The translations under genes and the position numbers were made by a program. This document shows positions 1 through 64,000 of a stretch of 64,000 nt of DNA, in pieces. The notes under the pieces were generated by a model. It was not told the DNA's origin. It did not search any database and worked only from the letters and a program-made list of their open reading frames with translations. Source of the stretch: Candidatus Aminicenantes bacterium (lineage in GTDB: Bacteria > Acidobacteriota > Aminicenantia > Aminicenantales > Aminicenantaceae); contig JASFPP010000001.1 in assembly GCA_050115915.1 (NCBI GenBank), positions 3,116-67,115 on the forward strand. The letters are read 5' to 3'. Positions within the stretch are counted from its first letter, which is position 1. Each line of letters opens with the position of its first letter.

Positions 1-672
1 GATCTGCTGGAGGCCCAATACATTGATATTCGCCATAGACCTTGCTGACAGCCTTTGCACTGGCCAGATATCGAGTACGATCCGAGACTCATCATCATAT
101 TCGATCGACCTGTACGCGTAATTTCCGTCAATACCGATCTTGACCTGGAGTTTGCCGTCGGCTCTTCCGTATACGATTGATTTGAGATGTGTCTCGGGCT
201 GGGGTGTCGGGGGGATCGTTTCTTCGGGAACATCCTCCTTTAAAAGAACTGGGGGTTGGGCTGTCGTCCTTTGCTGGGGACGGAAAATCACTTTGATTCC
301 AGTCTCCACCTGGATGATCTCATAGGAGGGGATCGCCTCCGCCAAGTCGAATACAACTCTCGCAGTTTGGGGCTGGAAACGGCCCACACGGATCGCTTTA
401 ACGTTAAACGCATCAACTTCCTGGGATTCACCTGCCAGGATATCTCCGACGGGTGAGAATTCAACGACAAGCCGTGAAGGATCTCTCAACTCAAAATGTT
501 GATATCCAAATTCTCCATCCACTTCCAGTATCACCTCCAAAAATTCGGGGGATCTCCGGACTTCTACGCTTTTAAAAACAGCCAGGTTTTCTTGGGATGT
601 ATCTGGCCATGTTACAGGTGCCATTACCAGAATGAGAACCCACACTAGGATTATATTTCTCGCTTTAATCAA
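1..672 (-). CDS. AMIN-domain envelope protein, N-terminal part (3' end lies outside the window); likely amidase- or secretin-associated
   Basis: My own translation of the minus strand is open from 672 to base 1 with no stop. It is absent from the ORF track because it runs off the edge. TTG at 672-670 overlaps the upstream stop (TTGA); an alternative ATG is at 624. The N-terminus IKARNIILVWVLILVMAP looks like a signal peptide or anchor. Two AMIN-like beta modules (LEVILEVDG..RLVVEFSPV..ARVVFDLAEA and KLQVKIGIDG..RIVLDIWPV) are separated by a Pro-rich linker. Confidence 0.6.
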   Translation of the reverse strand, partial: MIKARNIILVWVLILVMAPVTWPDTSQENLAVFKSVEVRRSPEFLEVILEVDGEFGYQHFELRDPSRLVVEFSPVGDILAGESQEVDAFNVKAIRVGRFQPQTARVVFDLAEAIPSYEIIQVETGIKVIFRPQQRTTAQPPVLLKEDVPEETIPPTPQPETHLKSIVYGRADGKLQVKIGIDGNYAYRSIEYDDESRIVLDIWPVQRLSARSMANINVLGLQQI

Positions 673-2798
673 TGTTCTCTACCTCCTTGAGATGTATCTT
701 GACCTGTGTTTGAAGGGGGGCCTTCAACGCCGTCTTTTCGAACCATTGTTACAGTATATTTATAGTTTAACGAATATTCAATATTTATGTCTAAATATTG
801 CCGATCGAAATTGTCGAAATTTGGAAAGCTAATGACACCTGGGGCGAATACCTCTGGAACTTTGAGGAGAAGTGTTTTTATCACTTTGAACAAGGAAGAA
901 CTGCTGCCGGCCTTTTTACGATAAATCCTGTAGGTTCTGAATTCGGATCTATCCTGTATCTTGTGTGAGTCCCGCCAAGTGAGGTTGTTGGCTTCTCTCA
1001 CAGAATCCCCGACTTGATCGTGAAGGCGGACAACCCAGAGTCCCTCAGCCGGGAATGGAATTCTGTGGATCTCCTCCGACCAGGATCTTGCCATGACCTG
1101 ATAGCCCTTTTGGTTAGGGTGAACCTTGTCGGTGGAGAGAAGCGATCTCCAGCCCCCATCATTTTGGGGCCAGTCAAAGTAGATATCGAACATATCGACA
1201 TAAGCGACTTTAATCCGCGTCGCCAGATTCCTGATCTTATCATTCAGATCAAAGATTCTTTGTTTGTAAAAAGCATTATCCCATCTGTGATCCTTCCTGG
1301 GGATGATCGTTGAGAGAACGGGGAAGACTTTTCTACCCCGGCATATCCGGAGCATTTGCTCAAGGTTATAAGCTGTTGTATTCATGGAGATATGATTAAA
1401 TATCACATCGTTCGTTCCCTCCATGAGAAGAAGATATCTGACCTGATGCTTATCGAGAACAGCGGGCATTCTTGCCAGTCCCTGATGGGTTAACTCGCCC
1501 GGCCAGCCTTCATTTAAGACAAAAGTAGGACCATAAGATGTCCAGAGAAGGGATTCCAATCGGGGGATGTATCCGAGCTCAGGAGTGTATTGGTAGTCCA
1601 TCATGCCGTAAGTGATGCTGTCACCGAAGCCAATGTACTTACTCTCATCCAGAACGGCCTGTTGTCTGGTCTTGATCCCGGTTTCATCGGATCGGAAATC
1701 GTTTTTTTGAAGGAGTTCTGCGAGCCGCATAACCTGTGAATGTATCTGCAGGCCTTCTTGCCACGTGAGGCCGATCTTGTCTCCTTGGATCGTGATCCTG
1801 GGAGATCCTGCGAGTTGTGTCTTCCCGGAATAAAGGAGGATCTCTTGACTCCAAGTGCCTTCTCGTTGATACCGGCAGGAGAGGAAGTTTTGACTTCCGC
1901 TTGATTGGCTCCAGACGACGACAGGAATTCCGCCCGATACAAAAGACAGGCTGGGATGGACATCCGTGTCTGTATTGTCGGTTATGCGTTCCTGTTCCGA
2001 CCAAGTATGGCCGTTCCAGACGGAATAAAAGATCTCATAATCGTGGCCATCATGCGAACACCATGTGACCCACGGGAGTCCGTTCGCATCCAGGTCGGCA
2101 TCAGGGAGGATATGAGGAGCATCACTTGTTCTGTTGATCTGGAAGGGGGTTGACCAAAGGTTCCCATCCCAGTAGACGGAGAGAATTTTGTCCTTGCCGT
2201 TGACATTGCCAGACCAAAAGATCCAAATTTTCCCCGTGGCATCTGCTAAGATTTTTGGCTGGTAAACACCATCGAAGGAAGGGGAATTGACGAGCCACGA
2301 TGACTCTGTCTTCATCTCTTTGACCAGAAGCTGAAATTGTCCCTCTGTGTAACGAACCCAGGTCAACCATGCAATATTTGAGAGGTCAAAGCAAAAATCC
2401 GGCGCAAAGTGGTAGCCTTTTGGGGGGCTAATGATCATCGGAGATAGACCGGATTTCCCATCCAACCTTGAAAAGAGAATAGCATTATCGTTATCTGCCC
2501 CCTCCTCCCAGATGGCCCAGGTCATTCCTTGACGGTCCATTTTAGTCACGGGGGCCGAAACGCTTGTGCTTGAGAAAATTTCCTCGACCGTGTATTCCCC
2601 GGAGCTGGAATTCTGCCAGGCTTTACTCAACCCGCCTCGCTGATTTTTAAAGAAAAATACCAAATCCCCCGATTTATATATGACAGGCGAGGCCGATTCC
2701 CCCTTTATCCGATGTGTCTCAGGAGTTGTCCCTCGAAGCAGAAAAGGAGGGATGGTCGTCAACAGTACGAGCAACAGAAAATATTGTGTTTTCTTCAT
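669..2798 (-). CDS. Secreted multidomain SGNH/GDSL-family hydrolase (Trp-rich beta-propeller-like N-terminal repeats, SGNH esterase core, Ig/Fn3-like C-terminal tail)
   Basis: 709-aa ORF with signal peptide MKKTQYFLLLVLLTTIPPFLL. SGNH block I is GFGDSITYG and block V is DKVHPNQKGY. About 9 repeats contain conserved Trp (TWAIW, WLTWV, IWIFW, PWVTW, VVVWS, GLTW). Confidence 0.85.
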   Translation of the reverse strand: MKKTQYFLLLVLLTTIPPFLLRGTTPETHRIKGESASPVIYKSGDLVFFFKNQRGGLSKAWQNSSSGEYTVEEIFSSTSVSAPVTKMDRQGMTWAIWEEGADNDNAILFSRLDGKSGLSPMIISPPKGYHFAPDFCFDLSNIAWLTWVRYTEGQFQLLVKEMKTESSWLVNSPSFDGVYQPKILADATGKIWIFWSGNVNGKDKILSVYWDGNLWSTPFQINRTSDAPHILPDADLDANGLPWVTWCSHDGHDYEIFYSVWNGHTWSEQERITDNTDTDVHPSLSFVSGGIPVVVWSQSSGSQNFLSCRYQREGTWSQEILLYSGKTQLAGSPRITIQGDKIGLTWQEGLQIHSQVMRLAELLQKNDFRSDETGIKTRQQAVLDESKYIGFGDSITYGMMDYQYTPELGYIPRLESLLWTSYGPTFVLNEGWPGELTHQGLARMPAVLDKHQVRYLLLMEGTNDVIFNHISMNTTAYNLEQMLRICRGRKVFPVLSTIIPRKDHRWDNAFYKQRIFDLNDKIRNLATRIKVAYVDMFDIYFDWPQNDGGWRSLLSTDKVHPNQKGYQVMARSWSEEIHRIPFPAEGLWVVRLHDQVGDSVREANNLTWRDSHKIQDRSEFRTYRIYRKKAGSSSSLFKVIKTLLLKVPEVFAPGVISFPNFDNFDRQYLDINIEYSLNYKYTVTMVRKDGVEGPPSNTGQDTSQGGREH

Positions 2799-2810
2799 GT
2801 TAAACTACAA

Positions 2811-2819
2811 TTTATACCA
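2811..2819 (-). promoter_or_regulatory. Extended -10-like box TGGTATAAA, 12 nt upstream of the SGNH hydrolase ATG
   Basis: The minus strand reads TGGTATAAATTGTAGTTTAACATG. The same TGGTATAAW box occurs at the equivalent position downstream of T1 copy B. Confidence 0.4.
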
Positions 2820-2867
2820 TAGCAAATCCCTAAAAGCAATCTGGCGCACGGGGCCGGGAGCATCCCG

Positions 2868-3084
2868 AAAACCTGATGCTTGCTGCCTGATTGATCCCAT
2901 TAGGGATTCGAAAACAAAATTCCTTCTGGTTTCCCCTGCGAGGAAAATTCGTTCGGACGCGGGCGCTTTCCTCACATTTCCCATTGGGAGATGTCTCCTG
3001 CCCCATAAGCTCTTTTCACGGTTTTCTCCACCACACAATGGGCCCCCCTATTAGTGCAACAAGAATTCATGTCGTCACGGTTTT
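2868..3084 (-). repeat. T1 structured intergenic repeat, copy A (about 217 bp), oriented toward the SGNH hydrolase gene
   Basis: The reverse complement aligns along its length with copy B. It shares the identical 22-mer ATTGTGTGGTGGAGAAAACCGT (plus-strand 3018-3039 as reverse complement) and the blocks ACATCTCCC-N3-GGGAAATGTGAGG, TTTTCCTCGCAGGGGAAA and GTTTTCGAATCC. The termini are inverted (AAAACCGTGACGACATGAATTC ... AAGCATCAGGTTTT). Confidence 0.75.
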
Positions 3085-3139
3085 AGGATCCTAGCCATCG
3101 GGGAATAGGGGGTGTTATCGAAAGGAGCGAGGAAGAAGA

Positions 3140-4117
3140 TCAAGGCATCCTTTTAAAGATAAATTTCCAGAGATATTCTTTGGGGATTCCGAAAATTTTA
3201 TCCCTCCAGACACGGTCGCATTGACTGCAGGTTTTTAGATCATCGATGTCTTGTGCGAGCGCTTTTTTCCGCAGGCGCTGCATTTTGTCGTTATTCCAGA
3301 TCTCTCGGATGAGGGTATCTTTGACGTTTCCTAAAACGTAATAGCCAAAGAAGTCCTGCGTACACGGGAGCACAGCACCGTCCCAGAAAATGATCAGAGC
3401 GTGCCAGAGAAAAGTGCATGGAGAATAATTTTTGCGGTTTCTCTGACCCTCCACTTCCCCTGCCCAGTTGTGAAATTCTTTGATCTCCAGCCGGTTTAGC
3501 GGGAGTCCCTTGAATGTGTTAGTAAAATCTTTCCTTTGGCTTTTGTTGGCGCGGATCCGGTGCTCCGGGAAGTTTATCAGTTCTAAAATGGTGAAGGGTT
3601 TTTTGCTCTTTAATTCTTTCTTAATTTCCAAAAACCGCACGATATTTCCAACGGTTTTATTAAAATCTCCGTTGATCCGGATGCTTTCATAGGTGTCTTT
3701 ATCATACCCATCGAAGGAAAACGAGAATTGATCGATTCCGGATTCGATGAGCTTGTACGCTTTATCCTCATCCAGGAGTGTCCCGTTCGTGTGGAACTTG
3801 ACGATCAGTTTTTTATCGTGGGCGTACCTGGCCATTTTGAAAAAATCCGGATGGAGAAGCGATTCGCCTCGGTGAAGAAGATGCACATCTGCTGCAAATG
3901 CGGACACCTCGTCGATGATCTTCTTGAAAAGGTCGAACTCCATGAATCCCTTATCCTCTTTTTTGAGATCCTTGTTCGGACACATCACGCATTTTAGATT
4001 ACAGTGATTTGTCGGTTCTATCCACAGACGCACGGGCATCTGTTTCAGCACCACCTTCTGTCTTTTATAACTGATAAAAAGCCCTAGCAACCTGTTGTAG
4101 TATTCAAACTTATTCAT
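3140..4117 (-). CDS. Radical SAM enzyme with C-terminal SPASM/twitch-type auxiliary cluster domain
   Basis: 325 aa. CxxxCxxC motif in EPTNHCNLKCVMCPN. C-terminal Cys set CTFLW..LPCTQDFF..CSQCD. Confidence 0.85.
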   Translation of the reverse strand: MNKFEYYNRLLGLFISYKRQKVVLKQMPVRLWIEPTNHCNLKCVMCPNKDLKKEDKGFMEFDLFKKIIDEVSAFAADVHLLHRGESLLHPDFFKMARYAHDKKLIVKFHTNGTLLDEDKAYKLIESGIDQFSFSFDGYDKDTYESIRINGDFNKTVGNIVRFLEIKKELKSKKPFTILELINFPEHRIRANKSQRKDFTNTFKGLPLNRLEIKEFHNWAGEVEGQRNRKNYSPCTFLWHALIIFWDGAVLPCTQDFFGYYVLGNVKDTLIREIWNNDKMQRLRKKALAQDIDDLKTCSQCDRVWRDKIFGIPKEYLWKFIFKRMP

Positions 4118-4150
4118 TCGATTAGAGTTCTTATAGCATTATTGCTGGTA

Positions 4151-4969
4151 TCAATCAATAGGGGATGATGAAGCCATGAGTGTTTCGAACAGGGAATGAA
4201 AACCTTTTATGGAAAGCTGTTCAGGCCTTATCTTTTTTTCGATGTCAAGATTTTGAAAAACAGTATCCAGATGGTCGCGATGATAGCCGCCCATGATCAG
4301 ATTATTGAAGAGCGTTTTTCTGCGGCTCTGAAACGAAGTCTTTAAAAAGCGCCGGAATTTATCCTCGTCTGTGAGTTCATAAAGAGGCTTTTCTCTTTTC
4401 TTCAGGGAAAGAAGAGCGGACATGACCTTGGGTGGCGGACTGAATGACTGGGGGCCGATCCGCGCGCGGATGTGCGTCTCGAATTCGTTCTGGAAGAGGA
4501 TCGAGATGGGGGCGAATTTTTTGGATCCTGGGGCTGCGCAGATCCTCTCGGCGACTTCCAATTGAAGGAGAAATACGCAGAACGAGAGGAGCTCTTTGTG
4601 TTCGTAGATCTTGAAAAGAATGGGTGACGATATGGAGTAGGGAAGATTTCCGACGATTTTTGGCTTATCCTGAAGAGGTTTTTTTTCGCTGATCAGGCTT
4701 TTGAAATCGACTTTGAGGAAATCTCCTTCGCGAATGGACAGATTGGGGATTTTTTTCTCTTTGAGTAGAAAAGCCAGCGCTCTGTCCTTTTCGATGGCGA
4801 CAACCTCTCCTGCCCATTCGGTTAACGGGATGGTCAAGGCTCCTTTCCCTGGTCCGATTTCTATAATGACATCTTCGTTCTGGGGAGAGATGCAGGCGAT
4901 GATTTTTTTCAGGACATGCGGATTTTTAAGAAAATGTTGGCCCAGTATTTTTGTCTTTCTGTGAGTCAT
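4151..4969 (-). CDS. rsmA: 16S rRNA (adenine1518/adenine1519-N6)-dimethyltransferase
   Basis: 272 aa. KILGQHFL signature near the N-terminus and the SAM-binding loop EIGPGKGALT are typical of KsgA/RsmA. Confidence 0.9.
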   Translation of the reverse strand: MTHRKTKILGQHFLKNPHVLKKIIACISPQNEDVIIEIGPGKGALTIPLTEWAGEVVAIEKDRALAFLLKEKKIPNLSIREGDFLKVDFKSLISEKKPLQDKPKIVGNLPYSISSPILFKIYEHKELLSFCVFLLQLEVAERICAAPGSKKFAPISILFQNEFETHIRARIGPQSFSPPPKVMSALLSLKKREKPLYELTDEDKFRRFLKTSFQSRRKTLFNNLIMGGYHRDHLDTVFQNLDIEKKIRPEQLSIKGFHSLFETLMASSSPID

Positions 4970-5161
4970 GTCACATGAGTGGATAAGCCTAAATTCGCGA
5001 TCTTCTTCCGGATCTCTTTCTCTATGATTACTTTTTATTCTAACGTATCAAAGATTTCTCTATGGAGCAACTTACTATCCATTTCAATCTTCTGTCCCAT
5101 GGAAATTTTAACATATCTTCCGTATCGATTTCAGGGGAAAAGTACGCAGAAATCTCCATAC

Positions 5162-5189
5162 TTGACAATATATATAAAATTTATATAAT
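5162..5189 (+). promoter_or_regulatory. Sigma70-type promoter TTGACA-N16-TATAAT upstream of the cysteine desulfurase gene
   Basis: TTGACA at 5162-5167 and TATAAT at 5184-5189, about 30 nt upstream of the ATG at 5220. The surrounding spacer is AT-rich. Confidence 0.5.
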
Positions 5190-5219
5190 AAATAGACTAA
5201 AAGGCGAAAAACAGTCGAT

Positions 5220-6443
5220 ATGTCTATTGATACCGATAAAATAAGAGAAGATTTTCCTGCGTTGCAAAAATCTTATAATTCGAAGCCCATCATCTATCTC
5301 GATAATGCCTGTATGACTTTAAAGCCAAAGCAGGTCACGGATGCCGTTGTCGATTACTACCATAATTTTCCAGGATGTCACGGAAGAACGAACCACCATT
5401 TTGGTGTGGAAACCACAAAAAAGATCGAGGATTCCCGCCAGAAAATACAGAGATTTTTCAACGCCTCATCCAAGGAAGAAATCGTTTTTCTGCGCAACAG
5501 CACCGAGGGCCTCAACCTCCTCGCCAACACGATCGATTTCAAGCCGGGCGATATTGTCGTGTCCTCTGATATCGAGCACAATTCCAACCTGAGACCCTGG
5601 CAGATCATGGAGCGGAAGAAAAATATCAGCCGGGTCATCATCCCGACTCATGAAGACACCATCTTCGACCTCGAAAAATACAAGGAGATAATGTCCTCCC
5701 GGGTGAAGCTGGTCACAGTGCTTGCCACTTCGAACTTGACCGGCGTGTCCTTCCCTCTGGAGGAAATTATTCAGCACGCCCATAAACATAGAGCCCTGGT
5801 TTGTGTTGACGCCGCGCAAAGCAGCCTTTACCAGCCTATAGATGTTCAAAGGATGGATATCGATTTTATGGTCGCCTCCATCCACAAGATGTGGGGGCCC
5901 ACAGGAGTGGGGATCCTGTACGGTAAAAAACAGCTTCTGAATGAGCTCCCTCAGTTTCTGGCAGGCGGAGAGACCGTCGAAGACACGACCTACACCGGTG
6001 CAACTCTTGCACGGCTTCCCGACAAGTTCGAAGCCGGACTTCAGAATTACGCGGGAATCATCGGTGCTGGCGCTACGATCGATTACATCAGACAGATTGG
6101 CCAGAAGAACATCCACGCACACTTACTCGATCTGAATTTCTACGCCACGTCTCAACTTTCTACCATCGATGGCATAAGCTTTATCGGTCCTGAGAATCCC
6201 GGGCTTCGTTCCGGCATTGTGAACCTCCTTGTCGATGGGATCAGCACTGGCGATGTGTCCCGAATCCTGAATGAATCGGAAAATATCATGACACGCTTCG
6301 GGAAACATTGTGTCCATTCCTGGTATAACAGCCGGAAGGTTCCTGAATCACTGAGAATATCCTTCAGCGCTTACAACACCTTTGAGGAGATCGATGTTAT
6401 GACAAATTCCATCAAAAGCATCCTGAAATTCTTCAGGCATTAA
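5220..6443 (+). CDS. sufS: Cysteine desulfurase, class V aminotransferase (SufS/CsdA-like)
   Basis: 407 aa. N-terminal IYLDNACMTLKP, PLP-lysine motif SIHKMWGPTGVGILYG and active-site Cys loop RFGKHCVHS. Confidence 0.85.
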   Translation: MSIDTDKIREDFPALQKSYNSKPIIYLDNACMTLKPKQVTDAVVDYYHNFPGCHGRTNHHFGVETTKKIEDSRQKIQRFFNASSKEEIVFLRNSTEGLNLLANTIDFKPGDIVVSSDIEHNSNLRPWQIMERKKNISRVIIPTHEDTIFDLEKYKEIMSSRVKLVTVLATSNLTGVSFPLEEIIQHAHKHRALVCVDAAQSSLYQPIDVQRMDIDFMVASIHKMWGPTGVGILYGKKQLLNELPQFLAGGETVEDTTYTGATLARLPDKFEAGLQNYAGIIGAGATIDYIRQIGQKNIHAHLLDLNFYATSQLSTIDGISFIGPENPGLRSGIVNLLVDGISTGDVSRILNESENIMTRFGKHCVHSWYNSRKVPESLRISFSAYNTFEEIDVMTNSIKSILKFFRH

Positions 6444-6459
6444 AGGAGACAAAGCGACT

Positions 6460-6837
6460 ATGGCCTGCTGTGCACTTAAAAAACAAAAAAAGCAACTCAT
6501 GATTCTTCCTGTTTTTCTTTTTTTTCTGAGTGTGATGTTCGGTGGCTCGCTCATCCTGTGCCTATCCCTGGGTGGTGTGTTTTCTCGCAATCTTGCCGGG
6601 AAAAGGGACAAAGCTCAAGGCTTGCTCAAAGAGCTCCTCAGAGGTCTGAAGACAAAAATTTTGAACCAGCCCTTTCTGTTCGATTCCAGCGTCCGCTGCA
6701 AGATCAGCGGAAGGATGATGCGCCGCTCCACTCTGTTGGCCGGAGCCGTCTACCGATATTTCAACTTGATCGTTCTGGCTGTTCTCCTGCTTTCTGTTCT
6801 CAGCTTAGTCCAAGGCGCAAGAGCTCTGGGAATCTAA
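6460..6837 (+). CDS. Hypothetical small membrane protein (two predicted TM segments)
   Basis: 125-aa ORF between sufS and the PP-loop gene. AAGGAG lies about 11 nt upstream. Hydrophobic stretches are ILPVFLFFLSVMFGGSLILCLSLGGVF and YFNLIVLAVLLLSVLSLV. I recognise no family. Confidence 0.35.
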   Translation: MACCALKKQKKQLMILPVFLFFLSVMFGGSLILCLSLGGVFSRNLAGKRDKAQGLLKELLRGLKTKILNQPFLFDSSVRCKISGRMMRRSTLLAGAVYRYFNLIVLAVLLLSVLSLVQGARALGI

Positions 6838-6888
6838 AATCGTGTTTTCGACAAGAAATCTGTTATACTGTTCCTTTTGGAGTCACCA

Positions 6889-7698
6889 ATGAAAAAAGAG
6901 ATCATCGTCGAGTTTTCCGGAGGTATCGACTCTCTCTATGCCGCCCATTTCCTGGCACGGCAGTACGAAAAGGTCCACCTTCTGACCTTCTATAAAGGCT
7001 ATTTGCATTTTGCTTTGAAAGCCAGCCGCCCCAATGTTGACCTGTTGAAAAAACTGCATGGCGAGGACAGAATCGTCTATAAGATCATCAATATTCGAGA
7101 TATATTTAGAGAGATGGCCGTTAAAAGCTACAAGGAAACCAGCAAGAATTACGGGAACGAAGTCGCCTGGTGTATCCCCTGCCGGGCATCGATGGCCATC
7201 GGCAGCATCATTTACGCCCTTGAGAACGAGATCTCTGAATTTACGGATGGTGCCAACTGGGAACAGGCGCCCGACGGAGAAAAACTCCTTGTGACTGCTG
7301 ACAATTATCCGGAGTTCTTGGAATCCGTCAAAAGTTTCGCGGAGGAATACAGCGTCCGTTACCTCCCTATACTCTACGACCTGAACACTCGGGAGGAACG
7401 GAGGGACGAACTCCTGAAGCTGGGTGCCAAAATTGACTTCAACAGTATGGACAGGAAGAAAAAGTCCGTCCTGGATGTGTTCGACCGTGATTTTTACAGC
7501 AGAGTCCAGCCCATCTGCCTGTCCGGTTACCTCGTCCATTGGAAGAGAAATTTCTTCAACGTCAAGGAAGATGTCACGCCCGAAAAGGTGGTGGAATCCA
7601 TCAAACCTAAACTCGATGGGGTGGGGAGAAAAATGATAGAGCTTTACTTTGAGAAAAAGAAGATCGATCTCCAAGACATCCTCAGCCACCGCAACTGA
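6889..7698 (+). CDS. PP-loop ATP pyrophosphatase family protein (adenine nucleotide alpha-hydrolase; probable sulfur/amide transferase)
   Basis: SGGxDS PP-loop in VEFSGGIDSLYAA and a Cys pair in WCIPCRASM. The ATG at 6889 is preceded by GGAG; the ORF track begins at TTG 6877. Confidence 0.75.
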   Translation: MKKEIIVEFSGGIDSLYAAHFLARQYEKVHLLTFYKGYLHFALKASRPNVDLLKKLHGEDRIVYKIINIRDIFREMAVKSYKETSKNYGNEVAWCIPCRASMAIGSIIYALENEISEFTDGANWEQAPDGEKLLVTADNYPEFLESVKSFAEEYSVRYLPILYDLNTREERRDELLKLGAKIDFNSMDRKKKSVLDVFDRDFYSRVQPICLSGYLVHWKRNFFNVKEDVTPEKVVESIKPKLDGVGRKMIELYFEKKKIDLQDILSHRN

Positions 7699-7831
7699 CC
7701 CTTTTCGTTTCGTAGATTTTCTTATTTTTCCAAAAGAACATCCGATTTCTTCTTTTCGCCAAAGGATAATCCGGTCTTGATGTCCAATTGAAGGGTGCGG
7801 CCCAATTGTTTACAATGGAGACGAGGTCAAA

Positions 7832-8797
7832 ATGAAAAAAAAGAGTGTATTTATTCTTATATGTTTGTATTCAGCTTTGCTGGTGTTCTGTCAGCCACAC
7901 AATGACAGCCAAGTGGCAGAACAGGTTGCGGGCAACTTCGAAGATTATATGCCCGAGATTGAATTCGAAGGAAAAATTGTTTTCCAGTCAGATATGGATG
8001 GCGACTATGAGATCTATCTCCTGACAAAGAATGGATTGGCAAAGCTGACGGATAACGATTGGAACGACGAAAATCCCAAGTGGTCTCCGGATGGGACAAA
8101 GATTGGGTTTACAGCAAATCCAGACGGGAAATATGAGATGTTCGTCATGGATAGCAATGGTCAAAATGTCGTCCAGCTCACGACAGACCTTCGCAATCCC
8201 ATCGGCCATGCCGGCCATAACTGGCATCCTGACGGAAAAAGGATCGCCTACACGGTCGAACGGAGGAGAGGATTCAGGAAGAGCCACAACATGAAAATAG
8301 TGGATATCCAGTCCAAAAAGATGGTCGCGCTGGCCCCTCAATTGAAGGGGAAGGCGGCGATTCCCGATTTTGCACCCTCAGAACCATTGCTGGGGATCAC
8401 TGCCAAGCGAACGATCGGCTGGGAAGTCGCTGTGTTCGATCTCCGCACTAAGGAACTTTCCATCCTTACAGAGGGAGGAGATAGCTGCCGCCCGCATTTT
8501 TCTTGGGATGGAAAACGCATCGCCTATGTCTCCTCAGAGGCCGATGGAAAGGGGGATATCTGGTTGATGAATCCGGACGGAAGCGATAAATCCCGGCTGA
8601 CCCAGAGAGATGAACACCATGATTATTTTCCTGCGTGGTCTCCCGATGACAGGTTCGTCGTCTTCAGCTCGACCCTCAAATATAACAAAAAATTAAAAGG
8701 GGATTGGGGGCTTTACTTGGTCCGGGTAGATAACAAGGAGATCACCCTGTTGCTGGATACTCCTGGGGGGGATCTATTTCCTGATTGGTACCGATGA
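7832..8797 (+). CDS. TolB-like periplasmic beta-propeller protein (WD40-like repeats)
   Basis: 321 aa with signal peptide MKKKSVFILICLYSALLVFC. Repeated PxWSPDG motifs (PKWSPDGTKIGF, HNWHPDGKRIAY, FSWDGKRIAYV, PAWSPDDRFVVF). Confidence 0.8.
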   Translation: MKKKSVFILICLYSALLVFCQPHNDSQVAEQVAGNFEDYMPEIEFEGKIVFQSDMDGDYEIYLLTKNGLAKLTDNDWNDENPKWSPDGTKIGFTANPDGKYEMFVMDSNGQNVVQLTTDLRNPIGHAGHNWHPDGKRIAYTVERRRGFRKSHNMKIVDIQSKKMVALAPQLKGKAAIPDFAPSEPLLGITAKRTIGWEVAVFDLRTKELSILTEGGDSCRPHFSWDGKRIAYVSSEADGKGDIWLMNPDGSDKSRLTQRDEHHDYFPAWSPDDRFVVFSSTLKYNKKLKGDWGLYLVRVDNKEITLLLDTPGGDLFPDWYR

Positions 8798-8890
8798 TCT
8801 CATATTCCCCTGATTTTACAGGATCTTCCAAAAAGGTTTTTTTGATCTTATCTTTTGCCTATTCGAGAGGTTTCGCTTCTGGATGAATGG

Positions 8891-9679
8891 TCAGGCCGTG
8901 CGTTTCACGTTTGATTTTGTGTAGCGTTTTTTGAACAGCAGGGCCATGACGAGTGTATCGAGCAGGATTAAAAAGTTCAGTTTGGTTTTCCCCCGGGTCC
9001 GGTCGATAAACTCGATGGGAACTTCTTTGATCGTGAAGTCCAGGAGGTGGGCTTTGTACAGGATCTCGAGCACAATGGAGGGATTTACGGATATGAGGTC
9101 ATCCAGGTCGATCTCCTCGAGGACCTTTCGTTTGAAACATCGAAAGCCCGAGGAGACATCGCGCACGGGAATGCGGAATTTGCGCCGGATGAAGCTGCGT
9201 ACAAAAAACGTGATGATCCGCCGCACTAGATTCCTGTCCTCATCCTTCCCGCCTTTGACAAACCTGGAGCCGATGACGAGGTCGTAATCCTTGCATGCCT
9301 CGAGGAGCGAAGGAATGTGTTTGGGCTGATGGGAGAGATCCCCATCCATTTCGACGACAAAATCAGGCCTGAGCTTGAGTGCTTCTTTGAATCCGTCGAT
9401 GCCGCCGGCCCCCCGGCCCTTGCGTTTTTTACGGATGAGGGCGTGGATTCTGTTGTCTGTCTCCCCCATCTTCCGGACGATTTCACCGGTTCCATCAGGA
9501 GAGTTGTCATCGGCGACCACAACAGAGAGATCCACCTCAACATCGAGCGCCAGAATCTCTTCGATGAGATCCTCGATATTCTCCCCTTCGTTATACGTTG
9601 GGATCATCACAACGGCTTTTCTTTTGAGTGAGTCTTCCATCGGACGGTCAGATGAGTTTTTGGATCTCTTCAAAGACAT
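8891..9679 (-). CDS. GT2 polyprenol-phosphate mannosyl/glycosyltransferase (DPM1-like)
   Basis: VVMIPTYNEGENI, ADDNSPDGT and EMDGDLSHQP motifs. An alternative ATG at 9640 (MEDSLKRKAVV) would remove the 32-nt overlap with the GT9 gene. Confidence 0.85.
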   Translation of the reverse strand: MSLKRSKNSSDRPMEDSLKRKAVVMIPTYNEGENIEDLIEEILALDVEVDLSVVVADDNSPDGTGEIVRKMGETDNRIHALIRKKRKGRGAGGIDGFKEALKLRPDFVVEMDGDLSHQPKHIPSLLEACKDYDLVIGSRFVKGGKDEDRNLVRRIITFFVRSFIRRKFRIPVRDVSSGFRCFKRKVLEEIDLDDLISVNPSIVLEILYKAHLLDFTIKEVPIEFIDRTRGKTKLNFLILLDTLVMALLFKKRYTKSNVKRTA

Positions 9680-10742
9680 GCTTTGGAGTGGTGGCCTCCA
9701 TACACTTCATGTCGTCACACGTCTGTTTGTAACACGGAGAGCAGTCCACTCCCGCATAAAGCTTGACTCCCCGGTCGTAGAGGTCGATCTCCTGCGGGCA
9801 GGTCGGCCCGAAGAGGGCGACGATTGTCTTCTCCTGGGCGATGGCCAGATGCATCCCCAGTGTATCCGAAGTAACGACTATGTCCATAAACGATAAAAAA
9901 CCAGCGAACTCGAGAAGAGAGTTGTCGGTCCCTGTGTTGTAGATCTTGTGTTTTGAGTTTTTTTCGATGAATTGGTTCAATTCTCTTTCTCTTTGTCCAC
10001 CCAACAGGAAAATATTGGCTTCGACGTTCTCGCTTAAATAATCGACCAGTGTTAAGTAGTTCAGAGGCGGCCACTGTTTGGTCTCGAACTTCACTCCCGC
10101 ACCCGTATTGAATCCTATGGCCACTCGTCCCTCGGAGATGTCATGCTTTTTAAAAAAATCTCTGGCTCTCGTTTTATGGGAATCCTCGATTGCGAACACA
10201 TAGGGGTCTCTTTTGTATTCGATCTCCGCAGTTTTAGCGATGATCTCCTGGTAGGTCATCGTGTTCTCTTTGAACTTGAGGTCGTCATCGATGCCCAGTT
10301 GATAGGCATATTCCGCCTCTGCATTAAGTGGAATAAGATTTCCCTGGGCATTCATCCCGAATCCGAATTTGTGCGGGCATTTGATAAGGGAGGCTACGGA
10401 GGTAGACGGAGGTTCCTTGTCGAGGGAGATGAGGACTTCGAACTCTTCGACAAGCAGCGGTATAATCGACTCCAGATTGTAGGACAACACCCTGTCGATA
10501 AAGGGATTGTTAAGCAAAAGATCCACACTTTCCTCATCCACAAGCCAGGAGATGTGGCTCTCGGGATATTTCCTCTTTACTCCATGGAGCAGAGCTGTTG
10601 TCCGCAGGACATCCCCCTGCGCCCGGCATTTGATGATCAGAATTTTTTTGGGGAAAGGTGTGTAGTGTGAGCATCCATCACAGAGAATCTTGAATTTACA
10701 GGGTTTGTCTCCTTTAAAGTATAAACAGTCGGCTTTGATCAC
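9648..10742 (-). CDS. Glycosyltransferase family 9 (heptosyltransferase-like) with extra N- and C-terminal Cys clusters
   Basis: 364 aa. GT9 signatures ILIIKCRAQGDVLRTTALL and VTSDTLGMHLAIA. Cys clusters DCLYFKGDKPCKFKILCDGCSHY and DCSPCYKQTCDDMKC. Confidence 0.85.
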   Translation of the reverse strand: MIKADCLYFKGDKPCKFKILCDGCSHYTPFPKKILIIKCRAQGDVLRTTALLHGVKRKYPESHISWLVDEESVDLLLNNPFIDRVLSYNLESIIPLLVEEFEVLISLDKEPPSTSVASLIKCPHKFGFGMNAQGNLIPLNAEAEYAYQLGIDDDLKFKENTMTYQEIIAKTAEIEYKRDPYVFAIEDSHKTRARDFFKKHDISEGRVAIGFNTGAGVKFETKQWPPLNYLTLVDYLSENVEANIFLLGGQRERELNQFIEKNSKHKIYNTGTDNSLLEFAGFLSFMDIVVTSDTLGMHLAIAQEKTIVALFGPTCPQEIDLYDRGVKLYAGVDCSPCYKQTCDDMKCMEATTPKHVFEEIQKLI

Positions 10743-10832
10743 GTTTTTTCCTTGGGGTTATATTTGATTCCTATTTATGCCACAAATCCACCGTAAAAAC
10801 AACTCTCCATCGACCAAGGGAAAGTTATCCCT

Positions 10833-11522
10833 TTATCGCAATTTGGGATTTTGAGGGATTGGTTTTTTATGATTTTCAGGAGCTTTGATACAGGTATAAG
10901 CGATATGGGGATACCAGTAGCCCGAATGTTGGGGTATAGGCTCAACGGAAAAGCCGATACTTTGAAGCATGTCCAGATACTCTTTCTGGCTCCGGAAATA
11001 AAATCGTTCGCCCAGTGTGAAGCCGATCAGTTTGACGGCCAGAGTTTCCTGGAAGAGATTCCAGGCGTATTTCCACCGCGGCCTGGTGTCCATTTCTTTG
11101 ATGATAAGGATTCCTCCAGGCAGCAGGGATTGATAACATTTCCGGATGATGAGCTCATGTTTGTCATAGGGGATTAAATAGAGGACGTCGACGAGTGTGA
11201 AAACGTCCCCTTGGGGATAATCCGCCTCGACGACGTTGCCGATTTTATAGGTAATTTGGCCGGCATTGGTTTTTGTTGCGTTAGCGATTTCGATCTTTTT
11301 TTCGTCCAGGTCAAGCCCGATGATCTCTCTTTCAGGCGATCCCAAGCTCAAGATGTTGGGAAAAAGCCCATTGCCGCAGCCCAAGTCGACGATCGTTCCC
11401 TCTTTGGGAAAAAGTCCCTCTAGCTGGAGAAGAGGACAGATCTTCAGCTTGATCTTGAGATAGGCCCGGGTGATGGATCCAGCCTTGCTGTAGTGTTCGA
11501 ACAGCTCTTTTTTATCGATCAT
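10833..11522 (-). CDS. Class I SAM-dependent methyltransferase
   Basis: 229 aa. Motif I is IVDLGCGNGLF. Confidence 0.8.
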   Translation of the reverse strand: MIDKKELFEHYSKAGSITRAYLKIKLKICPLLQLEGLFPKEGTIVDLGCGNGLFPNILSLGSPEREIIGLDLDEKKIEIANATKTNAGQITYKIGNVVEADYPQGDVFTLVDVLYLIPYDKHELIIRKCYQSLLPGGILIIKEMDTRPRWKYAWNLFQETLAVKLIGFTLGERFYFRSQKEYLDMLQSIGFSVEPIPQHSGYWYPHIAYTCIKAPENHKKPIPQNPKLR

Positions 11523-11628
11523 GAGACGATTTTTGGTGAGACTCTTAGGTCGTTTATTGGAAGTTTTTGGAAGCGCATCCTTGACTGCTCAATGTTTGCA
11601 CAGTAAATGTTCATGGTTGATTAATCCC

Positions 11629-13515
11629 TCAATCCATGTAGCGGTTGTACCAGAACTGGAAAATGACAAGCGGCCACAACAACTGCCGGTGGTTGTGTGC
11701 GCCCTGGAGGTGCTCTCCCAGGATTCTTTCGATGGCAGCCGGATTGAAAAATCTGTGCTTGTTTAAATTTTCCGGGGAAAGGACATCCGTGACAAAATCC
11801 TTGAGTTCCTTCCTGATCCAGATGCCCAGGGGAATATCGAAACCGATCTTTTTTCGTGTCAAAATTTCGGGCGGAAGATAGGGGGCCATCGCTTTTTTCA
11901 GGATGTGTTTGGTCGTCAGCCCCTTGAGTTTCAAAGAACTGGGGATGGCCCTGGCATATTCGACGAACGTGTGGTCGAGGAAGGGCACGCGGATCTCCAG
12001 GGAGTTGGCCATGCTCATTCTGTCCGTTTTAACGAGGAGGTCGTCCTGGAGGTAGAGCTTGAGGTCCAGATACCCGATCCGGCTCACAGTGTCATTTGCC
12101 GAACAGTTGTCGAGATGGAAGGAGATGGGAGCGAATACGTCCTGGCTCAATTTTTCATGGACATCGGCCGCAAACAGTTTTTCCCTCTCCGAGGGTCCAT
12201 AAGCCCCCCACCAGATGAAGTTTGCAATTTCAGGAGGATAGTCGATACCCGATATGAATTTTTTAGCTTTGAATTCAAAGCTGAGCCTTTTTCTCGAAGC
12301 AGGAAGGATCTTGACGATGTTTTTAACGAGTCCGTCTCTTATGAACTTCGGCACTTTTCTGTAGAGCCGCGCCACCTGATAGGCTTTGTAGGTGTCATAC
12401 CCGGCGAAGAGCTCGTCCCCACCCTCACCAGCCAGCGCGACTGTGACATACTGACGGGCCAGTTTCGAGATCAAATAAGTGGGGATGACCGATGCATCGG
12501 CCAGCGGCTCATCCATATATTCGATCAGCTTGGGAACCAGTTTTCTCACGAGATTCGACTCCACGACAAATTCCTGGTGGTCGGTCTGGAAGCGGTCGGC
12601 CACGATCTTGGCGTATCCCAGCTCGTTAAACGTCTCCTCTTTGAAGCCAATGGAAAAGGTTTTAATCCTCGTATCCGCCACCTCGCTCATGAGCGCTGTA
12701 ATGGAGCTCGAATCCATCCCCCCGCTCAGGAAAACTCCCAGAGGCACATCGCTGATGAGTCGTCTCTTCACCGATCCTTTCAGCCGCGTGTAGATCTCCT
12801 CCATTATCACGGTTTCGTTTTTTGAGGAACCTAAACCATTGCCCTGTTGGATATCCCAGTATTGTTTGATCTGGACCATTCGATCGTTGACGATCATCAT
12901 ATGTCCTGGCAAGAGTTTTTTTATTCCCTTGAAAATCGTCTGGGGGGCAGGAATGTACTCGAAGCTGAAGAATCGCGACATCCCGTCAAAATCCAGTTCC
13001 CGGGGATAACCGGCCTCGAGGATGGATTTGATCTCGGAGGAAAAAACCAGGGAGTTGTCCGACTGCCAGTAGTGGAGCGGTTTTATCCCCAGCCTGTCCC
13101 TTACGAGAATGAGTGTGTTCGTTTTAAGATTCCAGAGAGCAATGGCGAACATGCCGTTCAACCGGGAGATAAAACTCTCCCCTTCCTCTTCGTAGAGATG
13201 GACGATCACTTCTGTGTCGGACTTTGTGGCGAAAGAGTGCCCCTTCTGGATGAGCTCTTCCCGTAATTCAGGAAAATTGTAGATCTCCCCATTATAGACC
13301 ACCCAGACGCTTTTATCCTCGTTCGCAATGGGCTGGTGTCCTGTAACAAGATCGATGATACTCAGGCGCCGCATCCCTAGAGCGACTTTGTTATCTCTGT
13401 AGTAGCCCTCATCGTCCGGACCACGGTGCGTCATCACAGCGCACATCTTTTTTGTCGTGTCCTCTGCTTCAGGACCCAGGCCGTTGAATCCATAAACGCC
13501 GCAGATGCCGCACAT
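11629..13515 (-). CDS. asnB: Asparagine synthase (glutamine-hydrolysing) family amidotransferase
   Basis: 628 aa. N-terminal nucleophile MCGICGVYG and PP-loop SGGMDSS. Confidence 0.9.
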   Translation of the reverse strand: MCGICGVYGFNGLGPEAEDTTKKMCAVMTHRGPDDEGYYRDNKVALGMRRLSIIDLVTGHQPIANEDKSVWVVYNGEIYNFPELREELIQKGHSFATKSDTEVIVHLYEEEGESFISRLNGMFAIALWNLKTNTLILVRDRLGIKPLHYWQSDNSLVFSSEIKSILEAGYPRELDFDGMSRFFSFEYIPAPQTIFKGIKKLLPGHMMIVNDRMVQIKQYWDIQQGNGLGSSKNETVIMEEIYTRLKGSVKRRLISDVPLGVFLSGGMDSSSITALMSEVADTRIKTFSIGFKEETFNELGYAKIVADRFQTDHQEFVVESNLVRKLVPKLIEYMDEPLADASVIPTYLISKLARQYVTVALAGEGGDELFAGYDTYKAYQVARLYRKVPKFIRDGLVKNIVKILPASRKRLSFEFKAKKFISGIDYPPEIANFIWWGAYGPSEREKLFAADVHEKLSQDVFAPISFHLDNCSANDTVSRIGYLDLKLYLQDDLLVKTDRMSMANSLEIRVPFLDHTFVEYARAIPSSLKLKGLTTKHILKKAMAPYLPPEILTRKKIGFDIPLGIWIRKELKDFVTDVLSPENLNKHRFFNPAAIERILGEHLQGAHNHRQLLWPLVIFQFWYNRYMD

Positions 13516-13590
13516 CGTCTTCCTCTGGTTCCCTAATGTATCTGAACACCGTTAGAATATCAATCCCCAACTCGGAGAGCGGAATTTCTG

Positions 13591-13801
13591 AAACTGTGAC
13601 GGTGATGAATCGCGTCGCGCTTTTGGAAGTTCCAATTGTGTGGTGGAGAAAACCGTATGGAGGGCCGGACGGGCATGGTACATCTCCCCAAGGGAGATGT
13701 GAGGGAGGCCCGGAATCGAGTGAAATTTCCTCGCTGGGGAAATTGAACGTGTTTTCGAAATCAACAATTGGAGCTTTCGGAAAGTCATTCATCACAGTTT
13801 T
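13591..13801 (+). repeat. T1 structured intergenic repeat, copy B (about 211 bp), oriented toward the B12-radical SAM gene
   Basis: Termini AAACTGTGAcggtgATGAAT (13591-) and ATTCATCACAGTTTT (-13801) are inverted repeats with a 5-nt bulge. Core 22-mer at 13635-13656. Perfect 9-bp hairpin ACATCTCCC-caa-GGGAGATGT at 13680-13700. Blocks shared with copies A and D. Confidence 0.8.
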
Positions 13802-13849
13802 GGAAAAGTTAGAGACGCGGAAGGAAAACGTGTGCGGGACATTGAGGTG

Positions 13850-13858
13850 TGGTATAAT
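13850..13858 (+). promoter_or_regulatory. Extended -10 box TGGTATAAT upstream of the B12-radical SAM operon
   Basis: TGnTATAAT match exactly 48 nt after the T1-B terminus, the same spacing as at T1-A. It lies 29 nt upstream of the TTG start at 13888. Confidence 0.45.
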
Positions 13859-13887
13859 TTGAGCCAAATTTTAAACGGACTGTTATT

Positions 13888-15276
13888 TTGAACGCAAACG
13901 AAGTCATCCTGCTCAACCCGCCGGGGGATAAACTCTACATCAGGGACTATTACTGCAGCTTTTCCTCCAAGGCCAACTACTACTGGCCGCCCCAGGACCT
14001 CATCTACCTCAGCGGAATTCTGGATGGAGAGTATAACGTCCGAGTGATCGATGCTATTATCAATAAAATGTCGGAGGAAGCTGTATTCAATGAGATCGTG
14101 GAATCCAGCGCCCGGGCTTTGATTTTCACAACCGGGACGGCAACGATGCAATCGGACCTCCGGTTGATGGAGCGGATCAAAGCCAAGACCGGTATAAAAA
14201 TTGTGGCCAGTGCTGGGATTTTGCCTTTTGTCGGGGAAGATCTTCTCGAGCGGCATCCCTATGTGGATGCCGTCATTCTGGATTTCACGAGCCCGAATAT
14301 TCGTGTTTTTCTCAAAGAAAACGGACAGATGGATTCACCTCTCCTGGGGCTTATCACAAGGAAAAATGGACAGTTTCTGAAGAGCACAGAGATGCCGCCG
14401 CGGACTTATGCTGTGCCTGTCCCCCGCCACGACCTCTTCGATTTTAAAAAATACCGGATCCCGATCGCCCGGAGATTCCCGTTCACTGTTGTTGTGACGT
14501 CGCTCGGCTGCCCTCACAGCTGCGGATTCTGCACGGCTGGTGCTTACGGTTACAGAACGAGGGATGTGGATGGAGTGATCGAAGAGCTTCGTTTGCTGAC
14601 TCGACTGGGTGTCAAGGAGATCCTATTCCAGGATCCCACGTTCACAATCAACACAAACCGTGTGGTCGAGATCTGCAGCAAAATGGTCGAAAACGCGTTC
14701 GATTTTACATGGAGCTGCAACGCCCACATCAAATCTTTCAACGAGGATAAGATCAAACACATGAAGGCAGCGGGATGCCATACGGTGTCGTTGGGCATCG
14801 AGAGCGGGAGCGATGAAATCCTCGAGAAGTATTCCAAAAAGATCACGACAGACGAGATTAAGAGTACGATTCGCATGCTGAACGCTTATAAGATCCATGT
14901 GCTGGGCTATTTTATCATCGGGCTTCCGGGGGATGACGAGGAATCCATCCGGAAGACGATCGATCTGGCCAAGGAGCTGGATATCGATTTTGCTTCATTT
15001 GCCATCGCTACTCCGGATGTGGGCACTCCACTGAGAGAAGAGGCCCTCCAGAAAGGATGGATGCGTCCCGAGGAGGATGTGTTCGACAGCACGGACTTCC
15101 CTGTGCTTGAGGCCGGAACTCTGTCGAAGGAGGAGGTCTGGAAGCTCAGAAACCAGGCAGTCCGGGAGTTTTACCTCAGGCCTTCTTATCTGTTCAAGAT
15201 GATCCGCCAGATCCGGAGTTTGCGCGATATCCAGGTGGCCGTCTCGAACGCCCTATCGCTTTTCCGAAAATCATGA
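13888..15276 (+). CDS. B12-binding-domain radical SAM enzyme (class B; HpnJ-like size and architecture)
   Basis: 462 aa. The N-terminal VILLNPPG.. region looks like a cobalamin-binding domain. CxxxCxxC motif in SLGCPHSCGFCTAG. TTG start. Confidence 0.85.
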   Translation: MNANEVILLNPPGDKLYIRDYYCSFSSKANYYWPPQDLIYLSGILDGEYNVRVIDAIINKMSEEAVFNEIVESSARALIFTTGTATMQSDLRLMERIKAKTGIKIVASAGILPFVGEDLLERHPYVDAVILDFTSPNIRVFLKENGQMDSPLLGLITRKNGQFLKSTEMPPRTYAVPVPRHDLFDFKKYRIPIARRFPFTVVVTSLGCPHSCGFCTAGAYGYRTRDVDGVIEELRLLTRLGVKEILFQDPTFTINTNRVVEICSKMVENAFDFTWSCNAHIKSFNEDKIKHMKAAGCHTVSLGIESGSDEILEKYSKKITTDEIKSTIRMLNAYKIHVLGYFIIGLPGDDEESIRKTIDLAKELDIDFASFAIATPDVGTPLREEALQKGWMRPEEDVFDSTDFPVLEAGTLSKEEVWKLRNQAVREFYLRPSYLFKMIRQIRSLRDIQVAVSNALSLFRKS

Positions 15277-16121
15277 AAAAAGTCATAATCAATGCCGATG
15301 ACTTCGGACTTGTCCAGGGAGTGAACGAGGGAATAATCAAAGCCCATAAAGAGGGCATCCTGACAAGCACAACACTTATGGCCAACATGCCGGGATTCGA
15401 TCAAGCCGTTGAATTGGCGGGGGCCCATCCGAATTTAGGCGTGGGTGTCCATCTCAATATCCTGAGAGGACAGCCCCTCTCACCGGTCGAGAAAGTGGAG
15501 AGCCTTCTCTCCAAAGACAGATGTTTTGTTCCAAGTGTGCCGCACCTCCTCCGTCGAATCTTGCTTAAACGTATAGGCATCGATGAGGTCGAGCGGGAGT
15601 TCAGGGCACAAGTGGAGAAGGTGAAGAATACCGGTCTCTCCCCCAGCCACATCGATAGCGAGAAACACATCCATATGATCCGGCCACTTTTCCGGATTGT
15701 CCTGAAGATAGCAAAGGAGTACAGGATCAACAGGGTACGGTTTATCCAGGAATGCTGTCTCTTCTTACGGCCCGGACAGATGTTGAAATCGATGCTCATC
15801 TCCCTGTCTTCAGCCTCCTTGAAAAAGAGGATGACGAATGAGGGGGTCCGATCACCTGACAGGTTTTATGGCGTTTGCGACAGCGGCCGGATTACCGCCG
15901 CTAAACTTAAAAAGGTCCTTCACAGAGTGAAGGAGGGTGTTACGGAAATTATGGTTCATCCTGGATTTATCACACAAGACATGTTAGAGTTAGAAACGAG
16001 AATCGGGCCTTATTACATCAATAAATACAGAGAGAAAGAGTTGAGTGCATTGCTCGATGAACGTTTGCCAGATGTCATTGCTGATCTGGGGATTCGGTTG
16101 ATAAATTTTAGTCATTTATGA
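15273..16121 (+). CDS. YdjC/ChbG/HpnK-family carbohydrate de-N-acetylase
   Basis: 282 aa. The N-terminus MKKVIINADDFGLVQGVNEGIIKAHKEGILTSTTLMAN is the YdjC signature. The start overlaps the rSAM stop (ATGA). Confidence 0.85.
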   Translation: MKKVIINADDFGLVQGVNEGIIKAHKEGILTSTTLMANMPGFDQAVELAGAHPNLGVGVHLNILRGQPLSPVEKVESLLSKDRCFVPSVPHLLRRILLKRIGIDEVEREFRAQVEKVKNTGLSPSHIDSEKHIHMIRPLFRIVLKIAKEYRINRVRFIQECCLFLRPGQMLKSMLISLSSASLKKRMTNEGVRSPDRFYGVCDSGRITAAKLKKVLHRVKEGVTEIMVHPGFITQDMLELETRIGPYYINKYREKELSALLDERLPDVIADLGIRLINFSHL

Positions 16122-16136
16122 TCGGTCAAAGATCCT

Positions 16137-17129
16137 ATGGATGAAAAACATATAAATCCGCAGATTTCGATCGTTGTTCCGTTTTATAACGAAGAAGACA
16201 ACATCAAAGAGCTCTATGAACAACTCACCCGGGTGCTTGGAGTGTTGGGCGCGTCGTACGAGCTGATCTTTATCGATGATGGGAGCACGGACCGCAGTCA
16301 TGACATATTGATTAAATTGTTCGCATCGGATAAAACCGTCAAAGTCATCCGGTTGCGTAAAAACTTCGGTCAAACGGCCGCTCTTCAGGCCGGATTCGAC
16401 CATGCCAGGGGAAAGATCATTATATCTATGGACGGGGACCTGCAGCATGATCCCGCAGATATCCCTAAACTATTGGCTCCAATAAGTGAGGGATTCGACA
16501 TTGCCTCTGGATGGAGAAAAGAACGGAAGGATAATTTTCTCCTGAGACGTTTTCCCTCCTGGGTGGCGAACCGCATCATGCGCCTCCTCTCTGGAGTTAA
16601 AATCCACGATTTTGGCACAACCTTTAAGGCCTACAGGAGAGATGTCCTCGAGGGGATCCGGCTTTACGGAGAGCTTCACCGTTTTATCCCTGCCCTTATC
16701 AGCCGGACGGGCGTAAAGATCACAGAGGTTCCGATCAAGAATGTGGTCCGCCAGAAAGGGAGATCCAAGTACGGCCTTTCGCGTATCCGCAGAGTGCTCT
16801 TCGACCTGATAACGGTCAAATTCATCATCAGCTTCATCGATCGGCCGCTGCAGTTTTTCGGACTGATCGGTATGATCCTCGGAGGGATCGGATTCACCAT
16901 CGCTCTTATCCTGACAGTGGGGTTTTACTTTTTTGAGTGGTCGATCCGGGACAACCTGGGGAATTTAATACTTGGTGTGTTCCTGATGATCCTGGGGCTC
17001 CAGTTCGTAATGACCGGCCTGCTGGCAGAGATCATCTCGCGGATCTATTTCACCACACACGAGATGCGGATCTACTCTGTGGCGGAGTTGAAGTCCCACG
17101 AACCTCCCGGGAGTGAAGAAGGGAGCTGA
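16137..17129 (+). CDS. GT2 polyprenyl-phosphate glycosyltransferase (ArnC/GtrB-like, two C-terminal TM helices)
   Basis: 330 aa. ISIVVPFYNEEDNI, FIDDGSTD and DGDLQHDP motifs. C-terminal hydrophobic helices. Paralog of 24396-25385. Confidence 0.85.
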   Translation: MDEKHINPQISIVVPFYNEEDNIKELYEQLTRVLGVLGASYELIFIDDGSTDRSHDILIKLFASDKTVKVIRLRKNFGQTAALQAGFDHARGKIIISMDGDLQHDPADIPKLLAPISEGFDIASGWRKERKDNFLLRRFPSWVANRIMRLLSGVKIHDFGTTFKAYRRDVLEGIRLYGELHRFIPALISRTGVKITEVPIKNVVRQKGRSKYGLSRIRRVLFDLITVKFIISFIDRPLQFFGLIGMILGGIGFTIALILTVGFYFFEWSIRDNLGNLILGVFLMILGLQFVMTGLLAEIISRIYFTTHEMRIYSVAELKSHEPPGSEEGS

Positions 17130-17155
17130 CCCAGGCCCTGGAAGAGGATAGGCTG

Positions 17156-19267
17156 TTGAACACCATTTTGTCCAGAAACGTTCAACAGAAAGCGGATCTT
17201 TTAATTTGGGTGGGCCTCGTCCTTTTCTGTGTTTTTATCCTTTGTCTTTTTATCCAATCCCTGGATGCCCTCTCTCTATGGATGGATGAAGGATTCTACT
17301 ATCTCGCCACTGAGAGGATCTTGGAACTGGGTTATCCTCTATTTCCTTCCGGACACATCTATTACAAAGCCATTTTGTATGCGTATGTTTCGGCTCTTTT
17401 CACCAAGATCTTTGGGTTCACAGTGTTCAATCTTAGGCTGATCAGCGTCCTGTGCACGATCGGTCTGATCCCTGTGCTTTATCTAGCGGGAAAAAAGCTG
17501 TTCAATCGAACGGTGGGTGTCGGTGCTGCCGTTGTTTTTTCTCTGTGTGTGTGGGTTGCCGAATACGGGCGCGTCGACCTCTACTTCGCCCCTCTTCAGC
17601 TTGTGAGTTTTGGCGGGCTTTATCTTTTTTACAGGGGATTTTTCGAGGAGAAAAAAACGTACAAAATATTTGCGACAGCGGTGTTTATCGCGGCACCCCT
17701 CGTCCATCAGCTGGGAATGAGCGTCTGGTTCTGTTATCCTGCTTTTTTCCTCGTCAAAGGGATACGAAGATTTGTCCGCAGGGATGTGCTTCTGAGTTTT
17801 TCTTTGACAACGGTGTTTTACATTCTTGTCCAGCTCCATGAGTATTTCTTCTGGGAAGTGGGGTATGTGTATGCCAAAACCGATCAGAGCATGCAGGGCA
17901 TGATCGAGTATTTTTTTGCCAGTTTTTCGCTCGACTATTTTTATGAGTTCTACGGCAGTTTTCCCCGAATGAGCCTGATCATCGGGGCCGGGAGTCTTCT
18001 CCTCCTCATCACCTTGTTTCGAGAAAGAAAAGCACAAGAATCCCGTACGCAATCCTTTTCGAAAAACTGGCTCTTTTTGTATCTCTGCCTGGTGTTCCCC
18101 CTGGTCTTCCTCGGCTTTTTCAGGACGCACGTCCAGCCCCGCTACCTCTACCAGCTGTATCCTCTTTTTGTTGTTCTCTATGCTGTTTGCCTTTTTCAGC
18201 TGTCACGGATCCTGATCGAGGTCTTGATGCTGCCTTACAAACAAAAAAGAGGCGCCGGTTTTTCGGTGGCAGCAGGAGTCCTTTTTGTGGCTCTTCTCTT
18301 TTTGACCGCAGAGGGCGTGGGTATCGGGAGGGTGAAGCGGATCGTCGATCGGCAGTATGGCGACTCCATCCAGACAGATATCGTCAACAGGTCGGGGAGA
18401 CATCAGCACTATGATCATAGAGGGCCGGGAGAGTATGTCCGGTACTTTCTCCGGGAAGATGACCTGGTTGTCGCCATCCATGTGGTCTTCCAAAACATCT
18501 ATGCAGGGAGGGTCGACTATTGGCTGTGGTCCGGGGGGCCCGGGACCTGGGATGCATGGGAGGAGACATCCGAGGGATGGAAGGATTTTTATATCGGAGC
18601 CAGGTGGATCAATAATCTGGAAGACCTGAGACAGGTGCTGGAAAAGGATCCCCAAAGGAGGGTTTGGATCATCGCATCTCCCTCTATCCTTCGCAGGGAT
18701 CACATCAACGCAAACATCGCTCGGTTCATCCAACGAGACCCGGAGAAGCTCGTATTTCGGGGCAAAGACGGTATGTCAGAGGTTTATCTATGGAATGACG
18801 CGACAGGGGCTCTAACAGGGCCCCCGTGCACGATGGAGGGAGAATGGATGCCTGCGCTTTTTGGGAAGGCCGTTTTCGAAGAAAATGCTTCAAGAGGCTG
18901 TGCTTTTTATATGCCCAAACAGAAGGAGGGCGGGAAACTCAGTTCCTACAAGACGGGGCAGGCATATTTTCCCGGGCGTTATTCGGTGTCTTTACGGGTT
19001 AAGGCCGAGGATTTCGAACGCGCTGGTGACCGATTGTTGGGCGTTGCCCTTCTCGACAGGCCTGGGGGAGACGAAGTGGTCTCTTACTTTATTACCGGAG
19101 ACAGGATCCAGGAAGGAGTGGATTACCAGGTTTATAGCTTCGATTATTATCAGAACAAGGAAAGTCAAATATATCTGAAGTTTTTATTCACAGGTCGAGG
19201 GAATGTGTGGCTCGATTATGTGGACATAAAGCCAGTGATTGAACCTCCGGCGGATAAATTTCCGTAG
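17156..19267 (+). CDS. GT-C fold membrane glycosyltransferase (ArnT/PMT-like, GT39/GT83-type) with C-terminal soluble domain
   Basis: 703 aa with about 11 hydrophobic segments. The first-loop acidic motif LWMDEGFYY is typical of ArnT/PMT enzymes. About 250 aa of non-membrane C-terminus. TTG start preceded by GGAAGAGGA. Confidence 0.75.
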   Translation: MNTILSRNVQQKADLLIWVGLVLFCVFILCLFIQSLDALSLWMDEGFYYLATERILELGYPLFPSGHIYYKAILYAYVSALFTKIFGFTVFNLRLISVLCTIGLIPVLYLAGKKLFNRTVGVGAAVVFSLCVWVAEYGRVDLYFAPLQLVSFGGLYLFYRGFFEEKKTYKIFATAVFIAAPLVHQLGMSVWFCYPAFFLVKGIRRFVRRDVLLSFSLTTVFYILVQLHEYFFWEVGYVYAKTDQSMQGMIEYFFASFSLDYFYEFYGSFPRMSLIIGAGSLLLLITLFRERKAQESRTQSFSKNWLFLYLCLVFPLVFLGFFRTHVQPRYLYQLYPLFVVLYAVCLFQLSRILIEVLMLPYKQKRGAGFSVAAGVLFVALLFLTAEGVGIGRVKRIVDRQYGDSIQTDIVNRSGRHQHYDHRGPGEYVRYFLREDDLVVAIHVVFQNIYAGRVDYWLWSGGPGTWDAWEETSEGWKDFYIGARWINNLEDLRQVLEKDPQRRVWIIASPSILRRDHINANIARFIQRDPEKLVFRGKDGMSEVYLWNDATGALTGPPCTMEGEWMPALFGKAVFEENASRGCAFYMPKQKEGGKLSSYKTGQAYFPGRYSVSLRVKAEDFERAGDRLLGVALLDRPGGDEVVSYFITGDRIQEGVDYQVYSFDYYQNKESQIYLKFLFTGRGNVWLDYVDIKPVIEPPADKFP

Positions 19268-19337
19268 GGAATGAATCAAACAATCGAAACTTATCAATAT
19301 GAATGAGCGAACGGAGAAGAAACGAAAGGAGGGTGGG

Positions 19338-20090
19338 ATGAACAACGATTTTCGGGGGAGTGTGCAGAAGGAGCTCATCGATAAAAGGGGATCTTTTTTT
19401 TCCAAGTATTCCTCACTGTTTCTTGGCAGGAAAAATCTCTTTTCGTTTCTCAGGTATGAGTGTGTGCTTCTGCTCTTCTCAGGGGTGCCCGGGGCGCTGG
19501 GCTTCTTCCTACGGAAAGTTTTCTACCCTGGCTTATTCAAACAGGTTGGGAAAGGCGTGGTCTTCGGACGGAACATTACCCTACGGCATCCCAAGAAGAT
19601 CTCTATAGGCGCGAATACCTTCATCGACGACAACGTGGTGCTCGACGCGAAGGGCGAGGAAAACCAGGGGATAATCATCGGAGAAAATGTCTATATCGGC
19701 CGGAATACCATCTTGAGCTGCAAAGAGGGTTCGATATCCCTAGATGATTTCTGCAACATCTCGGCCAACTGTATGCTCCTCTCAGAGACGGATATCCGTT
19801 TAGGAAAATACTGCTTTTTAGCGGGGCAATGCTACCTCGTGGCCGGCGGGAATCACACATTCGATGACATATCCGTTCCGATCATGTTCCAGCCCTCCTA
19901 TTCCAAAGGGGGAATCACCGTCGGTGAGGATGTTTGGCTGGCAGCCGGCGTTATTGTCCTGGATGGGATCAATGTCGGCAAAGGGACCGTTGTTGGCGCA
20001 GGATCCGTAGTCACCGAATCCCTCCCTGAGTATTGTATTGCTGTCGGAAGTCCCGCCCAAAAGATCAAAGACAGAAAGATTGCCGTTTAA
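19338..20090 (+). CDS. Hexapeptide-repeat (LbH) acyl/acetyltransferase with N-terminal membrane anchor
   Basis: Hexapeptide repeats (ISIGANTFIDDNVVL, VYIGRNTIL, WLAAGVIVLDGINVGKGTVVGAGSVV). The ATG at 19338 is preceded by AAGGAGG; the ORF track start is 19299. Confidence 0.8.
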   Translation: MNNDFRGSVQKELIDKRGSFFSKYSSLFLGRKNLFSFLRYECVLLLFSGVPGALGFFLRKVFYPGLFKQVGKGVVFGRNITLRHPKKISIGANTFIDDNVVLDAKGEENQGIIIGENVYIGRNTILSCKEGSISLDDFCNISANCMLLSETDIRLGKYCFLAGQCYLVAGGNHTFDDISVPIMFQPSYSKGGITVGEDVWLAAGVIVLDGINVGKGTVVGAGSVVTESLPEYCIAVGSPAQKIKDRKIAV

Positions 20091-20111
20091 ATCAATTTCG
20101 ACGAGAAAGAA

Positions 20112-21350
20112 CTAAGATTTTTTTGTGTGAGTTTTTTCTTCCAGTTCCTGTATGACAACCGAGCAGGCCATGTTCCCCACCACGTTGACACATGTCCGGA
20201 CCATATCGAGTAGCCTCTCGACACCCAGTATGAGGGCGATCCCCTCGAGAGGGATGCCCAACTGCTTCAGGACCAGAGCCAGGGCGATAATCCCGGCCAT
20301 GGGGACGCCGGCTGCTCCGATGGAGGCCATAACGGCCATGAGAACGATCGTGACCTGACCGGTTAAGCCCAAGGGGATGCCGTATATCTGGGCGATGAAG
20401 ACCGCAGACACTCCCTGGTAGAGCGCTGTGCCGTCCATGTTGACAGTCGAACCCAGGGGAATCACGAAGCTGGAGTACTCGCGTTTGACTCCGATGTGCT
20501 CGACACTCTCCATGGCAACGGGAAGGGTAGCCATGGAGCTGGAGGTACTGAAGGCGATGATGATGGCTTCTTTGACAGCTCTGAAGAAATAGAGGGGATT
20601 GGTCCGCCCGAGAACGCTGACAGCTAAGCTGTTAAAGGTGATCCCGTAGAGGATTAATCCCCCTATGACCACAGTGCAGTACTTGAGCAGGGTGAACAGG
20701 ATATCCATCCCGAATCGTCCGATCACTGCTGCGCTGAGGGCGAATACGCCGTAGGGTGCCACTTTCATGACCAAGTGGACGACTTGAATGAAAATATCAT
20801 TGAGGGCATCCAGCATCTTGACCAGGAAATCGGATTTCTCCGTCGGGATGAGCGTGAGAACGATGCCGAAGAGGATGGCCATAAATATGATCTGGAGCAT
20901 GTTGCCGTCGATGAAGGCCTTGACGGGATTCTTGGGGACGATATTGACCAGGATCTCGACGATGGATGGTTTTTCTTCCATCCGTTTGATCCCATCCTGG
21001 GCTCTGGCCTCATAGTTCTCCATGAGTTGGGTTTGGACCGTCTCGGGCAGGCCCTCGCCGGGATTGGCGGTGTTGGCCAAAAAGAGACCCACGCAGATGG
21101 CGATGATCGTTGTGATGACAAAATAAAGGGACGTCTTGGCCCCGATCCGGCCTAGCTTTTTGATGTCTCCCAGGCTGGCAGTCCCCAGCATCAGGGAGAC
21201 GAACACCAGGGGGACCACGATCATGGTGATCAGGTTGAGAAAGACGGTCCCGATGGGTTCGATGAACAAGACCTTTTCTTTAAAAATAAGACCGGCAATG
21301 ATCCCAAGGATGAGTCCGAGGAAGATTTTGGTGTGGAGTTTGATTTTCAT
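20112..21350 (-). CDS. Dicarboxylate/amino acid:cation symporter (DAACS/GltP family)
   Basis: 412 aa, polytopic. It has typical family segments, for example SSSMATLPV and NMDGTALYQGV. Confidence 0.9.
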   Translation of the reverse strand: MKIKLHTKIFLGLILGIIAGLIFKEKVLFIEPIGTVFLNLITMIVVPLVFVSLMLGTASLGDIKKLGRIGAKTSLYFVITTIIAICVGLFLANTANPGEGLPETVQTQLMENYEARAQDGIKRMEEKPSIVEILVNIVPKNPVKAFIDGNMLQIIFMAILFGIVLTLIPTEKSDFLVKMLDALNDIFIQVVHLVMKVAPYGVFALSAAVIGRFGMDILFTLLKYCTVVIGGLILYGITFNSLAVSVLGRTNPLYFFRAVKEAIIIAFSTSSSMATLPVAMESVEHIGVKREYSSFVIPLGSTVNMDGTALYQGVSAVFIAQIYGIPLGLTGQVTIVLMAVMASIGAAGVPMAGIIALALVLKQLGIPLEGIALILGVERLLDMVRTCVNVVGNMACSVVIQELEEKTHTKKS

Positions 21351-21371
21351 GGATACCGCCTGTTCTCCCTC

Positions 21372-22130
21372 CTATTGCTTCCGGGCCTTGTATATAAAAT
21401 TGGATGTGCTGTCGAATCGGCCGGATGCCGGGAGAAACTTTTCTATCGTGAATCCCCTCTCCTCCAGGAATTCTTTGATCTCTTCCGGGTAGTAGTGATG
21501 CCGTATCGGAACAAAATACCAATCCATGATAAGCTCTTCCAGCTTTTCCCCCTTTCGGGATTTTTCCCGTTTTTTGAAAAAGAAAACGACGGGAGAGAGA
21601 AACACGGCAAGGATTTTGGAGAGTGCTTTCCATGATTTTTTTGGCGTCCGCAGCAGTGTTTTCCGGATGATCTCGTGGATAAAGGTCGCTTTGGTTTTGG
21701 TGTAGACGGCAAGGAGTAGGGAGCCCCCCTTTTTCAGGACTCTGATCAGTTCTTCGATTGCGCCGAAAGGGTCGGTGGTGTGGTGGGCCGTACCCCAGGC
21801 CCAGACTATATCGAAACTCTCATCCGCAAAGGGAAGCTCGAGCATGTCCTCTTTCTGGAACTGTGCTGTTTCCAAGTTGAATCTGTCTTTTAAGGTCTTT
21901 GCTGTTTCGAGGCTTCCCTCGCTGATGTCGATCCCGGTGACATTGCCCGCACCGTTTTTTGCGAAAATGATACTGAATATGCCTGTTCCGCAACCCGCGT
22001 CGAGAACTTTTTTCCCGGCCACCTCTGTGCCGGAATAAAAGATCTTCCAGTGATTTTCCGATTCCTCATATTCGGGAATATACTCCGTCCAAACGACGTC
22101 ATAGAATTTACTGACTTTTTCTTTATCCAT
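21372..22130 (-). CDS. Class I SAM-dependent methyltransferase
   Basis: 252 aa. Motif I is VLDAGCGTGIF. Confidence 0.8.
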   Translation of the reverse strand: MDKEKVSKFYDVVWTEYIPEYEESENHWKIFYSGTEVAGKKVLDAGCGTGIFSIIFAKNGAGNVTGIDISEGSLETAKTLKDRFNLETAQFQKEDMLELPFADESFDIVWAWGTAHHTTDPFGAIEELIRVLKKGGSLLLAVYTKTKATFIHEIIRKTLLRTPKKSWKALSKILAVFLSPVVFFFKKREKSRKGEKLEELIMDWYFVPIRHHYYPEEIKEFLEERGFTIEKFLPASGRFDSTSNFIYKARKQ

Positions 22131-22223
22131 CTGAGCTTGTCTCTGCCTTTTTAGCCTATCGATTCATGTTTTAAAATAGAAGATATCTTATAGACTTATC
22201 TCTTGCAAGTCAATCGGGATGAG

Positions 22224-23231
22224 TTAAAGCCAGTTGTGGGCTTTCGACCACTCCACGGTTTGTAAAATTCCCTCCGCAAAGCTGATCTTTGGGGAATAGC
22301 CAAGCTCTTGTTTGGCTTTTTGGATCGCCAGCGGTTTGGGGTGGATGAAAAAGCTCAGTCTCCCTCGGGTAAGAGGCGCTTCTTTTTTAAAAAGGGCAAA
22401 GGTCCTCTCCAGGACTGATGCAGCCATTATCACGGGAAAAAGGGGAAGGGAGATCGGCGGGATCTTGTTTCCCGCTGTCGATGCGATTGTGGCTACGATA
22501 TCCTTCACACTTAAGACTTCGCTCCCGGCGATGTGATAAATTTGGCCCTTCCGCCCCATCTCTGCGCACAGGAAAACGCCCTCCACCAGGTCGTCGATGT
22601 GGACGGGCGTCTGCTGCGCATTCCCCTTTGTCACGAGCAAAAATCTTTTTTTGGCGATAGCTTTTATGAGTTTAAATGTTCGCCGATCCCCGGGCCCATA
22701 GGCCCACCCCGGCCTGACGATGGCGATGTCCATTCCCTCTTCTGCAAATTGCCGAGCGATGTTCTCTCCCTCGAGCTTGCTCCGGTCATAACTGTTTTGG
22801 GGGTTTGGAACGAAGTCCTCGTTGGCCGCTTCGCCCCCTTCAACTGATCCCAAAACACCCGCAGAGCTGAAATGGACAGTTTTTGGGATACCGGCTGCTT
22901 TTGCAGCTTGGAGCACGTTTTTTGTCCCCTCAGCGTTTATACGAAAAAATTCGTTTTCTGAGAGGATCGATGCGCCCAAGGCGGCTGCACAGTGGAAGAG
23001 AAGATCCACTCCCTCAAAGATTCCTTCCAGAGTCACCGGGCTTGTGATGTCGCCTTTAACGACCTCATAGCTTTGACTGTTTGACCCCTTTCTTCCCATT
23101 GGACGTGTGTGCTGGAAGACACGGACATTCCATTTTTTTCGAAGACATCCCTCGATCAGGGCACGGCCGATGAATCCCGATGCTCCTGTGATAAACGCTC
23201 TCATCGTGATAAGACCCTTATCCCTTCGCAC
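22224..23231 (-). CDS. NAD-dependent sugar epimerase/dehydratase (SDR family)
   Basis: Rossmann motif FITGASGFIGRAL. The likely true start is ATG 23204 (MRAFITG..); the ORF track start at 23231 is GTG and overlaps the GT4 gene. Confidence 0.85.
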   Translation of the reverse strand: MRRDKGLITMRAFITGASGFIGRALIEGCLRKKWNVRVFQHTRPMGRKGSNSQSYEVVKGDITSPVTLEGIFEGVDLLFHCAAALGASILSENEFFRINAEGTKNVLQAAKAAGIPKTVHFSSAGVLGSVEGGEAANEDFVPNPQNSYDRSKLEGENIARQFAEEGMDIAIVRPGWAYGPGDRRTFKLIKAIAKKRFLLVTKGNAQQTPVHIDDLVEGVFLCAEMGRKGQIYHIAGSEVLSVKDIVATIASTAGNKIPPISLPLFPVIMAASVLERTFALFKKEAPLTRGRLSFFIHPKPLAIQKAKQELGYSPKISFAEGILQTVEWSKAHNWL

Positions 23232-24384
23232 CCATAGCTGTATCGAGAACTTGAGCTATTTTATCTTTATAACGGGGATACGTGTAGTCACGGTCGGCAT
23301 TTTCCTTAGCTGCCCTCGCCCTTTCTTGAGCTCTGCTGTCAAAAAGGGCATAGGCGATTCCCTCAGCCATACACTCCGCATCGGGCTCGACAAGGACGGA
23401 TATCTGGTCGTTCAGGACCTGCGTGTGTGTCCAGAGGTTCGTGGCCACGAGCGGCTTTCCTGATTTGAGAAAGGAGTAGATTTTGAGCGGGGTGTTCGTT
23501 CCGGATAGACGGGGCGAGACCAAGACATCAGCCAGGCCGATAAAGAGAGGCATTTGTGCGGGAGGAACCTGTCCTGTAAAAAAGACTTTCTCAGCGATCC
23601 CCAGTTCGCGGGCCTTTTCCTTTTCCCTCTCGACAGCAGCCGGACTCTCTCCCACGAGCAGGAAGACGACTCTGTCATTCTGGAATTGGGATGCGGCCTC
23701 CAATAAAAGCGATATCCCCTGGTAAGGCTGGAAATTACCCGCATAAAGCACGATTTTTTTATCCTTGGGGACAAATTCTTCACGTTTTTGTCTGATCTCC
23801 TCTTGAGTGAATTCCTCTGTTTCGAAATCGATGAAATTTTCGAGGAGAATTGCCTTTGCAGCATAGCCCTCTTTTTCGACCTGTTTGAGGAGATCGAGGC
23901 AGATCACGATGATTGCCCGCGAATTCTTCAGGATGAACCGCTCCATGCTTATAAAGATTCTTTTCAGAAGCCTGGATCGCGAAAAATTGAAATTCTCCAG
24001 CTGTTGGGGAAGACTGGAATGCATATCGTAGATGTGGGGTGTTCGCGATAGCTTGCTCAGGATAACTCCAAAAAGAGCCCCCTCTTCATGAGAGAAGACG
24101 AGATCGTACCTGTTTCGCAATAGCAATCCGCTTGCCTTGAGAAAAAGGAGAAAATCGAGGGGTATCTTTTTGAGCGAAGGACCGATCTTGATCTTTTTTA
24201 TGAAAAAAAGATTGGGGATCCTGGAGATCTTAAGGTTTTTGATCTCTTTGTCCTCTCCCAGGTGATAGGTCACAAGATCGACATCGTGTCCGAGGTCGGA
24301 GAGGGCCCTGATTCTTTGGTAAACGCTGATGGGTGTTCCCCGTGGCTGGAAGAAGGGTTCCGGGGCGAGCATTAGAATTTTCAT
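23218..24384 (-). CDS. Glycosyltransferase family 4 (GT-B, RfaG/WcaL-like)
   Basis: 388 aa. N-terminal MKILMLAPEPFFQPRGTPISV. The C-terminal GT1/GT4 core contains LVSPRLSGTNTPLKIYSFLKSGKPLVAT. Confidence 0.85.
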   Translation of the reverse strand: MKILMLAPEPFFQPRGTPISVYQRIRALSDLGHDVDLVTYHLGEDKEIKNLKISRIPNLFFIKKIKIGPSLKKIPLDFLLFLKASGLLLRNRYDLVFSHEEGALFGVILSKLSRTPHIYDMHSSLPQQLENFNFSRSRLLKRIFISMERFILKNSRAIIVICLDLLKQVEKEGYAAKAILLENFIDFETEEFTQEEIRQKREEFVPKDKKIVLYAGNFQPYQGISLLLEAASQFQNDRVVFLLVGESPAAVEREKEKARELGIAEKVFFTGQVPPAQMPLFIGLADVLVSPRLSGTNTPLKIYSFLKSGKPLVATNLWTHTQVLNDQISVLVEPDAECMAEGIAYALFDSRAQERARAAKENADRDYTYPRYKDKIAQVLDTAMGAKG

Positions 24385-24395
24385 TGATCTTCAGC

Positions 24396-25385
24396 TTATT
24401 CGGATGACGGATCTCGTTCAGAGTCAAAGATCTCCCGTACGAAATAGATCCTTTTGTCTACCGACTCGTGGTAGGCGCGGACCATGATCTCTGCCAAAAG
24501 CCCCAGAGTGATGAACTGGATCCCGATAACAATGAGCAATATGGCCAACAGCAGCAAGGGGCGTCCTGAGATGCCCACCTTGAGAATGAGACGCTGATAG
24601 GAGAGGTATAAGCCAATGAGGAATCCGACGATACCGCTGGCCAGCCCGAATACGCCGAATATCTGGAGAGGTCGTGTGGAATAACTCAAGAGAAATTTGA
24701 CTGTGAGAAGGTCGAGGATGACTTTGACGAACCGGAACACCGTGTATTTGGACTTTCCGTGCTTCCTTGGCCGGTGGTTAACTTCAACCTCAGCTATAGA
24801 AACCCCGATATTGCTGGCAATGGCTGGAATGAACCTGTGCAGCTCTCCGTAAAGATTGATGTTTTTGATGACCTCTTTTCGGAAAGCCTTCAGAGTGCAC
24901 CCAAAATCATGAAGCTTGATGTGCGTGATCTTGGAGATAAGCCAATTGGCCATGGCCGAGGGGATGCGACGTGTCAAAAGGCGGTCCTTTCTTTTTTTCC
25001 TCCATCCGCTGACAATATCGTAACCCTTGTGGATCTTTTCGAGAAGAAGAACGAAGTCTTGAGGATCATTCTGAAGGTCTGCATCCAAGGTGATGATCAC
25101 CTCTCCTTTGGCATAATCGAAACCAGCGGAAAGGGCTGCCGTTTGGCCGAAATTTTTTCTCAGCCGGATAACTTTCACCTTGGGATCCTCCTTTTGGATG
25201 CCCCGCAACACCGGAAAAGTCAAATCCCAGCTTCCGTCATCGACAAAAATGATCTCATAGGAGAGGTTCAGTCCTATTGAGGCTTTCGTGATCTCTTCAT
25301 AGAGGTCTGGCAGGTTTTTCTCCTCGTTAAAAACCGGCACTACGATGGAAAGTGCAAGAGGCTCCTTGGGATTCATTGCGGTCAA
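24396..25385 (-). CDS. GT2 polyprenyl-phosphate glycosyltransferase (paralog of 16137-17129)
   Basis: 329 aa. LSIVVPVFNEEKNL and DADLQNDP motifs. It shares the identical peptides RLRKNFGQTAAL and LYGELHRFIPA with the other GT2. TTG start at 25385, with an in-frame ATG at 25376. Confidence 0.85.
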   Translation of the reverse strand: MTAMNPKEPLALSIVVPVFNEEKNLPDLYEEITKASIGLNLSYEIIFVDDGSWDLTFPVLRGIQKEDPKVKVIRLRKNFGQTAALSAGFDYAKGEVIITLDADLQNDPQDFVLLLEKIHKGYDIVSGWRKKRKDRLLTRRIPSAMANWLISKITHIKLHDFGCTLKAFRKEVIKNINLYGELHRFIPAIASNIGVSIAEVEVNHRPRKHGKSKYTVFRFVKVILDLLTVKFLLSYSTRPLQIFGVFGLASGIVGFLIGLYLSYQRLILKVGISGRPLLLLAILLIVIGIQFITLGLLAEIMVRAYHESVDKRIYFVREIFDSERDPSSE

Positions 25386-25416
25386 TATATCACATTCACC
25401 ACTTTAACGTAAATAG

Positions 25417-25611
25417 GCTGAATTATTCATAAAAGTTGCTGCCAAATTCCTATTTAAAAAAATATTTCATTTCATATTGGCAGCATCTTTTACCTTACAG
25501 GCGAGCTGATTTTGCCGCATCTGCTTCGTTACGGCCCATTCGAAGTGGACGGCCACGTCTTCATACGCCGACGCCTTGCATCTGCGACAAACTCAACTCG
25601 TGAATAATCCA
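25417..25611 (-). repeat. T2 structured intergenic repeat, full copy F1 (about 195 bp), oriented toward the GT2 gene at 25385
   Basis: The reverse complement aligns with copy E. It shares the identical GGATTATTCACGAG (25597-25610 as reverse complement), TCGCCnnnARGGTAAAAG and CTTTTATGAWTAATTCAG. Internal hairpins are 25431-25445/25477-25491 (14 of 15 bp) and 25502-25519/25583-25600 (17 of 18 including 2 G-U on the minus-strand transcript). Confidence 0.75.
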
Positions 25612-25618
25612 TCCTTCG

Positions 25619-25690
25619 CCTGAATTATTCATAAAATCTGTGGTCAAATTCCTATACAAAAATCATTTCTTATCGATAGCATCTTTTACC
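25619..25690 (-). repeat. T2 repeat, partial tandem copy F2 (terminal palindrome plus degenerate P3 arm)
   Basis: CCTGAATTATTCATAAAA...ATCTTTTACC parallels F1 positions 25417-25494, including a similar loop (AAATTCCTAT..). The second hairpin and distal terminus are missing. Confidence 0.6.
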
Positions 25691-25697
25691 AGGGGAA

Positions 25698-25726
25698 TTG
25701 ACAACATTGGATTTATCCTCTAAAAT
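25698..25726 (+). promoter_or_regulatory. Sigma70-type promoter TTGACA-N17-TAAAAT for the receiver-domain gene / accD-folC unit
   Basis: TTGACA at 25698-25703 and TAAAAT at 25721-25726. A GAGGA Shine-Dalgarno sequence precedes the ATG at 25749. The promoter starts 8 nt after the T2-F2 copy. Confidence 0.5.
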
Positions 25727-25748
25727 CTAAGCCGACCTGAGGACAGAT

Positions 25749-26228
25749 ATGTCTGAAAAAAAGATATTAATCGTAGATTACGACGCAAAGAACCTCGAGC
25801 ACATGACAGAGCTTTTTGTCCCGCATAATCTTACTGTCGTCACTGCGAATGATGGACAGATGGCCTACGAGAAGTACCAGGAGGAGAAACCCGATCTGAT
25901 CGTACTCGAGGCCATGTTGCCCAAGCTCCACGGTTTTGATTTGACGCAAAAGATTCATAGCGAAACTAAGGGAAGCGTTCCCATCGTCATAGTGACGGGG
26001 CTTTACAAAGGGGCCCAATACAAGAATGAGGCGCTGCGGTCATTCGGCGCTGCGGACTATTTTGAAAAACCCTTCGATGACAACCAACTGGTCAGTTCTG
26101 TCATGAATCTCTTATCCGATGAGATCGATATCGAAGAGGACCTTCCGGACCCTGACACGGTCCTTTCCTATCTTTCTCAGATGTCCAAAAAAACCGCTTC
26201 TCCTTCAAAAGAGGAAAAAATCTCTTAA
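25749..26228 (+). CDS. Single-domain CheY-like receiver protein with Glu at the phospho-acceptor position (atypical/pseudo-receiver)
   Basis: 159 aa. The receiver fold is KILIVDYDAKN...DLIVLEAMLPKLHGFDL...IVIVTG...YFEKPF. The canonical DxxxLD(acceptor)xxMP reads LEAMLP here. Confidence 0.8.
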   Translation: MSEKKILIVDYDAKNLEHMTELFVPHNLTVVTANDGQMAYEKYQEEKPDLIVLEAMLPKLHGFDLTQKIHSETKGSVPIVIVTGLYKGAQYKNEALRSFGAADYFEKPFDDNQLVSSVMNLLSDEIDIEEDLPDPDTVLSYLSQMSKKTASPSKEEKIS

Positions 26229-26251
26229 AACCTCAATCATTCAAAAGGAAT

Positions 26252-27061
26252 ATGGATAATCCAGATAAAATGGCGAACCTGTGGACGCGTTGCAACAGTT
26301 GCCGTCGCATTCTCTATAAACAAGATATCCTGGACAACCTCTATGTCTGCCCTGAGTGCTTTTTCCATTTTCGCATGTCTGCGAAAGACCGCCTATCCAT
26401 ACTCTTTGATGAAGGAAGATATGAACTTTTCGATGAAGCCATCTCTCCAGAGGATCCTTTGAATTTCAAAGATCAGAAAGCCTATTCCAGCCGTCTTAAA
26501 GAGAACAAGGGAAAGACCTCGCTTCCCGATGCTGTGCTCAATGCCATCGGAACCATGGATGGCCTGAGTGTCGTTGTTTCAGCCATGGAGTTTTCCTTCA
26601 TGGGTGGGAGCATGGGATCTGTTGTGGGAGAGAAGATCACACGCGCGTTCGAGAAGGCTCTCTCGGAAAAGATTCCTGTTATCGTTATTTCCTGTTCAGG
26701 GGGGGCAAGGATGCAGGAGGGCGTTCTCTCCCTCATGCAGCTCATGAAAACAAGCGCAGCGGTCGCCAGACTCGATGATGCGGGGATTCCGTACATCTCT
26801 GTAATGACAGATCCCACAACGGGTGGAGTTACGGCGAGCTTCGCCATGCTGGGCGATATCAACATCGCAGAGCCAGATGCTCTCATCGGCTTTGCAGGGC
26901 CCCGAGTTATAGAGCAGACAATCAAGGAGAAATTGCCAAGGGACTTTCAACGCTCTGAATTCTTGCTCAGCCACGGCATGCTCGATGAAGTTGTTAAGCG
27001 CCTCCACCTGCGAGACTATCTCATCCGGGCGCTCAGGCTTTTCCTCGACAAACCTCAATGA
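26252..27061 (+). CDS. accD: Acetyl-CoA carboxylase carboxyltransferase subunit beta
   Basis: 269 aa. N-terminal zinc ribbon CNSCRRILY...CPECFFHFRMSAKDRL, plus GGSMG and GGARMQEG motifs. Confidence 0.9.
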   Translation: MDNPDKMANLWTRCNSCRRILYKQDILDNLYVCPECFFHFRMSAKDRLSILFDEGRYELFDEAISPEDPLNFKDQKAYSSRLKENKGKTSLPDAVLNAIGTMDGLSVVVSAMEFSFMGGSMGSVVGEKITRAFEKALSEKIPVIVISCSGGARMQEGVLSLMQLMKTSAAVARLDDAGIPYISVMTDPTTGGVTASFAMLGDINIAEPDALIGFAGPRVIEQTIKEKLPRDFQRSEFLLSHGMLDEVVKRLHLRDYLIRALRLFLDKPQ

Positions 27062-28377
27062 ATTATGAGCAATGCCTCGTTTATCTGGACCAGATACAGA
27101 ACCTGGGCATAAAATTCGGGCTGGATAATGTTCAAACGATCCTGTCCGCCTTGAACAATCCCCAGAATCATTATCCTTCGGTTCACGTGGCCGGGACCAA
27201 CGGAAAAGGCTCGGTGTGTGCCATGCTGAGTTTTATCCTCATGGAACACGGCCTCCGTCCTGGACTCTTTACTTCCCCCCATCTTGTGACTGTGCGGGAG
27301 CGCATCCAGATAGCAGGAGAGCCCATCTCCAAAGAGGATTTTAGCCGGCTTCTTACCGTCCTTAGGGATGTGATCGAAGAGCTTATCGCCTCGCAGGTGC
27401 TGTTGGCCCCACCTACATATTTCGAGATGTTGAGCTGCCTGGCCTTTCTGTATTTTGCCGAAGTGCAGACAGATATCGCCATATTGGAAGTGGGGATGGG
27501 AGGGCGGTTCGACGCCACGAACGTTGTTGTACCCGTAGTTGCGGCTATTACCACCATCTCTCCCGAGCATCAGAAGTTTCTCGGTGAGACTCCAAGCGAG
27601 ATCGCTTCGGAAAAGGCCGGGATCATCAAGCCCGGCGTCCCTCTGGTATGTGGAGTCGAAGAGAAGGACGCGTATAAAACCATAAAGAATAAGGCGAAGG
27701 AACAGAATGCTCCTTTCCATCCGGTGTTTGCCAAAGACAAAGATCTAAAGAAGACAAAAACCGGCCGGAACTTCCGGTTTGTGTACAGATCGGGGCGAGA
27801 GGAATACGCGTTCGCGCCCTCTATGCTCGGAGAACACCAGGGAAAAAATGGGGCCATCGCCATTGCTGTGGCGCATAGACTATCCAAAGATTGGAGGCCA
27901 TTGGAAAGATCGCGGATTATCCGGGGAATCGATGCGGCCTATTGGCCTGGTCGTCTTGAGGTTGTATCCGATAGACCTCTTGTCCTTGTCGATGGCGCAC
28001 ACAATGAGGAGGGAGCGAAGGCTCTGAAAGCTTACGTCCAGGAGTTCATCTCTTTACCCTGCGTGCTTGTCTTCGCGGTCATGAGAGATAAGGACATCGC
28101 TAAACTGTCCGAGATTCTCTTTCCCCTGGCTGACAAGGTGATTTGCACCAGGTTTCCTTACTTCAAGGCCGCTTCACCCGAAGATATCCAAAAACAGGCC
28201 TCTCGATTTGAAGGCCGGATTGTTGTCGAACCGGATGTGGAGAAGGCAGTCAGGGCCGCTCTTCAAGCCGCAAAATCCGAGGGCACTGTCCTTGTGGCGG
28301 GATCCCTCTTTCTCGTCGGCGAGATCAAGAGAATATTTGCAGGCCATGCGGACATTTCCCAATCAGTGCTGTCATAG
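27058..28377 (+). CDS. folC: Bifunctional folylpolyglutamate synthase / dihydrofolate synthase
   Basis: 439 aa. P-loop VHVAGTNGKGS. Mur-ligase family layout. ATGA overlap with accD; accD-folC linkage is known from E. coli. Confidence 0.9.
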   Translation: MNYEQCLVYLDQIQNLGIKFGLDNVQTILSALNNPQNHYPSVHVAGTNGKGSVCAMLSFILMEHGLRPGLFTSPHLVTVRERIQIAGEPISKEDFSRLLTVLRDVIEELIASQVLLAPPTYFEMLSCLAFLYFAEVQTDIAILEVGMGGRFDATNVVVPVVAAITTISPEHQKFLGETPSEIASEKAGIIKPGVPLVCGVEEKDAYKTIKNKAKEQNAPFHPVFAKDKDLKKTKTGRNFRFVYRSGREEYAFAPSMLGEHQGKNGAIAIAVAHRLSKDWRPLERSRIIRGIDAAYWPGRLEVVSDRPLVLVDGAHNEEGAKALKAYVQEFISLPCVLVFAVMRDKDIAKLSEILFPLADKVICTRFPYFKAASPEDIQKQASRFEGRIVVEPDVEKAVRAALQAAKSEGTVLVAGSLFLVGEIKRIFAGHADISQSVLS

Positions 28378-28386
28378 ATCCATGCA

Positions 28387-28542
28387 CGCGGTACGGGATG
28401 TCCTCATTGTTTAATGGAGAAAACCGTTTGAAGGGATAAACGGGCGCGTGGCGTCGCCCATGGGAGGTGCCCCATGTTTGAAGGAAGTTACTTCGCAGGG
28501 GAAAGGGATCGGAATTTCGTTTTCGATATCATACTACAGGGG
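28387..28542 (+). repeat. T1 structured intergenic repeat, copy D (shorter, about 156 bp), oriented toward the atp operon
   Basis: ATTGTTTAATGGAGAAAACCGT (18 of 22 match to the A/B core), CTTCGCAGGGGAAAGG and CGTTTTCGATATCA blocks occur in the same order as in A and B. The termini are degenerate, so the boundaries are approximate. Confidence 0.6.
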
Positions 28543-28597
28543 CACTTGAGATAACCGTGGATCTGATTTGGTTTTGCGAGGGACTTTGGAAGTTGGG

Positions 28598-28626
28598 TTG
28601 CATTTTAGTGTGATAAGTGTTAAATT
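28598..28626 (+). promoter_or_regulatory. Sigma70-type promoter TTGCAT-N17-TAAATT upstream of the atp operon
   Basis: TTGCAT at 28598-28603 and TAAATT at 28621-28626, about 40 nt upstream of the ATG at 28667. Confidence 0.45.
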
Positions 28627-28666
28627 TTCCTCTAATTTTAGCGTCAGATTTGTGTGAAATTTTGCT

Positions 28667-29083
28667 ATGTTAACTGTAGATGCAACTCTCCTCATCGTGT
28701 TCTTCATCGTATGGATCCTTCTATTTGTTTTGAAGAGGATTTTTTTCAAACCTCTAAAGGATATCATGGCCAGGCGGGATAAGACCATTGCGAACAATCT
28801 TCGAGCGGGAGAAGAGGCGAAGACCCGGTATGAGGCAAGTATCGCTAAGATCGAAGAAGACTTGAAAGCTGCACGTCTCCGAGCCAAGGAAACCCAGGAG
28901 AAGTTCACAGCAGATGCTCTGCGCGAAAAGGAGAGGATGCTGTCCGCAGTAGGGCAGGAATGTCGGGCGAGGGTCAATGAAGCCAAGGAGCAGCTGGAAC
29001 AGAAGGTGGATGAACTCAAGGAGGACCTGGCTGCCGAAAGCGGAGTGCTCTCTGAGAAGATCGAAAAGAGGCTGCTCAACTGA
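28667..29083 (+). CDS. atpF: F-type ATP synthase subunit b' (b-type paralog)
   Basis: 138 aa. A single N-terminal TM segment (LLIVFFIVWILLFVL) is followed by a long charged helix (KPLKDIMARRDKTIANNL..), the classic b-subunit layout. Confidence 0.8.
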   Translation: MLTVDATLLIVFFIVWILLFVLKRIFFKPLKDIMARRDKTIANNLRAGEEAKTRYEASIAKIEEDLKAARLRAKETQEKFTADALREKERMLSAVGQECRARVNEAKEQLEQKVDELKEDLAAESGVLSEKIEKRLLN

Positions 29084-29664
29084 TGAAACGCAAAGTCCCT
29101 TTTGTCCTTATAATTATTGTGCTTCCCTTTTTCCTCTTCATGTCCGTCGAAGAGGAACATCATGGATCCGATCCCATGGCCTTTATAGCCAAGGTGTTCA
29201 ATTTCCTTATCCTCTTCGGAGGGCTGGCTTACCTGTTGCGCAAGCCGATCCAGCGTTTCTTGGCCGAACGAGCGGTCGAGATCGATACAACCATAAAAGA
29301 TGCTGAGGAACTGCGGCATGGCGCCGAAACTGATTTGGAAAAAGCCGAGAGGCGGCTGAGCGAATTGAGTCGAGAGATCGAGGAGCTCAGGAAAAAAGCT
29401 GTCCTGGACGGGGAGAGAGAAAAGGAGCGAATAATCCGCGCAGCTCGTGAGGAGGGAGAGAGGATGAAGGGGACTGCAGAGCAGGAGATCGAAATGATCT
29501 CCAGGGCCGGGATCAAGGGGCTTAAGGAATACGCTGTGTCTCTTGCCGCCGCTGAGGCTTTGAACAGGATCCAGGCTCAACTCTCTCCCGAAAAACACAC
29601 GCAGCTCATCGACGACTCCATCGAAAGGTTAGAGGATCTGTATGAAACATCGCGTTCTCGTTAA
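29083..29664 (+). CDS. atpF: F-type ATP synthase subunit b
   Basis: 193 aa. TM segments are followed by a long Glu/Arg/Lys-rich helix (LRKPIQRFLAERAVEIDTTIKDAEE..). It lies directly upstream of atpH. Confidence 0.8.
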   Translation: MKRKVPFVLIIIVLPFFLFMSVEEEHHGSDPMAFIAKVFNFLILFGGLAYLLRKPIQRFLAERAVEIDTTIKDAEELRHGAETDLEKAERRLSELSREIEELRKKAVLDGEREKERIIRAAREEGERMKGTAEQEIEMISRAGIKGLKEYAVSLAAAEALNRIQAQLSPEKHTQLIDDSIERLEDLYETSRSR

Positions 29665-30184
29665 AAGGTATTCTCAGGGCCTCATAAGCGCTATCGGGGA
29701 TGAGGAGGAGTTCGCCGCAATCCACGGGGAGCTCCGTCACTTCTTGGGTCTACTCGAGTCTCGTGAAAAACTGAAAGAGGTCCTCCAGAGCCCTTTTCTG
29801 CCGTTGACAAAAAAGAAAGATTTGATAGATGAACTCCTGAGAACTTTGTCCTACAGTCCCAAAACGGCTCGTTTCATCGGTGTGTGTGTGGAGAATGATC
29901 GTTTGGAGTTCTTTGCTGATATTCTGGATTATTTACCGGAGCACTGGAATGAAGAAAAGGGCGTGTCCACATTCGAGGTGTCCTCTGTTGTTCCTTTGAG
30001 CGATAGCCAGAAGGAGAGGCTTCAGAAAAAATTGGAGCAGCTCGAACAAAAGCCCGTGTTTCTAAAGTTCCAAACCGATCCAGATCTGGTCGGGGGGCTC
30101 TCGATAAGACGGGGTAACCTCGTCTATGACATCTCTATCCGGGGAAACTTAGACAGGCTTAAAGAAAATATCATTGAAGGGTGA
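29642..30184 (+). CDS. atpH: F-type ATP synthase subunit delta (OSCP)
   Basis: 180 aa. Position between b and alpha. N-terminal VKRYSQGLISA and C-terminal GGLSIRRGNLVYDISIRGNLDRL are typical of delta. Confidence 0.85.
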   Translation: MKHRVLVKRYSQGLISAIGDEEEFAAIHGELRHFLGLLESREKLKEVLQSPFLPLTKKKDLIDELLRTLSYSPKTARFIGVCVENDRLEFFADILDYLPEHWNEEKGVSTFEVSSVVPLSDSQKERLQKKLEQLEQKPVFLKFQTDPDLVGGLSIRRGNLVYDISIRGNLDRLKENIIEG

Positions 30185-30190
30185 GGCGAA

Positions 30191-31711
30191 ATGGATTTAA
30201 AAGCCGACGAAATATCAAAAATCATACAACGCCAGATCGAGGGTTATGAAACAGGTGTAGATATCAAAGAGGTGGGTACGGTCACTTCTGTAGGGGACGG
30301 TATTGCCAACGTTTATGGACTGGACCACGTGATGTATAACGAACTTTTGGAATTCCCGAACGATGTCTATGGCCTTGCGCTCAACTTGGAGGAAGAGAAT
30401 GTGGGAGCGGTCCTTCTGGGAGAAAGCCATCTCATCAAGGAGGGCGATCTTGTCAAGAGAACGCACAGAATCATGCAAGTGCCCTCGGGGCCTGCTCTTG
30501 TTGGCCGTGTTGTCAATCCTCTGGGGATCCCCCTCGATGAAAAAGGCCCGATTCAGAGCGATGTCAATATGGTTGTCGAGCGTCTTGCTCCTGGAGTTGT
30601 CGAACGCCTTCCCGTTAAGGAACCCCTGCAGACAGGGATCAAAGCGATAGACAGTATGATCCCGATCGGGCGAGGACAGAGGGAGCTGATCATCGGGGAC
30701 CGTCAGACCGGAAAAACAGCGATCGCCATCGATACCATCATCAACCAAAAGGGAAAAGACGTCGTCTGTATATATGTCGCCATCGGGCAAAAAAACTCGA
30801 CCATTGCTTACATTATCAAGGTGCTCGAGGACTACGGAGCCATGGATTATTCGATCATCGTGGCTGCCGCGGCCAGCGATCCTTCCCCGCTTCAGTATCT
30901 GGCCCCCTACAGCGGTTGCGCCATGGGCGAATATTTTCGAGATAACGGGCAGCATTCGCTTCTTGTCTATGACGACCTCTCTAAGCATGCCGCCGCCTAC
31001 AGGGAGATCTCACTCCTCTTGCGGCGCCCTCCCGGGCGAGAGGCGTATCCCGGAGATGTGTTCTATCTTCATTCGCGGCTGCTGGAGAGAGCGGCCAAGC
31101 TCAACGAACAGAACGGCGAGGGATCGCTCACAGCGCTCCCCATCATCGAAACGCAGGCTGGAGATGTCTCGGGTTATATTCCGACAAATGTGATATCCAT
31201 CACCGACGGACAGATCTACCTCGAGCCCGAATTGTTCAATGCCGGCATCAGGCCAGCCATCAATGTGGGGATATCCGTTTCCAGGGTGGGTGGCAATGCG
31301 CAGATCAAAGCGATGAAACAGGTGGCAGGAAAGCTGCGTTTGGACCTGGCCCAATACAGAGAGCTCGTCACTTTTGCACAGTTCGGCACCGAATTGGATA
31401 AGTCGAGCCAAGCGCAGCTCGATAGAGGAGAAAGATTGACAGAGATCTTAAAGCAGGACCAGTACGTTCCCCTGGATGTCGTCAAGCAGATCTTGATCAT
31501 TTTTGCAGGGAATAGAGGTTATCTGGATGAATTCGGAGTTTCCCAGCTCCGTCTTTATGAAAGCAAACTTTACGATTATTTTAACGAAAATTATCCCGAT
31601 CTGCTGCGGAAAATCAAAGAGACAAGGGCTATTGATGCTGACGCGGACGAAGCTCTCAGTTCGGCCTTCGAGGAATTCAACAAGACGTTCAAGGAAGATG
31701 GAGGAGAATAG
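30191..31711 (+). CDS. atpA: F-type ATP synthase subunit alpha
   Basis: 506 aa. Walker A GDRQTGKT, plus the conserved SVSRVGG..AQ and [26 protein letters not shown] segments. Confidence 0.95.
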
Positions 31712-32605
31712 ATGCCGGCTCTGATAGACCTGCGGAAGCGTATCAAAAGCGTGCGCAACACGCAACAGATAACGCAGGCCATGAAAACGGTGTCCACCGT
31801 CAAGTTCCAGAAGGCACAGCGGATCGTCTTGGAGTCGAGGCCCATGTGGCACGACTTCCCTGATCTTGTCTCCAGCGCTGCGCTCTGGGCGCCTTCCACC
31901 GCTCATCCTCTGCTCTCTCGAAGGGAAGAAAAGAAAGTCGTGGGGCTCGTTATCACATCGGACAAAGGATTGGCCGGTGCCTTCAACGCCAATCTTTTAG
32001 AGAAGGCCTCATCCTTTTTCGCAGAGAAGGCAAGGACGAGTGAGGTCCAACTTATACTCGTCGGTAAAAAAGCCGTCGATTTTTTTAAAAAGTCCGCGTA
32101 CCGAGTGCTCCGATCCTATTTCGGACAAGTTCATAAAACCACAGCCGAGGATTGCCGCACATTGGCTCGGTATCTCACTGATCTTTACACGCTGAATAAG
32201 ACCGATACGATTTACGTGGCCTATAATGAATTTAAATCCATCCTCGCTCCCCGTGTGGTTATCACAAAATTACTTCCTGTTGAGTTTTCAGGGGAGGATC
32301 AAAGATCAGAAGATACAGGAGGAGATACAAGTCCATCGGGACAGCGTCCGGATTGGGATCCCTCAGCACTCATGCTGGTCCAAACGCTCCTCCTCCACCA
32401 TGTGGAGAACCAAATGGTCCATTTTTTCTTCGAATCGCAAGCCGCCGAGCACGCAGCAAGGATGATGGCCATGGATAATGCCACAAAAAATGCGGAGGAG
32501 CTGATCGAAGATCTCACACTGGTGTTGAATAAAATCAGGCAGGCATCGATCACAAAAGAGCTTCTGGAGATCATGTCTGCTGTTGAAGCCTTAGCGAAGA
32601 AATAG
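31712..32605 (+). CDS. atpG: F-type ATP synthase subunit gamma
   Basis: 297 aa. N-terminal LRKRIKSVRNTQQITQAMKTVS and C-terminal NKIRQASITKELLEI signatures. Confidence 0.9.
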   Translation: MPALIDLRKRIKSVRNTQQITQAMKTVSTVKFQKAQRIVLESRPMWHDFPDLVSSAALWAPSTAHPLLSRREEKKVVGLVITSDKGLAGAFNANLLEKASSFFAEKARTSEVQLILVGKKAVDFFKKSAYRVLRSYFGQVHKTTAEDCRTLARYLTDLYTLNKTDTIYVAYNEFKSILAPRVVITKLLPVEFSGEDQRSEDTGGDTSPSGQRPDWDPSALMLVQTLLLHHVENQMVHFFFESQAAEHAARMMAMDNATKNAEELIEDLTLVLNKIRQASITKELLEIMSAVEALAKK

Positions 32606-34471
<1,866 letters not shown>

Positions 34472-34485
<14 letters not shown>

Positions 34486-35224
34486 CCAACTAAAGGGTGA
34501 AGACGAAACTCTTGATACCTTCTACCATGGACGCATCCGTGTCTTTCAGAAAAAGAAGGGATACCGGTTTTCCATCGATGCACCTCTTCTCGCAGACTTT
34601 ATCCAGACAAAGGAAACGGACAGAATCCTGGAATTGGGGACAGGAAACGGGATTGTATCGCTGCTCTTGAGTATCAAGCCTTTCTCAAGCTTGACAGCTG
34701 TGGAGATCCAAGCATCTTTGGCAGATCTAGCCAGAAGGAATGTCAGACTCAACAACTGTGAAGACAGGATCCATGTTATCCACACCGATCTCCGTGTTTT
34801 TTCTGAGAGAGAGAAATATGATGTGGTGTTTTCCAATCCGCCTTACATAAAACGAAACACAGGGCACTTGAGCGAATCGGACGAGAAGTCCGTGGCAAAA
34901 CATGAGTTAAAATGCACTATTTCTGATATAATGCAGAAAACTGAAGAATTATTGGCAACGCAGGGAGTGGCTTATTATATCTATCCTGCAACGAGAGAAA
35001 AGGATTTTATGCGAACGATGGAAGAGATGCAGTTGAGGATTCGGAACATCCGCTATGTCTATCCCCAAAAAGGCAGCGCTCCCAATTTTTTTCTTGTGAG
35101 CATGGACTTTGACTCTCTGGGGGCCCAAAAGCTGCGCCCGCTTATCCTGTATGAAAAAAAAGGCGATTACACCGCTGAAGCGCAGGAAATATTCACGGGA
35201 AGGATCCATGATCCGGCTGATTAA
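34472..35224 (+). CDS. N6-adenine-type SAM methyltransferase (TrmN6/YfiC-like, NPPY motif)
   Basis: FQKKKGYRFSIDAPLLADF, ILELGTGNGIVS and FSNPPY motifs. The ATG at 34472 (MSLDDQ..) is the likely start; the ORF track start is 34448. Confidence 0.75.
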
Positions 35225-36029
35225 GAACCTGGTGAGCCTGTACAAGTACAGGGTTCTCATCCAAAACCTCGTGAGCCGCGAATTGAAAGCCCGCTATCGG
35301 GGAACGGTGTTGGGATTCTTTTGGTCTTTTTTTAATCCGTTCCTTTTGCTCGTCGTCTACACGGTTGTGTTCGGTTTTATCATCATGCCCAGAGATCCTG
35401 CTTTCGAGGGCTCGCCCTGGTTGTATGCGCTCTTCCTCTTCTGTGGGTTGCTCCCCTGGCAAGTCTGGTTCGTTGCCTCGTCCCTCGAATCGGCAAATGT
35501 GCTGATCATACAGGGAAATCTGATAAAGAAGATTCTGTTCCCTGTGGAGATCCTCCCTGTCGTTGTGGTCTCGAGCAATTTTATTCATTTCCTCTTCGGC
35601 CTTCCCATCCTGCTCATTTTTGTTCCGATCCTGGGCGGACACTATTCGCCCTATCTCCTCCTCTTGCCGGTTGTCGTTTTAGTCCATTTTGTATTCACAC
35701 TGGGATTCAGTTTTCTCGTCTCCTCCTTAACAGTGCACTTTAGGGATATCAGGGATATCCTTGCAAATCTCTTGACCTTCTGGTTTTTTGCGACACCCAT
35801 CATCTATCCCATGACCTTTTCAACTGTCCAGGAATCCTCTGTTCTTAAAAATCTCCTCAACCTGAACCCCATGACACACATCATGCAGGGATATCAATAC
35901 TGTGTGTTTTATGGGGATCTTTTTCACTGGAAACGCTTGGGCGTCACCTTTATCGTATCGCTCATTCTGCTGTTCGTCGGATACTCTATCTTTGACAGGC
36001 TGCGGGATTCTTTTCCCGAGGAGGTATAG
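35208..36029 (+). CDS. ABC-2 type polysaccharide/teichoic-acid export permease (Wzm/TagG-like)
   Basis: LVSRELKARYRGTVLGFFWSF signature and 6 hydrophobic segments. The start at ATG 35208 is preceded by GGAAGGA; the ORF track N-terminus from 35109 is an upstream extension. Confidence 0.85.
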   Translation: MIRLIKNLVSLYKYRVLIQNLVSRELKARYRGTVLGFFWSFFNPFLLLVVYTVVFGFIIMPRDPAFEGSPWLYALFLFCGLLPWQVWFVASSLESANVLIIQGNLIKKILFPVEILPVVVVSSNFIHFLFGLPILLIFVPILGGHYSPYLLLLPVVVLVHFVFTLGFSFLVSSLTVHFRDIRDILANLLTFWFFATPIIYPMTFSTVQESSVLKNLLNLNPMTHIMQGYQYCVFYGDLFHWKRLGVTFIVSLILLFVGYSIFDRLRDSFPEEV

Positions 36030-37310
36030 TTGGTTGCCATAGATGTGGATCATGTGACACGCATATATCAGAAGTACTCTGCCCAGCACCGCTTCAAAAC
36101 CTTCAAGAGTGCGATCGTCAAGGGGGATTTTTTCAAGTCCCTCCGACCGGATGAACTCGTCACAGCATTGGATAATGTAAGTTTTCAAGTCGAAAAAGGC
36201 ACCACGTTCGGCGTGATCGGAGAGAATGGCTCGGGGAAGAGCACTCTGCTCAAGGTGATCACCGGAATCGCCAAGCCCACATCCGGCTCTGTGAGTGTCG
36301 ATGGAAAAGTCTCTGCACTCATCGAGCTAGGGGCGGGTTTTCATCCGGAGATCTCAGGGCGGGAGAACATCTTTATAAACGGCATCATGTTGGGTCTTTC
36401 CAAAAAAGAGATCACGGAAAAATTCGACGACATAGTCCGGTTTGCAGAGCTCGAAGAATTCATCGATGCCCCCGTCAAAACATATTCGTCAGGAATGCAT
36501 ATGCGCCTCGGATTTTCCGTCGCCATCAACGTTAATCCCGATATTTTGCTCATCGATGAGGTCCTGGCTGTAGGGGATGCCTCTTTTGTGCCCAAGTGTT
36601 TGGATCGGATCGATGATTTCCGCAGGAGGAAGAAAACCATCCTTTTCGTCAGTCATGATCTATCTACGGTCGAAAAGATTTGCGATCGAGTCGTCTGGTT
36701 AAAGCACGGGAAGATCCAGACGATGGGGGAGCCCAAGCGGGTTGTGGATGCCTATCTCCAGGATGTTGCTGAAAAGCAGGAAGAGGAATTCGAGAGGCGC
36801 CAGCAGGAGGTCGAGGTCGAAGAGAGTTTCGCGGAGGAGCGGAGGGAAAACCGCTGGGGCAAAAGAGAGATCGAGATCAAAAAAGTGAGGCTGAAGGATC
36901 TGGATGGCACCGAGAAACATGTTTATTCCCCTGATGAGGGAATGATTATAGAGATGGATGTCATGGCCTATTCTCGGATCGAGGATTTTGTGTTCGGGAT
37001 CGGAATATACAATCCGAAGGGCATCAGTTGTTACGGGACAAACACACATCTGGAAGAGTTTATACCGCAGATCATCGAAGGGGAGGGCCGCGTCAGCTTT
37101 CGGATAGAAAGGCTCGGCCTCATCAACGGGACCTACTATTTGGATGTAGCCGCGCATAAAAAAGATGGCTACCCCTACGATTATCACCGCAATCTGTATT
37201 CATTCATGATCTCCTCTACCAAAAAGGATGTGGGGATCCTGCGGCCGGAACATTCCTGGGAGTTCTCCTCCAGGATCAAGATCAAGCCCCCCACCGAAAA
37301 GGGAGAGTGA
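36030..37310 (+). CDS. ABC transporter ATP-binding protein (Wzt/TagH-like) with C-terminal glycan-binding-type beta domain
   Basis: 426 aa. Walker A GENGSGKST, signature YSSGMHMRLGF and Walker B LLIDEVL. About 170 aa of extra C-terminal domain. TTG start immediately after the permease stop. Confidence 0.9.
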   Translation: MVAIDVDHVTRIYQKYSAQHRFKTFKSAIVKGDFFKSLRPDELVTALDNVSFQVEKGTTFGVIGENGSGKSTLLKVITGIAKPTSGSVSVDGKVSALIELGAGFHPEISGRENIFINGIMLGLSKKEITEKFDDIVRFAELEEFIDAPVKTYSSGMHMRLGFSVAINVNPDILLIDEVLAVGDASFVPKCLDRIDDFRRRKKTILFVSHDLSTVEKICDRVVWLKHGKIQTMGEPKRVVDAYLQDVAEKQEEEFERRQQEVEVEESFAEERRENRWGKREIEIKKVRLKDLDGTEKHVYSPDEGMIIEMDVMAYSRIEDFVFGIGIYNPKGISCYGTNTHLEEFIPQIIEGEGRVSFRIERLGLINGTYYLDVAAHKKDGYPYDYHRNLYSFMISSTKKDVGILRPEHSWEFSSRIKIKPPTEKGE

Positions 37311-37400
37311 TCAAATTCGAAACAGGAATATTTGCGATGGAGTACGGAAAAATGTTGCAATCGTGCGGGGTATTTGTATAATGTTCGCCAGGAGTTTGTA

Positions 37401-37724
37401 ATGGCCACCAAGAACAAGAAACATGGACGGGAAGCCCATTCGCGGACAGTTGCCAAAGCGATCAGCTGGCGGATCATCGCCACTCTAACGACGATGACGG
37501 CAGTGTATATTTTTACAGGAGAGTGGTTGATCACCATAGGTGTGGGCGTCGTAGAAGTGATCGCGAAGATCACATTTTACTATCTTCATGAAAGGGTGTG
37601 GCACAAAATTTCCTGGGGAAAAGAAAAACATCCCCTCTCTACCATTCCGGTCAAAGGGGAGATCACGCCCGATGACATGGATAAAATCAGGGATCAACTC
37701 CGCGAACTGGGTTACCTTGACTGA
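37401..37724 (+). CDS. DUF2061-like small membrane protein
   Basis: SRTVAKAISWRIIATLTT..ITFYYLHERVWHKISWG resembles the DUF2061 pattern. The ATG at 37401 is preceded by AGGAG. Confidence 0.6.
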   Translation: MATKNKKHGREAHSRTVAKAISWRIIATLTTMTAVYIFTGEWLITIGVGVVEVIAKITFYYLHERVWHKISWGKEKHPLSTIPVKGEITPDDMDKIRDQLRELGYLD

Positions 37725-37804
37725 GATAAAACCAGACTCTTATCAATCATTTCTGGACTTGGCTGAGGGATGAACCGCTAAAGGGAACAAAACTTCTATC
37801 CAAT

Positions 37805-38290
37805 ATGAACACGAAGGTGAAAAAGCTCAGTGAGCTGAAAAAACTCAGGGTGAAATATAAAAAAGAGGGAGAGACGGTCGTTTTTACAAACGGATGTTTC
37901 GATGTGCTTCATAGCGGCCACATCCATCTCTTCAGACAAGCTAAGAAGCGGGGGAATATCCTTATCGTTGCAGTTAACGATGATCTGTCTGTTCGAAAAC
38001 TGAAAGGACCGGCCAGGCCAATTTTCCCGCTCGAGGAACGCTTGGAGGTTCTGGATGCCGTGGAAACCATCGATTACCTGATATCTTTTTCCCAGTCAAC
38101 ACCACGGGAACTCATTCAGGCACTCCTTCCCGATGTGCTTGTTAAGGGGGGGGATTGGAAACCCGATGAAGTTGTGGGGAGGGAAGAGGTGGAGGGGGCG
38201 GGGGGAGAGGTCTTCATTATCCCCTATCTGCCCGGGATATCCTCCTCCGAGATCCTCAGTAAAATAAAAGGCCCGCCGTCTGGATCATAA
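37805..38290 (+). CDS. hldC: D-glycero-beta-D-manno-heptose 1-phosphate adenylyltransferase (RfaE domain II as a standalone protein)
   Basis: 161 aa. Cytidylyltransferase-fold motif VVFTNGCFDVLHSGHIHLF. Its length equals the HldE C-terminal domain. Confidence 0.85.
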   Translation: MNTKVKKLSELKKLRVKYKKEGETVVFTNGCFDVLHSGHIHLFRQAKKRGNILIVAVNDDLSVRKLKGPARPIFPLEERLEVLDAVETIDYLISFSQSTPRELIQALLPDVLVKGGDWKPDEVVGREEVEGAGGEVFIIPYLPGISSSEILSKIKGPPSGS

Positions 38291-38303
38291 CAGACAGCAG
38301 GCC
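38261..38303 (-). terminator. Rho-independent terminator for the minus-strand unit (C26 hydrolase plus small ORF), embedded in the 3' end of hldC
   Basis: The minus strand has GGCCTGCTGTCTG-ttatgatc-CAGACGGCGGGCC, a 13-bp stem with 2 G-U pairs, followed by TTTTATTTT. The same positions are C-A mismatches on the plus strand. Confidence 0.55.
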
Positions 38304-38346
38304 TTATAATTCCATATTCAATTATTCGAGCAGTTTTGTATCTTGC

Positions 38347-38409
38347 TCAGGATTCCTGTAGACAGCCTTCTGAACAATGAGCGATTCTGGGTACAGCATA
38401 TCGTTTCAT
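38347..38409 (-). CDS. Candidate 20-aa small ORF (MKRYAVPRIAHCSEGCLQES)
   Basis: Strong Shine-Dalgarno GGAAGGAGG 5 nt upstream of the ATG (38415-38423 as reverse complement). It lies between the C26 hydrolase stop and the terminator at 38261-38303. No homology support is possible by eye. Confidence 0.25.
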   Translation of the reverse strand: MKRYAVPRIAHCSEGCLQES

Positions 38410-38492
38410 TTTGGCCTCCTTCCCTATTCGGGAGCACTATTGTTTATTTAGTATATAGTATTACTCAGATATAGTCAAGTGAGTTTGTCCAG

Positions 38493-39671
38493 TTATCGTT
38501 TATCCCGGATGTTCCTCTTCTCCTGTTTGGCCGTGTGATGGGTTTTGACCTGTCCGAAGAACCATGCCCAGATTTTTTTGTTGAACTCCAGGCTTGGGGG
38601 ATTTTTCTTAAGGAGGGAGAGGAAGCTGACCTCCTCTGTGTCTTCTGGTGTCCATTTGAATGTGTAGTCAGTGTTCCAGAGTTCAGGAAAGTCGGGGTGG
38701 AATTGAACGCCGAGAACGTTCGGATATTTCTCATGCTCTATGCCCTCGACCACACGTCCATCGGCGGATGTGGCATTGGTCTTGATCCCTTTCCCCAATT
38801 TCCCGAACGCCTGGTGGTGTGCGCTTATTACCAAGGGACGGTCCCTCTCTCTGAACCCCAGTTCGGCTGTGAATTTGCCCCCCTTGCAGAGAACGATCGG
38901 ATGCAAAAGGTAGGGATAGAGCTTGAGTTCCGGATGAATCCTGCTGTATGGATTTCTGTGCCAGTCGTTTTGTTCCGAGTGGATGACATCCTCGATAAAA
39001 TTCCTCCCGTATAGTTGAGACTGAATATCTTGGATCAAGGTCCCTCCGGTGCCCACGTTCAGACTCTGGGCTCCGAGACAAATACACAACACGGGAAATT
39101 TTGGAGCGGACTCCATGAGCCCCACAAAGCCAGGGTTCTGCAATCCCCCGAAAAGATGAAAGATGAATGAGACCTCAAGGAAATGGCGATAAGGGGTATG
39201 GATCGAGGTCAAGAGCCTTGTTTTTTCGCCATAGACATAGGGGGGGATGTCTGCACCTCCAAAAAAGATAAGGCCATCCGCATTTTCGAATATAGTCTTG
39301 AATTCTGCTGTCATTTCATTCTTCTGGAAAAGGGAATGGACATCGATTGTCCCTTTAATCGTGTGGAATTTGATCCAATCGATATTTTTCTCTTCAACTT
39401 GGGTTTTGGCCTTTTCGAAATCTGTCATTTGTTTCTCATGCAGGATTCCCACAACGACTAGACCCTTCGGGGAAAGAAGCTCTTGTTTTTTCAACTCCAT
39501 GAGAGATTCGATGACAAATGGGGCCGGGTGGAGGATAGCAACGACTACCCGATCATTGTCTTTTTCCGCCGAATGGAAATACGGGTCTTGGGCAAACACA
39601 AGAGTGAATGGACTCAGAATTAGAGAAACACAGAGGAATATTAAAACCCTTAGAAAGTCCGTCTTTTTCAT
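38493..39671 (-). CDS. Secreted class I glutamine amidotransferase-like hydrolase (peptidase C26 / gamma-glutamyl hydrolase type)
   Basis: 392 aa with signal peptide MKKTDFLRVLIFLCVSLILSPFTLVFA. Nucleophile elbow VLCICLGAQSLN, HHQA and His motif GVQFHPDF. Confidence 0.8.
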   Translation of the reverse strand: MKKTDFLRVLIFLCVSLILSPFTLVFAQDPYFHSAEKDNDRVVVAILHPAPFVIESLMELKKQELLSPKGLVVVGILHEKQMTDFEKAKTQVEEKNIDWIKFHTIKGTIDVHSLFQKNEMTAEFKTIFENADGLIFFGGADIPPYVYGEKTRLLTSIHTPYRHFLEVSFIFHLFGGLQNPGFVGLMESAPKFPVLCICLGAQSLNVGTGGTLIQDIQSQLYGRNFIEDVIHSEQNDWHRNPYSRIHPELKLYPYLLHPIVLCKGGKFTAELGFRERDRPLVISAHHQAFGKLGKGIKTNATSADGRVVEGIEHEKYPNVLGVQFHPDFPELWNTDYTFKWTPEDTEEVSFLSLLKKNPPSLEFNKKIWAWFFGQVKTHHTAKQEKRNIRDKR

Positions 39672-39762
39672 TTCTCAATCTCCAATAGACATTTCTAGGC
39701 TTGGATTATATTTTTTAAGTGCATTTTTGGCAAGTATTTATAGAGAGTAACGAGTTTCACTC

Positions 39763-39825
39763 AAACCGTGAGGACATGAATTCTCGATGACAGTATTGAG
39801 TAACACAGTGTCTTCTGTCACGGTT
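39763..39825 (+). repeat. T1-related mini element, copy C (terminal inverted repeats only, 63 bp hairpin)
   Basis: AAACCGTGAGGACATGAATTC matches the T1-A terminus (AAACCGTGACGACATGAATTC, 20 of 21). The 3' arm TCACGGTT pairs with the 5' AACCGTGA. The internal core is missing. Confidence 0.45.
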
Positions 39826-39962
39826 CTTGAAAAACATTTAAAGGCACCCCAATTAATGAATTTAAATCCAGGCTAAACCTTTTCGTGATGCGATGCGTTT
39901 ATATAAGGTGATGCCTCAATTAAAGGAATGAGGATGGTTTTTTTCAAGGAGCTGCAAAAATA

Positions 39963-42101
39963 ATGCCGATACGAAAAATTCCGGCCCTGATGATCTTAAT
40001 GCTCCTCTTTGTGTGGCCGGGATTTGTCTTCTCTTCCAAAGAGGAGATTGTCACTATCCCTCGGCTCACTAAAACGCCGAAGATCGATGGGGTATTGGAT
40101 AATCCGATTTGGGATACTGAGGCCCTCAAGATCGTAAATTTCCATCAACTGTCCCCCAAGGAGATGGCTGATCCATCGGAAAAAACCGTGGCTTATATCG
40201 GTTATGATGAAAAAAATCTATACATCGCCTTTAAATGCCACGATTCCGACTCTAAAAAGATTTGGGCTTCAGTGACCAGCCGCGACGGATGTATCGAAGA
40301 TGACTGGGTGATCCTGTTTCTCGACACGTTCAATGAAAAACGCCGAGCTTTCGGATTCATCCTGAATCCGTTCGGTATCCAAATGGACTGTATCCGTATC
40401 GAAGAGGGAGGCAGCGAAAACATGGACTTCAGCTGGGATGCGGTTTTTTCGAGCGAGGGGAGAATAGATGATGAAGGCTATGTCGTGGAAATGGCGATTC
40501 CCTTCAAAAGCATCCGTTTTCCTGACACTGAAGAGAAGGTTTGGGGGCTCACTCTCGGCCGCAACATCCCCCGCAAAGGGGAACTCCTCCTTTGGCCAGA
40601 ATTCTCACGAAAGATCTCAGGATTGATCAGCCAGAGTGAGGAGATCAGGATCCAGGGGCATGTCGAAAAAGGGAAAAATTTCGAGATTATGCCTGTCGTG
40701 ACTTCTCTCAGGACGAAGGACTCGAAGATCGACCCCGAAGCCGGCTTGAACCTTAAGTGGGGTGTCAGCTCCGATCTTACTCTGGATGTCACTGTCAATC
40801 CTGATTACAGTCACATAGAGGCCGACGCTCCAAGAATAGAGGCCAACCAGAGATTTGCTCTTTACTATCCGGAGAAGCGTCCTTTCTTCCTCGAAGGGAT
40901 GGAGATCTTCCGGTTTCCCGAAGTCAATCTTGTCTATACGCGCCGCATCATCGACCCGGCAGTCGGGGGGAAGGCGACCGGAAAAGTCGGGCGATTCACC
41001 TATGGATTTCTGACGGCGTATGACCTCAATCCCACAGAAAGCCTCTGGGATGTCTCCGAGAGTGAGGAAGCGCGGGAGGAAAACGCCCTTTTCAACATCT
41101 TCAGGATGAAATCGGATATCGGACCGGGATCCTACCTGGGATTTTGCCTCACAGATAAAAAAATCAACGGCTCTTTCAATCGCGTGGCTGGAGTAGATGG
41201 ACAGATTAAATGGAAAAACAACTTTTTTTTCTCCTTCCAGGCAGTAGGATCGAAGACGAAGTACGATGACCGGGAGACGGATGTCGTCCCCGCCCTAATG
41301 GCGGAAGCATCCTATTTTTCGAAGTACTGGGGGGCCGGTGTGTCCTGGCAGTCCATGCATCCCGACTTCGAAGCTTCTGCGGGATTTGTCAATCGTGTGG
41401 ATTACAGGCAAATCCTGGGTTATTCCTTTTTGAACTTCTATCCAGAGAAAAACTTTCTGAACCAGATCAGGTTGAGTATGAATGCCGGTCAGATGTACAC
41501 GTATTTTGGGAACACTCTTTCCGACCAGTGGGTGACAGGAAACATTCATCTCCGCTTCACCGAGTTCAATCACATGAACATAACCTATAGAAATTCCATG
41601 GAAAGGTACGGAGGGATCGATTTCCACAAGAATAGCGTTACCCTCAACATCAATTTCAGTTGGGTCGGGTGGCTTCCGTTCGGGGCTTATTTCCGGACGG
41701 GAGATAGTATTTACTATGATGAAGACGATCCATACTTGGGATTCAGCAACACGTATTCGGTCTACTTGACATTTAAACCGAGCAGGAGGCTCCAGTACTC
41801 CATTGATTTTACGAAACAGACTTTTTGGGAGGAACGTGGTGGAGACCAGGTCTATGATATCAATGTCGTGCGCAACCGCTTGACCTACCAGATCTCAAGA
41901 ACCCTCTCTCTGCGCGGCATCCTCGATTACGACCACTCCGACAGAGCTGTTTACGGAAGTTTTTTGGTGAGCTGGGTCTTGAAGCCGGGCACCGTATTCT
42001 TTTTTGGCGTGGACAACAACCTGCTGAAGAACGAGTTCGGCAACTATACCCAGGACGACTATAGCGTGTTTGTCAAGTTTTCCTATTGGTGGAGAATTTA
42101 A
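39963..42101 (+). CDS. Secreted/outer-membrane protein with N-terminal carbohydrate-binding family 9 (DOMON-like) domain and large beta-rich C-terminal domain (DUF5916-like)
   Basis: 712 aa with signal peptide MPIRKIPALMILMLLFVWPGFVFS. The pattern PKIDGVLDNPIWD...YIGYDEKNLYIAFKC is typical of CBM9-like modules. The C-terminus is alternating and aromatic-rich, ending FVKFSYWWRI. Confidence 0.7.
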   Translation: MPIRKIPALMILMLLFVWPGFVFSSKEEIVTIPRLTKTPKIDGVLDNPIWDTEALKIVNFHQLSPKEMADPSEKTVAYIGYDEKNLYIAFKCHDSDSKKIWASVTSRDGCIEDDWVILFLDTFNEKRRAFGFILNPFGIQMDCIRIEEGGSENMDFSWDAVFSSEGRIDDEGYVVEMAIPFKSIRFPDTEEKVWGLTLGRNIPRKGELLLWPEFSRKISGLISQSEEIRIQGHVEKGKNFEIMPVVTSLRTKDSKIDPEAGLNLKWGVSSDLTLDVTVNPDYSHIEADAPRIEANQRFALYYPEKRPFFLEGMEIFRFPEVNLVYTRRIIDPAVGGKATGKVGRFTYGFLTAYDLNPTESLWDVSESEEAREENALFNIFRMKSDIGPGSYLGFCLTDKKINGSFNRVAGVDGQIKWKNNFFFSFQAVGSKTKYDDRETDVVPALMAEASYFSKYWGAGVSWQSMHPDFEASAGFVNRVDYRQILGYSFLNFYPEKNFLNQIRLSMNAGQMYTYFGNTLSDQWVTGNIHLRFTEFNHMNITYRNSMERYGGIDFHKNSVTLNINFSWVGWLPFGAYFRTGDSIYYDEDDPYLGFSNTYSVYLTFKPSRRLQYSIDFTKQTFWEERGGDQVYDINVVRNRLTYQISRTLSLRGILDYDHSDRAVYGSFLVSWVLKPGTVFFFGVDNNLLKNEFGNYTQDDYSVFVKFSYWWRI

Positions 42102-42142
42102 TCCCGCGCGAAGGCGACACCGGCTTCATACCGATTCTCTCG

Positions 42143-42406
42143 CTAATCAAGATCGACGAGCTCGCTCTCCCCGGAGCTGAAAATCTTCAGGATCGCTTTT
42201 TTGCTCTTCATTTCGATCGTGTATTCTTCGTGGATTTCACCTGTTTTTGGATCGAGGATCTTTTTTCTTTCGCATAGGCGATCGATCGCTCGTTCTTCAT
42301 CATTAATGAACACAGACCGAGGAGTCTCCTCCCCCTTATATCCCGAATAAAACTTAACTTTGACTTTGCGGTAATCGCTTTGCTTGGATTTATTATCCAA
42401 CGACAT
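42143..42406 (-). CDS. Hypothetical small protein (87 aa)
   Basis: AGGAG lies 4 nt upstream of the ATG. I recognise no motif. Confidence 0.5.
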   Translation of the reverse strand: MSLDNKSKQSDYRKVKVKFYSGYKGEETPRSVFINDEERAIDRLCERKKILDPKTGEIHEEYTIEMKSKKAILKIFSSGESELVDLD

Positions 42407-42482
42407 TTATCTCCTGCGAATTCTGGCTTTTAAGCCATTCACATTGTGGGACCTTGATGGCCGCAACTTTTCCAATGGGAAA

Positions 42483-43082
42483 TTATGCAGGATTGATGTT
42501 CCTCTTGAGCTGTTTAAGTCCCTCCTCACGGGCATGAAGGATTTGCTGGATATCCACTTCCTTCAGCTCCTTTTGCTTCAGAATGTGATCCTTTAGCGCT
42601 CTCCTGTATAAGAGGTATTCGTCTTTAGCGGAGATGTTCGGTTCCACCCGTTCCGTGTACAAAAAATCTTCGATCGGCCGGTTTTTGCCGTTGTTGTTGC
42701 CTTCGCTCAGATCAACCCTGTATTCGCCGTAGACTAAAAAGCAATGGATCATCGGCACATAGGGAAGTCTGTATTTTGTCAAAATTTTATCTGTGCCGGT
42801 GACGATCTCTTCGGTCATGGCGTATATGCCGACGGTCTTTACGATCGGGAGGTCCAGTTCCTGCGCCAGTGTGGCGATCACAGCATGTTTGGTCGTGCAG
42901 GTTCCCTTGTTTTCCTTGAAGAGGATCATCAGATCGTCTCTGTTTGTGTTATACCCGTACGGCAATTCATGGACATATCGACAGGCATCAGTGAAAAGAC
43001 TGATCCCTAAACTCAAAAACTTGGCCGATATTATTCTGGCTTCCGAGAGGAGTCTATTTGGGAAAACCGTTAGTTTGTCCAC
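42483..43082 (-). CDS. Hypothetical protein, possible transglutaminase-like (papain-fold) Cys-His-Asp core
   Basis: 199 aa with a GTG start. GTCTTKHAVIATLAQELDLP .. MIHCFLVYGEYRVDLS resembles the Cys / His / Asp spacing of transglutaminase-like domains. This is a weak, by-eye call. Confidence 0.5.
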   Translation of the reverse strand: MDKLTVFPNRLLSEARIISAKFLSLGISLFTDACRYVHELPYGYNTNRDDLMILFKENKGTCTTKHAVIATLAQELDLPIVKTVGIYAMTEEIVTGTDKILTKYRLPYVPMIHCFLVYGEYRVDLSEGNNNGKNRPIEDFLYTERVEPNISAKDEYLLYRRALKDHILKQKELKEVDIQQILHAREEGLKQLKRNINPA

Positions 43083-43126
43083 AGAATTTTTCTAACATAG
43101 CAGAAAGCTTTTAGTCAACATTCAGG

Positions 43127-43132
43127 TATAAT
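43127..43132 (+). promoter_or_regulatory. TATAAT box 6 nt upstream of the mfd ATG (possible leaderless transcript)
   Basis: GGTATAATaaggccATG. No Shine-Dalgarno sequence and no clear -35 element. Confidence 0.3.
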
Positions 43133-43138
43133 AAGGCC

Positions 43139-46100
43139 ATGAGCTTAAAATTTCTTGCGGAGACAGATGAGTTCAAGAAATTGAAGTCTGCTCTAGATCA
43201 GGGAGCGAAAGGGTTTCACGTTACAGGAATCGTGGATGCGGCAAAGGCCTATTTTCTTGCAACTTTGCTCTTGGATACAGATAAAAAGGTCGTATTTATC
43301 CGGCCTTCCAGTTTTTCCCTCACCAAGGTTCTGGAGCAATGCCAATTCTTTTTATCGCGCTTTTCTGAAGATCTTTCGATCAGTGTTCTTCCTCCTCTCT
43401 CGGAGAATCCATACGCGGAGGTTCCTCCTTCACTCGGATCAATCTCTTCGCGGATGCGGTTCTTCTACTCCTTGACATACACCGAACCGCGGCTTATCGT
43501 GACCAATCTTCTGGGTCTTCTTAAGCCCTTCCCTCATCCCGAACACATAAAGGGTTTTTTCACCGAGGTCGGTGTGGGTCAGAGGATAAATCGTGACACG
43601 CTGCTCGAGATCCTGACCGAATATGGATACACACAAGAGGACATCATCAATGCGCACGGAGAATATTCTTGGCGGGGTGGGATCGTGGATGTGTACTCAC
43701 CCTGGGAAGCTTTTCCTTTCCGTATCGAATTCAGCGGCAATGAAGTTGTCTCTCTTCGAACGTTCGACCTGTCTTCGCAAAGGTCTAAAACAAAAATCGA
43801 CAGACTCCTCTTCCCCTCACTCCGTGAGTTTGTTGGAAATTCTGTCTTCCTCGAAGAGTGGATCCGATTGGCTCAGCAAGAAGCGGACCAGCGTTTTTTA
43901 AAAGACCTTAAGTCGAAAGCAGAGAATCTCGAAAGAGGAGAAATCTTCCCATCCTTTTCTTTTTTGTCGCTGCTTCACAGTGAGCGTTTCTCCACATACC
44001 AGGCCTACCTCAAGGATTATCTTTTTATTATCGATAATCCTGAGGATGTCACCAAAGACCGGGAAGAGACCTATGCGGAACTCGAGGAACAGTTCCATGA
44101 GATATCTGCTCAAGGGAAGTATGCTCTTTCCCCCGCAAAGATTTATCCCCCGGCCTTGTGGGATCTAATAAGGGAGAACGCCATTAAACTGGATGAGCTG
44201 GCAACGCCGGATAACGGGCAGGCGTTTCGTTTTCCTTTTCAATCCACCACGCGGTTTGCCAATAAGATCCCGTTCTTCTTGAAGTACATGAAAAAACTCC
44301 AAAAGGAAAGGGAAAGAAGTTATGTTTTTCTGGCCAATGAAGGTTTGCGTCAGAAATTCGCCGGCCTGCTCTCCCAGCACATGATCCCCTTTGTGAAGGC
44401 CGAAGATCCTTTGGCCTCTCCTCGCGAAGGAGAAGTGAGCCTTTTTATCGGAGACCTCGAGCGAGGATTCCGTTATCCCGGAGAGAAGATCTCCTTCTTT
44501 TCTGAAAAGGATATTTTCACCGAGGAAAAAGTTCTAATCAGTCGTCCTCGGGTCAGAGCGTTTGTCTCCCACTTCCAGGATCTCAAAGCGGGGGATTTTG
44601 TGGTTCATACGGATTATGGGATCGGAATCTTTACCGGTTTGATCAAGCTCAGTGTCGATAAGAGGAAGAGAGAATTTATTGAAATTCACTACAAGGATGA
44701 GGATAAACTGTTCGTTCCGGTCGAGGACCTTAACCTCGTCCAAAAATATGCCCAGTTGGGAACATCTGCCCCGAGCCTGAACAAGCTGGGGACGCCTCAG
44801 TGGGAAAGGATAAAAGCTCGAACAAAAAAGGCCATAGAAACCATGGCCAAAGAGCTCCTCGAGCTCTATGCCAGGCGGAAGGCGCTCGAGGGATTCAGCT
44901 ATAGCCAGGGCGGGGAGTGGCTCTCTGATTTCGAGAAAACTTTCGAGTTTCAAGAAACCGAAGATCAACTCAGAGCGATCCAAGAGATCATGATGGACAT
45001 GGAATCCGAATCTCCGATGGACCGCCTGCTCTGTGGGGATGTGGGATACGGCAAGACAGAAGTGGCCATAAGAGCGTCCTTCAAGGCCGTTATGGATGGG
45101 AAGCAGGTGGCTGTTCTCTGCCCGACAACAGTTTTGGCCAGCCAACACCACAAAACCTTCCAGACGAGAATGCTGCTCTTCCCCGTTCGGGTGGAGAGCC
45201 TCACAAGGCTCCAAAGTCCGACAAAGCAAAAAAAAGTCCTTGCGGACCTCGAAAAAGGATTGGCCGATATCGTCATCGGCACTCACCGTCTCCTCTCCAA
45301 GGATGTGGCGTTCCGAGATCTCGGATTGTTGGTCGTCGACGAGGAGCAAAGGTTTGGTGTCAGCCACAAAGAGAGGATCAAAACTTTAAAAAGCAATATC
45401 GATGTATTGACCATGACTGCCACTCCGATCCCGCGGACCTTGAACCTCTCCCTCTCCGGGTTGAGGGACATCAGTTTGATCGAGACGGCACCCAAAGACC
45501 GGCTGGCGATCCATACGGTTGTCACCACCTTTCGCTCGAGTCTTATCGTATCAGCCATTAGGAAAGAGTTGGGCAGGGGAGGACAGGTGTACTTCATCCA
45601 CAATAAGATCGACGATATCGACACCATTGCCCGCACGATCGAAAAATGGGTGCCGCAAGCTAAAATTGTTACCATTCACGGACAAATGCCAAGCACAAAG
45701 CTCGAGCGCCGGATGGTTGATTTTATCGAGCACAAGTATAATGTCCTCGTTTCAACAACGATCATAGAGAACGGGATCGATATCCCCCTCGTCAACACTC
45801 TCATCGTGAACCGGGCAGACCGATTTGGTCTGGCACAGCTCTACCAGCTGAGAGGAAGAGTAGGGAGGTCATCGCGGCAAGCCATGGCCTACTTTCTGGT
45901 CCCTCCATTCACAGAGCTGACACCTGTGGCCAAAGAGAGGTTGAAGGCCCTGCAGGAATTTACAGAACTGGGTTCCGGCTTCCGCCTCGCAGCTAAAGAT
46001 TTGGAGATCAGGGGGGCAGGAAATTTTCTGGGTTCTGAACAGCATGGGTACATGGAAGCCGTAGGGTTTAACTACTACATGAGTCTTCTCGAGAAGACTG

Positions 46101-46567
46101 TCAGAGAACTCAAGGGGGAGGAGCGGGATGAAATCAACAGTGAGATCAACATGAAGATAGACATGCGCATTCCCGAAAGCTACTTGCCCCAAATCAACCT
46201 CAGGCTCAACCTTTACAAGAGAATCTCTTCTGTGGAAAATCTGGAAGAGTTGAGCAGTATAAGGGAAGAGATCAAAGACCGGTATGGTCCCCTCCCTTCT
46301 CCTGTCGGCAACCTTCTCCGTTATGGAATAATAAAGTTTCTGGCTCAGAGGATCAGAGTCCAGAGGATAGACCGTATCGGCCGGAAGATTGTTTTTAAGT
46401 TCCTCCCTTCCTCGAAGGCAGATGTTGCGGGGGTGACAAAACTGTTCGAGGCATACACCGGATCGATCACGCCCCAGGGGACAATGAGTATTGAGCTCTC
46501 CTCGGATGGAGATGCCGCGCTATTGGATGAAACGATATCCATCTTGAAGGAGTTAAGCCAAGTGTAA
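43139..46567 (+). CDS. mfd: Transcription-repair coupling factor
   Basis: 1142 aa. Helicase motifs GDVGYGKTEVA and VVDEEQRFGV, TRG region, and a UvrB-homology N-terminal part. Confidence 0.95.
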   Translation: MSLKFLAETDEFKKLKSALDQGAKGFHVTGIVDAAKAYFLATLLLDTDKKVVFIRPSSFSLTKVLEQCQFFLSRFSEDLSISVLPPLSENPYAEVPPSLGSISSRMRFFYSLTYTEPRLIVTNLLGLLKPFPHPEHIKGFFTEVGVGQRINRDTLLEILTEYGYTQEDIINAHGEYSWRGGIVDVYSPWEAFPFRIEFSGNEVVSLRTFDLSSQRSKTKIDRLLFPSLREFVGNSVFLEEWIRLAQQEADQRFLKDLKSKAENLERGEIFPSFSFLSLLHSERFSTYQAYLKDYLFIIDNPEDVTKDREETYAELEEQFHEISAQGKYALSPAKIYPPALWDLIRENAIKLDELATPDNGQAFRFPFQSTTRFANKIPFFLKYMKKLQKERERSYVFLANEGLRQKFAGLLSQHMIPFVKAEDPLASPREGEVSLFIGDLERGFRYPGEKISFFSEKDIFTEEKVLISRPRVRAFVSHFQDLKAGDFVVHTDYGIGIFTGLIKLSVDKRKREFIEIHYKDEDKLFVPVEDLNLVQKYAQLGTSAPSLNKLGTPQWERIKARTKKAIETMAKELLELYARRKALEGFSYSQGGEWLSDFEKTFEFQETEDQLRAIQEIMMDMESESPMDRLLCGDVGYGKTEVAIRASFKAVMDGKQVAVLCPTTVLASQHHKTFQTRMLLFPVRVESLTRLQSPTKQKKVLADLEKGLADIVIGTHRLLSKDVAFRDLGLLVVDEEQRFGVSHKERIKTLKSNIDVLTMTATPIPRTLNLSLSGLRDISLIETAPKDRLAIHTVVTTFRSSLIVSAIRKELGRGGQVYFIHNKIDDIDTIARTIEKWVPQAKIVTIHGQMPSTKLERRMVDFIEHKYNVLVSTTIIENGIDIPLVNTLIVNRADRFGLAQLYQLRGRVGRSSRQAMAYFLVPPFTELTPVAKERLKALQEFTELGSGFRLAAKDLEIRGAGNFLGSEQHGYMEAVGFNYYMSLLEKTVRELKGEERDEINSEINMKIDMRIPESYLPQINLRLNLYKRISSVENLEELSSIREEIKDRYGPLPSPVGNLLRYGIIKFLAQRIRVQRIDRIGRKIVFKFLPSSKADVAGVTKLFEAYTGSITPQGTMSIELSSDGDAALLDETISILKELSQV

Positions 46568-46591
46568 TATAATGGATTGAAATTAAATCAG

Positions 46592-47587
46592 ATGGAGCGA
46601 ATGCGTTTGAAACGTTATGTTTTCTGGATGTTCTGCCTTGGACTTTTGTTTGCCTCCAACTTTGGCTGCAAGCACCAGGCATCCGAGGAAGGAGTGCCGG
46701 TCAAAGGAACATACTCTCCTCGAGAAAAGAATAGCATCATACTTAAAGTTGCGGATTCTTTTTACTTCAATTCCGATTTTGAAAAATATCTTCTGTCCAT
46801 CGTAGGGCAGGAATACAAAGATCTCTCTGTAAGCGCACTCAGCCGCCTCTTCGATGATTTTGTCGATGAGAAGATCCTCCTTCGTGCGGCCAAGGATCAG
46901 GAAACGTCGCTCACTGTCGATGAACAAAAAGAATATCTGGCCAAACTGACGAGAGAATCCTGGTCGAACGGGCGGAAAAGCTTATTGGATGAGCTCGAGT
47001 ATGAAACCCTCCTGGAAAAACTTGTGATTGAGAAATACTTATCACAAAAAATCGAGAGGATTGATGTCACGGATCAAGAAGTTAAAGATTACTATGAACT
47101 TCACAAGCGGGAGTTTTTGCGCCCCGAGAGAGTGAGGGTCAGTCAGATCTTATTGAAGACAGAGGGAAAGGCCGTCGAGATCCTGGAGAAAATCAAGGAC
47201 TCGAGCGGTGAGGCTTTCAGAGAGCTCGCCCGTAAGGAGTCGATCGGAGTGGAGGCATCGAAGGGAGGAGAGATGGGCCTTTTTGAAATGGGACAGCTCC
47301 CTTCCGAGATGGAAAAGGTTGTTTTCGCCTTAAAGGTCGGAGAGATCAGCCCTGTGGTTGAGTCGTCGTATGGGTACCATATATTCAGGCTGGATGAGAA
47401 ATTGGAACCGGAGCTTGTCCCTGAGGATAGTGCTCTCCCTGAGATCAAGATCAAAATATTCAACGAGAGGATTCAGAAGTTTCTTCGAGATCACATGGTG
47501 AGCCTCAAGTCCCGATTGGATTGGAATTCCTATCCAAACAATCTTTCCTTCAGCTATCAAAGGATTGATCATGATGAGAGCGAATAA
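46592..47587 (+). CDS. Parvulin-type peptidyl-prolyl cis-trans isomerase (PrsA/SurA-like), probable lipoprotein or secreted protein
   Basis: Canonical parvulin core GGEMGLFEMGQLPSEMEKVVFALKVGEISPVVESSYGYHIFRL. Signal peptide MERMRLKRYVFWMFCLGLLFASNFGC. The ORF track starts at TTG 46577. Confidence 0.8.
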   Translation: MERMRLKRYVFWMFCLGLLFASNFGCKHQASEEGVPVKGTYSPREKNSIILKVADSFYFNSDFEKYLLSIVGQEYKDLSVSALSRLFDDFVDEKILLRAAKDQETSLTVDEQKEYLAKLTRESWSNGRKSLLDELEYETLLEKLVIEKYLSQKIERIDVTDQEVKDYYELHKREFLRPERVRVSQILLKTEGKAVEILEKIKDSSGEAFRELARKESIGVEASKGGEMGLFEMGQLPSEMEKVVFALKVGEISPVVESSYGYHIFRLDEKLEPELVPEDSALPEIKIKIFNERIQKFLRDHMVSLKSRLDWNSYPNNLSFSYQRIDHDESE

Positions 47588-48545
47588 GATTATCGGAATT
47601 TTCTTAGTTCTTGTGGCTGCCGTAGGGTTGTTCGGGCAGGATATAGTCGAGGCGATCGTAGCTGTTGTCAATGACGATATCATCACTCTTTCTGAATACA
47701 AGCAAGAATATAACTCCCGGATGAGGATGTTGAGAGCGCAACTTCAGGGAGAAGAGTTGATTGAACAGCAGGAGATCATGAAAAATAACCTCCTGGAATC
47801 TTTGATAACGGATAAACTCCTTCTCCAAGAAGCGAGAAAGCTCGGCCTTAATGTCACAGAGCAAATGAGGATGACACTCGATAATATCAAGAGAGAAAAT
47901 AACCTGACATCTGATGAACAACTCAAAAGAGCCCTCGCCCAGCAGGGCATAGCTTATGAGGATTTTTTGAACCAGATGGAACAGAATATGCTGAAACAGA
48001 ACATCATTTTTAATAAGGTGGGGAGCAAAATTGTGATCGACGACTCAGAGATCGTGAGCTATTACAAGGTCCATCAGGAGGATTTTATCGAGCCTATCGA
48101 GTACACTCTCAAAATGATCTACATCGCCGGCGAGGGGAAAAGCTCTGAGGAGATTGAAAGCAAAAAGGGGGAGATCGACAACAGGCTCGACACGAATGGG
48201 GATTTCGGTCAGGTGGCGGGGGAGTTTTCCGAAGGCCCGGAAAAAGATGCACAGGGAGACCTGGGAAGCTACAAAGAGGGAGAATTACAGAAGGAGCTGG
48301 AACAAGCCGTAGAAAATCTGGAGGTGGATGCTGTAACGTCCTGGTTGAACATGCAGGGAGGATGGGTCAGGTTAAAACTTGTGGGGAAAAAAGACAGGCG
48401 CCTGAAAGAGTTTCAAGATGTCCGCAAAGAAATCGAAGGGATAATCTTCGAAGAAAGGCAGCAGGAAGAGTTGGATAAATATCTGCGTGATATCCGGTCT
48501 AAGAGTTATATTAAGGTTCTGATAGGCGACCCTTCCATCGATTGA
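47565..48545 (+). CDS. SurA-like periplasmic chaperone with degenerate parvulin domain
   Basis: 326 aa with a signal peptide. SurA N-terminal signature IVAVVNDDIITLSEY. The C-terminal parvulin-like segment lacks the GYH motif (GGWVRLKL). Confidence 0.75.
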   Translation: MIMMRANKIIGIFLVLVAAVGLFGQDIVEAIVAVVNDDIITLSEYKQEYNSRMRMLRAQLQGEELIEQQEIMKNNLLESLITDKLLLQEARKLGLNVTEQMRMTLDNIKRENNLTSDEQLKRALAQQGIAYEDFLNQMEQNMLKQNIIFNKVGSKIVIDDSEIVSYYKVHQEDFIEPIEYTLKMIYIAGEGKSSEEIESKKGEIDNRLDTNGDFGQVAGEFSEGPEKDAQGDLGSYKEGELQKELEQAVENLEVDAVTSWLNMQGGWVRLKLVGKKDRRLKEFQDVRKEIEGIIFEERQQEELDKYLRDIRSKSYIKVLIGDPSID

Positions 48546-48568
48546 TGTGAATTATTCATCTCATTATT

Positions 48569-49120
48569 CTAGGGGAGACAGACAGCGGCGGCGACAGCTG
48601 TTGTCCACAGTCCTTTTTTTCCTGTGGCGATCTGGGTGATGCTTTGAGTTCTGACGGAATGAGTGCTTGAGATATCGTAGCGATTTTTTTTCTCGTTCCA
48701 GATCTCCTTGGTGTCGAAAGACTCCCCCAGTGTTGTGGCCAACATGTATGCGGCTAAATCTGCGGCATATTCCCCTGCCTCCTCCTCGCCCATACCAAAG
48801 GCATGATGTTCGGCGAGATAGCCATGGTGGTTGGGATCGCTGGGCTGGGCCAGCCCGATCGAGGCAGAGATCAGCCTGTGTGCCTCTTCGGTGGCGGTAT
48901 CGCTCATCACCAGGAAGAGGATTTGTCCGGGTTGGAGAAGTTTTAGGCCCTCCTCTCTAGAAATGAGGGAACAATTAGGGGGAAAAATACTGGTGATCTT
49001 GACGAGATTGTATGGAGCAATCCCCGCCTCTCTTAGAGCGATCTCAAAACTGGCCAACTTCTCCCTGTGTTGCCCCATTCCTTTTGTCAGGAAAATCTTC
49101 GTCGGTAAAATCGTATTCAT
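48569..49120 (-). CDS. pdaD: Pyruvoyl-dependent arginine decarboxylase
   Basis: 183 aa. NLVKITSIFPP aligns with the self-cleavage motif NLIRISSIMPP of archaeal PdaD. The Ser that forms the pyruvoyl group is retained, but the preceding residue is Thr. Confidence 0.85.
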   Translation of the reverse strand: MNTILPTKIFLTKGMGQHREKLASFEIALREAGIAPYNLVKITSIFPPNCSLISREEGLKLLQPGQILFLVMSDTATEEAHRLISASIGLAQPSDPNHHGYLAEHHAFGMGEEEAGEYAADLAAYMLATTLGESFDTKEIWNEKKNRYDISSTHSVRTQSITQIATGKKGLWTTAVAAAVCLP

Positions 49121-49179
49121 GTTCGATTCCTGTCTGAAAAATTGAATAAATCTCGGATGATTGTGGTCAAAGTGGGGTT

Positions 49180-49776
49180 TTAATTCTCCTGTTTTTTCTC
49201 TTCTTTTTTGAGGCCTTTATCCTCTTCTGTCTCTTTTTTGTCGATTCCCACTGGCTCCGGTTCTACGAAGTCGATCCTCCTGGAGATCTCGTATTCTCCC
49301 AGAGGCAAAAATTGGGATCCTTTGGACTGGGCGAAGAGCCTGACCACTACAGTCTTCCAGTGCGGGTTGTCTTTGAAGGTAGCCAGCGATTTTCCTTCAA
49401 CACCATAGTTGCTCTTGAGTGTGATGACGTCGCTTTCCTCTCCTGGGGGAACGGGATCGTTTCGGATGGCGGCCAGGAAAGAATCCCCCAGGTTTTCAAA
49501 ATCGCCCATGAACCTGAAATTGGCGTTAAAATTGATATATTTGAGTGGTGAGTCAGTTGTGTTTTTCACGCGGAAAGAAATGGCGGGGACAAGAATCAGG
49601 CGCGGGGGCCATGGTTGATAATATTTGTCCGTCCAGAAAGTATCCACATCCAGAATTTCGATAGAAGACTCGAGGTCTTCAGCGGTAATTGTCTTCCACA
49701 GGCCGGCCTTCTGGAGGACAAAAACGAGAATAACAGCCAGGATGATCACTACAAAAAGAAACGCGTATCTTTTCAT
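49180..49776 (-). CDS. Hypothetical membrane-anchored protein with Lys/Glu-rich tail
   Basis: 198 aa. AAGGAGG lies 6 nt upstream of the ATG. N-terminal TM segment FLFVVIILAVILVFVL. I recognise no family. Confidence 0.6.
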   Translation of the reverse strand: MKRYAFLFVVIILAVILVFVLQKAGLWKTITAEDLESSIEILDVDTFWTDKYYQPWPPRLILVPAISFRVKNTTDSPLKYINFNANFRFMGDFENLGDSFLAAIRNDPVPPGEESDVITLKSNYGVEGKSLATFKDNPHWKTVVVRLFAQSKGSQFLPLGEYEISRRIDFVEPEPVGIDKKETEEDKGLKKEEKKQEN

Positions 49777-49866
49777 GAATCTCCTCCTTGGGACTCCTTC
49801 AATAATAATCTATATTGTACATTTATTCAATGGGATTATCTCACTCTCAAAGCCTGAAATCTGGGG

Positions 49867-51117
49867 TCAGGGCGTTTGGACGATCTGGGAGGCGAGAACG
49901 GGCTCAAGACCGTATTCGTCGACGAGGTGAAAACTCTCCTTGAGCACTTTGAGGGTCTCTTTGGTCGGGTGGCAGATCCCGAGAGCGAATCCGTTTTTTT
50001 GTGCTCGCCGGAAAAGTTCGATGAGCTGCCCCCGGATGTAGCTTTCATCCGGTTCTCCATCCAGAAAAACATGGCGATAAGCGGACGGGATATTCAGGCT
50101 TTGTGCGATATTGTAGGCAACAGAGCCGCTGGTCGTTCGACTGTCTATGAAGAAGAGATCCCTGTCTTTGAGACGTTCCAGAATGATGTTCATCAGTTTT
50201 GAATTGGCTGTGATCTTCGAGCCCATGTGGTTGTTGACACCCCGGATATAGGGGACTTGATCGAGGTTCTTTTCGAGGATCGCAATGATCTCCGCTTCGC
50301 TCATCTCAGAAGTGATCATGCCTTTGCTGTTGTTGCTGCCGTTGTTGTTGATCGCTTCCAGAGGAAGATGAAGGATGACTTCAAGGTCGTGCTGTCTGGA
50401 TATGGTGGCGATTTCTGAAGCCAAAGGACTGAAGGGGATGATGGCGATTGTAAGGGGCCTGCCGATGGCACATAACTCATTGATAGCCTCCAGGCTGTAT
50501 CCCATGTCATCCACAATAAGCGCCACCTTGCTCGCGCCCGGCAGCGGTGTGGTTTTTCGCGCAATCTTGACACCCTCTTTTGCGCACGAAAAAAGAACAG
50601 TGAGTCTGTGCTCCCGAGTATCCTGCGCTTGCCAGAGATAGTACTTTTTCTCATCGGTCTGTTGCTCCTCTTTTTCTGTGATCTGGATAGAGAGCTCATT
50701 AAATGTTTCGAAAAAGGAAGACTCCAACTCGCTGTATTTTTTGATGGGGATGTCGACTAATAAATGATCTACACCATCCTCATCCGTGAAGAGATTGACG
50801 GACTCATCGGGGATACCCGATTCAGTGACGGTCTTCAGAAGCGCTTGAGCAATAGAAACTTTTTCCCCGGCTTTTTTGGCCTCCTCGGCTTCCCTCAATT
50901 CCTTGGCTTTATCTTCGAGTGCTCTGATTCTGGCACTGCGCGCCATTGCGTACTTCGTTGGATATAGCACTGAAAAAACATAGGACTCCAGGCCGCGCTT
51001 CCATCCGATGTAGTCCAAACCCAGAGACGAGAGGATAACCAGGCATACAAGAAATATGTGAATTCCGGGGGAAAGTTTCTCTGGAAGGCTAGCTTTTTGT
51101 GATCTGGAAGCCCTCAT
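49867..51117 (-). CDS. Divergent polysaccharide deacetylase family protein (YibQ-like)
   Basis: 416 aa. N-terminal TM segment and coiled region. The core VALIVDDMGYS...PLTIAIIPFSP...LHLPLEA...VNNHMGS is typical of YibQ/DUF610. Confidence 0.8.
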   Translation of the reverse strand: MRASRSQKASLPEKLSPGIHIFLVCLVILSSLGLDYIGWKRGLESYVFSVLYPTKYAMARSARIRALEDKAKELREAEEAKKAGEKVSIAQALLKTVTESGIPDESVNLFTDEDGVDHLLVDIPIKKYSELESSFFETFNELSIQITEKEEQQTDEKKYYLWQAQDTREHRLTVLFSCAKEGVKIARKTTPLPGASKVALIVDDMGYSLEAINELCAIGRPLTIAIIPFSPLASEIATISRQHDLEVILHLPLEAINNNGSNNSKGMITSEMSEAEIIAILEKNLDQVPYIRGVNNHMGSKITANSKLMNIILERLKDRDLFFIDSRTTSGSVAYNIAQSLNIPSAYRHVFLDGEPDESYIRGQLIELFRRAQKNGFALGICHPTKETLKVLKESFHLVDEYGLEPVLASQIVQTP

Positions 51118-51123
51118 GGACGA

Positions 51124-52263
51124 TTAATTGGCAAGAAGTTCTTCGGTTGCTTTGAGATAGGCGTTTGAGGTCCTGTCCTCGCCATCGATTTTAACATCCG
51201 GTTCTATTCCCTTCTCCCAAAAATCCTTGTTCTTTTTCATATGAAAGACAGCAGAGGTCAGCAGGAGACCGCTTCCGTCATCCAAAGGTATGAACTGCTG
51301 CTTGGAGACGAGACCGGGAGTTTGGAGGCCGATCACTCTTGCTTTTTTGTTCACTTTGAGTACGGCGGCAATGGCCTCGGCCGCTCCGATTGTGGCCTCG
51401 TTTGTCCAGACGACGAGCGGCAAATTCGCCAGCTCTGTTTTGGATTGGAGCGCCAGAGTTTCCTTTTTCCCCTGGTTGTTCTCGAAGTACCCGGATGCTG
51501 AGTCCTCCAAGAAAAAATTGAGAAAATTCTCGGCTTCTTCGATATCTCCCTCAGCACAGTCTCTCAAGTCAATGATGAGCGGTTTTTTCTTCGTCTTTAG
51601 AGTGGGCAGCAACTCTTCCTTAAGGTTGTTTACACAAGGCGGATAGAGCCGCCTGATTTTTAATAGGCCACTCGTGCCCTTTGTCGCAGTGTAATGAAAG
51701 GTTTCTGTCGGTATCGCAACCCTTTCTAATCTGAGGATTTCAGAATCGCTTCCCCTCAGAATTTTGAGCATCACAGGATCTGTGGACTTGTCCTTCAGCA
51801 AAAGGTTCACCTCGATCATGCTCATGGGCAGTGTGGAGCGCCCGTTCATTATGCTGACTGATTCACCCAGCTTCAGTCCTGCCTTTGCGGCAGGAGAATT
51901 CTCCTTTATGCCGATGATAACGGGGAAGCTTCCATAGGTCTTATACAGTGTTATCCCGGTTTCTTTGAGGTCAGCATCTCTTCGCTGTTCGTACCTAGAG
52001 ACCGCCTCCTTGTCCAGATAGCTTGAGAGAATATCCAAAGAATCGACCAGACCCCGGAAGGCCCCGTCCATAGTTTTTAAAGGATTGGGCTCTTCGACGT
52101 ATTCGTCCCTTATAAGATACGCGACATTCCCCACGAGTTTGAATTGGTCATCGGAGGAGTTATTCCGGGACAATCCGGGAAGAAAATTCTTTTCGAGAAG
52201 AACGAACAGAAGGACGGTAAGAAGGGCGGGAATGAGTATAAACTTTATTCTTCCGATAGCCAT
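51124..52263 (-). CDS. S41 (C-terminal processing protease, Ctp/Prc) family homolog with PDZ domain; catalytic Ser/Lys apparently replaced
   Basis: 379 aa. PDZ segment GIKENSPAAKAGLKLGESV. S41 core LIIDLRDCAEGD .. PLVVWTNEATIGAAEAIAAVLK .. GLQTPGLVSKQQ .. GIEPDVKI. Confidence 0.8.
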   Translation of the reverse strand: MAIGRIKFILIPALLTVLLFVLLEKNFLPGLSRNNSSDDQFKLVGNVAYLIRDEYVEEPNPLKTMDGAFRGLVDSLDILSSYLDKEAVSRYEQRRDADLKETGITLYKTYGSFPVIIGIKENSPAAKAGLKLGESVSIMNGRSTLPMSMIEVNLLLKDKSTDPVMLKILRGSDSEILRLERVAIPTETFHYTATKGTSGLLKIRRLYPPCVNNLKEELLPTLKTKKKPLIIDLRDCAEGDIEEAENFLNFFLEDSASGYFENNQGKKETLALQSKTELANLPLVVWTNEATIGAAEAIAAVLKVNKKARVIGLQTPGLVSKQQFIPLDDGSGLLLTSAVFHMKKNKDFWEKGIEPDVKIDGEDRTSNAYLKATEELLAN

Positions 52264-52290
52264 TTTAACGAACCAAGACCATCAATTGTA

Positions 52291-53475
52291 TCATCTTCGT
52301 TTTAGCCATTGCAAGGGATTAAGGGGCTTTGTCTTGAAGCGGATCTCGAAATACAGGGTTGTTCCCTTGAGAGAACTGTAATCTCCCACCAACGCTATAG
52401 ATTGGTCGGCCTGGACAGGGTCTCCCTTCTTGACGAGAAAGTCAGAGCAGTGTCCATAGAGCGTGTAATAGCTCATCCCGTGATCGATGATGATGAGGTT
52501 TCCATAACCCTGGAAGTGGTCTGAGTACGCCACTGTCCCCGGATGGACGCACCTGACAACCATGTCTTTTCTGGGAGCAATTTCGATCCCATTGTTCATG
52601 GTTGTGGTGTTGAAACGCGGGTGCCTTTGGAGACCGAAGCGTGTCACGACCCTCCCCGTCAAGGGCCATGAGAGAGCCGCTTTTTTTTCATAGAGCGGGA
52701 TAAGCGTGATTGTGGGAGGGATCTTGCTGTTCAGGATCTTTTTCATCAATTTTTGGAGCTGTTCGGCCCGGTCTTCGAGCTCGCCCATTGTTTTCAAGTG
52801 GATTTTCTTATTCTGATCGATCTCACGGACGAGGTCCCTGTTCTTTTTTTCCTCGCCCTCGAGATCCTGTTTTTTTTGTTGGGCGGCCTGGATGAGTCCT
52901 GAGATCTCCTGTTTTTTTTCTGCGAGTTTTTTCTCTGCGGCATTGAGTTCATTCAGGATCTGGAGATAGTCTGCCACAATTTTATCCTGATGCTGGGCCA
53001 GGAGAACCAAATGCTTATTTCCCTGTAGAAGACTGCCCATGTCGTCGGCCTCGATGATAAAATCGATAAAATCGATCCTTCCATATTTGTAAAGGATTGT
53101 TAGAATTTTTCCGATGGATTCTTTTTCTTCCTCGAGCGTTGCCCTCAGCTCGGGTATCTTTCTATTGAGTGCCGACAGTTCCTTATTGGCTTTTCTCATC
53201 TGAATGTTATAGAGCGAGATCTCTTTTTTGATCAGTCTTTTGTTGGTGCTGATCCTGTCCAACTGAGTGAGGATCGACGCCTTTTTCCTCTCGTCCCTTT
53301 TGATCCGCGTTTTAAGGATCTCGATCTCTCCGGCGATCTCTTGCAGGCGCTTTTCGTAGTCTGCGATTTCCTCCTGGCCGGAGATAAGGGGAGAAGAAAG
53401 GATTGCCGGCAGACAAAAAACGATCAGGATAAAACACAAAAGATATCTAGCCATACGTCGATGACACCAAATCAC
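52291..53475 (-). CDS. EnvC-like murein hydrolase activator (coiled coil plus degenerate LytM/M23 domain)
   Basis: 394 aa. Signal peptide or anchor, then about 230 aa of Lys/Glu-rich coiled coil. In the C-terminal LytM domain HxxxD is replaced by NNGIE and HxH by TLY. Confidence 0.8.
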   Translation of the reverse strand: MIWCHRRMARYLLCFILIVFCLPAILSSPLISGQEEIADYEKRLQEIAGEIEILKTRIKRDERKKASILTQLDRISTNKRLIKKEISLYNIQMRKANKELSALNRKIPELRATLEEEKESIGKILTILYKYGRIDFIDFIIEADDMGSLLQGNKHLVLLAQHQDKIVADYLQILNELNAAEKKLAEKKQEISGLIQAAQQKKQDLEGEEKKNRDLVREIDQNKKIHLKTMGELEDRAEQLQKLMKKILNSKIPPTITLIPLYEKKAALSWPLTGRVVTRFGLQRHPRFNTTTMNNGIEIAPRKDMVVRCVHPGTVAYSDHFQGYGNLIIIDHGMSYYTLYGHCSDFLVKKGDPVQADQSIALVGDYSSLKGTTLYFEIRFKTKPLNPLQWLKRR

Positions 53476-53532
53476 ATTTCCTCATGCCCATAATACCACA
53501 CTCTATTGAGTCACACGAGTCGATCAAAAATT

Positions 53533-54477
53533 TTATTTTCTGAAGACATAGATGATCCCGCCCAGTAATCCAACGATCAGCATGAAAGCGAGGTCGATCC
53601 AGGAAAAGGAAATAGCGGCCGCAGATGAGATCCCGTAATATCTGAATATCTCCATGTAGGCACCCTCCCTCAATCCCAGCCCGTTGATGGTTATGGGGAT
53701 GAGCAGGATTAAGTGCACGATGGGGATGAAGATGAAATAATCCAGGAGGGCGATGTCCAGATGGAGGGCCTCTCCTATTAGATAGTAATGAATGATCACG
53801 TTGATCTGAAGGAGTGTCGCCCAGAAAAAAGCCTTGCCGAGAGCCCCTTTTCTCTTCTTGTAGTCAAGGATGGTCTGTCTGAATTGATGTGTCTTTTCTT
53901 TGATGGTGCCAAACGGCTTTTGTTCCGGAAGTTTCTCGAGAATGAGGTCCGCTAGAGGCGTGAGAAAGAGAGAGAGCAGGCCCAATCCGAAAACACTTAT
54001 GATGAGTGCCACCCAGATCACAGGAAATTGCCTGGCCATATCGAGCCGAATAAGGGATGCACAAAGGGCAAAGAGAAAAAGGACCAGAACGCCGGACAGT
54101 CGTTCGACAAGAACGATTGCTGAAGATTTTACGAGGGATTTGGAATAGCGGGAGCCGTCCCAGATGCGGACCACATCGCCGCCGATCCGTGTGGGTAGGA
54201 AGAGGTTGAAGAAGGATCCGACCAGGTAGGATTTTATCAGAAAGCCGAGGGGCACCCAGTCATCCTGGGCTTTGATGAGGATCTGCCAGCGGATGGCGCT
54301 GATCACGAGGCCAAGGGCATGGAGGGAAAAAGAAATTGCCAGCCAGAAATGATCGGCCTCTTTGATCGTGACAAAGATGTCTTTGAGCGAAGCTTGAGAG
54401 ATCAGGATATAGGCAAGGGCCGAGGCGCTAATAATGAATTTGAGCGTGAAGGCAAGGAGGTCCTTTTTTTTCGCCAT
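53533..54477 (-). CDS. UPF0104 / lysylphosphatidylglycerol-synthase-TM-region-like flippase-type membrane protein
   Basis: 314 aa with about 8 TM segments. The N-terminal pattern KKDLLAFTLKFIISASALAYIL and the RIGGDVVR motif are typical of the family. Confidence 0.75.
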   Translation of the reverse strand: MAKKKDLLAFTLKFIISASALAYILISQASLKDIFVTIKEADHFWLAISFSLHALGLVISAIRWQILIKAQDDWVPLGFLIKSYLVGSFFNLFLPTRIGGDVVRIWDGSRYSKSLVKSSAIVLVERLSGVLVLFLFALCASLIRLDMARQFPVIWVALIISVFGLGLLSLFLTPLADLILEKLPEQKPFGTIKEKTHQFRQTILDYKKRKGALGKAFFWATLLQINVIIHYYLIGEALHLDIALLDYFIFIPIVHLILLIPITINGLGLREGAYMEIFRYYGISSAAAISFSWIDLAFMLIVGLLGGIIYVFRK

Positions 54478-54495
54478 TCAAGCTACCCACAGGCT

Positions 54496-56223
54496 CTATC
54501 TATTTTTTTTAAAAAAGTAATCCCTAGTGACTTTTCCGAGAAATCCGCTTAACAGGATCAGGGACACAAGGTTGGGAAAGGCCATAAAGGCATTGGCGGT
54601 ATCTCCGATGAGCCAGACGATATTCAGGTGGACACCCTGCAGGATCGACCCAGCGAAAAGCAGACCGAGAAAGACCATTCGATAGGAATAAATGACGCCT
54701 TCGCCGAAGATATACTCAAGGCATTTTTCTCCGTAAAAACACCAGCCCAAAAGCGTGGAGTATCCGAAGAGGAAAGAACTAAGGGCAATGATATATCCCC
54801 CGTTTGGAATCACAGAATCGAAAGCGGCTGCTGTAAGTGCAGTTGAGGTCAATCCGTCTGTGGCGCCGAAAGCCGCGGTTTTGAGGTACATTCCTGTGAT
54901 AACAATCGATAGGGTAGTGAGAGTGTTCACAACTAAGGTATCGATAAATGTTCCCGTCATTGCGATCAGGCCGTTTTTAGAGGGATCCGAGGATTTGGAG
55001 GCGGATTGGGCGATCCCTGCGGATCCCAATCCCGACTCGTTGGAAAGCAGTCCGCGACGCACGCCGATCTGAATCACCTGTTTCATGGATGTGCCGACCA
55101 TGGCCCCACCCACGGCTTTGACCGAGAAGGCTGATTTAAAAATGACGGACAGAGCTGCCGGTAAATTTGTGATGTTCGATACAATGACCACAATGGCCCC
55201 GCAGAAGTAGAGGATGATCATGGTAGGGACTAAACGCTCGGATACGCCGCCGATTCTTTTGATCCCCCCCAGGATGACGGCACCGACCATGGTTGTGATA
55301 ACCAGACCAGTCAACCAGAAGGGGACGCCGAACTGGTCGTTGAACGCCAGGGCCATGGAGTTGGATTGCGCCATGTTTCCTGTGCCGAAAAGACAGGTGA
55401 ACGCCCCACAGATGGCGAAGAACATCCCCATGAACTTGGCTAATTTTTCCTTCTTTATGCCCATACGGGCGTAATACATCGGGCCGCCAGACATCTCCCC
55501 TCGTTTATTCTTCACTCGAAATTTGACTCCGAAGAACCCCTCTGCATATTTTGTGGCCATTCCGAGAAAACCCGCAATCCACATCCAAACCGGAGCACCG
55601 GGTCCGCCTGTGGCGATGGCTGTCGCGACACCGGCGATGTTCCCGTTCCCGACCGTTGCGGCAAGGGCGGTCATCAGTGCGGCATAGGGAGAGATATCTC
55701 CCTCCTCCTTATCGAGTTTATCCTTGTGGAGAGCACCTCTCAGGACCATTTTCAGGGAGAGGATAAGCCGGCGCACTTGGATCAAACGACAGATGTATGT
55801 CAAAAGGATGCCGACACCGAGAAGCAGAAAAACCATGACAGGGAACCAGACAAAATCACTGAAATCCTTGATGGAGATGAGAAACTTATCGAGGAACGAA
55901 AGGCTTATGGACAGGTCGATAACCAGAGCTTCATCACTGTCTTTGATATCGATCTCGCGCTCGACAGGTGTCAATCCATACAGATCCATCTTGAGGATAT
56001 GCCGACCTGGCGAAAGATCCGTGAATAGGTAGTTCCCCTCTTGATCGATCTCGGATTTGATAAAGACCTCTTCTTCGATGGGTCTAATCAATACAGAGCC
56101 TTTGGTGTACGGCTCGCCTTTGGGAGTCAGAGTCACCTTGCCTTTAACCTCCGCAGCTCGAAGGGTTGAAGGGCCGACGACAAGCAGGACCAAGATCAAA
56201 GAAACGATGAGTTTTTTTGTCAT
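54496..56223 (-). CDS. Alanine/glycine:cation symporter (AGCS family) fused to an N-terminal signal peptide plus carboxypeptidase-regulatory-like beta-sandwich domain
   Basis: 575 aa. AGCS signature LAATVGNGNIAGVATAIATGGPGAPVWMW. N-terminal residues 1-105 are a signal peptide plus VKGKVTL..GNYLFTDLSPGRHILKM. Confidence 0.9.
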   Translation of the reverse strand: MTKKLIVSLILVLLVVGPSTLRAAEVKGKVTLTPKGEPYTKGSVLIRPIEEEVFIKSEIDQEGNYLFTDLSPGRHILKMDLYGLTPVEREIDIKDSDEALVIDLSISLSFLDKFLISIKDFSDFVWFPVMVFLLLGVGILLTYICRLIQVRRLILSLKMVLRGALHKDKLDKEEGDISPYAALMTALAATVGNGNIAGVATAIATGGPGAPVWMWIAGFLGMATKYAEGFFGVKFRVKNKRGEMSGGPMYYARMGIKKEKLAKFMGMFFAICGAFTCLFGTGNMAQSNSMALAFNDQFGVPFWLTGLVITTMVGAVILGGIKRIGGVSERLVPTMIILYFCGAIVVIVSNITNLPAALSVIFKSAFSVKAVGGAMVGTSMKQVIQIGVRRGLLSNESGLGSAGIAQSASKSSDPSKNGLIAMTGTFIDTLVVNTLTTLSIVITGMYLKTAAFGATDGLTSTALTAAAFDSVIPNGGYIIALSSFLFGYSTLLGWCFYGEKCLEYIFGEGVIYSYRMVFLGLLFAGSILQGVHLNIVWLIGDTANAFMAFPNLVSLILLSGFLGKVTRDYFFKKNR

Positions 56224-56231
56224 ATTTTCCG

Positions 56232-57593
56232 TTATCCTGTAATGATTTTTTTAATGAATATGAGGATGATGATGAGCACGATGGGCGAGAAAAATTTGAG
56301 AGAAAACACCCAGAGGGGGCGAATCCGGAAGCGAGGATTCCCCTCTCGAACCTCCTCGACGGGTTTTTTCACTCCCCAAATCCAACCCACAAAAATACAG
56401 ATCAAAAGCGCTCCTACGGCAAGGGATATGTTAGCAAACAGGATATCGAATTTACCCATAAAGTCGATATCCGTGAAAAATTTCATTCCGCCCGATGAAA
56501 GCGCGGAGGGAATTCCGAGGAGAAAAGCGAAACCGCCGAGTAAAAGAGCCGCCTTTTTCCGCGACCAGTTCCGTTCATCGATGAAGTATGCCACAGAGAC
56601 TTCCAATAGAGAAATAGTGGAGGTGATGGCTGCGACGAGCAGGAGAGTGAAAAAAAGCGTTCCGAAAAAATTGCCGTTGGGGATCTTGGAGAAAATCAAA
56701 GGGAAGACCTTGAACACCAATCCGGGTCCGGCCGTCGGAGCGATGCCGGGTATGGCAAAAAGTGTTGGGAAAATAATGATTCCGGCCAGGAAAGCGATAA
56801 GAGTATCGGAGAAAGATACCCATCCTGCAGATGTCACCAAATTGTCGGATTTAGGGATGTAACTTCCGTAGGTGATCATGATCCCCATTCCTATGCTCAG
56901 CGAGAAAAAGGCCTGGCCGAAGGCGAAAAGGACCACAGTGCCGTTCAGTTTTGAAAAATCGGGCTTGAGATAGAACGAAACTCCTTCGCTGGCACCGGGG
57001 AGCGTCAGGGCCTTTATGGCCAGATAAATGATCAGAATGAAGAGAATGGGCATCAGGATCTTGGTCCACCTTTCGATTCCGCTCTGAACTCCCCTGGAGA
57101 TGATGAAAGTGGTGATACCGATGACAATCAAAAGGCAGACCAGGGCCATAAGAGGATTGGAAACAAAGCTCGTGTATATCTGGTCGCTCATCTGGCTGCT
57201 GACCTCTCCTCTGAATGTCCCGGAAACGGTTTTGACGAAATATCCCACGGCCCAGCCGGCGATCACAGCATAGTAGGACAGTATACAGATACTTGTCAGA
57301 AGGCCCAGGTAGCCGATGATCTTCCACGGTTTACGGGGTTTGATGTGTTCGAAAGCTCCGATTGCGTTTCGCTGTGTGTGACGGCCGATCGTCATCTCTG
57401 CCAGCATCACCGTGAATCCAACGAGAGCGACTGCCAGAATGTACACGAAAACAAAAACAGCCCCCCCGTATTTTCCCACGACCATCGGGAATCGCCAGAT
57501 GTTTCCGAGGCCTATGGCTGAGCCTGTTGCGGCGAAGATAAAGGCGATCTTCGAGCCCCAAAGGCCTCTTTGACCGGATTCTTGCCTGCTCAT
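56232..57593 (-). CDS. Neurotransmitter:sodium symporter (NSS/SNF) family transporter
   Basis: GSAIGLGNIWRFP signature. The ATG at 57593 is preceded by GAGGAG; the ORF track start at 57653 adds 20 aa. Confidence 0.9.
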   Translation of the reverse strand: MSRQESGQRGLWGSKIAFIFAATGSAIGLGNIWRFPMVVGKYGGAVFVFVYILAVALVGFTVMLAEMTIGRHTQRNAIGAFEHIKPRKPWKIIGYLGLLTSICILSYYAVIAGWAVGYFVKTVSGTFRGEVSSQMSDQIYTSFVSNPLMALVCLLIVIGITTFIISRGVQSGIERWTKILMPILFILIIYLAIKALTLPGASEGVSFYLKPDFSKLNGTVVLFAFGQAFFSLSIGMGIMITYGSYIPKSDNLVTSAGWVSFSDTLIAFLAGIIIFPTLFAIPGIAPTAGPGLVFKVFPLIFSKIPNGNFFGTLFFTLLLVAAITSTISLLEVSVAYFIDERNWSRKKAALLLGGFAFLLGIPSALSSGGMKFFTDIDFMGKFDILFANISLAVGALLICIFVGWIWGVKKPVEEVREGNPRFRIRPLWVFSLKFFSPIVLIIILIFIKKIITG

Positions 57594-57711
57594 ATCGTTC
57601 TCCTCGGATGCGAGTGCTGCTTCATCTCGCCTTATTTCACGTATTTGTACCACAACGGCACATCCAGGTAAAGCGGAAACTCCGTCTTTGTTGGTCGATG
57701 TTTGATAAGGG

Positions 57712-57740
57712 TTGCATATTCATGCTTCAGCCAGTAAAAT
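57712..57740 (+). promoter_or_regulatory. Sigma70-type promoter TTGCAT-N17-TAAAAT upstream of the flavodiiron gene
   Basis: TTGCAT at 57712-57717 and TAAAAT at 57735-57740. An AAGGAG Shine-Dalgarno sequence precedes the ATG at 57773. Confidence 0.5.
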
Positions 57741-57772
57741 CGTAGGTTAGCTGAACGAAGGAGACTGAAACA

Positions 57773-58966
57773 ATGCCGAAAGCCGAGATCAAGCCAGATG
57801 TCTTTTACATCGGCGTCAACGACCGCACGACCGACCTCTTCGAAGGTTTATGGCCCATAACAAAGGAGGGAGTCTCCTACAATTCCTACCTCATCAACGA
57901 TGAAAAAACCGCCATAATCGATCTGACCAAATCGATCAAAGGCGACGAATATTTCGACAAGATCGATCACATAACCGACATCAACAAGATCGACTATGTC
58001 ATCGTCAATCACATGGAGCCCGATCATTCCGGGCTAATCCGGACGCTCCGGAGGATCGCCCCGGATGTGACTCTGGTCGGATCGGCCAAAACTAAGGATA
58101 TGCTGGCAAAATTTTTCTCTATTACGGACAATGTTTTGGTGGTCAATGATGGGGATACTCTCCCTCTGGGAAAAAGAACCCTGAAGTTTTTCTCTACTCC
58201 ATTCCTGCACTGGCCGGAGACTATCATGACCTATGATACATCTGACAGAATCCTCTTCAGCTGCGACGCTTTCGGAAGTTACGGAGCCATTCGGGGGGCG
58301 CTCTTCGATGACGACTGCAAATCCAGGGATTTTTACCTCAGGGAAGCCCTTCGCTATTATGTCAATATCCTGGCGAATTTTAGCCCCCGAGTGTTGACTT
58401 CCATCGACAAATTGAAGGACCTGCCCACTGATATCATCGCCCCTTCCCATGGGCTTATTTGGAGGAACAACATTCCTCTTATCGTCAACCTCTATAAGAA
58501 ATGGGCCGAATGTGCCGATGGAGGCGATGAACCGGGAGTGACTCTTATCTATGGTTCCATGTACGGAAACACGGAAGTGGTGATGAATGCTGTTGCTGAG
58601 GGGATTGCGGCAGAGGGTATGGCGCTGGATATTTTTGATGTTTCCCGCAATCACGTCAGCTATATCCTTCCATCCCTCTGGACGAAACGCGGGGTCATGA
58701 TCGGCGCCCCCACCTATGAGGTCTCGCTCTTCCCCACCATGGCCGAAGTCCTCAACATGGCTGCACACAAGCGCATCCGGAACAAAAAGGCCGCCTATTT
58801 TGGGAGCTATGGCTGGAGTGGGGGAGCCCTGAAGGGCGTCAAGACGATCGTGGAGCCCTTGAGATGGGAGGTCGTCGATTCCTTCGAGTTTATCGGGAGC
58901 CCCACAAAAGAGGATATAGCCACAGCTAAGGAATTCGGGCGGAAATTTGCCCGGCTTTTCAAATGA
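57773..58966 (+). CDS. fprA: FprA-type flavodiiron protein (metallo-beta-lactamase-like plus flavodoxin-like domains)
   Basis: 397 aa. Di-iron ligand motif VNHMEPDHSG. C-terminal flavodoxin-like LIYGSMYGNTE. Confidence 0.9.
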   Translation: MPKAEIKPDVFYIGVNDRTTDLFEGLWPITKEGVSYNSYLINDEKTAIIDLTKSIKGDEYFDKIDHITDINKIDYVIVNHMEPDHSGLIRTLRRIAPDVTLVGSAKTKDMLAKFFSITDNVLVVNDGDTLPLGKRTLKFFSTPFLHWPETIMTYDTSDRILFSCDAFGSYGAIRGALFDDDCKSRDFYLREALRYYVNILANFSPRVLTSIDKLKDLPTDIIAPSHGLIWRNNIPLIVNLYKKWAECADGGDEPGVTLIYGSMYGNTEVVMNAVAEGIAAEGMALDIFDVSRNHVSYILPSLWTKRGVMIGAPTYEVSLFPTMAEVLNMAAHKRIRNKKAAYFGSYGWSGGALKGVKTIVEPLRWEVVDSFEFIGSPTKEDIATAKEFGRKFARLFK

Positions 58967-58973
58967 TGATCAC

Positions 58974-59900
58974 TTAATGATGGGAACCCGGGTATTTTTT
59001 CTCTCCGGCTAGAATGCGGATTTTGAGCTGATTTTGGGGAGGGGGCAGAGGGCATGTCGCGAATGGTGTGTAGGCACACGGGGGATTATAGGCTCTGTTG
59101 AAGTTCAGGTCTACCTTCCCGTTCTCCAGGATACGCGCATTCATGAAGCGGGAGGCCTCGTACGTTTCTTTGCCGTTTGTCTCGTCCCCGAAAATGAAAA
59201 AAAGTGTCTGGGGGTCAGCGGAGAATGCCTCGAGCCTGTAAAGCGTCCCATCGATCTTGAATGTCACATAACCCGGGGTGTCCATGACTGTGTTTTTACC
59301 GACGGCAGTTCCGACTTCCAGTTTTTTTGGCTTTGCAAAGGCCTGAAACTCCGCTTGCACCCTGTATTTTTCATTCGGCGTAAAGAAATCGAGGCCCGTA
59401 TAATTTTTGTAAGGCAAGTGATCGAGATCGCGCAATCGGATCGCATACATGTCGAATCGTTGGATCACCCACATGCGCAGGTTATTCAATTCGACGATAT
59501 CGGGTTTCCCCGTATCATCGGCTTTCAATTCGAACCGATGGATGGTTTTGCCATCGACCTTGAGCGGGATTCCTTGTTCGGCGATGACGCTAACCGTCCC
59601 GTTATCCAGATAGAATCTCCCCGCGACTTGAGGGGCCGATCCCTCGGGGAGCTTGATGGGATTTTTCCCTGATGTTCCGAAAGCGTTCTCTCCCTCTTCG
59701 AGCCAATACAGTCCGGCGATATTTAACCAGCTTGTGGGGGCTCTCATCTCTTTGTCGCGCTTTTTTCTCCATTCGGCCTCTTCCTGGAGAAAAGTCTTCG
59801 AGTCATCATGGGAGAGTGCTTCTGAATAAGCCGAAGGTGTGAGGCATAAGATAAACAGCCACAGGATCCCAAGGAAAGAGCACTGTGTTTTGGCTTTCAT
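58974..59900 (-). CDS. DUF1684 domain-containing secreted protein
   Basis: C-terminal FNRAYNPPCAYTPFATCPLPPPQN is typical of DUF1684. Signal peptide MKAKTQCSFLGILWLFILCLTPSAYS from ATG 59900 (GGAG upstream). The ORF track start is 59999. Confidence 0.8.
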   Translation of the reverse strand: MKAKTQCSFLGILWLFILCLTPSAYSEALSHDDSKTFLQEEAEWRKKRDKEMRAPTSWLNIAGLYWLEEGENAFGTSGKNPIKLPEGSAPQVAGRFYLDNGTVSVIAEQGIPLKVDGKTIHRFELKADDTGKPDIVELNNLRMWVIQRFDMYAIRLRDLDHLPYKNYTGLDFFTPNEKYRVQAEFQAFAKPKKLEVGTAVGKNTVMDTPGYVTFKIDGTLYRLEAFSADPQTLFFIFGDETNGKETYEASRFMNARILENGKVDLNFNRAYNPPCAYTPFATCPLPPPQNQLKIRILAGEKKYPGSHH

Positions 59901-60105
59901 GATTCGCTCCATTCGTCCTCTCGTTTTCCCTATGTTAGAGAAATCGTTGATTATGTCAATGTTTATGTGCAGCTTTCCCGAAACCGGGCTTACGGACATT
60001 GCGGAAGCCTCAACCGGCGATTTTAAAACTGAAATTCCCTTCAGTTTTCAAAGTCCCCTAAAAATGTGATAGAATAACGGTCACAAGATTAGCTCGAGGA
60101 TCACT

Positions 60106-60567
60106 ATGACAAAGGATTGGAAAGATAACTTAGCGAGTTTTTTTGATGGCTACAGGATCATCGAAAGAAGCAAAGAAGATACCATTAAGAACTTCGATCA
60201 GTTTTGTGAATTTGTGGCTGAACCCGCCTTCGAGAGCCTGGGAGAAGAGCTCGAGAATTACAGAATAACATCCAAAATAAAAAGAGATAAGGGAAAATCG
60301 GTCGCCTTCCAGATCAATTTTCCCAAGTCCAAAGTCGAAAACTTTCTTTACATTATCGTGTTCCCCAGAAATTCGCTCGAGCTCCAACTCAAGCTTTTGA
60401 TCAAGGGAAGGCCGGACATCAACAGCCCCATGGAGTGTACAGAAGGCCGATTTATGAAAGATGTCGCACCTGCCGAGATCTTAAAGCTGAAAAAAGAAGA
60501 CCTCATCCAGGATGTCATCGAGCACTACCGCAACTTCTGCTTCAAGGCCGCCACACAAACGGACTAA
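60106..60567 (+). CDS. Hypothetical protein (153 aa)
   Basis: GAGGA lies 7 nt upstream of the ATG. I recognise no motif. Confidence 0.5.
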   Translation: MTKDWKDNLASFFDGYRIIERSKEDTIKNFDQFCEFVAEPAFESLGEELENYRITSKIKRDKGKSVAFQINFPKSKVENFLYIIVFPRNSLELQLKLLIKGRPDINSPMECTEGRFMKDVAPAEILKLKKEDLIQDVIEHYRNFCFKAATQTD

Positions 60568-60578
60568 CACCCTCCCCT

Positions 60579-61802
60579 ATGAAAAAATCAATTTCGCGGA
60601 TGGAGGGGAGATCTTTACCCCGCGTCGTGCTTGGGATGCATTTTCTGGTGCTGCTGGTTTTTTCGTCTCTGGCTGTGTATCACCTCTTTCCTCTTTTCCT
60701 GGAAGACGTTGGGGGATCGCCTCAAGAGATCGGATTGATCGTGGGGCTCTTTTCCATCGCAGCCTTTCTCTCCAGACCGCTCACCGGTTGGTTCCTGCGT
60801 CGGTTTCCGCCAAAAAAAGTGTGTGTGGCTGGCCTTGTTCTGATGCTCGTTGTTTCTGCTCTCTATGTTTTTGTGGACCGGATCGACTGGAAGATCTTTG
60901 TGATCAGGATTCTTCATGGGTTCGGTTTTTCTGTTTTTGTCCTGGCCGCTTTGTTTATCACCATTATCGCCGTCCCCGCAAAGGTCCGGACATATGCCAT
61001 CGGCGTTGTGTCGACAGGATTTTTGCTGCCACTCCTCGTGGTCCCCTACATCGCCGAAATTGTTATTCAAAGCTATGGATACTTCGAGTTTTTTCTCCTG
61101 GCTGCAATTCTTGTGGCTATTCCTCTTGCTGTCGTGTTTTTTTTAAAGAGCCCTGCGCCTCGATTGGAATCTGAAACTGACTCCAAGCAAAAGGGATTCT
61201 TTCGTCTTCTGGCGCAAAAAAGAATCCTTGTTATTTCTCTGCTCGCCTTTATTTTCGAGACCGGATTGAGTTCCAGCCTTTCTTTTGTTCCCTTGCTCGC
61301 TCATGAGGGGAGCACGATGAAGGCCGGGTATTTCTACACGTTTCTCGGCTTGACAGCTGTCTCGCTCAGGATATTCGGAGGCAAATGGCTGGCTTTTTGG
61401 GGCGATTCCAGGCTGCTCTTTCCGGCATTCTGTTGTCTTTCGGGAGGAGCGATCCTGTTGTATTTTTCTCAGGGGAATGGGCTCCTCGCTCTCTCTGGCA
61501 TGATCTGGGGTGTTGGGACCGGTGTGCTCTATCCTCATTTGTCCGCACTCGCCGTGGAAGGAATTCCCACGAAGGAAAAAGGGATGGCGCTCAGTCTCTT
61601 TGCTGCGTTCGTAGATCTGGGTTTTGCCTTCGGGCCCATCCTTTTTGGTTGGATGTCTCACATCTGGGAGGTTCGGACAGCCTATATTCCCTTAGCTTTC
61701 ATCGTGTTTTTCTCTGCGCTGTTGCTGATCGTTATAGGACGGGATATTCTGTTTGATGCGTCTGAAAGACATGCAAATCATCGCATGGATGATAACCTCT
61801 AG
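60579..61802 (+). CDS. MFS transporter
   Basis: About 12 hydrophobic segments and the MFS loop motif LSRPLTGWFLRR. The ATG at 60579 (MKKSISRMEG..) is the likely start; the ORF track N-terminus from 60435 overlaps the previous gene. Confidence 0.85.
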   Translation: MKKSISRMEGRSLPRVVLGMHFLVLLVFSSLAVYHLFPLFLEDVGGSPQEIGLIVGLFSIAAFLSRPLTGWFLRRFPPKKVCVAGLVLMLVVSALYVFVDRIDWKIFVIRILHGFGFSVFVLAALFITIIAVPAKVRTYAIGVVSTGFLLPLLVVPYIAEIVIQSYGYFEFFLLAAILVAIPLAVVFFLKSPAPRLESETDSKQKGFFRLLAQKRILVISLLAFIFETGLSSSLSFVPLLAHEGSTMKAGYFYTFLGLTAVSLRIFGGKWLAFWGDSRLLFPAFCCLSGGAILLYFSQGNGLLALSGMIWGVGTGVLYPHLSALAVEGIPTKEKGMALSLFAAFVDLGFAFGPILFGWMSHIWEVRTAYIPLAFIVFFSALLLIVIGRDILFDASERHANHRMDDNL

Positions 61803-61831
61803 CGATTAATCAGGATAGAAGTTAAAAGGGA

Positions 61832-62755
61832 TCAATCGAGGCGGATGATTCCTGCTTTTTTTGCGATTGCGATAGCCTGGTTGTATTCAAGCTTGGTGAT
61901 CCTTCTGGAGAGAGGGGAGCCGGGTTTAATGTCGCCACAGGGATAATACTGAGCCATAATATTGACATACGTGTTCTTTGATATCTCTTGGGCGAGAAAT
62001 CGCATAACATCCTGTGTGCCCGCCAATCCCGAAGGAAGAACGAGATGCCTTATGAGCAAACCTCGGAGTGCAATCCCTCTTTCATCCATCGCAAGATCTC
62101 CCACCTGTCGAAACATCTCTTTGATCGCCTTCTTTGCCACTTGAGGGTAGTCCCGGGCTTGTGAGTATTCTTCAGCGGCTTCCTCCGAGCTGTATTTAAA
62201 GTCCGGCATATAAATATCGACCACCCCATCCAGGAATTGAAGCGTCTCTATAGCATCGTACCCGCCTGTATTGTAAACGAGCGGGATGGATAGCCCTGAA
62301 GCGATCGCATTGGGTAGGGCGGCCAGGATCTGCGGGACATAGTGTGTCGGGCTGACAAAGTTGATGTTATGGCAGCCGAGAGACTGCAGGGCCACCATCA
62401 TCCGGCTCAATCGGTCGATCGATATCTCCTCGCCTTCATCCAAGTGACTGATGGAATAGTTCTGACAGAAGCCGCATCCAAGGTTGCAGTGTGTGAAAAA
62501 GATCGTACCCGATCCGTAAAAGCCGACAAGCGGTTTTTCCTCACCAAAATGTGGGGAAGATGATGAGACTTTGGGCGAGAGGCCAGCCCGGCAGTATCCT
62601 CTTTCCCCCGCAACGCGATCGACTTTGCAATCACGGGGGCATACAGAGCAGCTTTCGAGTAGCTCCTGGGCCCGGGCGATTTTATCCTCGAGTTTGCCTT
62701 CTCTATGGGTCTTGAGGTAAACCGGCAAAAAGCCTTTTTGCGCCACCATCGCCAA
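61832..62755 (-). CDS. Radical SAM protein, PflX-like (pyruvate formate-lyase activase homolog, COG1313 type)
   Basis: 307 aa. N-terminal Cys cluster CSVCPRDCKVDR..GYCRAG and radical SAM motif FFTHCNLGCGFCQN. TTG start. Confidence 0.85.
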   Translation of the reverse strand: MAMVAQKGFLPVYLKTHREGKLEDKIARAQELLESCSVCPRDCKVDRVAGERGYCRAGLSPKVSSSSPHFGEEKPLVGFYGSGTIFFTHCNLGCGFCQNYSISHLDEGEEISIDRLSRMMVALQSLGCHNINFVSPTHYVPQILAALPNAIASGLSIPLVYNTGGYDAIETLQFLDGVVDIYMPDFKYSSEEAAEEYSQARDYPQVAKKAIKEMFRQVGDLAMDERGIALRGLLIRHLVLPSGLAGTQDVMRFLAQEISKNTYVNIMAQYYPCGDIKPGSPLSRRITKLEYNQAIAIAKKAGIIRLD

Positions 62756-62805
62756 GGATTATAGCACATATTCTGTCTTTTCTCGTAAATCAATGTGCCT
62801 CTCAG

Positions 62806-62890
62806 GTTTCTGAGCGTCATGAATCGACGAGGCGTTTGGATTGGATAATGGTTTGCTGTTTAAATAGAGTGAAATTTGGATCATGTCTTG
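62806..62890 (+). repeat. Possible degenerate, internally deleted T1 copy G upstream of pgeF
   Basis: GCGTCATGAATCGACGAGGCGTTTGGATTGG parallels the T1-B 5' end (GGTGATGAATCGCGTCGCGCTTTTGGAAGTT). It also shares the identical 11-mer GAGTGAAATTT (62867-62877) with B. The rest of the core is missing. Confidence 0.3.
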
Positions 62891-62969
62891 TTAAAATAGC
62901 AGTTTGTTAATGAGGTTTTATGAGAGGGCCCAAGGGAAGGTTTAATGAAGGGAAAGAGCGGCGGGTTTT

Positions 62970-63668
62970 GTGACTGATTCAGCTAGAAGATACAGAGTGG
63001 TGGAGGCGTTCCAGCGGATCCCTTCGCTTGTCCATGGTTTCGGGACCCGATATTGGGGGGAGGACGGTTTGAATTCATGTCCGGAGCTGGCCGGCTTTCG
63101 CCATGTTTCCCTCTGTCAGACTCACTCCGATATCGTCCACACCATCACAAGATATCCCCATGATAAGATGGAGGGGGATGCGCTCGTAACAGACCGTCCG
63201 GGCATCCTCCTCAACATAAAGACCGCCGATTGCCTTCCTGTGTTGGTCGTGGATCCTCAAAGGAGAGTTGTCGCTGCGGTCCATTGTGGTTGGAGAGGAA
63301 CCCTGAAGAACGTCATCGCTGAAACGCTCCGGACGATCATACAGAATTTTGGCAGCGACGTGTCATCTCTTCGTGTTGCCCTAGGGCCTTGTATAGACAA
63401 GTCTTGCTATGAGGTTGGGGAGGATGTGAGAGAACGATTTGAACGCTACGGAATTTCCAATGGAAATTTTAACCGCCATCCTTTCAAACGAGAGAAATAT
63501 TTATTCGATCTCAGAGGGACTAATCGGGCTCAGATCCTCGAGATGGGTGTCCCTCGAGAACAAATTTTTTCGGTTGACCTCTGCACGTACTGTGAAAAGG
63601 ACCTGTTCTCCTACAGAAGAGATAAGGCCCATGCAGGACGATTGATCAACTTTATTGGCCTATCGTAA
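62970..63668 (+). CDS. pgeF: Peptidoglycan editing factor PgeF (YfiH/DUF152, laccase-domain family)
   Basis: 232 aa. SLVHGFGTR, QTHSD and AAVHCGWRGT motifs. GTG start. Confidence 0.9.
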   Translation: MTDSARRYRVVEAFQRIPSLVHGFGTRYWGEDGLNSCPELAGFRHVSLCQTHSDIVHTITRYPHDKMEGDALVTDRPGILLNIKTADCLPVLVVDPQRRVVAAVHCGWRGTLKNVIAETLRTIIQNFGSDVSSLRVALGPCIDKSCYEVGEDVRERFERYGISNGNFNRHPFKREKYLFDLRGTNRAQILEMGVPREQIFSVDLCTYCEKDLFSYRRDKAHAGRLINFIGLS

Positions 63669-63670
63669 TC

Positions 63671-63899
63671 TCCTGGATTATTCACGAGCCGAGGCCAACC
63701 CACCCCACCCATTCACAAAGGTAGAGGCAGTGGCTTCCGAAGCAGCAGTGAACTACCACGAGGGGGCTACAACGAAGGCTTTGTAGTGAGATCGGTTCGC
63801 CCGAAGGGTAAAAGAAGCTAACAACAGGATGGGGAGTTTTCCTTTCAGATAAGTCTTTCTTAAATATATTTGTTAGCTTCTTTTATGATTAATTCAGGA
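63671..63899 (+). repeat. T2 structured intergenic repeat, full copy E (about 229 bp), oriented toward the gene starting at 63950
   Basis: The termini CCTGGATTATTCA / TGATTAATTCAGG pair (12 of 13 including 1 G-U). Perfect 14-bp hairpin AAAAGAAGCTAACA (63810-63823) / TGTTAGCTTCTTTT (63871-63884). Basal stem CGAGCCGA (63685-63692) / TCGGTTCG (63792-63799). Junction sequences are conserved with copy F1. Confidence 0.75.
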
Positions 63900-63920
63900 T
63901 CAACAGCTTTGTTGATTTTT
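63899..63920 (+). terminator. Weak terminator-like hairpin immediately after T2-E
   Basis: ATCAACA-gctt-TGTTGAT followed by TTTT. The stem is only 7 bp and AU-rich. Confidence 0.3.
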
Positions 63921-64000
63921 AAGGTATTTTTTCTTATCCTAGGGCTACTATGAAAAACACTTATTCAGAGATTGTGCTGCCGGATTTTCCGTTGTTTAAA

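Follow-up and report, generated by a model that had tools for sequence, protein, structure and literature searches.

BtrN (PDB 4M7T) is the 2-deoxy-scyllo-inosamine dehydrogenase of the butirosin pathway, while DesII, BlsE and SpeY, all from antibiotic pathways, remove a hydrogen atom from a carbon of a sugar or cyclitol. In PqqE, SuiB, AlbA and anSME a 7-8-Cys motif binds two auxiliary clusters, and SPASM maturases usually carry a peptide-binding domain and have an adjacent precursor gene. Lipid-linked sugars are decorated by systems such as ArnC/ArnD/ArnT, FlmF2/NaxD/FlmK and LgmA/LgmC/LgmB; no system of the ArnC/ArnD/ArnT type is known to include tailoring by a radical SAM enzyme. The peptidoglycan O-acetylesterase Ape1 is an example of an SGNH glycan esterase with carbohydrate-binding modules. 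Twitch and SPASM domains are defined by their number of auxiliary clusters, one in the former and two in the latter, and BtrN carries out the two-electron oxidation of an aminocyclitol alcohol (PMC9012708).

The window analysed here, a stretch of 64,000 nucleotides, comes from an Aminicenantes bacterium (Acidobacteriota). As a preliminary description had stated, three co-directional genes lie on its minus strand: a 325-aa radical SAM enzyme (rSAM; 3140..4117), a probably exported 709-aa propeller-SGNH-Ig protein (669..2798) and an AMIN protein, of which the open frame at 1..672 encodes the N-terminal 224 aa. The TTG start of the AMIN frame does overlap the SGNH stop codon, in the minus-strand tetranucleotide TTGA (672-669). 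That gene list stands for its three ORFs but had left out the most constant neighbour of rSAM, a co-directional gene for the RsmA/KsgA 16S rRNA dimethyltransferase 33 bp upstream (4151..4969, minus strand; TIGR00755, score 239.8 bits, cut-off 171). Further upstream on the minus strand are genes for a polyprenyl-phosphate-sugar-synthase-like GT2 (8891-9679) and a heptosyltransferase-like GT9 (9648-10742), and the head of the co-directional array (10833..13515), which consists of a class I methyltransferase (10833-11522) and an AsnB-like glutamine amidotransferase (11629-13515) whose nearest match is the XrtA/PEP-CTERM EPS amidotransferase. In the window, GT2 is separated from RsmA by a lineage-specific inverted insertion (5220..8797, plus strand) encoding a SufS-like cysteine desulfurase (5220-6443), a small ORF (6460-6837), a PP-loop SGGxDS protein (6877-7698) and a PD40/Tricorn-like propeller (7832-8797).

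The rSAM protein has Pfam matches to Radical_SAM (1.3e-18) and SPASM (6.8e-15), the latter model covering aa 234-301. The earlier label of an rSAM/SPASM enzyme holds to this extent, but not in the sense of a full two-cluster SPASM domain, as the protein has only seven cysteines: C39/C43/C46 in a CX3CX2C motif, and C234, C252, C297 and C300. These last four are invariant in the family alignment down to 32% identity and align with cysteine positions of the BtrN C-terminal domain. They leave room for one auxiliary cluster, not two, which places rSAM with the BtrN-like twitch enzymes and not with the SPASM peptide maturases and their two clusters. Like PqqE, SuiB, AlbA and anSME it has a Pfam SPASM match, and its overall fold is related to theirs; unlike them, it lacks a peptide-binding domain and a precursor gene in addition to having only four C-terminal cysteines.

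BtrN is by far the closest solved relative of rSAM. Among PDB chains, the family profile matched BtrN at 8e-33, followed by PqqE at 4e-16, and the single sequence matched BtrN at 1e-14. Foldseek also ranked BtrN first (TM 0.74-0.77 on BtrN's length), with the carbohydrate-acting DesII and BlsE placed high and SpeY at rank 31. In both BtrN and rSAM, a CX3CX2C radical SAM core precedes a short four-Cys domain for one auxiliary [4Fe-4S] cluster, and both are small (270 and 325 aa, respectively) and without a peptide-recognition domain. The two differ in that they share only about 18% identity, that rSAM exceeds BtrN by about 75 aa and has an additional N-terminal helix as well as a C-terminal tail, that its context is one of glycosyltransferases and RsmA instead of an aminoglycoside cluster, and that its gene is part of the strongly conserved core of the whole class, not of secondary metabolism. 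DesII, BlsE and SpeY were hit by the family profile at 1e-8 to 1e-15, with alignments that cover only the N-terminal radical SAM core. Subfamily typing against NCBIfam, which had been suggested earlier, reached no curated family. We saw no signal peptide in rSAM, so the enzyme is presumably cytoplasmic.

Synteny was counted across 25 distinct orthologous rSAM loci, with denominators that vary by gene. RsmA/KsgA is directly upstream of rSAM in 18/21 loci, and this pair is preceded by GT2 in 15/20 and by GT9 in 14/19, with GT9-GT2 immediately upstream in most relatives. In locus L003, the AsnB-like, methyltransferase, GT9, GT2, RsmA, rSAM and AMIN genes are all co-directional with gaps of -8 to 125 bp, and in the L003 and L010 lineages rSAM is followed directly by AMIN. 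Conservation across the same genomes is higher for rSAM (87/70/65%) than for RsmA (77/46/52%). For the more distant rSAM relatives (59 loci, 47 of them with enough flank), neighbour families were identified by Pfam and counted within 6 kb. The 47 loci yielded B12-rSAM (15), GT4 (13), NAD epimerase/dehydratase (13), GT2 (8), methyltransferase (8), hexapeptide acetyltransferase (6) and AsnB-like (5) genes, the last of which also adjoins distant rSAM homologues in other phyla. These distant homologues with a glycan context may be paralogues acting on other substrates.

The AlphaFold model of the 709-aa protein (mean pLDDT 86) and Foldseek searches bear out the propeller-SGNH-Ig architecture that had been proposed for it. 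The model begins with a helix (aa 3-14) and a disordered linker, a signal-peptide-like N-terminus. Throughout, signal peptides were assessed by inspection and on the AlphaFold model, not by a dedicated predictor. An all-beta domain (aa 30-358, nt 1725-2711) forms a 7-blade beta-propeller, the best structural matches of which are sugar-binding lectins and glycosidases; the matches include 7-bladed PLL/PHL lectins, GH145, PL25 and sialidases. It is followed by an alpha/beta SGNH esterase domain (aa 384-578, nt 1065-1649; Lipase_GDSL_2, 1.6e-26 at aa 391-568), best matched by a generic thioesterase I, and by a C-terminal Ig/FN3-like beta-sandwich (aa 585-690, nt 729-1046). Like Ape1-type esterases, the protein appears to be exported and has an intact catalytic set, in which S394, N463, D557 and H560 are invariant; unlike them, its three-domain layout was seen only in Aminicenantes (473 matches).

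The full AMIN protein of 463 aa starts with a signal peptide and two AMIN or AMIN-like repeats (Pfam AMIN, 1.8e-13 at aa 36-120 of the truncated ORF), whose only matches are to AMIN domains, those of AmiC (1.3e-7) and PilQ (4e-4). It differs from AmiC and PilQ in having neither an Amidase_3 nor a secretin domain, and its C-terminal ~170 aa, as seen in an orthologue, give a weak OMP beta-barrel match (24.8 bits, below the Pfam cut-off of 28.7). Since Pfam found no amidase domain in the full protein, the amidase activity proposed for it in the preliminary description is without basis. The SGNH and AMIN genes are adjacent in 9/11 distinct SGNH loci (35-93% identity), with 3-64 nt between the called ORFs or shared by them.

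The 341-bp spacer between rSAM and SGNH (2799..3139, minus strand) contains a ~330-nt intergenic element that occurs dispersed, here as one copy at 2803-3135. The spacer ends in an extended -10-like sequence, TGGTATAAA (2811-2819), located 12 nt before the SGNH ATG and conserved in two relatives, one 93% and one 70% identical. The SGNH-AMIN pair has its own promoter-like motif. The spacer holds no conserved coding ORF: its minus-strand ORFs 2805-3038 and 2830-3006 are broken by 1-nt indels in the 93%-identity relative, and a 115-nt deletion removes the short ORFs in another. This agrees with the earlier remark that no convincing precursor-peptide ORF is present.

The conserved linkages are GT9-GT2-RsmA-rSAM on one side and SGNH-AMIN on the other. 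We favour, with a probability of about 0.5, a reading in which two separate units stand side by side, a glycan-assembly array with the BtrN-like rSAM and an SGNH-AMIN esterase pair. Their close siting is a feature of one uncultured bacterial group. The first unit would be the tail of a cytoplasmic array running AsnB-like, methyltransferase, GT9, GT2, RsmA, rSAM, in which RsmA is probably a housekeeping passenger, although the tight RsmA-rSAM coupling, with start/stop overlaps in several lineages, could be functional. The CX3CX2C cluster would cleave SAM to a 5'-deoxyadenosyl radical, which would abstract hydrogen from a carbohydrate carbon, and the single four-Cys auxiliary cluster would accept the second electron. 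The predicted net reaction is an oxygen-independent sugar oxidation, with epimerisation or elimination as alternative outcomes of the same radical. Candidate substrates are a nucleotide sugar or a polyprenyl-phosphate sugar, to be used, or already transferred, by the neighbouring glycosyltransferases. Like ArnC/ArnD/ArnT systems, the region has polyprenyl-phosphate-sugar-synthase-like GT2s, a YdjC deacetylase and large PMT/GT-C transferases, and rSAM could fill the position of their tailoring enzyme; GT-C genes, however, accompany rSAM in only 5 of the 13 loci whose flanks are long enough. In the second, translationally coupled unit, SGNH would be an exported esterase, most likely a glycan O-deacylase, targeted by its lectin-like propeller, and its partner a putative outer-membrane protein whose AMIN repeats bind peptidoglycan.

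The preliminary description had suggested that rSAM, SGNH and AMIN may form one envelope-glycan remodelling unit with a radical step; in such a unit, the radical step and the esterase would act on the same glycan. Its glycan context is upheld by the wider region, in which envelope and glycan genes are plentiful (GT9, GT2, AsnB-like amidotransferase, methyltransferase, YdjC, GT-C/PMT), and by the distant relatives, but we consider the functional trio itself unlikely. The three genes are co-directional in the window and its closest relatives (L001, L002, L090), and the spacer showed no terminator-like site, so that read-through from rSAM into SGNH-AMIN is possible. SGNH and AMIN occur within 10 kb downstream of rSAM in 6/13 and 8/13 loci, and three of four SGNH-centred loci have rSAM within 10 kb (L090, L091 and L092, but not L093). 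Against this, each of the two genes is directly downstream of rSAM in only 3/19 loci; SGNH is absent in L003-L006 and not found within 10 kb in L007, L014 and L022-L023; and PD40 and phosphodiesterase genes in L008, or PD40 in L091, intervene between rSAM and SGNH. Housekeeping genes, RsmA and FtsK, are also part of this regional synteny, which within one class is therefore weak evidence of shared function, and the link is lost outside the class. A presumably cytoplasmic rSAM would also be in a different compartment from the exported SGNH and AMIN proteins, and SGNH has its own conserved -10-like motif.

Still less probable, in our judgement, is that rSAM modifies RNA or the ribosome, acting with RsmA/KsgA on the small subunit next to glycan genes that are mere neighbours. 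The constant position of RsmA, overlapping rSAM at stop and start in several lineages, would fit such a role, as would the basic character of rSAM (pI 9.3) and its very strong conservation (62-87%, nearly always exactly 325 aa). In L091, a PP-loop (ThiI/QueC/MnmA-like) gene between RsmA and rSAM overlaps the rSAM start, but in three other lineages this gene is not near rSAM. RsmA itself follows GT9-GT2 in the same array and is near none of the 59 distant-relative loci in all fetched flanks, whereas sugar enzymes are near many; the substrates of the nearest solved rSAM relatives are carbohydrates or peptides and not RNA, and Pfam found no TRAM, THUMP, PUA or similar RNA-binding domain in rSAM.

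A SPASM-class RiPP maturase with an unrecognised precursor encoded nearby, to which the Pfam SPASM match, the structural matches to SuiB, CteB, SkfB and anSME and weak NCBIfam matches to several maturases might point, is barely credible, as those NCBIfam matches all fall far below cut-offs and cover the N-terminal core only, the four C-terminal cysteines allow a single-cluster twitch domain, Pfam found no PqqD/RRE domain, the gap to RsmA measures 33 bp, the short ORFs of the downstream spacer are broken in relatives, and the neighbours are glycosyltransferases without peptidase or transporter genes.

Aminicenantes also carry an rSAM paralogue at 42-51% identity. The rSAM-SGNH-AMIN trio is preserved in none of the 59 distant-relative loci; only at L030, an Aminicenantes paralogue locus, do SGNH and AMIN genes of orthologue grade occur, at a distance of 4 to 7 kb.

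The radical SAM enzyme encoded at 3140-4117 on the minus strand and the two genes downstream of it are best read as belonging to two units, a sugar-acting twitch-type radical SAM enzyme in a glycan array and a separate SGNH-AMIN unit, and we give this reading a probability of roughly one half. All three minus-strand ORFs were found exactly where the preliminary description had placed them, and Pfam confirmed their domains: the 325-aa radical SAM enzyme (Radical_SAM and SPASM), an exported 709-aa propeller/SGNH/Ig-like protein (669-2798; Lipase_GDSL_2 at aa 391-568), and an AMIN ORF running from 672 to the window edge (AMIN at aa 36-120). The minus strand reads TTGA at 672-669, so the TTG start of the AMIN ORF does overlap the preceding SGNH stop. 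That gene set had left out the upstream gene, 33 bp from the radical SAM gene, which encodes the 16S rRNA dimethyltransferase RsmA/KsgA (4151-4969, minus strand; NCBIfam equivalog TIGR00755, 239.8 bits against a cut-off of 171). The source names of homologues place the organism within Aminicenantes, Acidobacteriota.

The 325-aa protein belongs to the radical SAM superfamily (PF04055, 68 bits against a cut-off of 29.5), with an invariant C39-X3-C43-X2-C46 motif. It has seven cysteines in total, the three of the CX3CX2C motif and C234, C252, C297 and C300, all of which are invariant in 16 orthologues and in a 30-sequence alignment with identities down to 32%; exactly four cysteines follow residue 200 in 37 of 42 orthologues. 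A SPASM domain holds two auxiliary clusters, while the twitch domain, a truncated SPASM, holds one (PMC9012708). The enzyme lacks the 7-8-cysteine C-terminal motif of two-cluster SPASM proteins, and its four C-terminal cysteines can ligate one auxiliary cluster; it is therefore a BtrN-like twitch-type enzyme, with a predicted single auxiliary cluster, rather than the SPASM-type enzyme proposed earlier, even though the Pfam SPASM model matches it.

BtrN, which catalyses the two-electron oxidation of an aminocyclitol secondary alcohol (PMC9012708), is the closest solved protein. In a single-sequence search (1.3e-14) both halves aligned, with the four C-terminal cysteines in register with those of BtrN, and the family profile matched BtrN at 8e-33 and PqqE, the second-ranked chain, at 4e-16. 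BtrN also ranked first when the AlphaFold model (pLDDT 88.7) was searched with Foldseek (TM 0.74-0.77 on BtrN's length), with DesII, SuiB, anSME and BlsE close behind and SpeY at rank 31. We rejected orthology with BtrN (a DOIA dehydrogenase), as identity is ~18% and no aminoglycoside or 2-deoxystreptamine genes lie nearby; BtrN is encoded in the butirosin/2-deoxystreptamine cluster, whereas the neighbours here are RsmA, GT2, GT9 and AsnB-like genes. Subfamily typing against NCBIfam reached the cut-off of no curated radical SAM family, including those of the W-cofactor maturase, AhbC/D, NirJ, spiro-SPASM, MftC and PqqE. The best score (132.5 bits against 380) covered the N-terminal core only, and the single near-full-length match was to spiro-SPASM (78.5 bits against 250). 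The family comprises 1,379 clusters at 50% identity (E <= 1e-30); none of ten distant cluster representatives carried a functional name, and our literature search found no paper on this family or on Aminicenantes envelope radical SAM enzymes. The predicted pI of 9.3 is compatible alike with RNA, membrane or nucleotide-sugar substrates.

We compared gene neighbourhoods in nine loci around close homologues and 80 loci from species-representative genomes, scoring neighbours by BLASTP and phmmer against the window proteins. The counts refer to 25 distinct Aminicenantes orthologues of the radical SAM enzyme (56-87% identity), with loci that have enough flank as denominators. RsmA lies directly upstream on the same strand in 18/21 loci, GT2 (8891-9679 in the window, minus strand) within 2 kb upstream in 15/20, GT9 (9648-10742, minus) within 3 kb upstream in 14/19, and the AsnB-like amidotransferase (11629-13515, minus) within 10 kb upstream in 9/16. 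The commoner arrangement, represented by locus L003, is a co-directional array of AsnB-like, methyltransferase, GT9, GT2, RsmA, radical SAM and AMIN genes with gaps of -8 to 125 bp, from which SGNH is absent. Downstream, a PD40/Tricorn-like gene on the opposite strand is directly adjacent in nine of 20 loci.

The preliminary description had joined the radical SAM, SGNH and AMIN genes in one envelope glycan remodelling unit with a radical step. SGNH and AMIN genes do occur within 10 kb downstream of the radical SAM gene (6/13 and 8/13 loci, respectively), and each is directly downstream in only three of 19. Housekeeping RsmA and FtsK share the same regional synteny, so that co-location within one class is weak evidence of shared function. 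The three genes are not co-conserved as a unit in orthologous loci and have no link outside Aminicenantes; the functional trio is not supported, and we regard a single unit as unlikely.

Relatives of the radical SAM enzyme at 32-54% identity, Aminicenantes paralogues included, were located in 59 loci from Aerophobetes, Methylomirabilota, Nitrospirota, Kiritimatiellia, Verrucomicrobiota, Chloroflexota and others. SGNH and AMIN genes were nearby in one of these, the Aminicenantes paralogue locus L030. Unbiased clustering of all ORFs, with Pfam searches on cluster representatives, identified the neighbours that recur within 6 kb, counted over 47 loci. The most frequent was a B12-binding radical SAM enzyme (15/47), followed by GT4 and NAD epimerase/dehydratase (13/47 each), a second twitch radical SAM enzyme (10/47), GT2 and class I methyltransferase (8/47 each), hexapeptide acetyltransferase (6/47), AsnB-like amidotransferase (5/47; within ~1.6 kb upstream in L035, L050, L040 and L068) and LPG_synthase_TM (4/47). 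This is a context of polysaccharide or glycolipid biosynthesis, which fits a sugar rather than a peptide as substrate. A multi-phylum cassette (L030, L034-L037, L040, L067, L068) combines GT2/GT4, AsnB-like, twitch radical SAM, methyltransferase, NAD epimerase/dehydratase, hexapeptide acetyltransferase, LPG_synthase_TM and B12-radical SAM genes, and may represent an uncharacterised glycan or glycolipid pathway. Side-by-side arrays of twitch and B12-type paralogues were also observed in Scalinduaceae and Caldilineae MAGs (L073 and L081): L073 has five twitch-family ORFs inside 10 kb, and L081 has four B12-radical SAM genes.

The near-constant pairing with RsmA in Aminicenantes, where the two genes often overlap, would suit an RNA role for the radical SAM enzyme. 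RsmA was near the radical SAM gene in none of the 59 distant loci, and in the same Aminicenantes genomes the radical SAM enzyme is better conserved than RsmA (87/70/65% against 77/46/52% identity). We consider an RsmA-linked RNA role quite improbable; a true partnership, in which the twitch enzyme would radically modify 16S rRNA or a small-subunit component beside KsgA dimethylation, with the glycan genes as bystanders, seems very improbable. That the enzyme matures a peptide is scarcely credible, and we rejected a RiPP maturase system: Pfam found no PqqD/RRE domain in it, the 33-bp gap to RsmA lies on one side, and on the other the two short minus-strand ORFs of the 341-bp downstream spacer are broken by 1-nt indels in a relative whose SGNH protein is 93% identical and lose 115 nt in a 70% relative, which bears out the earlier view that no convincing precursor ORF is present. 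Whatever probability the two-unit, single-unit, RNA-role and peptide-maturase readings leave falls to something we have not considered.

The exported protein at 669-2798 is an SGNH/GDSL hydrolase (PF13472, 94 bits): the block I GDS(L) serine (S394 in FGDSITYG), the block III asparagine (N463 in GTND) and the block V DxxH pair (D557/H560) are invariant in 37 sequences. Its AlphaFold model (pLDDT 86.1) has a signal-peptide-like helix, an all-beta region (30-358), an alpha/beta domain (384-578) and a beta-sandwich (585-690). In Foldseek searches the central domain resembled thioesterase I (TM 0.80-0.83 on the target) and the propeller resembled seven-bladed PLL/PHL lectins, GH145, PL25 and sialidases, in agreement with the propeller-SGNH-Ig architecture first described. 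At ~49-residue spacing the sequence repeats a hydrophobic/aromatic strand motif whose last residue is W or F (WAIW, LTWV, IWIFW, VTWC, VVVW, LTWQ), starting near residues 44, 93, 142, 190, 241, 291 and 341; we take it to mark the seven putative blades. The family (473 matches, 35-93% identity) was found in Aminicenantes only; the architecture of this esterase is unusual and lineage-restricted. In the closest relative, L090, two exported proteins of 716 and 621 aa (13535-15685 and 18348-20213, both minus) are encoded on the opposite strand just beyond the position of the window's left edge. In common with the SGNH protein they have the ~49-residue propeller repeat and the 'YRIYRK' Ig/FN3-like module, without its esterase domain, and the proteins form a local paralogous family flanking AMIN and PMT genes.

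The remainder of the AMIN protein was taken from 463-aa orthologues in relatives, one in L090 (12127-13518; 96% identity across the 224 residues encoded in the window) and one in L001 (76% over the shared part). In the L001 orthologue Pfam found AMIN and AMIN-like domains, together with an OMP beta-barrel match that falls short of the threshold (24.8 against 28.7 bits) and recurs in the AMIN protein of a second lineage; at full length there is no Amidase_3 domain. The amidase activity previously reasoned for this protein is therefore inapplicable. An AmiC-type cell-wall amidase was rejected on the same grounds; the AmiC NCBIfam model scored 33.9 bits against 700, and when the L090 ORF was searched against PDB sequences, the matches were confined to the AMIN domains of AmiC and PilQ. 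We prefer, as a still putative reading, an outer-membrane protein whose repeats bind peptidoglycan. An AMIN-family gene directly follows the SGNH gene in 9/11 distinct loci, with called ORFs overlapping or 3-64 nt apart, and SGNH-AMIN is the actual conserved pair.

In the favoured two-unit reading, the cytoplasmic twitch enzyme would reductively cleave SAM and take a hydrogen from a sugar carbon, handing the second electron to its one auxiliary cluster. A keto-sugar, epimer or elimination product would result and serve a glycan built by the adjacent GT9 and GT2. We infer this chemistry from the enzyme class, the Aminicenantes synteny and the context of distant relatives. A lipid-linked sugar and a nucleotide sugar are equally plausible substrates, because GT2 is nearest to polyprenyl-phosphate-sugar synthases (AglJ, PgfS, PpgS, ArnC; all below cut-off). 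The second unit would be an exported, lectin-targeted esterase co-produced with the AMIN outer-membrane protein. All components fall within known kinds, namely an uncharacterised BtrN-like twitch subfamily, an SGNH esterase and an amidase-less AMIN protein. If this reading is correct, a large unnamed BtrN-like family with a single auxiliary cluster (~1,400 clusters at 50% identity) is embedded in the primary envelope-glycan clusters of anaerobic, mostly uncultured phyla; sugar-directed twitch chemistry, hitherto mainly of antibiotic pathways, would extend to cell-envelope biosynthesis as an oxygen-independent means of making keto or epimerised sugars. For annotation, a Pfam SPASM match does not make a peptide maturase, nor an AMIN domain an amidase, nor adjacency in a single lineage a functional unit.

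The final ~45 nt of the spacer, conserved in relatives of 93% and 70% identity, contain TGGTATAAA (2811-2819), 12 nt ahead of the SGNH ATG, which looks like an extended -10 box and would imply a very short leader. A scan for consensus promoters and terminators scored as many in shuffled sequence as in the real one; Rfam gave no match in the window at gathering thresholds and a chance-level CRISPR-DR match in the spacer (E 0.95). Most of the spacer is occupied by T1, a dispersed intergenic element of ~330 nt without an Rfam match (2803-3135, minus), which recurs at 13517-13886 and 28353-28531 (both plus) and in relatives (L090 9664-9996; L017 2421-2780; L001 376-564; L014 9783-9924), partial copies lying in other intergenic gaps of the relatives. 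Identity between the two full copies is 58%; they have the exact 22-mer ATTGTGTGGTGGAGAAAACCGT in common (0 expected by chance) and end in TGGTATAA(A/T), 12-30 nt ahead of the ATG that opens an envelope operon, SGNH-AMIN in one case and B12-radical SAM/YdjC/GT2/PMT in the other. T1 may serve as a common regulatory region, or it may be a MITE-like repeat.

Between GT2 and RsmA lies an inverted, lineage-specific insertion (5220-8797, plus) encoding a SufS-like cysteine desulfurase, a small ORF, a PP-loop protein and a PD40/Tricorn-like propeller. The class-V aminotransferase adjoining RsmA was rejected as a keto-sugar aminotransferase, being nearest to SufS desulfurases (401 bits, cut-off 475) and part of this insertion. 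The PP-loop protein (orf273, 6877-7698; SGGIDS form of SGGxDS) belongs to an Aminicenantes-restricted family (78 matches). Its gene is near the radical SAM gene in three arrangements (window/L001/L090; L091, where it overlaps the radical SAM start; L015), and we rejected it as a conserved thiolation partner, with the adjacent SufS-like gene, on finding copies unlinked to any radical SAM gene in three further lineages (L094-L096). A set of four co-directional genes occupies 13888-19267 (plus). It encodes a B12-type radical SAM enzyme closest to HpnJ and AprD4 and a YdjC deacetylase whose nearest family, HpnK, is matched at 193 bits (cut-off 233); the other two genes are that for an ArnC-like GT2, which has a membrane segment at its C-terminus, and a 703-aa ORF that had no match in the NCBIfam scan and whose counterparts in relatives carry PMT_2. 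The set resembles the hopanoid HpnI/J/K cyclitol-ether enzymes and also ArnC/NaxD/ArnT-type systems for lipid-linked aminosugar decoration.

Follow-up and report, generated by a model that had tools for sequence, protein, structure and literature searches.

A 236-bp MITE family of Aminicenantes positioned upstream of promoters and probably mobilised by an ISKra4-like transposase

The intergenic repeats designated T1 are, with a probability of about 0.9, copies of a 236-bp Aminicenantes MITE that is moved by an ISKra4-like transposase and inserted 16 bp upstream of promoters. Together with its ISKra4-like partner IS, T1 constitutes a previously undescribed MITE family in Aminicenantes. It has the features by which MITEs are recognised, including a length below about 300 bp without coding capacity, terminal inverted repeats (TIRs), a target-site duplication (TSD) of fixed length, dispersed copies and presence/absence polymorphism, and its ends are held in common with an autonomous, transposase-encoding element, the 1380-bp partner IS. 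The first-pass annotation of the window (the whole 64,000-nt stretch of DNA analysed) had proposed a MITE-like element carrying or attracting promoters, a shared 5′ leader or small RNA, or a landing pad for a global regulator. The first of these three candidates comes closest, with the arrow reversed: the TIRs, TSDs, an empty site and the partner IS bear out the MITE, which carries no promoters and is instead targeted to pre-existing ones.

The elements of the window are old, immobile relics with degenerate ends, and are located as follows.

13578-13813, plus strand: copy B, a full-length but decayed MITE (nhmmer E=1e-60, HMM positions 6-231 of 236, match 13583-13808)
13578-13603, plus strand: left terminal inverted repeat of copy B, degenerate (AGCGGAATTTCTGAAACTGTGACGGT against the consensus GTAAGCATTTCCAAAACCGTGATGGC)
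13788-13813, minus strand: right terminal inverted repeat of copy B, the sole TIR of the window with 5 or fewer mismatches to the consensus
13569-13577: left target-site duplication remnant of copy B, AACTCGGAG, with 6/9 matches to the right remnant
13814-13822: right target-site duplication remnant of copy B, GACGCGGAA
2856-3096, minus strand: copy A, a full-length decayed MITE (nhmmer E=4e-44, HMM positions 9-235, match 3088-2857)
28348-28581, plus strand: copy D, an old, strongly decayed MITE (nhmmer E=2e-21, HMM positions 6-207, match 28353-28553)
~39752-39839, plus strand: mini element, a deletion derivative with both degenerate ends and outer arms only (nhmmer --max E=0.11, HMM positions 5-55)

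The family profile HMM used in this search was built solely from copies in other genomes, and its matches to copies A, B and D uphold their original grouping as one repeat family. Homology of the three copies is also evident from long shared blocks in the same order, among them the block TTCCTCGCWGGGGAAA and the 13-mer TGGAGAAAACCGT, of which the window contains exactly three instances, one each in A, B and D, and whose observed number of near-matches is reached by no shuffle. In the alignment, copy B comprises two arms (left and right), the inner stem and a non-palindromic core of ~110 nt; the structured appearance of the window copies follows from the nature of a MITE as a long, imperfect palindromic sequence. 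Copy A is bordered by the TSD remnants TTCCCCGAT (3105-3097) and GGCCCCGTG (2855-2847; 5/9 matches, contiguous). The core blocks of copy D persist while its arms are almost unrecognisable, and its left arm contributes the final ~30 nt of the FolC-like gene (27058-28377), stop codon included. The mini element, whose left-end position is uncertain by ~2 nt, has the 19-mer AAACCGTGANNNNATGAAT exactly in common with copy A and is matched by comparable short derivatives elsewhere (e.g., L053), which supports the earlier view that a mini version exists; the span of 39763-39825 first assigned to it is its inner part. All four elements had in fact been placed at the correct loci, but with limits that were too narrow. 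A further, probable degenerate copy had been reported at 62806-62890 and is not borne out, as this stretch goes undetected by nhmmer --max at E<=50 and shares with copy B only an 8-mer, estimated at about chance level. An HMM match at 59970-60047 (E=0.027) was likewise set aside, since it is weak, overlaps a start codon and looks spurious. The 108-aa ORF at 13536-13862 is a by-product of copy B.

Outside the window, the same 236-bp element is present at a minimum of 111 loci in eight Aminicenantes (OP8) MAGs according to an exact-pattern scan in which each species was represented by one genome, and a scan with the TIR alone yields at least 120 further T1/TIR loci in sediment metagenomes. No match to the TIR or the core was obtained in viral contigs. 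Some of the eight MAGs are mislabelled as ‘Eubacteriales’. Among the matches listed, 141 distinct copies were counted over the 705 kb of MAG loci; for this count, and for the orientation and TSD tallies given below, reverse-strand double matches of the palindromic element were removed. The family consensus is 236 nt long, non-coding and bounded by TIRs of ~26 bp, G[G/T]AAGCATYTCCAAAACCGTGATGG, and the ORFs that do occur in T1 are sporadic, non-conserved and created by the element itself. The consensus further comprises outer arms, the left of which has a family-wide bulge of 4-5 nt, an inner stem of 14 bp (GAGTGTTCCAATTG / CAATTGGAACACTC), and the ~110-nt non-palindromic core with a 22-mer, the hairpin ACATCTCCC-N3-GGGAGATGT and the hairpin TTTCCTCGCTGGGGAAA. 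What had been described from the window copies, namely the 22-mer, a 9-bp hairpin, inverted repeats at the ends and the left-arm bulge (acgac/cggtg), is thus all present and characterises the whole family.

Several classes of derivatives accompany the full-length element. These include coreless forms of 137 bp, in which consensus positions 2-80 are joined to 172-234, half-elements cut at consensus position 172, and short deletion derivatives ranging from 63 to 88 bp, one of which, a 67-bp mini (L053:3441-3507), is comparable to that of the window and has TTGACA at offset 16. The deletions recur exactly at the core borders. Pairwise divergence between copies amounts to 10-18%, which is estimated to be in line with the decay of the TSDs.

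The TSDs and an empty target site identify T1 as mobile DNA. The duplication is exactly 9 bp long: in a set of 38 elements whose ends are well kept, register 9 gives 9 perfect duplications and 14 with no more than one mismatch, while registers 7, 8, 10 and 11 of the same elements give no perfect case and one near-match. At least seven of the nine TSD positions agree in 49 of 98 full copies, as opposed to 2.9% for shuffled left/right pairings, and about half of these MITE copies are without a clear TSD. The empty site lies in the window itself.

37339-37382, plus strand: empty target site, filled by a 236-bp copy at the same place in L055 (Aminicenantes Bin_51)

The L055 contig is syntenic with window positions 30581-38256 at ~81% identity, and its copy sits 16 nt upstream of a promoter made up of TTGCAA (window 37355-37360), a spacer of 16 nt and TATAAT (37377-37382) that is conserved in both the window and L055. 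As the window site is empty yet the promoter is present, the promoter is older than the insertion. No copy lies inside a genuine gene, and the few ‘containing’ ORFs are artefacts made by the element.

The invariant feature of T1 insertions is the distance of the element end to the promoter, on either side and in either orientation. Counting outward from the element ends, 20 of 186 flanks have TTGAC starting at offset 15-16, compared with ~0.5 per other offset, and a TAnnnT signal follows 17 nt beyond it. When promoters are ranked by a -35/-10 score, the -35 element falls at offset 14-16 in 29 of the 55 strong outward promoters, and only three inward-facing promoters were found. A strong promoter at offset 14-17 is associated with 28 of 92 copies (30%), 17 times at the left end, 10 times at the right end and once at both ends, and an ORF begins within 250 nt, usually within 40 nt, after 25 of 26 such promoters. 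The same spacing emerges from independent, exactly defined metagenome ends, with 12 strong promoters at offset 16 and no more than 2 at any other. T1 thus agrees with the ISKra4-group and ISLre2-family (p-MULT) elements, in which a σA promoter lies 13-17 bp from the inverted-repeat junction in more than 20% of sites. All four window elements fit the promoter-spacing rule (A 16, B 14 and 16, D 16, mini ~18), and the promoters concerned are given below.

2811-2839, minus strand: promoter of the GDSL-lipase gene (669-2798, minus strand), TTGCTT-17-TATAAA, with the -35 exactly 16 nt outward from the right end of copy A
13535-13563, minus strand: promoter of the asparagine synthase gene (11629-13515, minus strand), TTGATA-17-TACATT, divergent, with the -35 14 nt outward from the left end of copy B
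13830-13858, plus strand: promoter of the radical-SAM gene (13888), with an extended -10 TGnTATAAT at 13850-13858
28598-28626, plus strand: promoter of the atp operon (28667 onward), TTGCAT-17-TAAATT, with the -35 16 nt outward from the right end of copy D
39705-39733, minus strand: promoter of the peptidase-C26 gene (38493-39671, minus strand), TTGCCA-17-TATAAT, with the -35 ~18 nt outward from the left end of the mini element

The -35 slot of the radical-SAM promoter, GTGTGC, is a poor match and begins 16 nt outward from the right end of copy B, and the ATG of the GDSL-lipase gene follows 12 nt after its -10. The window copies do point toward the downstream gene, as was first observed, but this does not extend to the family: of the copies with both neighbours called, 39 lie in divergent spacers, 16 co-oriented and 23 anti-oriented in tandem spacers, and 6 in convergent spacers. 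Since orientation is mixed family-wide, the co-orientation seen in the window is a small-sample impression.

The partner IS is known from metagenome contigs. Three independent contigs (L165, L145 and L171) contain TIR pairs at a distance of 1380 bp, and L141 contains a degraded version of 1314 bp. The partner IS and T1 are identical over their terminal 24-27 nt and have nothing else in common, and the T1 termini, which had not been recognised as those of any IS, are the ends of this ISKra4-like 1380-bp element. Other candidates for the parent were rejected, namely the half-elements L096, L045, L019 and L040, whose neighbours are ordinary host genes (thiolase, YggS-like, amino-acid kinase), and a 3.1-kb TIR pair in L086, in which only host genes (MurJ, Dtd) lie between a MITE and a solo end. 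The partner IS encodes one ORF of 422 aa, at positions 1671-2939 in L165, that scores 81 bits against Pfam UPF0236 (cut-off 24.3) and is ranked by NCBIfam models as ISKra4 first (E=1e-48), followed by ISLre2 and ISH6. Eight full-length transposase homologues in metagenome loci show 58-100% amino acid identity, and the NCBIfam ranking is the same in 6/6 homologues scanned, with ISKra4 model positions ~20-422 of 422 covered. On the strength of these matches, the superfamily of the predicted transposase (ISKra4/ISLre2-like, Mutator-type, UPF0236) is clear. The six scanned score 167-190 bits and so fall below the NCBIfam ISKra4 equivalog cut-off of 205, which suggests that the transposase may represent a distinct subgroup. 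A recognisable TSD is absent in 3/4 partner IS copies, and these TSD-less copies may be metagenome mis-joins or rearrangements. Neither the window nor the 705 kb of MAG loci contains a copy of the partner transposase, which for the window agrees with the original report of no transposase there. The degraded copy in L141 is syntenic with an Aminicenantaceae contig and thereby places the IS in the Aminicenantaceae lineage; given that the window and the MAG loci are without the transposase, the evidence that MITE and IS reside in one genome is indirect and comes from L141.

The shared termini suggest that the 422-aa transposase of the 1380-bp IS would mobilise T1. On insertion 9 bp of target are duplicated, and the sites chosen lie at the upstream edge of σ70-type promoters. 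Because the duplicated 9 bp sit 7 bp upstream of the -35 hexamer, the element end comes to lie 16 bp from the -35, and because both ends are nearly identical, either of them can face the promoter. By analogy with TnGBS, the transposase may contact promoter-bound RNA polymerase or sigma factor, or else respond to local DNA geometry, and its placement of copies at promoters would account for each window copy lying just upstream of a gene.

In its behaviour T1 corresponds exactly to the p-MULT elements already known to target promoters. For TnGBS, ISLre2 and the ISKra4 group, insertion 13-17 bp upstream of σA promoters has been described, along with inverted repeats of 18-39 bp with a terminal C and direct repeats of 8-9 bp, and near-perfect inverted repeats allow both insertion orientations, as reported for 13 ISKra4-group ISs (PMC3942029). 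The same paper associates promoter targeting with a transposase signature motif, including a conserved Asp, that lies between domains N1 and N2. In common with these systems, the partner IS encodes a single DDE transposase of ~420 aa with best matches in the order ISKra4 > ISLre2 > ISH6, and T1 has an inverted repeat of 26 bp ending in ...GCTTCC-3′ (terminal C), a direct repeat of 9 bp, the promoter spacing and insertion in both orientations. It differs from them in being a non-autonomous element of 236 bp with no ORF and an interior unrelated to the IS, and in belonging to an uncultured phylum, Aminicenantes, that is not among the phyla covered in PMC3942029, a paper in which MITEs receive no mention. 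A resemblance also exists to yeast Ty3, which integrates within a base pair or two of a promoter element, an analogy drawn in PMC3942029; as Ty3 is a eukaryotic retrotransposon with an integrase that is directed to Pol III start sites via TFIIIB/TFIIIC, this resemblance would be mechanistic only.

Among bacterial MITEs, T1 is comparable to Correia/NEMIS, RUP, ERIC and MITEAba12 (PMC10969869) in that it is a small, high-copy, non-coding element, has TIRs and TSDs, folds into a long hairpin, is mostly intergenic near gene starts and has only its ends in common with a parent IS. Unlike Correia elements, which supply promoters of their own and insert at TA, T1 brings none and is set with base-pair precision from an existing -35. 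The 2024 review of MITEs (PMC10969869) mentions no MITE with promoter-measured targeting.

The ~110-nt core does not come from the partner IS and stays conserved between subfamilies with different arms. At its 5′ edge the sequence GGAGAAAACCGTGAG repeats the TIR motif CCAAAACCGTGATG. In the central hairpin the triloop (consensus positions 111-114) varies far more than the remaining sequence, also between orthologous copies (TAT in L089, ATG in L026). The consensus plus-strand RNA folds ~16 kcal/mol better than the minus-strand, an asymmetry that the MITE model leaves unexplained. It is conceivable, though unlikely, that the core is a functional module, either as an RNA or a protein-binding site aiding MITE amplification or as a device co-opted to modulate promoters, and if it were functional, T1 would be a vehicle spreading a regulatory device to promoters genome-wide. 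Purifying selection on the core after insertion was considered and found unsupported, as rare-variant rates are uniform and orthologues diverge like their flanks.

It is very unlikely that T1 copies have been co-opted as cis-regulatory modules, either with the conserved core, or the ends at about -52 to -80, as a landing pad for a global regulator or residual transposase, or with the element as an insulator or UP-like element that tunes the adjacent promoter. The regulator landing pad of the first-pass annotation is not required. Such a role would suit their fixed place directly upstream of promoters, where class-I activators and UP elements act, but this position is fully explained by the known target specificity of the transposase, and the core faces the promoter in either orientation. 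Conservation of the core among subfamilies while the arms diverge, and the retention of core blocks in copy D despite decay of its arms, might also be taken as signs of function; against this, the rate of rare variants is uniform at ~0.01 per site over TIRs, arms and core, and orthologous copies diverge about as fast as the flanking DNA. The orthologous promoter, moreover, works without the element, as the empty site in the window indicates.

A highly improbable reading holds that T1 is a structured non-coding RNA, i.e., a shared 5′ leader, a riboswitch-like element or a small RNA, transcribed either jointly with the downstream gene or ahead of it. For copy B the fold is a long rod (z = -6.2), but the corresponding value for copy A is -0.6. 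In 97 of 101 copies the plus strand has the more stable fold, with a mean difference of 14 kcal/mol from the minus strand, an advantage inherited from the master sequence, so that these 97 cases do not count as independent. Base pairing is preserved in 88% of cells, compensatory changes occur in 52 pairs, and the central hairpin combines a conserved stem with a free loop. Most of the covariation nevertheless falls in the terminal repeats and the arms. These differ between subfamilies and have to match each other, since one transposase must recognise both ends, while the core hairpins are almost invariant and for that reason uninformative. Departures from the commonest pair, as counted on the consensus MFE structure (the core fold proposed by RNAalifold for the full alignment being implausible), show G.T against A.C at 177:150 in the TIR, 121:114 in the inner arm and 86:90 in the core. 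The two are about equal in every region, and this lack of strand asymmetry is the expectation at the DNA level; the variation among T1 copies shows no sign of RNA-level selection.

The location of the copies also argues against an RNA, as they lie upstream of the adjacent -35 and thus outside those transcripts, with mixed orientation both in tandem spacers (16 co-oriented, 23 anti-oriented) and at promoters (17 left ends, 10 right ends). No internal promoter or terminator was found in two canonical copies scanned or in copy B. Rfam 15 gives no match at the gathering threshold over the whole window and only chance-level E-value matches around copy B, in keeping with the first impression that the repeat belongs to no known RNA family. 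The TSDs and the empty site, finally, mark T1 as mobile DNA. The shared 5′ leader or small RNA offered by the first-pass annotation is accordingly not supported, in view of the position upstream of the -35, the mixed orientation, the lack of an Rfam match and the absence of any excess of G.U over A.C.

Derivation of T1 from an IS66-family element has next to no probability: its ends of ~26 bp start with G[T/G]AAGCA and recall the inverted repeats of IS66, which are 20-30 bp long, start with GTAAGCG and are flanked by 8-bp direct repeats (PMC11946415; PMC12888890), so that a beginning of GTAAGC and a length of 20-30 bp are common to both, but the start merely resembles that of IS66, the elements with matching termini encode a UPF0236, ISKra4/ISLre2-like transposase without IS66 domains, the TSD has 9 bp against the 8 of IS66, and targets are selected differently, promoter targeting being a p-MULT trait.

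The identification of T1 as a promoter-targeted MITE accounts for the conspicuous ‘structured’ intergenic repeats of an uncultured phylum, and its recognition should prevent mis-annotation of the copies as riboswitches, sRNAs or spurious ORFs such as that at 13536-13862. It extends the promoter targeting of Mutator-like bacterial transposases (TnGBS, ISLre2, ISKra4) to a non-autonomous MITE and to Aminicenantes, and the hundreds of natural insertion sites could help to resolve how this transposase family recognises promoters. For the organisms themselves, each well-preserved insertion marks the upstream edge of a σ70-type promoter to the base pair, so that T1 insertions amount to a free, experimental-like promoter map of bacteria that have never been cultured. 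This map shows that Aminicenantes promoters follow a TTGACA-17-TATAAT consensus, often with very short leaders.

In the T1 family of 236-bp non-coding MITEs, the central hairpin has the form ACATCTCCC-NNN-GGGAGATGT, in which the NNN triloop is near-random in copies that are otherwise 82-90% identical, and it is placed as follows:

Consensus positions 111-114: triloop of the T1 central hairpin
Window 13690-13692: triloop of copy B
Window 2981-2983: triloop of copy A

Even orthologous insertions differ at this point, with TAT in locus L089 versus ATG in locus L026. This variability suggests either that the apex of the perfect palindrome is a hotspot for mutation or that many master lineages exist. 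Several T1 copies also have mixed flanks, in which one side matches one locus and the other side a different locus (L064, L070 and L098; L022/L048; L067/L015). These could reflect inter-copy recombination or mis-joins across the 236-bp repeat during MAG assembly, and they probably account for part of the ~50% of T1 copies without a recognisable target-site duplication. In contig L165, the ISKra4-like insertion sequence that shares the T1 termini directly adjoins a transposase gene of the IS256 family (Transposase_mut; L165:392-1630, - strand) and overlaps its start by a small amount, an arrangement that looks like one insertion sequence inserted at another.

Both the window and many Aminicenantes loci contain a second dispersed repeat family, which has no relation to T1:

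Window 25412-25640: second repeat family
Window 63671-63898: second repeat family
L015:1759-1976: second repeat family
L089:1580-1794: second repeat family
At least 10 further loci: second repeat family

The loci share 70-92% identity. The unit of ~200 nt starts with CTGAATTATTCATAAAAG...TGCTGnCAAA and terminates in ...CTCGTGAATAATCCA, so that its ends are inverted TGAATnATTCA motifs, and in the window its opening 43 nt are found again 202 nt away (25418/25620). The family has no match in Rfam and probably represents a further MITE or some other structured repeat.

Dozens of T1 copies are borne by three MAGs titled "uncultured Eubacteriales bacterium" (assemblies CAZIMJ, CAZXJE and CAYOSH; L002, L003, L005 and other loci). 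As these MAGs have repeats and orthologous insertion sites in common with Aminicenantes-named MAGs, their public "Eubacteriales" label appears to be wrong.

At many T1-adjacent promoters, in the flanks of the loci generally, just ~1-40 nt separate the -10 element from the start codon, and the spacing is 12 nt for the GDSL-lipase gene (window 2796-2816). Such distances suggest that leaderless or very-short-leader mRNAs lacking a Shine-Dalgarno sequence are frequent in these Aminicenantes. The left arm of T1 copy D (window 28348-28377) provides the FolC-like Mur-ligase gene (27058-28377) with its final ~30 nt and TAG stop, and the C-terminus of this host protein has thus been remodelled by the insertion. 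Elsewhere, a 108-aa ORF (13536-13862, + strand) runs across copy B, and comparable ORFs of 105-155 aa run across T1 copies in L109, L061 and L084. Such ORFs arise as by-products of the repeat, and there is a risk of annotating them wrongly as genes.

Follow-up and report, generated by a model that had tools for sequence, protein, structure and literature searches.

The window analysed here spans 64 kb of the metagenome-assembled genome of Candidatus Aminicenantes, a sediment bacterium not yet in culture, and contains a cluster of five plus-strand genes flanked by a divergent and a convergent operon on the minus strand:

8891-9679, minus: short DPM1-like GT2, distal in the divergent operon
9648-10742, minus: GT9, heptosyltransferase-like, distal in the divergent operon
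10833-11522, minus: class-I SAM methyltransferase (Pfam methyltransferase domains)
11629-13515, minus: exopolysaccharide-associated glutamine amidotransferase, AsnB-type (Asn_synthase, 356 bits)
13569-13818, unstranded: hairpin-forming repeat element of about 250 bp with nested inverted repeats, in the divergent promoter region
13888-15276, plus: radical SAM enzyme (rSAM) of a family nearest HpnJ and AprD4 (Radical_SAM, 100 bits)
15273-16121, plus: YdjC-family de-N-acetylase (YdjC, 227 bits over the full length)
16137-17129, plus: ArnC/GtrB-type polyprenyl-phosphate GT2 (Glycos_transf_2, 130 bits)
17156-19267, plus: GT-C fold glycosyltransferase (PMT_2, 34 bits)
19299 or 19338-20090, plus: left-handed beta-helix hexapeptide acetyltransferase of the WcaF/O-acetyltransferase type (Hexapep, 46 bits)
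21372-22130, minus: methyltransferase, convergent operon 21372-25385
22224-23231, minus: HpnA-like SDR, same operon
23218-24384, minus: GT4, same operon
24396-25385, minus: second ArnC-type GT2, same operon

The five plus-strand genes are tightly packed: the YdjC gene is translationally coupled to the rSAM gene through an ATGA stop/start overlap at 15273-15276, and the remaining intergenic gaps measure 15, 26 and 31-70 bp. The sequence-only reading of this DNA had described five such co-directional genes with this overlap, and both points stand, the coordinates being exact and the typing right by Pfam; the HMM assignment that it proposed returned Radical_SAM, YdjC, Glycos_transf_2, PMT_2 and Hexapep. 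A chance origin of the cluster is ruled out by the identical five-gene order in many independent assemblies, recurring down to about 59% rSAM identity. For the GT-C protein the long TTG start at 17156 is better than the start of the 661-residue version of the gene callers, because the latter drops TM1 and leaves the invariant D44/E45 N-terminal. The ATG at 19338, earlier taken as the start of the hexapeptide gene, is indeed preceded by a GGAGG ribosome-binding site, but the start is ambiguous, the gene callers choosing 19299.

The radical SAM protein has its CxxxCxxC motif at C208/C212/C215, and an N-terminal Rossmann-like domain in its AF2 model (pLDDT 91). Its best match among the curated NCBIfam HMMs is HpnJ (TIGR03471; 188.1 bits against a cut-off of 577.6), with 144.3 bits for AprD4 (NF033070; cut-off 500); it shares 28% identity with Burkholderia HpnJ and about 22% with AprD4, which is among its nearest relatives by sequence as well as by fold. 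The best PDB match of the model is AprD4 (6fd2; TM-score 0.81, E 1e-27), with MgmA, TsrM, OxsB and TokK clearly lower at 0.62-0.70; the best PDB match of a true HpnJ is likewise AprD4. In the neighbor-joining tree against HpnJ that had been called for, the rSAM family and HpnJ form separate clades. The family is large: grouped at 50% identity, it comprises no fewer than 150 clusters with scores above 424 bits. A tblastn search of plasmids returned reference sequences of true HpnJ along with distantly related rSAMs from glycan clusters of another make-up; the neighbourhoods inspected (Azospirillum, Solidesulfovibrio) had no YdjC gene and were thus no guide to function.

The earlier description of this enzyme as B12-binding was not borne out: there is no match to the B12-binding domain PF02310 even at E<=10, where a true HpnJ scores only 24 bits for this domain, and AprD4, the closest structure, is a diol dehydratase that binds no cobalamin (PMC12931638). 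These observations bear on the alternative that the enzyme is a cobalamin-dependent class B C-methyltransferase acting on the amino sugar in an otherwise unchanged pathway. To judge from the model, the Rossmann-like domain could bind cobalamin; precomputed annotation records PF02310 for about half of the rSAM homologues; and the protein's scores with the models of PhpK, BchE and further B12-rSAMs are significant, if far sub-threshold. Beyond the undetected domain and the AprD4 fold, however, the gene module already has a conserved or fused class-I methyltransferase, the rSAM family includes a fusion to an SDR, and at a locus with extra rSAM paralogues bearing clear B12 domains (L046) the YdjC-adjacent rSAM has none. 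On balance, we consider C-methylation unlikely.

The YdjC/ChbG/HpnK-family assignment of the second protein was confirmed by the full-length Pfam match; the protein stays below the cut-offs for HpnK (TIGR03473; 193.3 bits, cut-off 232.6) and ChbG (NCBIfam; 178 bits, cut-off 227), and shares 32% identity with Burkholderia HpnK. By its sequence this enzyme looks active, since it is full length and keeps the conserved catalytic residues: the Asp-Asp of the NADDFG motif is present, and H60, H126, H134 and H229 are invariant. No TM segments are predicted in it or in the rSAM protein, which is consistent with chemistry at the cytoplasmic face. The GT2 has the C-terminal TM helices previously noted, two being predicted at residues 237-301, and its best solved relatives are ArnC (9hwj; E 3.5e-55 over the full length) and, second, GtrB (1e-38), with DPMS at 4e-27. 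It is not an ArnC equivalog (NCBIfam, 195 bits, cut-off 529), falls below the cut-off for PgfS (NCBIfam, 174 bits), and matches HpnI in a marginal and non-specific way (22.6% identity, E 1.5e-4).

A possible counterpart to this set of enzymes is the HpnI/HpnK/HpnJ system of bacteriohopanetetrol glucosamine and cyclitol ether, which likewise combines a GlcNAc transferase, a YdjC deacetylase and an rSAM, the last belonging broadly to one subgroup with the present enzyme. By analogy, the GT2 would glycosylate a membrane lipid alcohol, the YdjC enzyme deacetylate the product and the rSAM contract the ring to a cyclitol ether, with the GT-C functionally separate. In its favor, the curated HMMs that fit best are those of HpnJ and HpnK, the neighbouring genes include an HpnA-like SDR, and ring contraction has been proposed for the rSAMs HpnJ, leading to BHT cyclitol ether, and Cds, the calditol synthase (PMC13459092). 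Against this, the Hpn scores are all under cut-off (188/577.6, 193/232.6 and 168/368), the identities to HpnJ and HpnK are only those given above, the GT2 is of the ArnC/GtrB type, the rSAM family lies in a clade apart from HpnJ, and its strong linkage to GT-C genes would be left unexplained. Moreover, the HpnJ TIGRFAM is reported to be confined to genomes with SHC and HpnH (bioRxiv 10.1101/2025.07.29.667474), and neither shc nor hpnH turned up in the 64 kb of the window or among those flanks that had been annotated. We thus agree with the earlier view that this is not simply an hpnIJK variant, and regard a hopanoid-like head group as very unlikely.

In the GT-C protein, residues 9-393 form a membrane part of several helices, with the invariant D44/E45 (DE motif) in the TM core, and are followed by about 310 soluble residues that comprise a conserved periplasmic alpha/beta domain and then a CBM-like beta-sandwich at about 570-700, in keeping with its earlier typing as a membrane core with a soluble C-terminal part. 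Foldseek ranks ArnT first; the enzyme is not clearly ArnT-type. The CBM-like domain suggests a glycan acceptor, such as the LPS core/O-chain or another polysaccharide. Protein O-mannosyltransferases (GT39) combine a PMT core with a luminal MIR domain and use a protein acceptor, and the GT-C could correspondingly be a PMT-like protein O-glycosyltransferase, analogous to actinobacterial Ppm1/Pmt, that places the modified amino sugar on secreted or S-layer proteins. This we deem quite improbable: no MIR domain was found in the GT-C, its PMT_2 match is weak, the CBM-like domain points to carbohydrate binding, and the surrounding genes are LPS-/EPS-like (GT9, GT4, EPS-type AsnB). A further candidate acceptor is the phosphate of lipid A (or Kdo), where a cationic amino sugar would lower the envelope charge and the rSAM would be an extra tailoring enzyme. 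The triad of GT2, YdjC and GT-C matches exactly that of the Francisella FlmF2/NaxD/FlmK and Bordetella LgmA/LgmC/LgmB systems (PMC11279074, PMC4993483), and the ArnT rank in Foldseek and the heptosyltransferase-like GT9 point the same way; nonetheless, we hold this acceptor to be rather unlikely. In comparison with FlmK/LgmB, the present GT-C has the large periplasmic domain with its CBM-like module.

The hexapeptide protein had been described as a membrane-anchored acyltransferase; the acyltransferase family holds, but the anchor amounts to only one weak hydrophobic segment. It scores 94 bits for the WcaF family (cut-off 192), and its best PDB matches are O-acetyltransferases (WcaF, LacA/Maa). 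Its resemblance to these, and not to N-acyltransferases, leaves the suggested re-acylation of the amine weakly founded.

To delineate the conserved module we considered 66 informative loci, defined by a complete rSAM gene and at least 3 kb downstream. YdjC is adjacent to the rSAM in 37 of these, each with a GT2, and in 63 of the 66 either YdjC is adjacent or a GT-C lies just downstream. The deep core is a translationally coupled set of GT2, class-I methyltransferase, rSAM and YdjC that extends to Ca. Omnitrophota, where the four genes run in this order with 4-bp overlaps; GT2 and methyltransferase are fused in L046 and L047, the latter continuing with YdjC and then a GT-C. Other fusions in the rSAM family join it to an SDR, a methyltransferase, a GT4 or an FAD oxidoreductase. 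In the rSAM-methyltransferase fusion P0462 the methyltransferase part is closest to the product of 10833-11522, which shares 32-36% identity with the methyltransferases of the GT2-MT-rSAM-YdjC operons and is the orthologue of the enzyme that other phyla couple or fuse with GT2 and rSAM. Certain TPA assemblies are labelled 'uncultured Eubacteriales' or 'Planctomycetales'; these labels are unreliable, the NCBI names pointing to Aminicenantes and Omnitrophota.

In Aminicenantes the opposite-strand AsnB and methyltransferase travel with the rSAM-YdjC-GT2 core. Among NCBIfam models, AsnB scores highest with the XrtA/PEP-CTERM amidotransferase (615 bits, cut-off 817). Wherever a YdjC-type Aminicenantes locus has enough flank, AsnB is adjacent, and in L016, L018, L064 and L069 it is co-directional with the core. 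The five genes had thus been misdrawn as the functional unit, AsnB and the methyltransferase being linked to the deep core more tightly than the GT-C and the hexapeptide transferase, which are lineage add-ons. The GT9 and the DPM1-like GT2 are kept beside asnB and the methyltransferase gene in L010, L013, L014 and L022, and the GT9 alone in L006, where the contig ends. Five-gene loci whose flanks reach far enough all keep the SDR and GT4, at 8.5-9.5 kb downstream from the rSAM, and the convergent operon is likely part of one glycan island with the cluster. A second layout occurs in about half of the Aminicenantes-type loci: the rSAM stands beside GT-C paralogues and methyltransferases, and neither YdjC nor GT2 is present within 10 kb. 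Therefore, the rSAM does not necessarily act on the product of YdjC, or YdjC and GT2 are encoded elsewhere.

Taken together, the cluster probably directs the synthesis of a carrier-lipid amino sugar, its deacetylation, radical remodelling and attachment to the envelope. We favor, at somewhat better than even confidence, remodelling of the carrier-lipid-linked amino sugar at the cytoplasmic face, feeding a periplasmic GT-C. We infer all steps from the genes present, the families and folds assigned to them, their synteny and the fusions; every equivalog score lies under its curated cut-off, hence no function is directly transferred. The GT2 would first transfer a HexNAc from a nucleotide sugar to polyprenyl phosphate. 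The YdjC enzyme would then remove the N-acetyl group, as do NaxD, itself a YdjC-family deacetylase, and LgmC on undecaprenyl-P-HexNAc, for which there is thus precedent (PMC11279074), and HpnK on hopanoid-linked GlcNAc. Next, the rSAM would abstract hydrogen from the ring of the sugar with its amine now free, although it may instead act on a nucleotide sugar or the finished glycan; HpnJ and AprD4 both act on de-N-acetylated GlcN rings (PMC13459092, PMC5461906). We favor a 1,2-diol dehydration of the AprD4 type, giving a deoxy-keto sugar for subsequent reduction by an SDR, with the HpnA-like SDR (22224-23231) as the candidate partner; the SDR-rSAM fusion mirrors the AprD4/AprD3 pair. Cobalamin-dependent C-methylation and an HpnJ-like rearrangement are the alternatives at this step, but if the ring were contracted as proposed for HpnJ, the glycosidic phosphate needed by the GT-C would be lost, and the pathway model would then fail. 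Further tailoring may be carried out by the class-I methyltransferase and, in Aminicenantes, also by the EPS-type AsnB and the O-acetyltransferase. Finally, the sugar would be flipped, no flippase being encoded within the cluster, and transferred by the GT-C to an envelope acceptor.

AprD4/AprD3 catalyze the C3' deoxygenation of paromamine, with its GlcN ring bearing a free 2-amine, in apramycin biosynthesis. Likeness to this pair lies in the closest solved structure and in the reductase partner, paralleled here by the SDR fusions and the SDR of the adjacent operon; its substrate, however, is a soluble pseudodisaccharide of secondary metabolism and not a carrier-lipid sugar. In FlmF2/NaxD/FlmK and LgmA/LgmC/LgmB an ArnC-type GT2, a carrier-lipid deacetylase and periplasmic GT-C transfer act together (PMC11279074, PMC4993483), and all three enzyme classes recur in the present cluster, whereas its radical SAM, class-I methyltransferase, AsnB and acetyltransferase are absent from those systems. 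ArnC/ArnD/ArnT and GtrA/GtrB/GtrC similarly pair a GT2 with C-terminal TM helices and a GT-C transferase, with optional deacylation on the lipid, but ArnD has a deacylase fold other than YdjC, these systems lack radical chemistry, and their flippases, ArnE/F and GtrA, are without counterpart in the present cluster. The hopanoid system differs in its GT2, its gene context and the absence of the GT-C linkage. As the sequence-only reading had noted, an HpnJ-related rSAM is joined in this cluster by a polyprenyl-phosphate GT2, a de-N-acetylase of the YdjC family and a GT-C, and no characterised pathway with the exact five-gene combination was known to that reading; our literature search found, among the papers covered, none mentioning radical SAM and YdjC together, and the union of a carrier-lipid amino sugar with a radical enzyme has not been previously described.

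More tentatively, and with the balance tilted against it, we suggest that this large unstudied family contains the first radical SAM enzyme acting on a polyprenyl-phosphate-linked sugar, and represents, on the carrier lipid, the third branch of a recurring scheme in three steps (transfer of GlcNAc, its de-N-acetylation and radical chemistry of the AprD4/HpnJ type) already known on 2-deoxystreptamine and hopanoids. If so, an amino sugar that is deoxygenated, methylated or rearranged in some other way would be a lineage-wide envelope decoration in Aminicenantes and Omnitrophota, two widespread uncultured phyla of anoxic sediments, and radical SAM chemistry would extend to carrier-lipid-linked sugars. 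Such an unusual sugar could be a biomarker, or shape phage and antimicrobial interactions, and the genes would offer a tractable system for HpnJ/AprD4-type reactions because they are expressible in E. coli with polyprenyl-phosphate substrates.

The divergent asnB-MT-GT9-GT2 operon on the other strand was found as previously outlined. In the 372-bp leader, Rfam searches at gathering level and at E<=1 detected no cobalamin or other riboswitch. Promoter-like signals occur at shuffle expectation and terminator-like ones at only about twice that, and none of them marks the boundary of an operon. A conserved structured leader was considered and rejected, the strong fold there being the repeat element (RNA fold z -4.4; no Rfam match), which is probably the 'T1-B' of the earlier reading. 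A 108-residue reading frame (13536-13862) reported by gene callers is probably spurious, having no Pfam match, being poorly conserved and lying on the inserted repeat. The same region spans only about 128 bp in relatives L005-L009 and L038, and further copies of the element occur at 2930-3042 of the window and twice in L011.

The cluster consists of five co-directional ORFs at the coordinates given by the sequence-only reading, whose domain labels are borne out by profile matches. As that reading had noted, it is flanked by a divergent asnB-MT-GT9-GT2 operon, and a convergent operon lies on its other side (rSAM, radical SAM enzyme; MT, class-I methyltransferase):

8891-9679 (-), DPM1-like GT2
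9648-10742 (-), GT9
10833-11522 (-), MT
11629-13515 (-), asnB
13888-15276 (+), rSAM (Radical_SAM, 100 bits)
15273-16121 (+), YdjC-family protein (YdjC, 227 bits, full length)
16137-17129 (+), GT2 (Glycos_transf_2, 130 bits)
17156-19267 (+), GT-C (PMT_2, 34 bits)
19299/19338-20090 (+), hexapeptide protein (Hexapep, 46 bits)
20112-21350 (-), sodium:dicarboxylate (SDF) symporter
21372-22130 (-), MT
22224-23231 (-), HpnA-like SDR
23218-24384 (-), GT4
24396-25385 (-), second ArnC-like GT2

The stop codon of the rSAM gene overlaps the start codon of the YdjC gene in an ATGA (15273-15276), as proposed, and the other intergenic gaps of the cluster measure 15-70 bp. Three JGI metagenomes and one SRA assembly contain copies identical to this cluster, and the rSAM matches MGD8537088.1, a protein of a Candidatus Aminicenantes MAG, at 100% identity. 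In other assemblies, gene callers place the GT-C start at an internal ATG (window 17282), yielding a 661-aa protein; this call is disfavoured because it would drop the first transmembrane (TM) helix and place the invariant catalytic D44/E45 pair, which follows that helix, at the N-terminus. The long TTG start at 17156 (703 aa) chosen earlier is right, with homologues of ~700 aa and an N-terminal helix modelled at high confidence. Between asnB and the rSAM gene is inserted a MITE-like element of ~250 bp (13569-13818), an imperfect long-hairpin repeat also found at 2930-3042 and 28406-28435, and at 8-148 and 8929-9091 of L011 (L numbers denote loci of relatives from genome and metagenome scans); the relatives L005-L009 and L038 have only ~128 bp in its place. 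A 108-aa ORF that gene callers predict on this element (13536-13862) is probably spurious. The symporter gene, wedged convergently against the cluster, is more conserved across the five-gene loci (91-96% identity) than its glycan-gene neighbours.

We collected 38 loci from a scan of one genome per species with the rSAM alignment as query, and 75 from metagenomes with the alignment of the non-Aminicenantes clade as query; both sets were analysed by tblastn. The gene order recurs, with all five genes present in 14 of the 55 loci that have at least 6.3 kb downstream, although some loci are duplicated between the collections. Layout A, seen in Aminicenantes, is rSAM-YdjC-GT2, usually followed by the GT-C and hexapeptide genes, with asnB-MT placed divergently or, in L016, L018, L064 and L069, downstream on the same strand. 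In layout B, from other Aminicenantes lineages with rSAMs 57-63% identical, the order is GT-C orthologue, small outer-membrane protein, an MT overlapping the rSAM start, rSAM, another MT and a second GT-C paralogue; YdjC and GT2 are both absent within 10 kb of the rSAM. In layout C the genes GT2-MT-rSAM-YdjC overlap one another by 4 bp, and one or two more rSAMs often come next; the MAGs concerned are Ca. Omnitrophota by NCBI names and Planctomycetales in TPA records. GT2 and MT are fused into one protein in L046 and L047, and in L047 a PMT_2 GT-C comes after YdjC. In 66 loci the rSAM is complete and followed by at least 3 kb of sequence; of these, 37 have a YdjC next to the rSAM, in every case together with a GT2, and 63 have either an adjacent YdjC or a GT-C just downstream of the rSAM. 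The SDR and GT4 genes seen in the window are retained in the five-gene clade, 8.5-9.5 kb downstream of the rSAM. The cluster is a real, conserved and uncharacterised pathway: its deep cross-phylum unit is GT2, MT, rSAM and YdjC, which a GT-C often accompanies and to which Aminicenantes add AsnB and the acetyltransferase.

Several further features of these loci were observed. The second GT-C paralogue (~790 aa) lies directly downstream of the rSAM in many Aminicenantes (L048 12521-14902; L054-L097), with neither YdjC nor GT2 nearby, and is absent from the window by tblastn. From the pair at window 669-2798 / 3140-4969 (-), the 709-aa GDSL/SGNH hydrolase has an orthologue just upstream of the layout-B GT-C block, and the SPASM-type rSAM beside ksgA is likewise retained close to the cluster in L010, L014 and L022. 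In L046 (4331-13478) and L047 (1-8663, 13886-19397) the non-Aminicenantes module sits amid as many as six additional radical SAM genes of B12 and SPASM types, and L047 also encodes a 2163-aa multi-glycosyltransferase protein, suggesting much heavier tailoring in these lineages. TPA titles such as 'uncultured Eubacteriales/Clostridia/Planctomycetales bacterium' (L004, L008, L009, L011, L013 and others) are unreliable: these records carry genes 60-86% identical to Aminicenantes proteins or are Omnitrophota by NCBI names.

The rSAM carries the CxxxCxxC motif and the family-specific invariant motifs RDYYCSFS and WPPQDL, and has no TM segment. The label 'B12-binding' given to it earlier is not supported, no such domain being detectable even at E<=10; in L046, clear B12 domains are found in the accessory rSAMs but none in the YdjC-adjacent one. 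Among curated HMMs it matches HpnJ best (188 bits, cut-off 577.6) and then AprD4 (144 bits against a cut-off of 500), both sub-threshold. AprD4 is the closest solved relative both by sequence (E 3e-30) and by fold (TM-score 0.81/0.82 for an AF2 model with pLDDT 91), and cobalamin enzymes reach only 0.62-0.70 against this model; AprD4 is also the best PDB match of a true Burkholderia HpnJ. AprD4, a 1,2-diol dehydratase that works without cobalamin (PMC12931638), modifies the GlcN ring of paromamine, with AprD3 as partner reductase (PMC5461906). By exhaustive profile search the rSAM family is large, as at least 150 clusters (50% identity) have full-length scores above 424 bits, and the search recovered these fusion proteins:

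P0441, NAD-dependent epimerase/dehydratase-type SDR fused to rSAM
P0453 and P0462, rSAM fused to class-I MT (that of P0462 being closest to the window MT at 10833-11522)
P0425, rSAM fused to GT4
P0480, rSAM fused to FAD oxidoreductase

In a quick NJ tree the YdjC- or GT-C-linked rSAMs all fall in one clade, apart from HpnJ, plasmid rSAMs and the extra rSAM paralogues of layout C.

As for the other proteins, the GT2 has solved ArnC structures as its best full-length matches (E 3.5e-55), followed by GtrB and dolichol-P-mannose synthase, and is predicted from its sequence to be a polyprenyl-phosphate glycosyltransferase, with a score below the ArnC equivalog cut-off (195 versus 529 bits); its expected C-terminal TM helices number two. 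The YdjC protein lacks a TM segment and has kept the Asp-Asp and His residues that are conserved in its family; its scores fall slightly short of the HpnK and ChbG cut-offs. In the GT-C, residues 9-393 form the membrane part, after which come ~310 soluble residues. The hexapeptide protein is nearer O-acetyltransferases (WcaF, LacA/Maa, polysialic-acid O-acetyltransferase) than amino-sugar N-acyltransferases, and its supposed membrane anchor comes down to one weak hydrophobic segment. AsnB is closest to exopolysaccharide-associated XrtA/PEP-CTERM amidotransferases (615 bits, sub-threshold).

From gene content, family and fold assignments, synteny and fusions we infer the biochemical steps of the pathway, for which a three-step carrier-lipid route is the most economical mechanism. 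A polyprenyl-P-HexNAc would be made at the cytoplasmic face and then de-N-acetylated, in the manner of NaxD (PMC11279074) and the Lgm pathway (PMC4993483), whereupon the rSAM would attack the free-amine sugar. AprD4/AprD3-type deoxygenation is the favoured chemistry on account of the structural proximity to AprD4, the SDR-rSAM fusion together with the SDR close by, the fact that a class-I MT is encoded separately, and B12 domains that are clear in accessory rSAMs and not in this one. Cobalamin-dependent C-methylation by the rSAM is a serious alternative. HpnJ-like ring contraction, itself only putative for HpnJ (PMC13459092), is less compatible, as it would remove the anomeric centre and so fit poorly with onward transfer by the GT-C. 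Counting against the three-step model are layout B with no nearby YdjC or GT2, the sub-threshold values of all the equivalog scores, the lack of a flippase gene in the cluster, and AsnB, to which the model assigns no role. A stand-alone LPG_synthase_TM protein of the MprF flippase-domain type is encoded ~33 kb from the cluster (53533-54477, -), and in the Burkholderia reference locus L044 a gene of this kind lies between hpnI and hpnK; the window protein is possibly a lipid-linked-sugar flippase, though a remote candidate.

A hopanoid (Hpn) reading was rejected, given Hpn scores below cut-off, identities of 28% to true HpnJ and 32% to true HpnK, and a GT2 that is not HpnI-like. The window and the annotated flanks contain neither shc nor hpnH, and HpnJ domains have been reported solely from SHC+HpnH genomes (bioRxiv 10.1101/2025.07.29.667474). 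The closest known kind of system is the carrier-lipid amino-sugar route of FlmF2/NaxD/FlmK and LgmABC, unlike which the present cluster has an rSAM, MT, AsnB, acetyltransferase and a different GT-C architecture. In the literature searched, no paper was found in which both 'radical SAM' and 'YdjC' occur.

The CBM-like domain of the GT-C (residues ~570-700) and the LPS/EPS-like character of the surrounding genes (GT9, GT4, EPS-type AsnB, and Wzm/Wzt at 35-37 kb) suggest a glycan as its acceptor, although this may instead be lipid A or protein. The Wzm/Wzt ABC-2 transporter pair (35109-37310, +), whose Wzt has a C-terminal carbohydrate-binding domain, implies an ABC-transporter-dependent, terminally modified glycan, which could be the GT-C acceptor. 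The second ArnC-type polyprenyl-phosphate GT2 (24396-25385, -) scores 228 bits to ArnC, above the first GT2, and shares the convergent operon with the HpnA-like SDR, GT4 and MT (21372-24384, -). Hence two carrier-lipid sugar donors may be made in the island, and the window contains a single GT-C gene.

Follow-up and report, generated by a model that had tools for sequence, protein, structure and literature searches.

The spacer between two divergent genes of a Candidatus Aminicenantes bacterium, one encoding a GT2 glycosyltransferase and the other a single-domain response regulator (receiver), is largely filled by two copies, F1 and F2, of a structured repeat. We put a probability of about 0.6 on the reading that F1 and F2 are copies of a non-autonomous, MITE-like repeat of ~195 nt located between divergent core promoters that existed before them. 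The F1 + F2 spacer is then mostly the result of ordinary insertion, and it is not to be read as promoter architecture. The window, i.e. the whole stretch of DNA analysed, is 64,000 nt long, and its relevant features are the following.

24396..25376, minus strand: GT2 glycosyltransferase gene (ORF list; Pfam Glycos_transf_2, 1.5e-33)
25384..25413, minus strand: GT2 promoter-like site, TTTACG (25413-25408)-N18-TATATT (25389-25384) (consensus scan, 9/12)
25417..25611, minus strand (folding strand): F1, intact family copy (covariance model 191 bits, E 5.6e-56)
25417..25429, no strand assigned: F1 left terminal inverted repeat GCTGAATTATTCA, pairing with 25601-25613
25430..25492, no strand assigned: F1 hairpin beside the left terminus, arms TAAAAGTTGCTGCCAA / TTGGCAGCATCTTTTA (inverted repeat I1)
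25601..25611, no strand assigned: F1 right terminal inverted repeat TGAATAATCCA
25612..25618, no strand assigned: junction spacer TCCTTCG, 7 nt, pyrimidine-rich, between the F1 right and F2 left termini
25619..25690, minus strand: F2, truncated and decayed copy (covariance model 34 bits)
25698..25726, plus strand: receiver promoter-like site, TTGACA-N17-TAAAAT (consensus scan, 11/12)
25749..26228, plus strand: single-domain response-regulator (receiver) gene (Pfam Response_reg, 1.6e-21)
63673..63898, plus strand (folding strand): second full family copy in the window (covariance model 111 bits)

The GT2 gene likely starts at ATG 25376, with an in-frame TTG at 25385 as the alternative. The ATG is favoured because the orthologs are called at 326 aa, which matches it. 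The receiver gene starts at ATG 25749 and is followed by accD and then by folC-like genes. The length of the spacer is 363 nt counted from TTG 25385 or 372 nt counted from ATG 25376, and 274 of the 363 nt are taken up by the repeats. The gene order is conserved in relatives, with GT4-GT2 on one strand and receiver-accD-folC on the other. No tRNA or tmRNA was found in a search for them. The coordinates of F1, F2, the spacer and the promoters given in the original prediction are correct to the base.

F1 folds on the strand opposite to the one in which it is written, i.e. as its reverse complement. Its left terminal inverted repeat has the family consensus CCTGAATTATTCA, and the core TGAATTATTCA is without variation across a 32-copy alignment. 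The neighbouring hairpin (I1) is a 16-nt inverted repeat with 94% complementarity and a 31-nt AT-rich loop; in this region, helix 6 has compensatory pairs at 6 of its 13 positions across copies. Compared with F1 over its first 77 nt, F2 is 79% identical (within-window E 3.6e-8). As had been proposed, it is a partial copy with a decayed stem. It contains only the left terminus and the adjacent hairpin region, ends with the bases TTTTACC and has no stable fold (-9.3 kcal/mol, z +0.46). The bases after 25690, AGGGGAATTGACA, align with the flank ATAGGGATTTGACA of an ortholog (L134), which indicates that F2 has lost the remaining element together with ~8 nt of flank. An extension of F2 to 25731 suggested by the covariance model was rejected, as the additional segment TGGATTTATCC is conserved flank that is also present in the repeat-free ortholog L133. 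The copy at 63673-63898 is placed between a gene stop at 63668 and a gene start at 63950. It has the opposite orientation to F1 and an extra inserted module, and is only ~60-65% identical to F1, with the same layout. The hairpin arms of the two copies are changed compensatorily, GCTGCCAA/TTGGCAGC in F1 and GCTAACAA/TTGTTAGC in the second copy. By chance, 0.35 occurrences of the 17-nt left terminus would be expected in the window; three are present. The covariance model scan of the window recovers three family members only, F1, F2 and the copy at 63673-63898.

The element is a member of a large family. A scan with a family pattern (an exact match to the left terminus and to the 3′ arm of the hairpin beside it, one genome per species) gave at least 110 family loci among the matches listed. 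Except for one chance match, all of them are found in 15 MAGs of Aminicenantes type, with up to 23 loci per MAG among the matches listed. These MAGs bear the label Aminicenantes or Aminicenantaceae, and some third-party assemblies among them that of 'uncultured Eubacteriales'. Many of the loci are located at true contig ends, which is expected because the repeat breaks assemblies. We extracted 118 copies, 75 of which have a recognisable right terminus 185-240 nt downstream, and the covariance model finds ~95 full-length copies in 629 kb of family loci. The element is 185-245 nt long, typically ~195 nt, and so falls within the size range of MITEs (below ~600 bp). As F1 is written, it begins with the left terminus (CC)TGAATTATTCATAAAA, followed by a hairpin with variable yet complementary arms and a 30-50-nt AT-rich loop. 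Then come ATCTTTTACC, a mini-hairpin CCCTTCGGG, a long arm of ~100 nt and finally the right terminus CTCGTGAATAATCCA(GG). The terminal inverted repeats are 13 nt long, CCTGAATTATTCA ... TGAATAATCCAGG, with 11 paired positions, and their cores are invariant in the 32 copies. Some copies carry optional inserted modules. Short forms (L034, L038, L075) consist of left terminus, hairpin and right terminus and make one long hairpin. Other repeat families in the same genomes have the left terminus in common and a different interior. The element is non-coding: reading frames are not conserved, and indels and inserted modules are not multiples of three. A small protein encoded by the element was considered and rejected, as the frames differ between copies (19 aa vs 27 aa, with indels).

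No match to Rfam was obtained for the whole window at gathering thresholds, and only chance-level matches were obtained for F1/F2 and L111 at E up to 10. A blastn search of plasmids and phages with F1+F2 gave no match. The 18-nt left terminus has 15 matches in viral contigs, all judged to be chance matches inside AT-rich phage coding sequence. No paper that connects miniature inverted-repeat elements with Aminicenantes came up in a full-text literature search, and for this high-copy Aminicenantes repeat we found no earlier description. The family is a MITE-like structured intergenic repeat, here specific to Aminicenantes. It can be compared with known bacterial MITEs and structured repeats such as Correia/NEMIS in Neisseria, ERIC in enterobacteria, RUP and BOX in pneumococci and bcr1 in Bacillus. 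Like these, it is small and non-coding, has terminal inverted repeats and many dispersed intergenic copies, varies between strains, and is predicted to fold stably, with modular insertions and forms shortened by deletion. Its insertions near promoters and stop codons are a further likeness. Unlike them, it belongs to another phylum, is without sequence relation to them (Rfam; blastn against plasmids and phages), and has a strongly one-strand-specific fold that is a linker-free four-way junction instead of one long hairpin.

Comparison of orthologous loci gives a view of how the spacer was built. Across the conserved GT2|receiver-accD-folC loci the spacer length ranges from 113 to 372 nt, with the following states.

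Window and L002, 100% nucleotide identity: F1 + F2
L001, 97.2% (97.15%) nucleotide identity: F1 + F2
L004, 98.7% (98.66%) nucleotide identity: F2 only, the GT2-side flank ...CGTAAATAGG joined directly to TTGAATTATTCATAAAATCTG
P0001 locus, 97% amino acid identity: 169 nt, the size of the F2-only state, known by length only
P0002 locus, 93% amino acid identity: 113 nt, repeat-free by length only
L135, 92% amino acid identity: single copy, truncated within the long arm
L136-L138, 92% amino acid identity: single full, decayed copy
L130, L131, L132 and L134, 87-91% amino acid identity: single full copy
L133, 90% amino acid identity: repeat-free by sequence, 118 nt

Presence/absence variation is thus observed at this very site. 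L004 is without exactly F1 plus the junction spacer, i.e. 202 nt, and the loss lies between identical 17-nt left ends CTGAATTATTCATAAAA. The identity of L004 and L001 is 97.03%. The window strain occurs in the metagenomes JGI 3300035144 and SRR11699225, and the allele without F1 in ERZ23498360 and JGI 3300042731. Loss of F1 in the L004 lineage is the parsimonious history, since the window is nearer to L004 than to L001, yet L001 has F1. In L001, five clustered changes within 12 nt make the F2 segment AAAAGTTGCGGCC identical to the F1 segment; judged by this pattern, the cluster is an F1-to-F2 gene-conversion tract. The single copy in L135 carries a deletion whose right end point lies ~5 nt outside the former right terminus, similar to the F2 deletion.

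The left junction, CGTAAATAG(G/C)C|TGAATT, is identical at all filled orthologous sites. One hairpin-loop type (AAATTTATATTTtAAAAGC) and one core type are found in the copies of relatives, whereas F1 and F2 have another loop type (AAATTCCTAT...) and the core subfamily of F1 differs from that of the relatives. In addition, the relatives' copies carry inserted modules different from those of F1/F2. From these loop and core differences, the interior has turned over through conversion from other copies or through renewed insertion. The MITE model itself sits uneasily with one feature here: a left junction that is shared despite differing subfamilies requires concerted evolution or repeated insertion at the same nucleotide.

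Both promoter-like sites named in the original prediction are indeed consensus matches, 11/12 for the receiver and 9/12 for GT2. The GT2 site has an upstream TG within its 18-nt spacer, and only 7 nt separate the end of its -10 box TATATT from ATG 25376; the GT2 mRNA may be leaderless. F1 stops 4 nt short of the GT2 -35 box, and F2 stops 7 nt short of that of the receiver. Every orthologous spacer compared, the repeat-free L133 included, keeps the two hexamer pairs with their surroundings. In L133 the distance from -35 to -35 is ~32 nt, against ~285 nt in the window. Since the promoters are conserved with or without the repeat, both of them belong to the flank sequence and are not repeat-derived. 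On the evidence of these alignments, the predicted promoters are older than the repeats and independent of them in sequence. The repeats occupy the single gap between the putative back-to-back core promoters where an insertion would disrupt nothing. Apart from these gene promoters, the consensus scan gave no internal promoter or terminator in or beside F1/F2.

The closeness of the repeat ends to both -35 boxes could also mean that the copies act as an upstream regulatory platform, through binding sites or DNA bending, and that the 1.4-copy layout is kept to tune expression. The AT-rich hairpin loops could bend DNA, and most relatives with 87-92% receiver identity have a repeat at this site. 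Nevertheless, promoters and flanks are alike whether there is no copy, a truncated copy, one copy or F2 alone. F1 is absent from a strain only 1.3% divergent (L004), F2 is decayed and unfolded, and the copies of the relatives belong to another subfamily, which means that no specific sequence is kept at this position. We regard a regulatory platform as very improbable. The original prediction placed the repeat where upstream regulators of both divergent transcripts would bind. Its position is as described, but a regulatory role does not follow, as the promoters are conserved in repeat-free and F2-only spacers. At the sequence level, orthologs without repeats keep identical promoters, which goes against that proposal. 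The effect of the repeat on expression of GT2 and the receiver would probably be small.

A further property of the family is its fold. Consensus folds were computed from 32 copies of basic length. The reverse complement reaches -71.3 kcal/mol with 59 pairs, while the strand as written reaches -25.1 kcal/mol with 41 pairs. The mean single-copy minimum free energy is -79.0 on the folding strand and -53.9 on the other strand. For F1 and F2 this folding strand is the minus strand of the window; for the 63.7-kb copy it is the plus strand. Four helices meet in the folded structure, a four-way junction without unpaired linker bases: a terminal helix made by the two termini, a three-segment long arm, a 3-bp mini-hairpin and the AT-loop hairpin. 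Compensatory pairs are observed at 28 of the 59 pairs in the consensus fold, and 97.7% of the alignment cells form a standard pair. On none of the five measures did any of 500 shuffles come up to this, and a control with partner columns displaced by 1-3 left 34-41% paired. F1 adopts the family four-way junction, and its minus strand has a minimum free energy of -77.8 kcal/mol (z -8.1) vs -56.4 for the plus strand. The copy at 63673-63898 folds with -71 kcal/mol and z -2.65. At the paired positions of the folding strand, G·U is found in 178 cells vs 11 for A·C; by pair columns, G·U exceeds A·C in 28 and the reverse holds in 2. This excess of G·U on one strand indicates that the single-stranded form of that particular strand is under selection. 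A DDE-type MITE needs no internal fold, and the strand asymmetry is left unexplained by the MITE model. Loops of C(UUCG)G type on the plus strand had been considered as a marker of the RNA strand; they were dropped, as the other strand folds far better.

Such a fold raises the question whether the family is mainly a structured RNA, made from the strand complementary to F1 as written, with mobility being secondary. The four-way junction would then serve as a leader or stability element in neighbouring mRNAs, or the element would be a small RNA. The strand specificity of the consensus fold and the wobble pairs, which are tolerated nearly as well as Watson-Crick pairs, agree with it. In both full window copies the folding strand is co-directional with the downstream gene, 41 and 51 nt from the start codon. 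Across the family, 19 contexts are co-directional vs 10 anti-directional, and fragments that keep the 3′ end of the folding strand persist just before start codons, e.g. that of accD in L130 and L135. However, this 19 vs 10 bias does not reach significance, and in 10 of 48 cases the copy is antisense to the genes on both sides. There is also no Rfam match, and the consensus scan found no promoter or terminator inside the element or at a fixed position beside it. Moreover, the GT2 promoter-like site sits between F1 and its gene, so F1 is outside the mRNA that would start there. The element is dispensable at the GT2-receiver locus (L133, L004). Finally, single-stranded DNA gives an equal fold and strand ranking: with DNA energy parameters the junction is unchanged (z -8.3), as is the ranking of the strands (-44.4 vs -35.7 kcal/mol). 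As RNA and DNA parameters agree, energy cannot separate RNA from single-stranded DNA as the selected form. We consider a mainly RNA-based family unlikely.

Movement as single-stranded DNA, by an HUH-type enzyme that recognises the fold of one strand, would account for the one-strand-specific fold with covariation and for the junction predicted with DNA parameters. The single-hairpin short forms resemble REP doublets, and clustering and tandem arrangement are typical of REP/BIME arrays. The family shares with REPIN/RAYT and IS200/IS605-derived elements the compensatory fold of one strand, the hairpin-only short forms, the clustered copies and the long life of some copies at orthologous sites. 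It differs from both in having true terminal inverted repeats and occasional short flank duplications; to our knowledge, IS200/IS605-type elements are without either. It also differs in that no conserved 5′ tetranucleotide with a REP hairpin unit is present and no RAYT/TnpA gene was seen. Among the translations beside the copies, judged by eye, no Y1-transposase-like gene was seen. The two full window copies, n = 2 only, are opposite in orientation within uniform GC skew, which speaks against a strict replication-strand bias. Such a mode of movement appears distinctly improbable to us.

The insertion sites also bear on mobility. The copies are always intergenic. In terms of gene orientation, 19 are in co-directional, 10 in divergent and 9 in convergent contexts and 10 are antisense to both neighbours, and no strict orientation rule relative to genes was found. 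The flank profile is yTAAcC|TGAATT ... CCA|GGyTAA, with a preference for yTAA flanks, and ~25 copies have their left terminus 2 nt away from the TAA stop codon of the neighbour gene. Of 37 copies, 6 have identical 4-mers on both sides vs 2.0 expected (P about 0.005), and the remaining 31 are without duplication. The flanking 4-mers include the non-palindromic GTAA, TAAA and ATTT. These counts are a weak but real sign of a short target duplication. F1 has no target-site duplication; its spacer TCCTTCGCC matches the left flank TAAATAGGC at 4 of 9 positions. No transposase gene bounded by family termini was found in ~760 kb of Aminicenantes DNA. Terminus pairs 300-5000 nt apart and the ORFs beside solo termini gave ordinary genes only. 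This negative is limited, as MAGs often miss IS copies.

The termini of IS1380/piggyBac-type elements have the ends 5′-CC...GG-3′ and AT-rich duplications of 4-5 bp or TTAA. The family resembles these in its CC...GG termini, in flanks that favour TTAA, CTAA and TAAA and in a few duplications of 4-7 nt. It differs in that most copies are without duplication and no transposase was found, and the resemblance is a lead only. For the MITE-like repeat, a trans-acting transposase would recognise the termini and insert the element at yTAA-like sites with a short duplication.

The layout of F1 and F2 is a recurrent one. About a third of the full copies, 25-30 of 75, have a further left terminus 2-10 nt downstream, and 27 of ~139 left termini are found at most 22 nt downstream of a right terminus. 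The junction spacer is usually 7-9 nt long and pyrimidine-rich, and the second left terminus is followed by as little as ~17 nt or as much as an entire further copy. Read as F1 is written, the upstream member is in every case the intact one. Of 26 pairs, 8 have a fragment with at least 80% identity to the neighbour's variable hairpin arm, five of these with 100%; by this measure, the eight pairs arose by local duplication or conversion. The fragments of the other pairs are unrelated, or come from another family with the same terminus, so that two elements stand side by side. The junction spacers match the full copy's own left flank at 115 of 241 positions vs 90.6±6.1 in 5000 shuffles. Exact 7-nt duplications are found at the junctions of L051, L103 and L104, and L098 has 6 of 7. 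Two other readings of the junction were tried and rejected. A tyrosine-recombinase core site (lox/FRT/dif/attC-like) would have two inverted arms around a centre of constant length; arms of 11 nt are present at the right-left junction, but the spacer varies from 2 to 10 nt. A junction spacer that travels with the element does not fit either, as the similarity of spacers is not correlated with that of cores (Mantel r -0.15, P 0.89).

In the model of a mobile MITE-like repeat, new copies would often land, or be copied, against the left end of a resident copy, which would yield a full copy, 5-9 nt and a left-end fragment. F1 and F2 may have arisen here in that way, or through recombination with a further locus of this kind. 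Their left ends form a 17-nt direct repeat, which would then permit both the conversion seen in L001 and the precise 202-nt loss seen in L004. As first suggested, the partial tandem copy speaks for local duplication or recombination over a simple insertion; this is supported by the loss and the conversion, by the missing target-site duplication of F1 and by the recurrence of the layout.

Similar abutted ends are known from IS circles and dimers (IS3/IS911, IS30, IS21, IS256) and from IS30 beside its own inverted repeats. As in these, a right and a left terminus of the family stand opposite each other with 5-9 nt between them, the spacer in recent cases (L051, L103, L104) is identical to the flank outside the left end, and deletions end 5-8 nt beyond the former right terminus. 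Unlike these, the family junctions are chromosomally fixed, the downstream copy is usually truncated or of another family, the spacer varies from 2 to 10 nt, and no enzyme or circle was observed. A bolder reading takes the family as a mobile structured RNA or single-stranded DNA whose working unit would be the linker-free four-way junction, with the 1.4-copy layout as a functional two-state arrangement and not as debris. We find it rather improbable. In one form of it the element would be an RNA partner or guide for a recombinase, in another a leader that would switch terminal-helix partners with a second upstream left terminus. For a mobile structured RNA or single-stranded DNA element of any of these kinds combined, our estimate runs from improbable to, at the upper end, a tentative possibility.

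The family has practical consequences for genome analysis as well. The repeat breaks MAG assemblies at its copies and can add false codons to gene calls, as for the start of accD, and it is a natural presence/absence marker among close strains. Its clean covariation on one strand is unusual for a mobile repeat, which makes it a good test case for RNA vs single-stranded DNA selection.

A second repeat family has its left terminus, one of the terminal inverted repeats, in common with the F1/F2 family, then continues with CCTGAATTATTCATAAAAAATGTCGAT... into a different interior. It is found at loci L027, L040, L056, L076, L102, L112 and others. At head-to-tail junctions the downstream partner is sometimes an element of this second family. 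The same left terminus and this occasional junction partnership suggest that several non-autonomous families are served by one enzyme. Across 143 left termini, the G frequency is at most 0.14 per position over at least 14 nt outside the terminus, and in the right flank no matching G depletion is observed beyond GGyTAA. Either the element reaches beyond its inverted repeat on the left, or sites poor in G on that side are preferred for insertion. In MAG JASFEP01 (D0606M12metaG_Bin_51; loci L038, L051, L098, and L104), several tandem pairs have hairpin arms that match at 100%, and their junctions carry 7-nt duplications of the flank. L098 comprises two full copies and a third, decayed left terminus. 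In this genome, copying in tandem looks both recent and active.

The long arm of the four-way-junction fold holds optional inserted modules (window 63700–63745; L111, L055, L117, L122, L131, and L134), including:
CGCCGACCCAACCTAACCC / GGGTTAGGTTGGGTCGGC, a complementary pair
CCACCTTAATGTTAGGGTGGGGTGGGTTGGCC, a hairpin, of which the 63.7-kb copy (63673–63898, plus strand) has a version
With such modules, the arm would change from one long helix to separate hairpins.

Dozens of copies of the F1/F2 repeat are carried by third-party MAGs titled "uncultured Eubacteriales bacterium" (loci L020, L025–L027, L029, L041, and others; assemblies CAYOSH, CAZXJE, CAZSGR, CAZIMJ, and CAYFVQ). Since the repeat is otherwise confined to Aminicenantes among the matches listed, this label is probably wrong.

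Within window 25376–25389, the −10 box of GT2 ends 7 nt 5′ of the ATG with no Shine–Dalgarno sequence in between, and thus the GT2 mRNA may be leaderless. This box/ATG arrangement is kept in all orthologs. At window 26250–26270, ATGGATAATCCAGATAAA is taken as the opening six codons of the called accD ORF (26252) and looks like a decayed left-terminus remnant of the repeat family. At the same position, the orthologous loci L130 and L135 read ...TATCGGnAGTTTTTATGAATAAT(T/C)CAGGTTAGA(A/G)AATATG immediately 5′ of accD. The real accD start is probably ATG 26270 (ATGGCGAACCTGTGG; compare L131 and L133).

A separate direct repeat of 59 nt with 71% identity is also present in the window:
13616–13674, first copy
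28387–28445, second copy, directly 3′ of the stop (28377) of the folC-like gene
Its pattern reads CGCG..TTGG.AGTTCC.ATTGT...GGAGAAAACCGT.TG.AGGG...ACGGGC, and it may represent either a conserved RNA or a further family of repeats.
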